Counted from the stretch's first letter, positions 1 through 20,000 are shown. The stretch: DNA of 20,000 nucleotides from an uncultured virus (IMG/VR IMGVR_UViG_3300037455_000857) (IMGVR_UViG_3300037455_000857); one strand, 5' to 3'. The notes: generated from the letters alone by a model not told the origin. Numbers and translations are program-made.

Positions 1-37
1 TCAGTTTCTCCGATATGTATTCCTCGTATGTTTTCAT
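1..37 (-). CDS. 5' end of another leader-family gene, running off the left edge (MKTYEEYISEKL...)
   Basis: Hand translation from the ATG at 37 gives MKTYEEYISEKL. It starts 6 bp after the stop of 44..559 and matches the family motif x-x-E-KL. Confidence 0.75.
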   Translation of the reverse strand, partial: MKTYEEYISEKL

Positions 38-43
38 AATCCG

Positions 44-559
44 TTAATCTTTCACAAACCTCAAGTTGAGGAAATATTTTGATTTGTCTATTGATTCGAG
101 ATACAGTGTGTCAACCCGTTTCTCGCCGTTGAATATATACGGCACACCGTCAATGTCACACCAAAACGAGAATCTTGTTCCGTTCACAATGTTCTCACCA
201 ACGTACACCTCGCCGCACAGTTTGAAATTCAGACCGTATTTGTCATAGCCGCCGTTGTCTTTGGAAATGAGGTCTGTCGGATTGTCGGTCAGTTGTCTGA
301 CCACGTTCACATCGTGTCCGTGCGGTATGTGCCAACCTTTCGGCGTTATGCGTTTTGCAGCGTCAAACGAGTAGAATACCTCGTTGTCATAAACGAAATA
401 GTCCTCGCCCTTGACGAGACCGTCTGTTTTGTTGTAGTTGCGCGAAGACCAAGTCACCCCGTTCACTGTTACGGGAAGCATAAGTGAATTGAGACGTTCT
501 TTCGTGACGGGCTGTATGTTCAGTTTCTCGTTGAATTGCCGTGTATTCAGTATCTTCAT
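44..559 (-). CDS. Leader-family protein with a FISUMP (Fibrobacter succinogenes major paralogous)-like domain
   Basis: N-terminus MKILNTRQFNEKLNIQP, then VNGVTWSSRN...YSFDAAKRITPKGWHIP...FW...LRFVKD. This follows the FISUMP pattern (W-x-x-x-N, P-x-GW-x-(I/L)-P, terminal R-x-V-K-D), recognised by eye. Confidence 0.8.
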   Translation of the reverse strand: MKILNTRQFNEKLNIQPVTKERLNSLMLPVTVNGVTWSSRNYNKTDGLVKGEDYFVYDNEVFYSFDAAKRITPKGWHIPHGHDVNVVRQLTDNPTDLISKDNGGYDKYGLNFKLCGEVYVGENIVNGTRFSFWCDIDGVPYIFNGEKRVDTLYLESIDKSKYFLNLRFVKD

Positions 560-581
560 ATATGCGCTATATTATTCGATT

Positions 582-1298
582 TTATTGTAATTTTTTGTCA
601 TCAGTAACAACAATGCCGCCGACCCAACTTGGTTTGGTTTTTGGCGATTTCAATCGCGGGTTGTTTGAACAATAAAAGTTACCGCCGACTTTTTTCATTG
701 CACCATTAATTGATATTATCTGATTGTATTCACAATCCAAATCTCTGCCGATTTCTATAGGTGCGTGTTTGAGTGATTCTATTTTGTTTTTACGGCAGGA
801 AAAATTCTTTCCGACAAACCTTGGTGCGCCTTCAAGCGATGTTAAATTGTTGGCTTCGCAATAAAAACTGCCGTTCACTTTCTGCGGTGCGCCTTCAAGC
901 GATGTCAATTGGTCATCATCACAAAAAAAGTCACCACCAATTTCCTGCGGTGCGCCTTTAAGTGATTCCAATTTGTTGCCATCGCAGTAAAAATTTTCAC
1001 CAATTTTCTTTGGCATACCGTAAAGCGATTTGAGTTTGCAATAATTGCAAATGACCGAGCCTTTAACTATGCCGAATTTGATTTTCAATTTACCATTTTT
1101 ATCAACTACACGAAAATCAATGGTGATGTCACCATCGCAGTCATATAGTCTCGACAATTTGTTCCACACAAGTTCGTATTGGTTGATGAATGATTTTGCT
1201 TTATCATCAACCATTGGTTCATCAAACCTTTTGTCGTCACCGACAATCGGCTTGATATTCAATTTCTCGTTGAATTGCTGTGTGTTCAGTACCTTCAT
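582..1298 (-). CDS. Leader-family protein with 21-aa LRR-like solenoid repeats
   Basis: Start reassigned to the ATG at 1298 (MKVLNTQQFNEKLNIKP). About 6-7 tandem 21-aa units of GxFxCxxNxLxSLxGAPxxVG. Confidence 0.85.
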   Translation of the reverse strand: MKVLNTQQFNEKLNIKPIVGDDKRFDEPMVDDKAKSFINQYELVWNKLSRLYDCDGDITIDFRVVDKNGKLKIKFGIVKGSVICNYCKLKSLYGMPKKIGENFYCDGNKLESLKGAPQEIGGDFFCDDDQLTSLEGAPQKVNGSFYCEANNLTSLEGAPRFVGKNFSCRKNKIESLKHAPIEIGRDLDCEYNQIISINGAMKKVGGNFYCSNNPRLKSPKTKPSWVGGIVVTDDKKLQ

Positions 1299-1317
1299 AT
1301 ATGCGCTATATATTACA

Positions 1318-1770
1318 TTATTTATCCCTTTGCCAAATAAGTTCCATATCATCTCTGTTTATCGGCGGGTCTATGAAATAAACTGAAGGATATGGTTGTT
1401 CCGATTTGCCTCTGTATATAGACATAACTTTTTTGATTGTGAACGACTTTGTGTCAACAAGGTTGATGTCGAAACGTGAAAGAGGCATCGTGATAAACCT
1501 GCTCTGTTTCTTGCTGTATGCCACGAATCCTCCATCCGAATATTCTTCACCGAACATACCTATCTTTGACGGATAATGTTCATTGCAATCCTCTTTTGAT
1601 ATGTAAACGTATGGGATGTTTTTTGTTGACGGGCTGAAATCGATGTCAATCACAACGAAGTCGCCGCTTTGCAGAAGTCGCTTCGGTGTCTTTGTGTTTT
1701 TCAGTCGTTCCTTGCTTATCGGCTGTATGTTGAGTCTTTCGTTAAATTGCTTTAAGTCAAGTATTTCCAT
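1318..1770 (-). CDS. Leader-family protein, one TGD-type domain
   Basis: Start at 1770 (MEILDLKQFNERLNIQP). Contains LQSGDFVV...YISKED...IYR...PPI...LIW. Confidence 0.85.
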   Translation of the reverse strand: MEILDLKQFNERLNIQPISKERLKNTKTPKRLLQSGDFVVIDIDFSPSTKNIPYVYISKEDCNEHYPSKIGMFGEEYSDGGFVAYSKKQSRFITMPLSRFDINLVDTKSFTIKKVMSIYRGKSEQPYPSVYFIDPPINRDDMELIWQRDK

Positions 1771-1771
1771 A

Positions 1772-2782
1772 TTAAAAGTCATATATTGATTTTTCCATTT
1801 GTGTAAAGTCCTGCTTGTATTTTTTCAATGCATCCAACTCTTCTTTTGTGTATGGTCGAATCCATATCTTTTCACCCTCATTTGACGGATTGTGGAAATA
1901 TTTTACGTCCAACGGCTGTTTTATGTTTTTGTTCCTTATGATAAGGTCAAGAACAATGCCTTTCAATGTTTTCCTTGTTTCCTCAAGTCTTTCATTGAAA
2001 TTGGCAAGCCTTTCGTATTTGAACTCCACAGACTGTAAACCATTGTACTTGCCAATAATATTTTTGGTTTTCGAATACACGAGTATGCCCGTGTCGCTTA
2101 TCCAATCTGGTTCATAAAGATTCAGTTCAAGTATTTTTTCATAATCATATTTGAAATAATCGTCCTTTGATATAAACACATAGAATTGGTGTGTCTTTGT
2201 CTTTATATTATGTGCGAACACAACGTCTCCCGTTTCCAATCGCTTTTTCGGCGGGACGGATTCTTTTGCGAGACGTTCCTTGCTCATAGGCTGTATTGAC
2301 AATTTTTCAGACACACTTTCGACAACTTTCAATGATTTGTTTTTCCATATCAGCCTGCCGTTGTCAATAGGCGGGTACAGTAAGTAATCCTCCGACAGAG
2401 GGAGTTTGATGCCGTTCACTCTGTATATCGCCGTTATGTAATGGTTGTCAAAAATACCGTTTGGTTCAAGATTGTCGTTGAATCCAGACAAGTGCATATA
2501 GGAATACGAGCCTTTCCATTTTACTTCGTAATGCAGCAATATTCCTTCCGCCGACTTTTCTTTTTGATAGTCGCCCTCAAGATACACATAATCCCTTATA
2601 TTGTCCTTTTCTATGTAAACATAGGGTACTTTGTTTCTTTCGGTCAACTTACTTCCGTATTTCATCACCATTACTATATCGCCCGTTTTCAGCATCTGTT
2701 TCGGTTTTAGCAATGTGTTTTTTAGCCTATCGTTTGATATTGGCTGTATGTTGAGTTTCTCGCTCAACTGTTCGGTATTCAT
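1772..2782 (-). CDS. Leader-family protein, two TGD-type modules
   Basis: The ATG at 2782 overlaps the upstream stop (TAATG); an alternative TTG at 2791 gives (M)EIMNTEQLSEKL. An internal second motif, SVSEKLSIQPMSKERL, is present. Confidence 0.85.
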   Translation of the reverse strand: MNTEQLSEKLNIQPISNDRLKNTLLKPKQMLKTGDIVMVMKYGSKLTERNKVPYVYIEKDNIRDYVYLEGDYQKEKSAEGILLHYEVKWKGSYSYMHLSGFNDNLEPNGIFDNHYITAIYRVNGIKLPLSEDYLLYPPIDNGRLIWKNKSLKVVESVSEKLSIQPMSKERLAKESVPPKKRLETGDVVFAHNIKTKTHQFYVFISKDDYFKYDYEKILELNLYEPDWISDTGILVYSKTKNIIGKYNGLQSVEFKYERLANFNERLEETRKTLKGIVLDLIIRNKNIKQPLDVKYFHNPSNEGEKIWIRPYTKEELDALKKYKQDFTQMEKSIYDF

Positions 2783-4614
2783 TATCTCCAAGCCTCGTCC
2801 CATATAAGATTTGTTTTTTTCGCAATGTAGTTTATGTTTTCAAAAAAATTTATGTCAATATGCGGTTCAGCCGCAATTCTGTAAACGCGCAGGACTTTTG
2901 TGTTCAAGTTCATTTGCAGACTGCTGTTGTATTCTGAAAGGAAATCCCTTGTGAAATAATTTGCCTTTTCCAAAAATACAAACGCACCTTCTTCTGATTC
3001 TTTGTAGTGTGACATAGGCAGGAAGAAATTGAACAGTTTGTCGTACTTCCCGCTTGCAACGTCCTCCGCCGATATGAATACGGTGGCGATGTGACCTTTT
3101 TGGTTTCCTATGATTGCTATGTCGCCCGTCTTGAAATTAGCCCTCATATCCCACGGTGTTTTGTACTTCACCATAGGAAATGTGTTTTTCAGACGTTCTT
3201 TGCTTATTGGTTTTATATTCAGTTTCTCGTTCATCTTCATAGGTCTTTTGGCGAAACCGTGTTCAGCAGTCCAATAGCATTCGGCGAATGACACGGGAGG
3301 TCTTTGTATGTATTCTATCGAAATCCTGCTGTTTTGGCTGAAGTCTTTTATCCGAAGCAATGCAGACACATACAAAGGGTTTGACGCTTTTGAAACAAGT
3401 TTGTCGTCAATGTCCTCGATGTATCGCCAAACATAGGTGTTGTCCCCAAACGGACGGACAAAGCACCCGTTGAGGTTGTATTCCTCCATTGATTTAAGCA
3501 TTGAGCCAAACGGGTATTCTAAATGCTTTTGCTTCTTTAGGTACTCACGTGTCACATACACTCTGTAATGATAGTGTCCGCTTTCGTTGCATTGCGCTAT
3601 GTCGCCGCATTTTATGTGTGTTCTTATATCGTTCACATCGGAAGCGGTTTTTGCGAGTCGTTTATTTGACATAGGCTGTATGTTCAGTTTTTCCAAAACG
3701 GATACATTCAGACCTTCTTCGGGTGTCCAATAAATCTTTCCGTAATCAATTGGCGGTGCTTTGATGTATTCATTCATCGCGAAATCATTTGGGTCAAACT
3801 CATTCAGCCTCCACAACGCCTCTATCTGTGCGCCTTTTCCGTTATTGGCGACAAGAGATTCGTTATATGTTTTTATGACGCATATAGCGAAAACATCCCC
3901 GCTGACCGAATACACGAACCCGCCGCTTGAATTTTCCGTTTTCAGTTTTTGGTAAATTAGGTCAAACGGATATTGATTGCTCTGTTTTTTGGCAAAGTCG
4001 TATGTTATAAACACGGCATATTTCGTATCGCCAAAGGTTTCGCATCGCGCTATGTCGCCGCATTTCAAGTGTGTTCTGATGTCGTTCATATCGGAAACGG
4101 TTTTTGTAAGACGTTCCTTTGACATAGGTTGTATGTTAAGTTTCTCGGACACATCGCCAATGCGCTTGTATATGATTTCCGATTTGTTTTTGAGCGACTT
4201 TATGTCCAAGAAAAATTCATCGTCAAACGGCTGCTCTATGTCAAAGCACCTCGCGATTTCAACTATCTTGTCGCCCCACTTGTTTTCCATTTTGTCGTTC
4301 ATATACCTGCTCAAGCAAGTGTAGGTGTAGCGGTCGTCCGTCCTATGGACAAGCACACCCTCATTCGCGTCTTTGTTGAACCCAACGGATGTTATTTTCA
4401 GCAGGTCGTTGTAATAGTATTTGTTCAAGTCCTCATAAGACAGAAATATGTATTCGTTCAGCATTCCGAGCATTATGGATTCTCTGTGATGTTCCATAAC
4501 TATCACGTCACCGCTTTTCAAACGGTCTTTCCACCCAAGCCTTTCGATTATGCGGGCGTGTCGTATTTTCATACGGTTTGGTGCTATGGGCTGTATGTTA
4601 AGTTTCTCGTTCAT
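2782..4614 (-). CDS. Leader-family protein, four tandem TGD-type modules (610 aa)
   Basis: Four motif copies (MNEKLNIQP, VSEKLNIQP, VLEKLNIQP, MNEKLNIKP), each followed by a (T/S/C)GD(I/V) domain. Confidence 0.9.
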   Translation of the reverse strand: MNEKLNIQPIAPNRMKIRHARIIERLGWKDRLKSGDVIVMEHHRESIMLGMLNEYIFLSYEDLNKYYYNDLLKITSVGFNKDANEGVLVHRTDDRYTYTCLSRYMNDKMENKWGDKIVEIARCFDIEQPFDDEFFLDIKSLKNKSEIIYKRIGDVSEKLNIQPMSKERLTKTVSDMNDIRTHLKCGDIARCETFGDTKYAVFITYDFAKKQSNQYPFDLIYQKLKTENSSGGFVYSVSGDVFAICVIKTYNESLVANNGKGAQIEALWRLNEFDPNDFAMNEYIKAPPIDYGKIYWTPEEGLNVSVLEKLNIQPMSNKRLAKTASDVNDIRTHIKCGDIAQCNESGHYHYRVYVTREYLKKQKHLEYPFGSMLKSMEEYNLNGCFVRPFGDNTYVWRYIEDIDDKLVSKASNPLYVSALLRIKDFSQNSRISIEYIQRPPVSFAECYWTAEHGFAKRPMKMNEKLNIKPISKERLKNTFPMVKYKTPWDMRANFKTGDIAIIGNQKGHIATVFISAEDVASGKYDKLFNFFLPMSHYKESEEGAFVFLEKANYFTRDFLSEYNSSLQMNLNTKVLRVYRIAAEPHIDINFFENINYIAKKTNLIWDEAWR

Positions 4615-4625
4615 TGTATTGTTGT

Positions 4626-5768
4626 TTATTTGTCTTTGCAGAATCTCAATGACAGTCTGTATTTGTGTTTGTCGGACTTGTTTATGGAATCAGTCCAAGC
4701 ATTGCCTCTTGGGTTGTTCATAGTACCCATAACCTTTAACATATAGGCTAAAGGTTTTCTTATTGTGCCGAATTGTGAAATATCGTTATAGTAATGTTCA
4801 ACCCAAAACTCTGTGTATTTGTCGTTACCAAGTCTGTGTGTGTCGTAAAGCACGCCAATAAGTTTGGCGCAGAATCCCAATTCGTCACTTCCGCCGTATT
4901 CTTTGGATACGAGCGAAAGATAGTTTCTATCAGAAACGCAGTCGAGAAGGTCATCGCAGTCTTTGACTGTCGGTATTCTCCATCCTTTTGGAATAACGAG
5001 TTTTGCCGCGTTCATTGAATAGAAAATCTCCCCGTTTGCTTCAATGTAGTCGTTTCCTTCAACAAGAGGCTCTCCGTCATTTGTGAACAGTATTTTGGCA
5101 TTTTCGGCACTCCAAAGTTTGTTGCCGATTTGAACACTTTTTATGTGTGTTGTGTTTTTGAGACGCTCGCTTGATATGGGCTGTATGTTGAGTTTCTCGT
5201 TTACGTTCTTATAGAACATATTGTAGATTTCCCGCAAGGCGTTTGTGTTTATGTCCGTGTCATAGAACGGCTGTTTCGGGACAATGCCTGGTCTGTATAT
5301 CACGGATATTGCTTCAAACGAATACGGCTTCGGGGGTATTGCAATTGGTCTTTCGTCACCAAAATAGTCTATGCACAAGAAATGGTGTTTGTGCGAGTCG
5401 TTTCCGCAGTATCTGTTTTTCTCCAAGTATTCGTGTATGTCCGAGCCGTATCCTATGAGAATGCCGTTTTTGATGTATTCCTTTCTGTTAGGATATAACT
5501 TGAAAAAGTCGTACAGTTTGTCGTATTCGTATTTCATATAGTCTTTGTATGAAACATATCTGTACTTTTTTTCTATAAACGGTATGTTCGTGTTCTCGTG
5601 CATTCTCGTGACGACAACGACATCGCCGCTTTCAAGACGGCGTTTCCAACCATACCTTTCAAACGGGTCGGTACGCAGCGCGTCAGAAGCGTTTTTCAGC
5701 GCGTCTTTCGACAAAGGCTTTATATTCAGTTTCTCGTCTATATATTCTGTTGTTCCGAGTATTTTCAT
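4626..5768 (-). CDS. Leader-family protein: TGD-type module plus FISUMP-like module
   Basis: MKILGTTEYIDEKLNIKP, internal NVNEKLNIQP, then QIGNKLWSAEN...PKGWRIPT...GF...FW...LSLRFCKD. Confidence 0.88.
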   Translation of the reverse strand: MKILGTTEYIDEKLNIKPLSKDALKNASDALRTDPFERYGWKRRLESGDVVVVTRMHENTNIPFIEKKYRYVSYKDYMKYEYDKLYDFFKLYPNRKEYIKNGILIGYGSDIHEYLEKNRYCGNDSHKHHFLCIDYFGDERPIAIPPKPYSFEAISVIYRPGIVPKQPFYDTDINTNALREIYNMFYKNVNEKLNIQPISSERLKNTTHIKSVQIGNKLWSAENAKILFTNDGEPLVEGNDYIEANGEIFYSMNAAKLVIPKGWRIPTVKDCDDLLDCVSDRNYLSLVSKEYGGSDELGFCAKLIGVLYDTHRLGNDKYTEFWVEHYYNDISQFGTIRKPLAYMLKVMGTMNNPRGNAWTDSINKSDKHKYRLSLRFCKDK

Positions 5769-5778
5769 AAATTTCAGT

Positions 5779-6849
5779 TTATCTTTCCCAAATTTTCACA
5801 GCCTTGTATATGGGCTGTTCTTTGAAATATTCCACGTCAAGCGGGAGTTTCAGATTGACGAATCGCCACACCACCCATATACAATAGTCTTTTCCGTTTT
5901 GCGTGAGGTTTGAATCCAACTGCGCGAGGTCTGTCCGTGTGAACGTTTCCTTGCCCGCATCATATGGGGCGTGCTTGTAAAAGATGATGAACACGCCATC
6001 CTTGTAGAATCGCGTATCGCGGAGTGCGATTGCAAATCCGAAATATTTGTCATAGGTTTCGTTCTCAATGTCTTCCTTTGATATGTACACGCCTATGTGC
6101 TTGGTATTGGGTTTTCCAATCAAGGCAATGTCGCCCGTCTTGAAGTTGGCACGCATATCCATCGCGCTATTATAATGTACTATATGGTTGCGCAGCCGTT
6201 CTCTTGATATAGGCTGTATGTTGAGTTTTTCTTTAAGCGGTTTTATGTTTTTGAGATTCCATTTCGAAGAATCCCCGCTCAAACTTGTAACGGTTTGGAA
6301 CATAGTGTCTATGTTCTGGATATTGTCCGTTTTTATCTGTGTGTCGTTGCGCTTTCTTTTCCATATAAGTTCATACCCATTGTCTTCAAACGATGCCGTC
6401 ATACATACTTTTTTAACCAAATCCGTTGGATTTATCGACTTCAGATTTTTGTGTCTGAAAATGGCTATAACCGTTCTGTGTGTTATGGTCGGGCTTTGGC
6501 TTGTTTCTTGCAAGTTGTTGTCGAATTCATCCAACAGAGTGTATGTCAGACGGTTTACGTCTCCGCAATAGTTTATGATACAACCGCTGTGGTTGGTATC
6601 GTTGTTCACTATATCTTGGTTGAGTCCGCATTTGGAATAGTCATTGTATGCCACAAACATTCCCATTGAAAGAGTGATGCCGCCGAATGCCTGCTCGTCT
6701 TTTATAGTAAGCAAGTCCCCCGTTTGCAGGTTGGAACGCATATAGTGTGGAGTCATTCTATCCCCCACACGCTCGTTGCGCAGTCTTTCGTCCGAAATGG
6801 GCTTTATATTCAGTTTCTCGTTAAGTTGTCTTGTGTTCAGTACTTTCAT
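5779..6849 (-). CDS. Leader-family protein, two TGD-type modules
   Basis: MKVLNTRQLNEKLNIKP and internal PLKEKLNIQP; ATGA overlap with the upstream gene. Confidence 0.88.
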   Translation of the reverse strand: MKVLNTRQLNEKLNIKPISDERLRNERVGDRMTPHYMRSNLQTGDLLTIKDEQAFGGITLSMGMFVAYNDYSKCGLNQDIVNNDTNHSGCIINYCGDVNRLTYTLLDEFDNNLQETSQSPTITHRTVIAIFRHKNLKSINPTDLVKKVCMTASFEDNGYELIWKRKRNDTQIKTDNIQNIDTMFQTVTSLSGDSSKWNLKNIKPLKEKLNIQPISRERLRNHIVHYNSAMDMRANFKTGDIALIGKPNTKHIGVYISKEDIENETYDKYFGFAIALRDTRFYKDGVFIIFYKHAPYDAGKETFTRTDLAQLDSNLTQNGKDYCIWVVWRFVNLKLPLDVEYFKEQPIYKAVKIWER

Positions 6850-8255
6850 AGCCTTGTGTTTTTTACTATTATTCCGTCAACCCTGCATTTGTCAAATATG
6901 CTGAAGTCGGAGATTCTCACGCAACCGTTAAGATTGATGTTTCCGCCAACGTATTCGGGTACTGCGCTGACATCGACCAAATTGTAGCAGAACGACAGCA
7001 CGAAGTCGCCGCTTATATTCAATGGGACATCGTTTATCCTTTCAAGATTCGTGCAATATGCGAAATCGAAATTGCCCTTTACTGTTTTTGGAGAGCCGTC
7101 AAATGAAACCAAATCCGTGCATTTGTTGAACAATGCGTCACCTCCTATTTCCTGCGGTGCGCCGATTAGGTTTTTCAGTTTGACGTTTCTGTTGCACCAA
7201 AAACCCCCGCCGACTTTCTGCGGTGCGCCTTCAAGGGTTTGCAGGTTTTCGCAGTTCGAGCAGTCCAAATTACCGATTACCTGCTTCGGTGCGCCTTTCA
7301 TTGTGAGCAGTCCCTTGCAGGACGAACAGTTGAAGTCAGAGCCTATTTCCTGCGGTGCGCCTTCGAGCGTTTCGATGTTGTTGCACATAGCGCAACTGAA
7401 CCACCCGCCGACTTTCTGCGGTGAGCCTTTCAGTGATGTCAGTCCTTGGCATCCAGCGCATTGGAAATTGCCTTTCACTTCTGTCGGCGCGTTTTCAAGC
7501 GAAACCAAGTCGGAGCAACCGCCGCTGTTGAAATTACCGCCCAACTTCCCAACGGGAACGGGTATTTTGCCGTCAACCAAGTCCTTGTCGTTCAGAATCA
7601 GATTTTCGATGCCGTCAAATCTCTGCGTGCTTACGTTGTATGTGAGGTGGTGATTCTCAACAAACGCTTTCTGCTCCAAACTCAAACGCGGAACAAGTCT
7701 GTCTTTGGGAAACGGGTGTATGTCGAGTTTCTCGTTCAAATTTGCGCCTCTCGCCCAAAGGAGTGAGAATATGTTTACTTTGTCGTTGAATTTGTTTCCG
7801 ATATACTCAAAGTCAATCGGTGTTTTCACAATGGACGGAACTCGATATACAGCATATATTCGATGTATGTTGTCTTTGTTTTTTATCTCGAAGTTTCGGT
7901 CAAACGATTTAAGATACTCGTAGTTGTTGTATTTGTCCCCGAATACGGAAACAAACACGCCTTCACCAACGTAGTCTTTGTTTAGAAAACACATACCAGT
8001 TTCGTTCATATAGTATTTTTCGTCTTTCATCCAATCCTCGTATGATATGTAAACTTGAAGTTTCGCGTTATACTCATCGTATTTGCTCCCGATTAAATGT
8101 CCTTCGGATATGATTGCGATGTCGCCCGTTTTGAAATTGGCACGCATTACTTCCTTTGTCTTATAAAGAGAGTAAAATCCGCCTTTAAACCTATTCATCG
8201 GAATTGGCTGTATGTTGAGTTTCTCGTTGAATTGCTTTGTGTTCAGTATTTTCAT
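6846..8255 (-). CDS. Leader-family protein: TGD-type module plus 22-aa LRR-like solenoid
   Basis: Start reassigned to the ATG at 8255 (MKILNTKQFNEKL). Internal NLNEKLDIHP is followed by about 9-10 units of GxFxCxxCxxLxSLxGAPxxVG. Confidence 0.88.
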   Translation of the reverse strand: MKILNTKQFNEKLNIQPIPMNRFKGGFYSLYKTKEVMRANFKTGDIAIISEGHLIGSKYDEYNAKLQVYISYEDWMKDEKYYMNETGMCFLNKDYVGEGVFVSVFGDKYNNYEYLKSFDRNFEIKNKDNIHRIYAVYRVPSIVKTPIDFEYIGNKFNDKVNIFSLLWARGANLNEKLDIHPFPKDRLVPRLSLEQKAFVENHHLTYNVSTQRFDGIENLILNDKDLVDGKIPVPVGKLGGNFNSGGCSDLVSLENAPTEVKGNFQCAGCQGLTSLKGSPQKVGGWFSCAMCNNIETLEGAPQEIGSDFNCSSCKGLLTMKGAPKQVIGNLDCSNCENLQTLEGAPQKVGGGFWCNRNVKLKNLIGAPQEIGGDALFNKCTDLVSFDGSPKTVKGNFDFAYCTNLERINDVPLNISGDFVLSFCYNLVDVSAVPEYVGGNINLNGCVRISDFSIFDKCRVDGIIVKNTRL

Positions 8256-8262
8256 ACATTGT

Positions 8263-8757
8263 TTATCTTTCCCAAATGATTTTTGCGTTTTTTGTGTTCG
8301 GATATTTGTAGTATTCTTCGTCAAACTTGCCGTGATTTATAAAAGGATTCCTATAAACGCAAATGATTTTGCTTTTTCCAATATGATAATCACTAATAAG
8401 TTCATCATTGTAACTGCTGCAATATTCATATACGAAACCGCTTGCATATGTTTTACTGCTAACGAACACACCGTCTCTGATATTATCGGAATAGTAATTC
8501 AAATTATTTAATCCAAGCAGTTTTCCGAATTGTTTGTCAATCAAATCTTCAAATGAAACATATACAGATTTTATGTCCGAACCGCTTGACACACCATTAT
8601 AATTCACCATTTCTGATATGACAATATCGCCAGTTTCGAAATTGTTGCGCATATCCTTTGGCGTGGCGTATTTTGCCGAAATGCGTTGCAATACATTCTT
8701 GTCGATAGGATGTATGTCGAGTTTCTCGTTGAATTGCCTTGTGTTCAGTATTTTCAT
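8263..8757 (-). CDS. Leader-family protein, one TGD-type domain
   Basis: MKILNTRQFNEKLDIHP...MRNNFETGDIV...IIWER; ATGA-coupled to the upstream gene. Confidence 0.88.
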   Translation of the reverse strand: MKILNTRQFNEKLDIHPIDKNVLQRISAKYATPKDMRNNFETGDIVISEMVNYNGVSSGSDIKSVYVSFEDLIDKQFGKLLGLNNLNYYSDNIRDGVFVSSKTYASGFVYEYCSSYNDELISDYHIGKSKIICVYRNPFINHGKFDEEYYKYPNTKNAKIIWER

Positions 8758-9221
8758 AAACGTTGTCTTTCTTTGTCATATATGAGTTTGCATCGTTCTT
8801 TCGGTGGATTCTTGAAATACATAGGTTTTAACGGTTGTGATATTTCTGACGGTCGATATACCTTTTCAACACAAACCGTTTTTAATCGAACCAAATCCTT
8901 GTCAAAATAATCGACAATTCCAAATCCAAGCGTTCCGAGGTATTTTGTGATAAAAACACCGTCTTCCAATTTCCCGTATTTCATCATATCATTAATGCTC
9001 ATATTAAGAAGTTCGTTATACTTGTATTCAGTCAAATCGTTTTTCGATACGAAAACACCGTCAACACCGCCGTTGGTTGAAAGGGTCACAATGTCACCAG
9101 TTTTGAAATCGGCACGCATATCTTCGGCTGATTTCGGTATGAATATGTTGTCGAGTCGTTCTTTTGACATCGGCTGTATGTCGAGTTTCTCGTTGAATTG
9201 ACTTGTGTTCAGTATCTTCAT
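8754..9221 (-). CDS. Leader-family protein, one TGD-type domain
   Basis: MKILNTSQFNEKLDIQPMSKERL...MRADFKTGDIV...YFKNPP. Confidence 0.88.
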   Translation of the reverse strand: MKILNTSQFNEKLDIQPMSKERLDNIFIPKSAEDMRADFKTGDIVTLSTNGGVDGVFVSKNDLTEYKYNELLNMSINDMMKYGKLEDGVFITKYLGTLGFGIVDYFDKDLVRLKTVCVEKVYRPSEISQPLKPMYFKNPPKERCKLIYDKERQRL

Positions 9222-9227
9222 ACGGCG

Positions 9228-9887
9228 TTAAATTTTGTCCCAAACGAAAATGAAAAGTTGCAGGAAGCACACGACTTCCATAAAGAATATCCACGCCTTG
9301 TTGTCAACGTCAACGGAATAGTCGGGGTTGTATGCGCCAGGGGTGTTGATGCCTATCAGTATGAACATCACATAGGACAGAATCATACTCGGTATCGCGA
9401 CAAAACTTGTAAGGCAGAGATAAGTCGTGATGAGTGCTATTGTAACAAGGGAGCAGATATAGTGTATGGGTCTTGCCCAACCGTATTTGAAAAACACGCT
9501 TGGCTTGAATTTCTCCAAGAGTTCCTTTATGAATTCCTTGAATGACTTTTTGACGATGGGCTGCTTGGTGTCGAAGCGAACTTCGGGTACATAGGTGTCT
9601 CCGCCGTCACGTTTTGGTCCAGATTTGTAGCGGCAACTAACGCCTATCATAACCATACACACGACAACCACAATCGGAATCCAACAAAGGTTTTTCGGGG
9701 ATATTGTGAACCACCAAAAACCGAATGGAACTGCGGTTAGCGAACACCACGCGCTGAACATCCAATCCCATTTGTTAGGGAGAAGGTAGTATGTTTCGGA
9801 AATTGATACGGGAACTCCGTATTTGAACAATATAAAGATTATGTATGCAAAGCACAACACAATCGAAATAATGGGTAAACTAATCAT
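9228..9887 (-). CDS. Multi-pass membrane protein, hypothetical
   Basis: About 5-6 hydrophobic segments around a charged central loop; no leader motif; tightly packed with its neighbours (6-7 bp gaps). Confidence 0.8.
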   Translation of the reverse strand: MISLPIISIVLCFAYIIFILFKYGVPVSISETYYLLPNKWDWMFSAWCSLTAVPFGFWWFTISPKNLCWIPIVVVVCMVMIGVSCRYKSGPKRDGGDTYVPEVRFDTKQPIVKKSFKEFIKELLEKFKPSVFFKYGWARPIHYICSLVTIALITTYLCLTSFVAIPSMILSYVMFILIGINTPGAYNPDYSVDVDNKAWIFFMEVVCFLQLFIFVWDKI

Positions 9888-9894
9888 AATACTC

Positions 9895-11178
9895 TTATTT
9901 TTCTCTTTTTATGTCAACTATCATCCTCAAATTGGGTGATATATTATCTTGGTTGATTATGTCGAACAATCCAAAGATGTTCTGCCACACGGGAAGCATC
10001 ATATCGTTTTTTCCAAAGTCCAATGGCAGGAAATCACGAATCAGCGATTGCTGCTCATACGTATAGTCAGCCATACCTTCTTGTATAAGCGTGTTGAGCA
10101 TCCCAAGTTCCTTTTCGGTGAGCGTGAGTTTCATATATGTTTTAGTCATATCGGTTCGCCACCAAGACGATTTCATCTTTTCAAGTTTCTTCAAAAGCGA
10201 GTGCTTTATCATATCATCGGTGTTCCCGACTGAATGCAGCCGTGACGCACTCATAGGCTGTATGTCGAGTTTCTCGTTAAGGAACGGTTTTCTTCTTTTC
10301 CAAACGCACACCGCTTTTCTGATTGGGGGGTTCTTGAAATATTCCTTTGGCAGCGGGAGCGTTAAATCGGGTATTCTGTAAACGGCATCAACGTAATTGT
10401 AATAATCGTCTATCAAATACTCTTTAAGGGATTTGTCATAGTTAAACGCTTGGTTTGTCAGAACACCTTTGTCGTTCACGCCTATAAGCAGGTCAAATGC
10501 CAAATGGAGTTTGTCGGTGGTGAATATGATGTCGGTGTAGTCTTCATAGTCGTTGTCGCTTGCTTTCGGCATATATACGTATATGTTGTTTCTGACAAAC
10601 CCGTGGTTCGCCTTTTCAACGATTATGTCGCCTAACTGAAAATTCTCCGACATCTCCTCCGCCGTTCTGTATTTCTTGACGCTTCCATATTTGCCGAGTC
10701 TTTCCTTTGACACGGGCTGTATATTCAGTTTCTCGTCCACTTTGTTTTTGTCTGTCAGTTCTATGATAAGAACCGTTTCCAACGGATTGTGCTTGATTTT
10801 TATACCTTCTTCCCAAACGCCAAGATGATAGAATATGGCGTACATTGTGACCGAGTTGAGTTGGTTGTACCCTTCTATGAATGGTATGCAATCGTGTAGT
10901 TTTTGGTATGTCAACGTGTTTGGAAGAGAGTCTTTCATTATCCCGTACATTATATCGTTGAACGCATCGAGTTCCTTGCTTGTGAGTTTGAGCCGTATGC
11001 ACTCTCTGTATTTACCGTTTTGGCTTTCATAGTATTCTATCGGCTCTATCTTTGACAGACCCAATTTGCGTTTCAGCGATTTTTCGGCAGAACCGAGTTT
11101 TTTGAGCGCGTCCGCTGTAATCGGCTTTATGTCGAGTTTCTCGCAAGTCAGAAATTCGTTGGTTTGTAAAACTTTCAT
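9895..11178 (-). CDS. Leader-family protein with three modules (unknown domain D / TGD-type / domain D); first gene of the leftward operon
   Basis: Start reassigned to the ATG at 11178 (MKVLQTNEFLTCEKLDIKP), 22 bp downstream of a TATAAATA box. Internal VDEKLNIQP and LNEKLDIQP. Confidence 0.85.
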   Translation of the reverse strand: MKVLQTNEFLTCEKLDIKPITADALKKLGSAEKSLKRKLGLSKIEPIEYYESQNGKYRECIRLKLTSKELDAFNDIMYGIMKDSLPNTLTYQKLHDCIPFIEGYNQLNSVTMYAIFYHLGVWEEGIKIKHNPLETVLIIELTDKNKVDEKLNIQPVSKERLGKYGSVKKYRTAEEMSENFQLGDIIVEKANHGFVRNNIYVYMPKASDNDYEDYTDIIFTTDKLHLAFDLLIGVNDKGVLTNQAFNYDKSLKEYLIDDYYNYVDAVYRIPDLTLPLPKEYFKNPPIRKAVCVWKRRKPFLNEKLDIQPMSASRLHSVGNTDDMIKHSLLKKLEKMKSSWWRTDMTKTYMKLTLTEKELGMLNTLIQEGMADYTYEQQSLIRDFLPLDFGKNDMMLPVWQNIFGLFDIINQDNISPNLRMIVDIKREK

Positions 11179-11200
11179 ATCACATTGTATATGGTTGTTA

Positions 11201-11208
11201 TATTTATA
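11201..11208 (-). promoter_or_regulatory. T4-late-type promoter box TATAAATA driving the leftward leader-family operon
   Basis: tatttata on the + strand, just upstream of the ATG at 11178; matches the T4 gp55 late consensus. Confidence 0.65.
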
Positions 11209-11400
11209 TGTATTGACCGATTTGCGGTTTTGTTCGGTTTTTTCCGAAATTCTCCGAAATCCTGCCGAAAACGGGGTATCGCTCATAAAACAAATATATC
11301 TGCATAAAAAAGACAAATACATCTTAACACTTTGACTAATAATTAGTTGTGATAAAAATTCACGATTCGTGAATTGTGAAATATCGCTGAAAAACGCTGT

Positions 11401-11408
11401 TATAAATA
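11401..11408 (+). promoter_or_regulatory. T4-late-type promoter box TATAAATA for the major capsid gene
   Basis: Exact TATAAATA about 90 bp upstream of the capsid ATG. Confidence 0.65.
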
Positions 11409-11496
11409 TATTGAGCAAAAAACACAAATAGTCTGTTAAGTTATAGAAGAAAAGAACTTTCACTGACTGTGCTTATCAAAAATATTATTAAAAACA

Positions 11497-13293
11497 ATGT
11501 ATTACAATTCTATTAATGAATCTCAAGTTCTCAATACTTGGGGACAGCACATTAAGGAGAGTTTGGGCATTAACGATGAAAGCAAATTGGCTTGGATGTC
11601 AAAGTATGCTTATATGCACGACTTGCACGACAAGAAAATGTTGAACGAATCAGTTGACGGTCACGCCCATCTGAATCCTAATATGACAATCGGCGGAATG
11701 GGTGCTATCACCTTCCCAGGCGCAGGCACTAACAACACCTACGACCGTTCACTCGCAGGCAGCGGTGACAATGTTTACAGCGTGCTTCCTCTTGCTTTGC
11801 AAGTAGCCGCTCAAACCATCGCTCTCGACCTCGTTCCCGTTGTTCCTATGCAGGGCCCTCACGGACTTTTGCAATACCTCGACTATGTTTACGAAGGTGG
11901 CAGACTCCACAACCAAGGTGGCAGCATCTACACAAGCGTTAACAACGAAAACTATGCATCACCTTATATGATTAAGGCTATGCTGTTTGACGTAACCGAG
12001 GGAGAAGGCAGCGATGCTGAAAAGCACACTTTCCGTCCAAACGCCAAGTACGTTTTGACCGAGAACGGTGAAACCATCGAAGACTACGATTTGACCTACA
12101 TTTATCCTAACCGTATTGACGGCAAGCCTCTGTTCCGCGTGATTGAGAAATCACACTACAACGGTCAGAAGATGGTCGGCGGCGAAAATGCAGCAACTCC
12201 AATCTACAAAATCTTCGCTGATATGAAGACCACAGAGAACCCACAAGGTATCTATGGTATCAAGTGCATCGGCAGCGGTTCAGACGACATCGAACTCACA
12301 GTCGGAAGAAGCGAGACTCCTCAAGAAGTTCGCGCATTCGAAGACCACGTGACCTCATTCAGCGGCGAAGGATTCTTGAAGGACACTGTTACTTCAAACA
12401 ACCCTTACACCCGTGAAATGGGCGAAGCAACCCCAGGTCGTAAAATCGGTCTGAAGTCTTACACTTTGGATGTCAAGGCTACGACTTTCCAAGTTGATTC
12501 AGCCATCACCCGCGAGCAAGTTCAAGACTTGAAGCAATTCGGTATTGACGCTGTTGCTCAAGCAGAGGCTGCATTGGTGAACGAACTCACTCAATGTATC
12601 AACAAGGTCATCCTTGAAAAGATGTTCAACCTCGGTGCTTTGAACGCTAAACAACTCGAAGAAGTTGAAGGATTCAACCAAATCTCCGCTTGGTTCACCA
12701 ACGGAACTCCTACTGCAACCACCAAAGAAATTTGGTTGGGCGACAAGTATGACAAAGAAGGCGAATTGGTAGGCAAAATCACAACCAATGTTCCTTACAC
12801 CAACGTAACGGGCGGCGGCGAAGTGATGGGTACTGTCCAAAGACGTGTGATGACCAAAATCATCGCTGCTTCTAACATCATCGCAGTTCGTGGTCGTAGA
12901 GGTGCAGGTACATTCGCCGTGGTAAGCGGTACAATCGGAACTGCTCTCCAAGACTGCGCAGGATTCGTTCCTTATCCATTGAGCAACACCATCTCCGCTA
13001 ACGGAAACAGCCTCTACCCAATCGGTGCATTGGCAGGTATCAGCATCTATGTTGACCCCAATATGGCATTCAACGACACCCGCGTTTGCGTTGGTCGTAA
13101 GGGTAAAGAAAACGAGCCAGGCATCGTGTTTATGCCTTACTTGATGGCTGACAAGGTGGAAACCACTTCAGAGTTCACAATGGCACCAGTCATTTCTCTG
13201 AAATCCCGTTTCGCAGTTGTTGAAGCAGGTATCTACCCGCAAACTCAATACTACACCTTCGGTATCAAACTCGATGGCGTGAGCCTCGTGTAA
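11497..13293 (+). CDS. Major capsid protein, T4 gp23-like (HK97 fold)
   Basis: gp23-like motifs: AQTIALDLVPVVPMQGPHG (cf. gp23 IAFDICGVQPM..PTG), QDLK..GIDA, GALAGISIYVDP, GRKG...GIVFMPY, PVISLKSRFAV. It has a late box upstream and a strong terminator downstream. Confidence 0.92.
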   Translation: MYYNSINESQVLNTWGQHIKESLGINDESKLAWMSKYAYMHDLHDKKMLNESVDGHAHLNPNMTIGGMGAITFPGAGTNNTYDRSLAGSGDNVYSVLPLALQVAAQTIALDLVPVVPMQGPHGLLQYLDYVYEGGRLHNQGGSIYTSVNNENYASPYMIKAMLFDVTEGEGSDAEKHTFRPNAKYVLTENGETIEDYDLTYIYPNRIDGKPLFRVIEKSHYNGQKMVGGENAATPIYKIFADMKTTENPQGIYGIKCIGSGSDDIELTVGRSETPQEVRAFEDHVTSFSGEGFLKDTVTSNNPYTREMGEATPGRKIGLKSYTLDVKATTFQVDSAITREQVQDLKQFGIDAVAQAEAALVNELTQCINKVILEKMFNLGALNAKQLEEVEGFNQISAWFTNGTPTATTKEIWLGDKYDKEGELVGKITTNVPYTNVTGGGEVMGTVQRRVMTKIIAASNIIAVRGRRGAGTFAVVSGTIGTALQDCAGFVPYPLSNTISANGNSLYPIGALAGISIYVDPNMAFNDTRVCVGRKGKENEPGIVFMPYLMADKVETTSEFTMAPVISLKSRFAVVEAGIYPQTQYYTFGIKLDGVSLV

Positions 13294-13314
13294 CCCTTAA
13301 TTGGGAATAAACCC

Positions 13315-13346
13315 AAAAGGAGTTGAGCAATCAACTCCTTTTTTTT
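13315..13346 (+). terminator. Rho-independent terminator after the capsid gene
   Basis: GGAGTTGA-GCAA-TCAACTCC stem with a GNRA loop, followed by T8. Confidence 0.9.
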
Positions 13347-13360
13347 GTCCCATCAATTCG

Positions 13361-13368
13361 TATAAATA
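13361..13368 (+). promoter_or_regulatory. T4-late-type promoter box TATAAATA
   Basis: TTCG-TATAAATA directly after the capsid terminator and 18 bp before the ATG at 13387. Confidence 0.65.
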
Positions 13369-13386
13369 TACATATATAATTCATAT

Positions 13387-13854
13387 ATGAAAATACTGAA
13401 CACACAAGAATACGTTAACGAGAAACTGAACATACAGCCCATCACAAAGGATAGACTTAAACCCATACCGACATACGGGATGTATAAAACACCGTCTGAA
13501 ATGAGAAATAATTTCAAGACGGGCGACATAGCGATATTTTCCTGCTTTTCAAACAACACGCTCACGGTATATGTTTCCTATGAGGATTTGTCGGAAAACA
13601 AATATCCGTTTATTTCTGACAGCCTTTCTTCATCCGTGATGAAATTGTGGGATGAAGGCATATTCGTGACACGTTCTGACGATAAACTGACTCTGTTTTG
13701 CGGATTGTCTGAATGCAATGAAAACCTTGAAGGCAAGACTTACAATGTTTGGAGGGTTTATAGAAATTATCCGAAACCGTTGACTGAACGCAATTTCACC
13801 AATCCGCTTATGAGCAAGTCTGTCTTGATATACCAAGGAAACGCTAATTTTTAA
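13387..13854 (+). CDS. Leader-family protein, one TGD-type domain
   Basis: MKILNTQEYVNEKLNIQPITKDRL...MRNNFKTGDIAI...VYR. Confidence 0.88.
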   Translation: MKILNTQEYVNEKLNIQPITKDRLKPIPTYGMYKTPSEMRNNFKTGDIAIFSCFSNNTLTVYVSYEDLSENKYPFISDSLSSSVMKLWDEGIFVTRSDDKLTLFCGLSECNENLEGKTYNVWRVYRNYPKPLTERNFTNPLMSKSVLIYQGNANF

Positions 13855-13860
13855 AGTGAT

Positions 13861-14376
13861 ATGAAGATACTCAATACAAAGCAGTTCAACGAAAAATTAA
13901 ACATAACACCTCTTTCGCAAGACAGAATCCGAAAGGGTTTTGTGAAGATGTGTCATACGGTCAAGGAAATGCGCAAGAACCTGCAAACGGGGGACATCGC
14001 CATAATACACACATACCTTGGCAAGGAAACCTCTTGGAATTACGATTCAAAGAATTCACCATACATATCATATAAGGATTTGGAAGAGGAAACATATACC
14101 GATATGCTTGACAAAGATTATTTCAGATTGTTGGACGACAAAATGAAAGACGGTGTGTTTCTGTCGTACCATCCCGAAGCGGATGCGAAAGTAACGAATC
14201 GCTTCGGTGATTCGTGGGTTTCGTATTTTGATGACAATTTCGTTTGGAAGACGGATATGTTCAGTTTCAAAATAATGGAAATCCGCAGAATACCGAAATT
14301 GGTGCTGCCGTTGACCTTGGAATATTTTGAGAACCCGCCGATTGAAAAATCGGTTCTTGTTTGGAAAAGAAAATAG
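13861..14376 (+). CDS. Leader-family protein, one TGD-type domain
   Basis: MKILNTKQFNEKLNITP...LQTGDIAI...YFENPPIEKSVLVWKRK. Confidence 0.88.
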   Translation: MKILNTKQFNEKLNITPLSQDRIRKGFVKMCHTVKEMRKNLQTGDIAIIHTYLGKETSWNYDSKNSPYISYKDLEEETYTDMLDKDYFRLLDDKMKDGVFLSYHPEADAKVTNRFGDSWVSYFDDNFVWKTDMFSFKIMEIRRIPKLVLPLTLEYFENPPIEKSVLVWKRK

Positions 14377-14379
14377 GAT

Positions 14380-14613
14380 ATGAGCCTTGATGAATTATGC
14401 AGACAGATAATGACTGCAATAAAATTGCCAAAGGAATACCACATAGCGGCGGTGTTCAAGGATGACGACAGCGATGAAATAATCGGTTGGGCTGTGCTTG
14501 ACAAAGACAACAATATGCTTACCGATATGATATCCACGGAGGATTTGCCGAATTGGGAATCATACATTATGGATGGTTGTGACGCTGATTATGACACGCC
14601 TTATGTAATATAA
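14380..14613 (+). CDS. Small acidic hypothetical protein
   Basis: 77-aa ORF that fills the gap between co-oriented genes with 3-8 bp spacing. Confidence 0.7.
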   Translation: MSLDELCRQIMTAIKLPKEYHIAAVFKDDDSDEIIGWAVLDKDNNMLTDMISTEDLPNWESYIMDGCDADYDTPYVI

Positions 14614-14616
14614 ATA
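14609..14616 (+). promoter_or_regulatory. Possible late box TATAAATA immediately before a leader-family gene
   Basis: Exact TATAAATA overlapping the previous stop, only 5 bp before the ATG at 14622; it could be chance in an AT-rich gap. Confidence 0.4.
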
Positions 14617-14621
14617 TAATT

Positions 14622-15056
14622 ATGGAAAAAATATTGTCATACAATAAATTCTGCAACGAGAAACTGAACATACAGCCTATGACAAAAGATAGGTTGAATG
14701 AACCTCTCGGAAGCGATTATGCCGTATTCAAGAAAAACGTTCTTGAACTCATTGATATGATTAAGCACGATTCTGAATACGGAAATGAGATAGACAAAAT
14801 AGACTTTCGTATGCAGTTCGACCAAGTAAATAGCGACATTTTTCCCATACCGTCAAACGCAAAGGAAATGACTGAATTGTGGAATTTCGTGGAAAGCAAT
14901 TTGAAACAAGGTAACGGATTCCACGATGGAAAAGACGAAAGTTACATTTTTATCGATGCGTACTATAATGGTAACGATAGTGCTGAATGTATAGATTACA
15001 GTATGACGGTAAGATATAACGCAAACAAAGAGTTTGTTATAACAATAATTGAATAA
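14622..15056 (+). CDS. Leader-family protein with a unique acidic payload domain
   Basis: MEKILSYNKFCNEKLNIQPMTKDRL followed by sequence unlike the other payloads. Confidence 0.85.
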   Translation: MEKILSYNKFCNEKLNIQPMTKDRLNEPLGSDYAVFKKNVLELIDMIKHDSEYGNEIDKIDFRMQFDQVNSDIFPIPSNAKEMTELWNFVESNLKQGNGFHDGKDESYIFIDAYYNGNDSAECIDYSMTVRYNANKEFVITIIE

Positions 15057-15068
15057 AATAAAATAAAT

Positions 15069-15677
15069 ATGCAAGAATTTGAACAATTGATTACCGATAT
15101 GAAAGCGAACAACGCCATAACAGCGGTTGTTACGGTTTCATTAAAAGAAAAATTAGAAGAAACTTTCAGCGCAACGGTCAGACTGAAAAGGTTTGACTTG
15201 AGCATACCCGACAACAAGAGAAGCGACAACGACTTTTTCTACTATTTCGACAGCGTTGACGAAATGGTTTTGGCAATGGACGAGGCAAACGCCGACTTCG
15301 GGTTTGTAATCCGCAGCATTGATTCATACGAGGTCGGTTTGGTGAAATGCACTGACATTGATTGGGATACCGATGACGATTATGACGAGGACGAAACACC
15401 CGATTTGCCAATGAGCGTTGTTATTTTCCCGAATTATCTCAAAGATAACTACAGCATCACAGATGAGGATTTCAATGACGGAGATGCATTGGGCAATGCC
15501 ATTGTCGATTGCTTGAGTGACAGTTACGGATTCTGCGTCAACTCATATAGTTGGTGCTTTATTCCGCAAAGCGAGTTTTCTCCGAATACCGAGGAAGCCG
15601 TAACCGAAAAGTATGTTATGGACATCAACACGTTCATCAACGAAAGCAAGAAACCGAAAGTAGCGGTTATCAAATAA
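15069..15677 (+). CDS. Highly acidic hypothetical protein
   Basis: 202-aa D/E-rich ORF with an A-rich leader, ending just before a terminator. Confidence 0.8.
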   Translation: MQEFEQLITDMKANNAITAVVTVSLKEKLEETFSATVRLKRFDLSIPDNKRSDNDFFYYFDSVDEMVLAMDEANADFGFVIRSIDSYEVGLVKCTDIDWDTDDDYDEDETPDLPMSVVIFPNYLKDNYSITDEDFNDGDALGNAIVDCLSDSYGFCVNSYSWCFIPQSEFSPNTEEAVTEKYVMDINTFINESKKPKVAVIK

Positions 15678-15679
15678 GC

Positions 15680-15710
15680 AAAACGCCTGCGCTTGCAGGC
15701 GTTTTTGTTT
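15680..15710. terminator. Bidirectional intrinsic terminator between convergent genes
   Basis: AAAACGCCTGC-GCTT-GCAGGCGTTTT hairpin with A/T tracts on both sides. Confidence 0.85.
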
Positions 15711-16567
15711 TAAAACAGTTTCTTTTCTTCAACGTATCTGTTTTCGTTCTTGACTTCCTCCCGCAAGATTTTCGGGTAAGCCGTGTTCGGGTTTATTCGG
15801 TGGTGCAAGCGCATATACTTCGTGAAGAACTGCTTTATGCAGGTGCAGGACGGCGCGACCATAACGGTATAGAAACTCTTGACGTATGTACCGACACCCA
15901 TATACGCTTCGGTGATTCCTCCCTTATTCTGCTGCGTGTCGGTTTGGTCTAACTGAATGTTCATAATAGTCAAGAATATTTCGCCGCGCATACCGCCTAC
16001 CGTGTATGTGTTAGCATCCTCGTTCAGTGTACCTATGAATTTGAACGGTTTGTCAACAGAGCATATAAACGAGTTCATCGCCTTTCTCTTGTATTGCAGA
16101 CCCTTGTAACCGCCAACGTGGTCTCCGCCTTGGCAGAACGCCACTGTTGTTATTGGTGTGTTTTCGTAAAATTCAAGCAGGCTTTCAAACAGAAGGTCTA
16201 TGTTCTTTATGGCGACCGCGCCTTCAAGTGTCCTTATTGTGAATACGTAATAGTCATCGTCATATTCGGCGAAATATTTGTATCCAAGTTTTTTGGCAAT
16301 GTCAAAGCAGGCATTCCTTGCATAGACGATAACGCCCCACTTTTCAAAATTATCCATAACGTCAAACGTCTTGGCGACCTCTTTCTTGCTGAAAAGTATG
16401 ATTTTGTCCTTTCCGAAATTTTTGCAGTATTGGTCGTATGTGTCGTCCTCGTCATCAAGGACAATATACCAATCGCCAGTATACCCGCTGTGTTTTAGCG
16501 AATGAAGGGTCTTTACATCATTCGGTCTTTTGTGTGATAATATGAATATGCAGAAATCACTTCTCAT
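15710..16567 (-). CDS. GT-A fold glycosyltransferase-like protein (TET-associated/GREB1-like family), putative DNA base modification
   Basis: IFILSHKRP, YIVLDDED, YARN, EYDDDY (DxD-type), KRKAMNSF, NED motifs, recognised by eye as this phage family. Confidence 0.7.
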   Translation of the reverse strand: MRSDFCIFILSHKRPNDVKTLHSLKHSGYTGDWYIVLDDEDDTYDQYCKNFGKDKIILFSKKEVAKTFDVMDNFEKWGVIVYARNACFDIAKKLGYKYFAEYDDDYYVFTIRTLEGAVAIKNIDLLFESLLEFYENTPITTVAFCQGGDHVGGYKGLQYKRKAMNSFICSVDKPFKFIGTLNEDANTYTVGGMRGEIFLTIMNIQLDQTDTQQNKGGITEAYMGVGTYVKSFYTVMVAPSCTCIKQFFTKYMRLHHRINPNTAYPKILREEVKNENRYVEEKKLF

Positions 16568-16991
16568 CCCTTTTCTTTTTTAAGTCCTTTGCTTCGTCAG
16601 CAATGATGTTCTGAAGTTTGACGAATCCGTATTCGATTGCCTTGTTATAGTCTATGATAACGAGTGCGGATTTCTCCATTAGGTCTTTCATTTCCTTTGA
16701 TGCGTGGGCGTAGTAGTCGGCTATCTTCGCGTAGTTGTAAACGGTGTGTCGTTGGGCGGCATTAAGCAGGAACGCCTTTTCTTCCTCGCCGAGATTGCTT
16801 TTCTTTATCTCTTTCACGAGGGCGTTTGTCTTTGATTTGTCGATAAGTTCCGAAATCTTCGGCTTTTCGTTTTTCGGTTCGTAAATGGGTACGTCAACCT
16901 TTGCCGTGTATTTCTCGTTTTCAAGGGAATCTTGTATGAGTTCCTCCTTGCTTTTTTCTTCTTCACCGAACAGCGAGTGTGTTTTTGCCAT
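16557..16991 (-). CDS. Conserved phage hypothetical protein, partner of the glycosyltransferase
   Basis: YTAKVDVPIYEP...FLLNAAQRHTVYNYAKIADYYAHAS...SALVIID; overlaps the glycosyltransferase start by 11 bp. Confidence 0.8.
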   Translation of the reverse strand: MAKTHSLFGEEEKSKEELIQDSLENEKYTAKVDVPIYEPKNEKPKISELIDKSKTNALVKEIKKSNLGEEEKAFLLNAAQRHTVYNYAKIADYYAHASKEMKDLMEKSALVIIDYNKAIEYGFVKLQNIIADEAKDLKKKRDEK

Positions 16992-17050
16992 TTCAAATGA
17001 TTTTGGTTACATACTAATATAATAAAAATTCCGCAAATGTGCGGAATCCT

Positions 17051-17080
17051 AAAAAGAAAAGCACCCGATTTGGGTGCTTT
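17051..17080 (-). terminator. Intrinsic terminator for the leftward S1/KTSC/gp26/gp51-like operon
   Basis: AAAGCACCC-GATTT-GGGTGCTTT hairpin with a U-tract on the minus strand, 3 bp past the stop at 17084. A second hairpin, ATTCCGCA-AATG-TGCGGAAT, lies at 17028-17047. Confidence 0.8.
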
Positions 17081-17083
17081 CCG

Positions 17084-17317
17084 TTATAGTTTCGGTATGT
17101 TGATTTTCGGCATACTCGGCATTTTTATATGGCTTTGGGCTTGTTTCATCATACTGTTTCCCATCTTCATCGGGTCGCTCATACCCGAAGCCTCTTGCTG
17201 TTTTTCCTGCTCTTCCTTTCTCTCTTTCAGTATCTTCTCGTATTCCTCCAACGAAATCTCGTATTCCCAATACTGCATATTGTCGAGTTCGGAAGGCTGG
17301 ATATGCCATTGCTCCAT
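17084..17317 (-). CDS. gp51-like baseplate/tail assembly chaperone (start uncertain; the frame is open to 17410 and may be entered by a frameshift)
   Basis: LTNFLRSRVLLMEQWHIQPSELDNMQYWEYEI resembles T4-like cyanophage gp51 (NFALMQHHKYSLTEIENM.PWER.IY) and is followed by a coiled-coil stretch. Confidence 0.6.
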   Translation of the reverse strand: MEQWHIQPSELDNMQYWEYEISLEEYEKILKERKEEQEKQQEASGMSDPMKMGNSMMKQAQSHIKMPSMPKINIPKL

Positions 17318-17327
17318 CAACAGAACC

Positions 17328-18401
17328 CTACTCCTCAAGAAGTTCGTCAAATCTATCTGAAATAGTCGGAACAAATAGAGACTTGAATCCTCCTCTTGTT
17401 TCAGTTCCATCGTCCGATACGCTTTGAAACATAACGGGTACTTCCATATCCCCTCCGCAAGACTCGCAAGTGACGTGAATGTTCGGACTCATTCCGACAG
17501 TCGCGTTCATTTTTTCGACAAATCTGTAAATGAGCGTATATTTGGTCGTGTCCCAATTCTCGAACTCGGTAGCCAAGTTGAAAATGTCCTTGTCCTTGAA
17601 TTGTCGCCATTCGCGTCTGAAGAACGGAATCATCTGAACAAGCGACTGGTCCCATTCCTTTTGGTTCTGCGTTCTCTTGACAGCCCAATCCCTAACGATT
17701 GTTGTCACGCCGATTGTGGGCGGAGCGATTTGGATAACGCCGTAGCGTTTCGTGCGTATGCTGTAGCATCTGTTTTCCTCATCGTAGTATTTCTCCAACT
17801 GCGGGTCGGGTTCGGGACGCTCAAGCATATCGGCGGTCAAGCGCACCTCTTTCTGCGGGTGACAGCCTGGGGTCTTGCACGCTCCATCGGGAATCGGGAT
17901 ATTGATGACAGTTTCGCCGTTCTTGAACGTGAGTTCTTGGATTTTCTTGATGAGGTAGAAACGGTCGTGTTCCAAGAGGTCTTTGTAGGAGCCAGGCATT
18001 GAGCCGAACATAACCCTCACGCATTGGGAGAGCATATAGTTCATTTTGTCAATGATGTCGTTTGGGTTGCTTTCGTCCATCATAGAGTATTCGCGGATTT
18101 CACCCACGCGGCAGGCGCGGATATGAACCTCGAAGTCCTCTCGATAGAACCTGCCCCTTGACGGGAAGCCTTCGAGCGGCAGGTGGATGTAGTTCACGAG
18201 TTGGTTCATCTTGATGACCTGCGGGTCGTTGTTGATTTCCTCGCGGCTCATAGGCTTGTTGATTCCCATAGGGTTTTCGACCCTGCCCAAGTCGCGCACA
18301 ACATCCCTTTCGCCCTGCTTCTGTTCCAAGGCGTTGTCGTTTGGGGTTTCCCCTCCGAATTCACGAATCAAATCTTCTTCGTATTGTTTTGTGTTTTCCA
18401 T
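17328..18401 (-). CDS. gp26-like baseplate hub / tail assembly chaperone protein
   Basis: LPLEGFPSRGRFY, DLLEHDRFYLIKKIQELTF, CKTPGC, and a C-terminal VTCESCG...GGFKSLF zinc-finger-like end typical of T4-like gp26 homologues. Confidence 0.65.
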   Translation of the reverse strand: MENTKQYEEDLIREFGGETPNDNALEQKQGERDVVRDLGRVENPMGINKPMSREEINNDPQVIKMNQLVNYIHLPLEGFPSRGRFYREDFEVHIRACRVGEIREYSMMDESNPNDIIDKMNYMLSQCVRVMFGSMPGSYKDLLEHDRFYLIKKIQELTFKNGETVINIPIPDGACKTPGCHPQKEVRLTADMLERPEPDPQLEKYYDEENRCYSIRTKRYGVIQIAPPTIGVTTIVRDWAVKRTQNQKEWDQSLVQMIPFFRREWRQFKDKDIFNLATEFENWDTTKYTLIYRFVEKMNATVGMSPNIHVTCESCGGDMEVPVMFQSVSDDGTETRGGFKSLFVPTISDRFDELLEE

Positions 18402-18419
18402 ATAAGTTTTCGGTTAATG

Positions 18420-18629
18420 TTAAACTAATTCTAATTTCTTGTAATTGCTTTCGAGGCTCTCCATAAGATAGTCGGAGACGTTCTTGCCGTTTTGCAATAT
18501 GCCCTCGTAGATGTCCTTCGGGACGTTGAGGTATTTGCAGACATTGCCGTTATTGTATTTTATCGTGAGTTCCTTTGTGACTTCCGAATACACAATGCTC
18601 TTTATGGTGTTCGCTGTTTCGACTAACAT
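18420..18629 (-). CDS. KTSC-domain protein
   Basis: IKSIVYSEVTKELTIKYNNGNVCKYLNVPKDIYEGIL matches the KTSC pattern; 69 aa. Confidence 0.8.
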   Translation of the reverse strand: MLVETANTIKSIVYSEVTKELTIKYNNGNVCKYLNVPKDIYEGILQNGKNVSDYLMESLESNYKKLELV

Positions 18630-19765
18630 AATGAAAGTTTTATTTTACGTGCCTCTATGTCGATGTAATTGATTTTGACCTTAACGTGGTCGCCAATCTT
18701 GATTGTGTTGTTCAGCGGCAGAGTGCCGATGACATTGTAGGTGAGTTGGACAAGCATAAAGTTCTTTGTTGTGCTTATCACGCTGCCGTCAAGGATTGTG
18801 TTCTGTTTGAACTCCTTTGCGATTTTGGTGTTCCACAGTTCCTTGGTGTACCAATTCTGCGTGAGCATAAACTGACCGTTCTGCTCGAAGTCAACGAAAA
18901 ATTTGATTGGGGTTTTTTCCACCTCGATTTCGTTGTTGTTGAACATACTGCGGGTTTCCTCGTCCATATCGGAATAGAGCAGTTTACCCGCGAGGCTTCC
19001 GTTGAACACAACAAGAACGTAGTCGTGTTTCTTCATCGTGATAACGCCCTCGTATTCCGTGCTTCTGTCCTCGTCCATAACGGTCTTGATTGCGGCGGGT
19101 CTGATGATGTCAAGGAACGCCGTGTGCGACACGACAACCATATCCCTGCTTCTGTTGTACATCGTTGGGATGACCATTCGCTCCTCGCCGAGTATGGAGG
19201 CATAGTCGTTGAGGCGGTAGAACGAAGCCGTAGAGCCTGGCAGGAAGCACCTAACTCCTTGTATGCTGACATAGTAGCCGCCGTTGACGCATTCCTCGAT
19301 TTTAGCCGCGTATGCGTGCGATGTGTCGTGTGACAGAGCGGCTGCGATGAGTTCGGATTTGGCGGAGAGTTTGAGGGAATCCTTGATTGAGATGTTGATT
19401 CCGTTATTCATATTGGCTGCGACCGAAATCTTGTACTTGACACCCTCGTCAAATGTGTTGACAACTTCCTCCGACTCTTCCTCGACCGACATTTGGTAGT
19501 CGTATTTCTTGTTGAGTTGGATATTCAGTTTGCCGTCTTTCTTCTCGACAATGGTGTTGTCAATTAGCCTGCTCTGCTTCGAGGTCTCGAATTCCGTGAT
19601 GTTTTCAAGGTCAGAGCCTCCGAGTGTCGCTCGGTAGCGGTTGATGCATTCCAATACGTAAGGTTCTCGTGAGATGATTTTTTCGCCGTTCTCGCACGGC
19701 ACATTGATAATTTGTTCGTCAAGCGGATTGTCCGCGTTGTGTACTTTTACTTTTTGAATAATCAT
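18623..19765 (-). CDS. Ribosomal protein S1-like protein (multiple S1/OB RNA-binding domains)
   Basis: GGYYVSIQGVRCFLPGS...VVVSH resembles bS1 domain 2. C-terminal S1-type repeats (ILDGSVIS...IKIGDHVKVKINYIDIEARKIKLSL). Confidence 0.75.
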   Translation of the reverse strand: MIIQKVKVHNADNPLDEQIINVPCENGEKIISREPYVLECINRYRATLGGSDLENITEFETSKQSRLIDNTIVEKKDGKLNIQLNKKYDYQMSVEEESEEVVNTFDEGVKYKISVAANMNNGINISIKDSLKLSAKSELIAAALSHDTSHAYAAKIEECVNGGYYVSIQGVRCFLPGSTASFYRLNDYASILGEERMVIPTMYNRSRDMVVVSHTAFLDIIRPAAIKTVMDEDRSTEYEGVITMKKHDYVLVVFNGSLAGKLLYSDMDEETRSMFNNNEIEVEKTPIKFFVDFEQNGQFMLTQNWYTKELWNTKIAKEFKQNTILDGSVISTTKNFMLVQLTYNVIGTLPLNNTIKIGDHVKVKINYIDIEARKIKLSLC

Positions 19766-19817
19766 CAATTTAAGTTTTAAGTGGGTTAGTAATAAATTTT
19801 ATTGTCCTATTTTTATT

Positions 19818-19829
19818 TATTTATACGAG
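19818..19829 (-). promoter_or_regulatory. Late-type box CTCGTATAAATA (leftward, upstream of the S1-like gene)
   Basis: tatttatacgag on the + strand. Confidence 0.6.
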
Positions 19830-19859
19830 CGGTTTTCGGTGATTTTTTGACGAAACGAA

Positions 19860-19871
19860 CTCGTATAAATA
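19860..19871 (+). promoter_or_regulatory. Late-type box CTCGTATAAATA (rightward)
   Basis: Exact inverted copy of 19818-19829, 47 bp upstream of the ATG at 19919. Confidence 0.65.
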
Positions 19872-19918
19872 ATATAGGCGCAAGGAAACTTGTTCCACTG
19901 AAAAATATTGAAAACATT

Positions 19919-20000
19919 ATGGCATTACCACATTATAGTAATTCTATAGCAAGTACACAGCACTACGAACCCGTCTATAAGGCGTTGTTTGAGGTCACTA
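19919..20000 (+). CDS. 5' end of a gene, possibly a tail tube protein (MALPHYSNSIASTQHYEPVYKALFEVT...)
   Basis: Open frame to the window edge, downstream of a late box. The N-terminus LPHY...EPVY...FEV resembles jumbo-myophage tail tube proteins from memory; only 27 codons are visible. Confidence 0.55.
   Translation, partial: MALPHYSNSIASTQHYEPVYKALFEVT

Follow-up and report, generated by a model that had tools for sequence, protein, structure and literature searches.

A two-part tag before every module of tagged proteins in a huge phage suggests head-cargo polyproteins cut by a T4-type prohead protease

The T4 leader is a peptide of about 10 aa, MKTYQEFIAE, and the T4 internal proteins are described as highly basic (PMC8442874). 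According to the account in PMC9026906, residues 4 and 7 of the leader serve targeting and residues 8 and 10 (P3 and P1) serve processing, gp21 cleaves after L/I-x-E, and the internal proteins are poorly conserved among T4 relatives. In the giant phages phiKZ, 201phi2-1 and SPN3US, a gp21-related protease is reported to process many head proteins behind a Glu, in some cases at several sites of one protein, and paralogues with conserved N-termini are described (PMC5694885, PMC9026906). For SPN3US, all identified cuts except the self-cleavage of the protease are said in PMC10052503 to make N-terminal propeptides. Iyer et al. 2017 (PMC5512222) predict that polyvalent proteins are packaged and injected and that processing then yields single functional units.

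We analysed a stretch of 20,000 nucleotides from an uncultured virus (hereafter the window), which comes from a huge phage whose capsid protein is of the T4 type. The window carries 23 copies of the motif hydrophobic-x-E↓KL(N/D/S)IxP...RL, where the arrow stands for a candidate cut site, as elsewhere in this text; 14 copies are N-terminal and nine lie inside ORFs. A six-frame search of the whole window with the regular expression KL.I.P gave 22 matches, every one within long ORFs, and the 23rd copy is a variant (ERLNIQP, in the ORF at 1318-1782) missed by the strict expression. At the DNA level, the pattern GARAARYTNRRYATHNNNCCN had 21 matches; 200 shuffles gave an expectation of 0.01, and none of them reached 21. 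When the 14 tagged ORFs were cut at the motifs, every module trimmed by 14 residues at its start and the remainders clustered by BLASTP at 1e-3, the 23 resulting modules fell into clusters of 16, 2, 2, 1, 1 and 1; modules 1 and 3 of the ORF at 9895-11178 are distantly related to each other (28-30% identity), which gives a 16+2+2+2+1 grouping. The tag and its position before every module, one copy for each, are direct observations. The first-pass annotation had counted 23 copies for 23 domains in this same grouping, and the nine internal copies it listed (VSE, VSE, VLE, MNE, VNE, LKE, LNE, VDE and LNE, each followed by KL(N/D/S)I(Q/K/H)P) are exactly those that we found. The domains preceded by the tag include an unnamed 16-member domain, a Fib_succ_major domain and an LRR-like domain. 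Two to four copies occur in 6/14 tagged ORFs of the window (Table 1), and at least two in 27 among the 150 database representatives listed.

Table 1. Tagged ORFs, internal tag copies and the capsid gene in the window
Feature	Position	Strand	Remarks
Tagged ORF, 171 aa	44..559	-	one module; leader MKILNTRQFNE, tag K codon 526, then Fib_succ_major-like domain
Tagged ORF, 238 aa from MKVLNTQQFNE	582..1298	-	one module; K codon 1265; LRR-like GAPxxxGGxFxC repeats
Tagged ORF, 150 aa from MEILDLKQFNE	1318..1770	-	one module, 16-member family; variant tag ERLNIQP
Two-module ORF, 336 aa from MNTEQLSE	1772..2782	-	N-terminal tag 2758, internal tag 2305; 343 aa instead if the start is 2803
Internal copy VSE↓KLSIQPMSKERL	2270..2314	-	P3 to P12'; K codon first base 2305
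Four-module ORF, 610 aa	2782..4614	-	start MNE↓KLNIQP, without long leader
Internal copy MNE↓KLNIKPISKERL	3190..3234	-	module 3/4 border, 610-aa ORF; K codon 3225
Internal copy VLE↓KLNIQPMSNKRL	3655..3699	-	module 2/3 border, 610-aa ORF; K codon 3690
Internal copy VSE↓KLNIQPMSKERL	4108..4152	-	module 1/2 border, 610-aa ORF; K codon 4143
Two-module ORF, 380 aa	4626..5768	-	16-family domain + Fib_succ_major; first AlphaFold2 model
Internal copy VNE↓KLNIQPISSERL	5160..5204	-	380-aa protein residues 189-203; K codon 5195
Two-module ORF, 356 aa	5779..6849	-	N-terminal tag 6816, internal tag 6228
Internal copy LKE↓KLNIQPISRERL	6193..6237	-	K codon 6228
Two-module ORF, 469 aa from MKILNTKQFNE	6846..8255	-	16-family domain + LRR-like repeat domain; second AlphaFold2 model
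Internal copy LNE↓KLDIHPFPKDRL	7695..7739	-	469-aa protein residues 173-187; K codon 7730
Tagged ORF, 164 aa	8263..8757	-	one 16-family module; tag K codon 8724
Tagged ORF, 155 aa	8754..9221	-	one 16-family module; tag K codon 9188
Three-module ORF, 427 aa from MKVLQTNEFLTCE	9895..11178	-	16-family module between modules 1 and 3
Internal copy LNE↓KLDIQPMSASRL	10237..10281	-	module 2/3 border, ORF 9895..11178; K codon 10272
Internal copy VDE↓KLNIQPVSKERL	10696..10740	-	module 1/2 border, ORF 9895..11178; K codon 10731
Major capsid protein, 598 aa	11497..13293	+	Pfam Gp23; match begins at residue 97
Tagged ORF, 155 aa	13387..13854	+	one 16-family module; tag K codon 13423
Tagged ORF, 171 aa	13861..14376	+	one 16-family module; tag KLNITP, K codon 13894
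Tagged ORF, 144 aa	14622..15056	+	one acidic module (pI 4.5), other family; tag K codon 14661

The motif may be a two-part address tag for proteins entering the phage head. Its first part would be a 9-residue N-terminal leader, M-(K/E)-I-L-x-x-x-x-(Y/F/Q), which spans P12 to P4 and would act like the T4 capsid-targeting sequence. The second part would be hydrophobic-x-Glu↓Lys-Leu-x-Ile-x-Pro-(V/I/M)-(S/T)-Lys-x-Arg-Leu, with a proposed cut at the arrow by a T4-type prohead protease (gp21 family). Single-module proteins would have the leader alone removed; a protein of two to four modules would be taken into the prohead uncut and then be cleaved at each internal copy, so that each domain would become a separate internal protein with a KL(N/D)IxP N-terminus. 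The tagged proteins would thereby be carried in the head and probably reach the host by ejection, and the retained 12-residue part may have a role of its own, e.g., at ejection or in docking to either core or shell. Judged on the sequences, the chance that the multi-module tagged proteins are head-cargo polyproteins cut by a protease appears to be slightly better than even. This is also how they had been read in the first-pass annotation; its sequence-level predictions, as far as they could be checked, all held, while the cutting and the packaging themselves are what we infer.

We compared 120 N-terminal and 32 internal copies of the tag from the window and two relatives, G001 and G002. Each leader position (P12-P4) has an information content of 1.3-2.9 bits in the N-terminal copies and of less than 1 bit in the internal ones. 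The regular expression itself fixed K, L, I and P at P1', P2', P4' and P6' and left P1 free, and P1 is Glu in 119/120 N-terminal and 32/32 internal copies. P3 is aliphatic in 31/32 internal copies (V16, I7, L6, M2 and T1); the N-terminal copies have mainly I76, F17, V11 and L9, of which F and V go beyond the quoted T4 rule. P7'-P12' are conserved as strongly in internal as in N-terminal copies. This selective conservation, in which the internal copies have lost the leader and kept P3, the P1 Glu and the 12 residues past the cut site, is observed directly and bears out the earlier remark that these copies lack the leader and keep hydrophobic-x-Glu.

The capsid protein of the window matches Pfam Gp23 at 1.5e-30 and carries candidate propeptide sites, I-N-E↓S at residues 6-8 and L-N-E↓S at residues 49-51; the N-terminal Glu sites noted in the first pass are thus present, and E8, E51 and S52 are invariant in 6/6 relatives. 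The gp21-family protease is known from the closest relatives, not from the window's own genome: Peptidase_S77 (PF03420, the T4 gp21 family) scores 49.5 bits in G001 and is also over the cut-off in G003 and G005. This protease matches the T4 gp21 structure 5jbl_A at an E-value of 2.2e-6. A V-N-E↓A site lies after the protease domain in 3/3 relatives and in LR756500.1, and the protease ORF runs on into tandem 14-residue repeats, H(S/N)DYLAE(Q/K)L..., a scaffold-like tail whose Y-L-A-E↓K/Q-L junction is that of the tag. Among all six-frame ORFs of at least 80 aa in G001, [YF][LIVM]xE[KQ]L occurs 48 times: in 34 tags, nine scaffold repeats and five places elsewhere.

Alternatively, the motif might be an uncleaved docking or assembly peptide; the head cargo would then stay intact, with at most the N-terminal leader removed, and the internal copies would be extra binding sites with or without linkers. 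We consider this unlikely. The 12 residues behind the Glu equal it in conservation and are far more than a protease needs, and the candidate protease sites elsewhere (LNE↓S and VNE↓A) lack them, so that much of the conservation of the motif is unexplained by cutting. The Glu is statistically inseparable from the rest of the motif and could be simply a motif residue. Nevertheless, the internal copies keep an aliphatic P3 and a P1 Glu despite less than 1 bit at P4-P12, and P3 and P1 are exactly the processing positions of T4 as given in PMC9026906. About 7/181 copies retain KLxIxP...RL without the Glu, and the 610-aa protein, in a correction to the first pass, has no full leader and starts as M-N-E-KLNIQP with only MNE ahead of the tag; both the Glu-less copies and this leaderless protein count against cut cargo. 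An intact state also has a precedent in the 42 SPN3US head proteins reported as uncleaved (PMC10052503), whereas the recurrence of the same junction in the protease-scaffold tail speaks for cutting. Furthermore, modules 1 and 3 of the ORF at 9895-11178 each align over the full length of one G001 gene (59% and 45% identity), and these two genes are neighbours; that modules fused here are separate genes in a relative fits products meant to be separate. If the polyproteins are indeed cut, it is plausible, as the first-pass annotation proposed, that the exposed KLNIQPxSKERL end serves as a second signal, because it is conserved like the cut site and persists in the copies without the Glu.

The segments between sites are modules of 125-294 aa, several with recognisable folds. 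Most have a pI of 8-9, no more than mildly basic, and some are acidic, which counts against cut cargo. In the AlphaFold2 model of the 380-aa protein, pLDDT is below 50 at residues 181-198, which include 10/15 residues of the internal tag, and in that of the 469-aa protein it is below 50 at residues 140-190, covering the whole internal tag (173-187); the two N-terminal tags have pLDDT block means of 52-65. Both modelled internal tags sit between well-predicted domains, ahead of two unrelated folds, and thus appear to lie in low-confidence linkers, albeit low pLDDT is not in itself proof of an exposed linker. Fib_succ_major in the ORF at 4626-5768 scores above the cut-off (PF09603, 35.1 bits), and the corresponding part of the model has C-type-lectin-like matches (VIA-align Z 5.4-6.7, weak), among which are DGR variable proteins and invasin-type adhesins. 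Tagged proteins of G001 match Fib_succ_major, DUF285 or LRR in Pfam, most being without any match.

C-type-lectin-like and LRR/DUF285 binding domains are commoner on virion surfaces than inside heads, and the binding-type nature of the recognisable payloads counts against cut cargo. If the tag instead fixed interchangeable binding modules on the virion exterior (decoration, whiskers or fibres) or elsewhere in the infected cell, it would be natural that the recognisable payloads are ligand-binding folds (Fib_succ_major/C-type-lectin-like, LRR/DUF285), and that the payload families are very diverse and fast-evolving, like receptor-binding proteins. Such an anchor is nonetheless improbable, since the leader is laid out like a T4 capsid-targeting sequence with a gp21-type motif at its end, and the junction is that of the head protease's scaffold repeats. 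An external anchor would have no reason to keep a Glu-ended site before each module, and 64-72 different proteins would be in competition for one external site.

The tag is found on about 64 and 72 genes in two relatives, and tagged genes make up ~10% of the coding DNA of G001. It is portable: clustering by BLAST placed the 182 tagged modules from the window, G001 and G002 in at least 34 groups. Tagged genes lie on both sides of the T4-type capsid gene and, judging from sequence comparison, evolve fast. The G001 capsid protein is 96% identical to that of the window, and DNA matches between G001 and the window are limited to the capsid gene region and two stretches near the 3' end of the window. 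The 610-aa protein has a collinear four-module orthologue with a full leader in G001, the two being 28% identical outside tags and 65% inside, and three two-module orthologue pairs are 28-37% identical outside tags and 59-64% inside. Internal tags are kept between orthologues of only 32% identity. As the tags are far more identical than the rest of the orthologues, the internal copies reflect purifying selection rather than fusion debris. Spacing within the array is -16 to +12 nt in 12/16 listed gaps. One internal copy in G002 (13332) has a whole leader and looks like a fresh fusion. In the window tags, K is AAA in 21/22 copies and I is ATA in 22/22, and there is otherwise free variation among synonymous codons, with five in use for Leu, four for Pro and five for Arg.

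That the internal copies are neutral remnants of recent fusions, with the DNA repeat mainly a module-shuffling recombination site, would suit the short gaps, across which loss of a stop codon fuses neighbours, the whole leader of the G002 copy and the near-fixed K and I codons, but is highly improbable, because the four-module layout and its three internal tags persist at 28% identity outside tags, the freely varying Leu, Pro, Arg and Glu codons place selection on the peptide, and the decay of the internal copies ends exactly at P3.

The proposed cut-cargo polyproteins can be compared with several known systems. In the giant phages, as far as the accounts cited above describe them, the motif is S/A/G-x-E or A-x-E and the released pieces are mostly discarded propeptides of >100 aa, whereas here P3 is V/I/L and whole folded domains lie between sites. 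Identity with phiKZ/SPN3US-type processed head proteins was rejected on the aliphatic P3 of 31/32 internal copies and the 125-294-aa modules. Polyvalent proteins are likewise multi-domain and encoded beside virion genes, but are characterised by Iyer et al. as carrying enzymatic conflict domains released by an embedded peptidase (MPTase) (PMC5512222); the modules here are binding-type or of no known type, and their joints are a prohead-protease-type tag. Pfam (E<=0.01) gave no convincing match to a peptidase in any of the six multi-module ORFs, only a sub-threshold one to NLPC_P60 (19.7 bits, cut-off 23), and identity with polyvalent proteins was rejected on this ground.

Herpesvirus assemblin-scaffold and phage P2 gpO are protease-scaffold fusions, and the protease of this clade likewise continues into a scaffold-like tail with many candidate sites for its own cleavage; to our knowledge, a tail repeat resembling the cargo leader junction has not been described for either. 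Encapsulin cargo proteins carry a short loading peptide with which they bind an HK97-fold shell protein on its inner face, and the retained KLxIxP...RL part may be comparable to such a peptide. We found no comparable repeated-tag cargo scheme described in the literature.

The T4 capsid-targeted proteins processed by gp21 (IPI, IPII, IPIII and Alt) resemble the proteins here in that a short leader ending in hydrophobic-x-Glu is common to unrelated proteins (MKTYQEFIAE in T4, M(K/E)ILxxxQ(Y/F)(I/F)xE here). The T4-type capsid protein and the variable cargo genes add to the likeness, as would a gp21-family protease like that of the relatives. On the other hand, T4 has a handful of tagged proteins, and 64-72 are found per genome here; unlike the highly basic T4 internal proteins, the modules are mildly basic. 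The tag extends 12 conserved residues past the proposed cut, which would remain on the product, and is repeated inside ORFs before each domain, whereas the T4 proteins are described, in the accounts cited, as cut once. The scheme would thus be a variation on T4 capsid targeting, in which the tag stands also at every joint of multi-domain proteins.

A six-frame search of the window for KL.I.P returned 22 copies of the tag, hydrophobic-x-E↓KL(N/D/S)IxP...RL (the arrow marks the proposed gp21-type cut, with P3 and P1 before it and P1'-P12' after it), every one of them in a long ORF, and a variant, ERLNIQP in the ORF at 1318-1782, brings the total to 23. The degenerate DNA pattern for E-K-L-x-I-x-P matched 21 times against 0.01 matches expected from shuffling. 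An N-terminal leader, usually MKILNTxQFNE, precedes 14 of the 23 copies. Nine copies are internal, following VSE, MNE, VLE, VSE, VNE, LKE, LNE, LNE and VDE; the first-pass annotation had likewise counted nine with hydrophobic-x-Glu, which the search bears out. Split at the motif, the 14 tagged ORFs yielded 23 modules (one domain behind one tag copy), which with the tag removed formed BLAST clusters of 16, 2, 2, 1, 1 and 1; the two singletons of the ORF at 9895-11178 are distant relatives of one another, and once they are paired the earlier module count of 16+2+2+2+1 also holds. The presence of tag copies, one per module, is confirmed.

We noticed one detail absent from the first-pass annotation: the ORF of the 610-aa protein (2782-4614, - strand) starts with M-N-E-KLNIQP, with no long leader. 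A full leader, MKILNTKELNE, is present in its orthologue in the relative G001 (L012:12043-13953, - strand). The 610-aa protein either can do without the leader or is handled in another way. The ORF is not a continuation of the upstream 380-aa ORF, as a TAA separates the two and their frames differ. Internal translation starts were also rejected as a general mechanism, because, of the nine internal copies, just one has a Met nearby (MKMNE at 3225).

The window derives from the genome of an uncultured huge phage. The best matches of its T4-type capsid protein in the phage collection were a 462-kb uncultured phage (LR756500.1, 44% identity) and Lak Prevotella megaphages (32%), and five relatives were found in IMG/VR by the same protein: G001 (96% identical; 413 kb, rated complete), G002 (88%; partial contig of 192 kb with a CheckV completeness of 70%) and G003, G004 and G005 (78-79%). 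At the DNA level the window aligned with G001 only at the capsid gene region and in two stretches near the window's 3' end, and no alignment was found between the tagged gene arrays; megablast of the entire window against the phage collection gave no match. The stretch carrying the ParB-like, baseplate-hub-like, KTSC and S1 genes has 86% DNA identity to G001. A TET-associated glycosyltransferase is encoded at 15710-16567 (- strand; Pfam TAGT, 1.2e-28), a hint that the DNA of this phage contains glycosylated, hypermodified bases. Within the tagged array lies an untagged 219-aa hydrophobic protein (9228-9887, - strand), judged by eye from its sequence to be probably membrane-spanning; a close homologue sits near the capsid gene in locus L005 (908, + strand).

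Features of the window and of its relatives referred to in the text
Feature	Sequence	Position	Strand	Remark
Major capsid protein, T4-type	window	11497-13293	+	Pfam Gp23, 1.5e-30
ParB-like protein	window	16557-16991	-	PHROG 620
Baseplate-hub-like protein	window	17328-18401	-	weak match
KTSC-domain protein	window	18420-18629	-	
S1-domain protein	window	18623-19768	-	
Protease-scaffold ORF	L007	1-1926	-	
Protease-scaffold ORF	L008	1426-3345	+	
Protease-scaffold ORF	L006	1408-3384	+	
Protease-scaffold ORF	L041	18043-19941	+	
Glu-less tag copies	G001	43315, 229643, 334895, 361473		contig coordinates
Glu-less tag copies	G002	67257, 92515, 98651		contig coordinates
Drifted tag copy	L003 (G003)	1704	-	example
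Drifted tag copy	L003 (G003)	2627	-	example
Drifted tag copy	L003 (G003)	13283	+	example

The tag DNA pattern occurred 56 times in G001, 53 times in G002 and not at all in G003-G005, and reversed-pattern controls gave 0. G003 spells the tag differently, as ...FVSE↓RLKINPVTNAE..., and the general spelling in the more distant relatives (capsid protein 78% identical), whose scaffold repeat matches that of G001, is ...FVSE↓R(L/M)KIxPVTNAE... A wider count over the window, G001 and G002, by a protein regex with four downstream checks, gave 181 copies: 120 N-terminal, 32 internal and 29 others, mostly with odd leaders, at least one of which (G001 157858) looks spurious. G001 carries 64 tagged ORFs with 75 modules (about 10.6% of its DNA), and the G002 fragment 72 with 84 modules (about 29%). 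Out of 1.84 billion representative proteins, the tag profile picked out only 213 at E<=0.001; among the 150 matches listed, most start at residue 1 and 27 have two to four copies by regex, many of these representatives being close relatives of proteins already counted and thus not independent. A word-indexed homologue search returned 2 proteins. No tagged array was present within 20 kb either side of the LR756500.1 capsid gene, near which the protease-scaffold gene and its repeats, in a more degenerate tandem form, were found.

N-terminal and internal copies differ ahead of the proposed cut. Positions P12-P4 carry 1.3-2.9 bits each (M, K/E, I, L, ..., Y/F) in N-terminal copies (n=120) and less than 1 bit each in internal ones (n=32), whereas P7'-P12' are equally conserved in both. 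P3 is I in 76, F in 17, V in 11 and L in 9 of the former, and V in 16, I in 7, L in 6, M in 2 and T in 1 of the latter; P1 is Glu in 119/120 and 32/32, respectively, the search regex having set K, L, I and P and left Glu and P3 free. According to the portion of PMC9026906 used here, gp21 cuts after L/I-x-E, and in the T4 leader (sequence from the relevant part of PMC8442874) residues 4 and 7 serve targeting and residues 8 and 10 (P3 and P1) processing; the split of tag conservation mirrors this mutational map. Leu, Pro and Arg of the tag are each written with four to six codons, which shows selection acting on the peptide.

The P1 Glu is absent in about 7 of the 181 copies, most of them 4-10 residues from the N-terminus, and the 12 residues after it are retained (e.g., MEGT↓KLKIKP and MESVS↓KLKISP). 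Among 46 leader matches in G001, 42 have the tag behind them, and the other four comprise one degenerated tag and three leaders ending in Glu without a tag. Two of these three are QFIAE leaders (192643 and 178758, both - strand), one QFIAE-leader protein having a tag about 105 residues further on, so leader and tag are separable. Similar sites had been claimed for the capsid protein N-terminus, and INE↓S and LNE↓S were indeed found within its first 51 residues, conserved in 6/6 relatives; neither these candidate sites nor the one behind the protease domain is followed by the 12 conserved residues. A protease site does not account for these residues. As they (i) exceed such a site and (ii) outlast the loss of Glu, and (iii) the leader occurs alone, the tag appears to be two-part, and we read its sequence as a removable leader with a putative cut site followed by a retained, putative address.

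Several findings suggest that the internal copies are functional. The four modules of the 610-aa protein are collinear with those of the 637-aa G001 orthologue, the identities being 65% in the tags and 28% outside; the corresponding values for three orthologues of the 380-aa protein (4626-5768) are 59-64% and 28-37%. Modules 1 and 3 of the three-module ORF in the window correspond to two whole, adjacent, separately tagged G001 genes (59% and 45% identity from end to end), which argues that the tagged module is the unit of evolution and that fused and split states interconvert. Array genes mostly lie close together, with 12 of the 16 gaps listed falling between -16 and +12 nt. At G002 13332 (- strand), an internal tag inside a 461-aa frame has a complete leader, MRILNTLDYIKE, ahead of it; two adjacent genes have probably fused here recently. 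The close spacing and this full leader suggest fusion by stop-codon loss, followed by decay of the leader to P3.

Pfam Peptidase_S77 scored over its cut-off in G001, G003 and G005, and the G001 protease domain matched the solved T4 gp21 structure 5jbl (E 2.2e-6). The ORF exceeds 640 aa. In this clade the prohead protease is fused to a scaffold-like tail, and a conserved RVNE↓AYGF site lies between the protease domain and the tail's tandem 14-residue repeats, H(S/N)DYLAE(Q/K)L(Q/E)KN(F/C)(A/D). The repeat junction, Y-L-A-E↓K/Q-L, equals the cargo leader junction, Y/F-I-x-E↓K-L: in G001 ORFs of at least 80 aa, [YF][LIVM]xE[KQ]L occurs 48 times, of which 34 are tags, 9 scaffold repeats and 5 elsewhere. 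Because T4 gp22 is likewise a scaffold full of its protease's sites (described in part of PMC5694885), this shared junction is the strongest indirect argument that hydrophobic-x-E of the tag is a real cut site. No covariation of the G003 leader variant with its scaffold repeat was visible, the repeat, DYLAE(Q/K)L, being the same as in G001. Complex prediction of a G001-type protease domain with a 31-aa tag scored 0.00 without controls, which is evidence neither way.

The tagged modules fall into at least 34 BLAST clusters, and Pfam named only Fib_succ_major, DUF285 and LRR among 60 G001 proteins. AlphaFold2 modelling of the 380-aa protein from a 28-row alignment gave a mean pLDDT of 68.8; the internal tag occupies residues 189-203, and pLDDT is <50 at 181-198, between two better-predicted domains. 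For the 469-aa protein (6846-8255, - strand; 51 rows, mean 76.5, LRR-like domain >90) the internal tag lies at 173-187, within a <50 stretch at 140-190. N-terminal tags of both models gave block means of 52-65. The models are compatible with the proposal that the tag is a linker, both modelled internal tags lying in low-pLDDT stretches, that of the 380-aa protein for the most part, and this placement disfavours an integral strand of the downstream fold. Since the tags fall in such stretches, the best-conserved alignment columns are predicted to be non-globular, which fits a linear motif recognised by another protein. The Fib_succ_major module showed weak likeness to C-type-lectin-like folds (Z 5.4-6.7), and a wide VIA-align search with the 16-member domain gave only weak matches (Z up to 5.2; ribosomal protein, NEAT and SH3-like chains). 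Foldseek with the 380-aa model against the PDB found nothing at E<=0.001, the ESM Atlas gave no usable match, and PHROGs gave nothing informative on tagged ORFs. Surface display of the tagged modules would suit their binding-type payloads, and we give it low odds.

The multi-module proteins had been proposed to be polyproteins that the prohead protease cuts into single-domain products. Conserved internal tags, a protease in the relatives, the shared junction and module borders that coincide with gene borders all speak for this claim, which leaves the 12 residues after Glu unexplained. Judged from these sequence comparisons, cutting by the prohead protease is the best-supported explanation, and one we lean towards. 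If cutting is confirmed, one could predict solely from the sequences of uncultured huge phages which proteins are packaged and probably injected, the lectin-like, LRR-like and unnamed modules, which evolve fast, would become candidate host-takeover or anti-defence factors, and there would be a natural design for loading several proteins per capsid from one construct. Reuse of the tag within genes means that a single chain would deliver several domains.

The T4 capsid-targeting sequence is the textbook route for loading proteins into a phage head. A 2023 review, in the part used here, calls the targeting mechanism still mysterious (PMC9958956). If cutting is confirmed, the match between tag and scaffold repeat would provide a concrete, testable model of targeting. 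It is attractive to speculate, albeit as a doubtful possibility, that the tag represents how capsid targeting works in T4-like heads, through a scaffold-repeat leader and a retained second address. On this view the scaffold's 14-residue repeat (Y-hydrophobic-x-E-K/Q-L) would recur as one copy in leader plus junction; the cargo would be built into the protease-scaffold core as it assembles and be set free by the very cuts that take this core apart. The retained KLxIxPV(S/T)KxRL end would escape cutting and act as a second address, by which each released domain might stay attached to the shell or the DNA, or might leave through the tail in a set order. If this is the case, one peptide code would make the whole injected proteome of these phages readable from sequence, amounting to about 10% of the 413-kb genome and about 29% of the 192-kb contig DNA.

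The strings KLNIQP, KLNIKP, MKILNT and EKLNIQ retrieved only an unrelated plant paper, and the parts consulted of the literature on capsid targeting, prohead proteases, giant phages and internal head proteins describe no tag-delimited head polyproteins; we found nothing in print on them. Phages phiKZ and SPN3US differ in using S/A-x-E sites and long discarded propeptides (from portions of PMC5694885, PMC10052503 and PMC9026906), and the release of polyvalent proteins is ascribed to embedded peptidases in part of PMC5512222. The scheme described here is T4 targeting extended: its logic appears at a far larger scale, with dozens of tagged genes per genome, and it further includes a conserved part that would be retained and the repeated use of the tag within ORFs.
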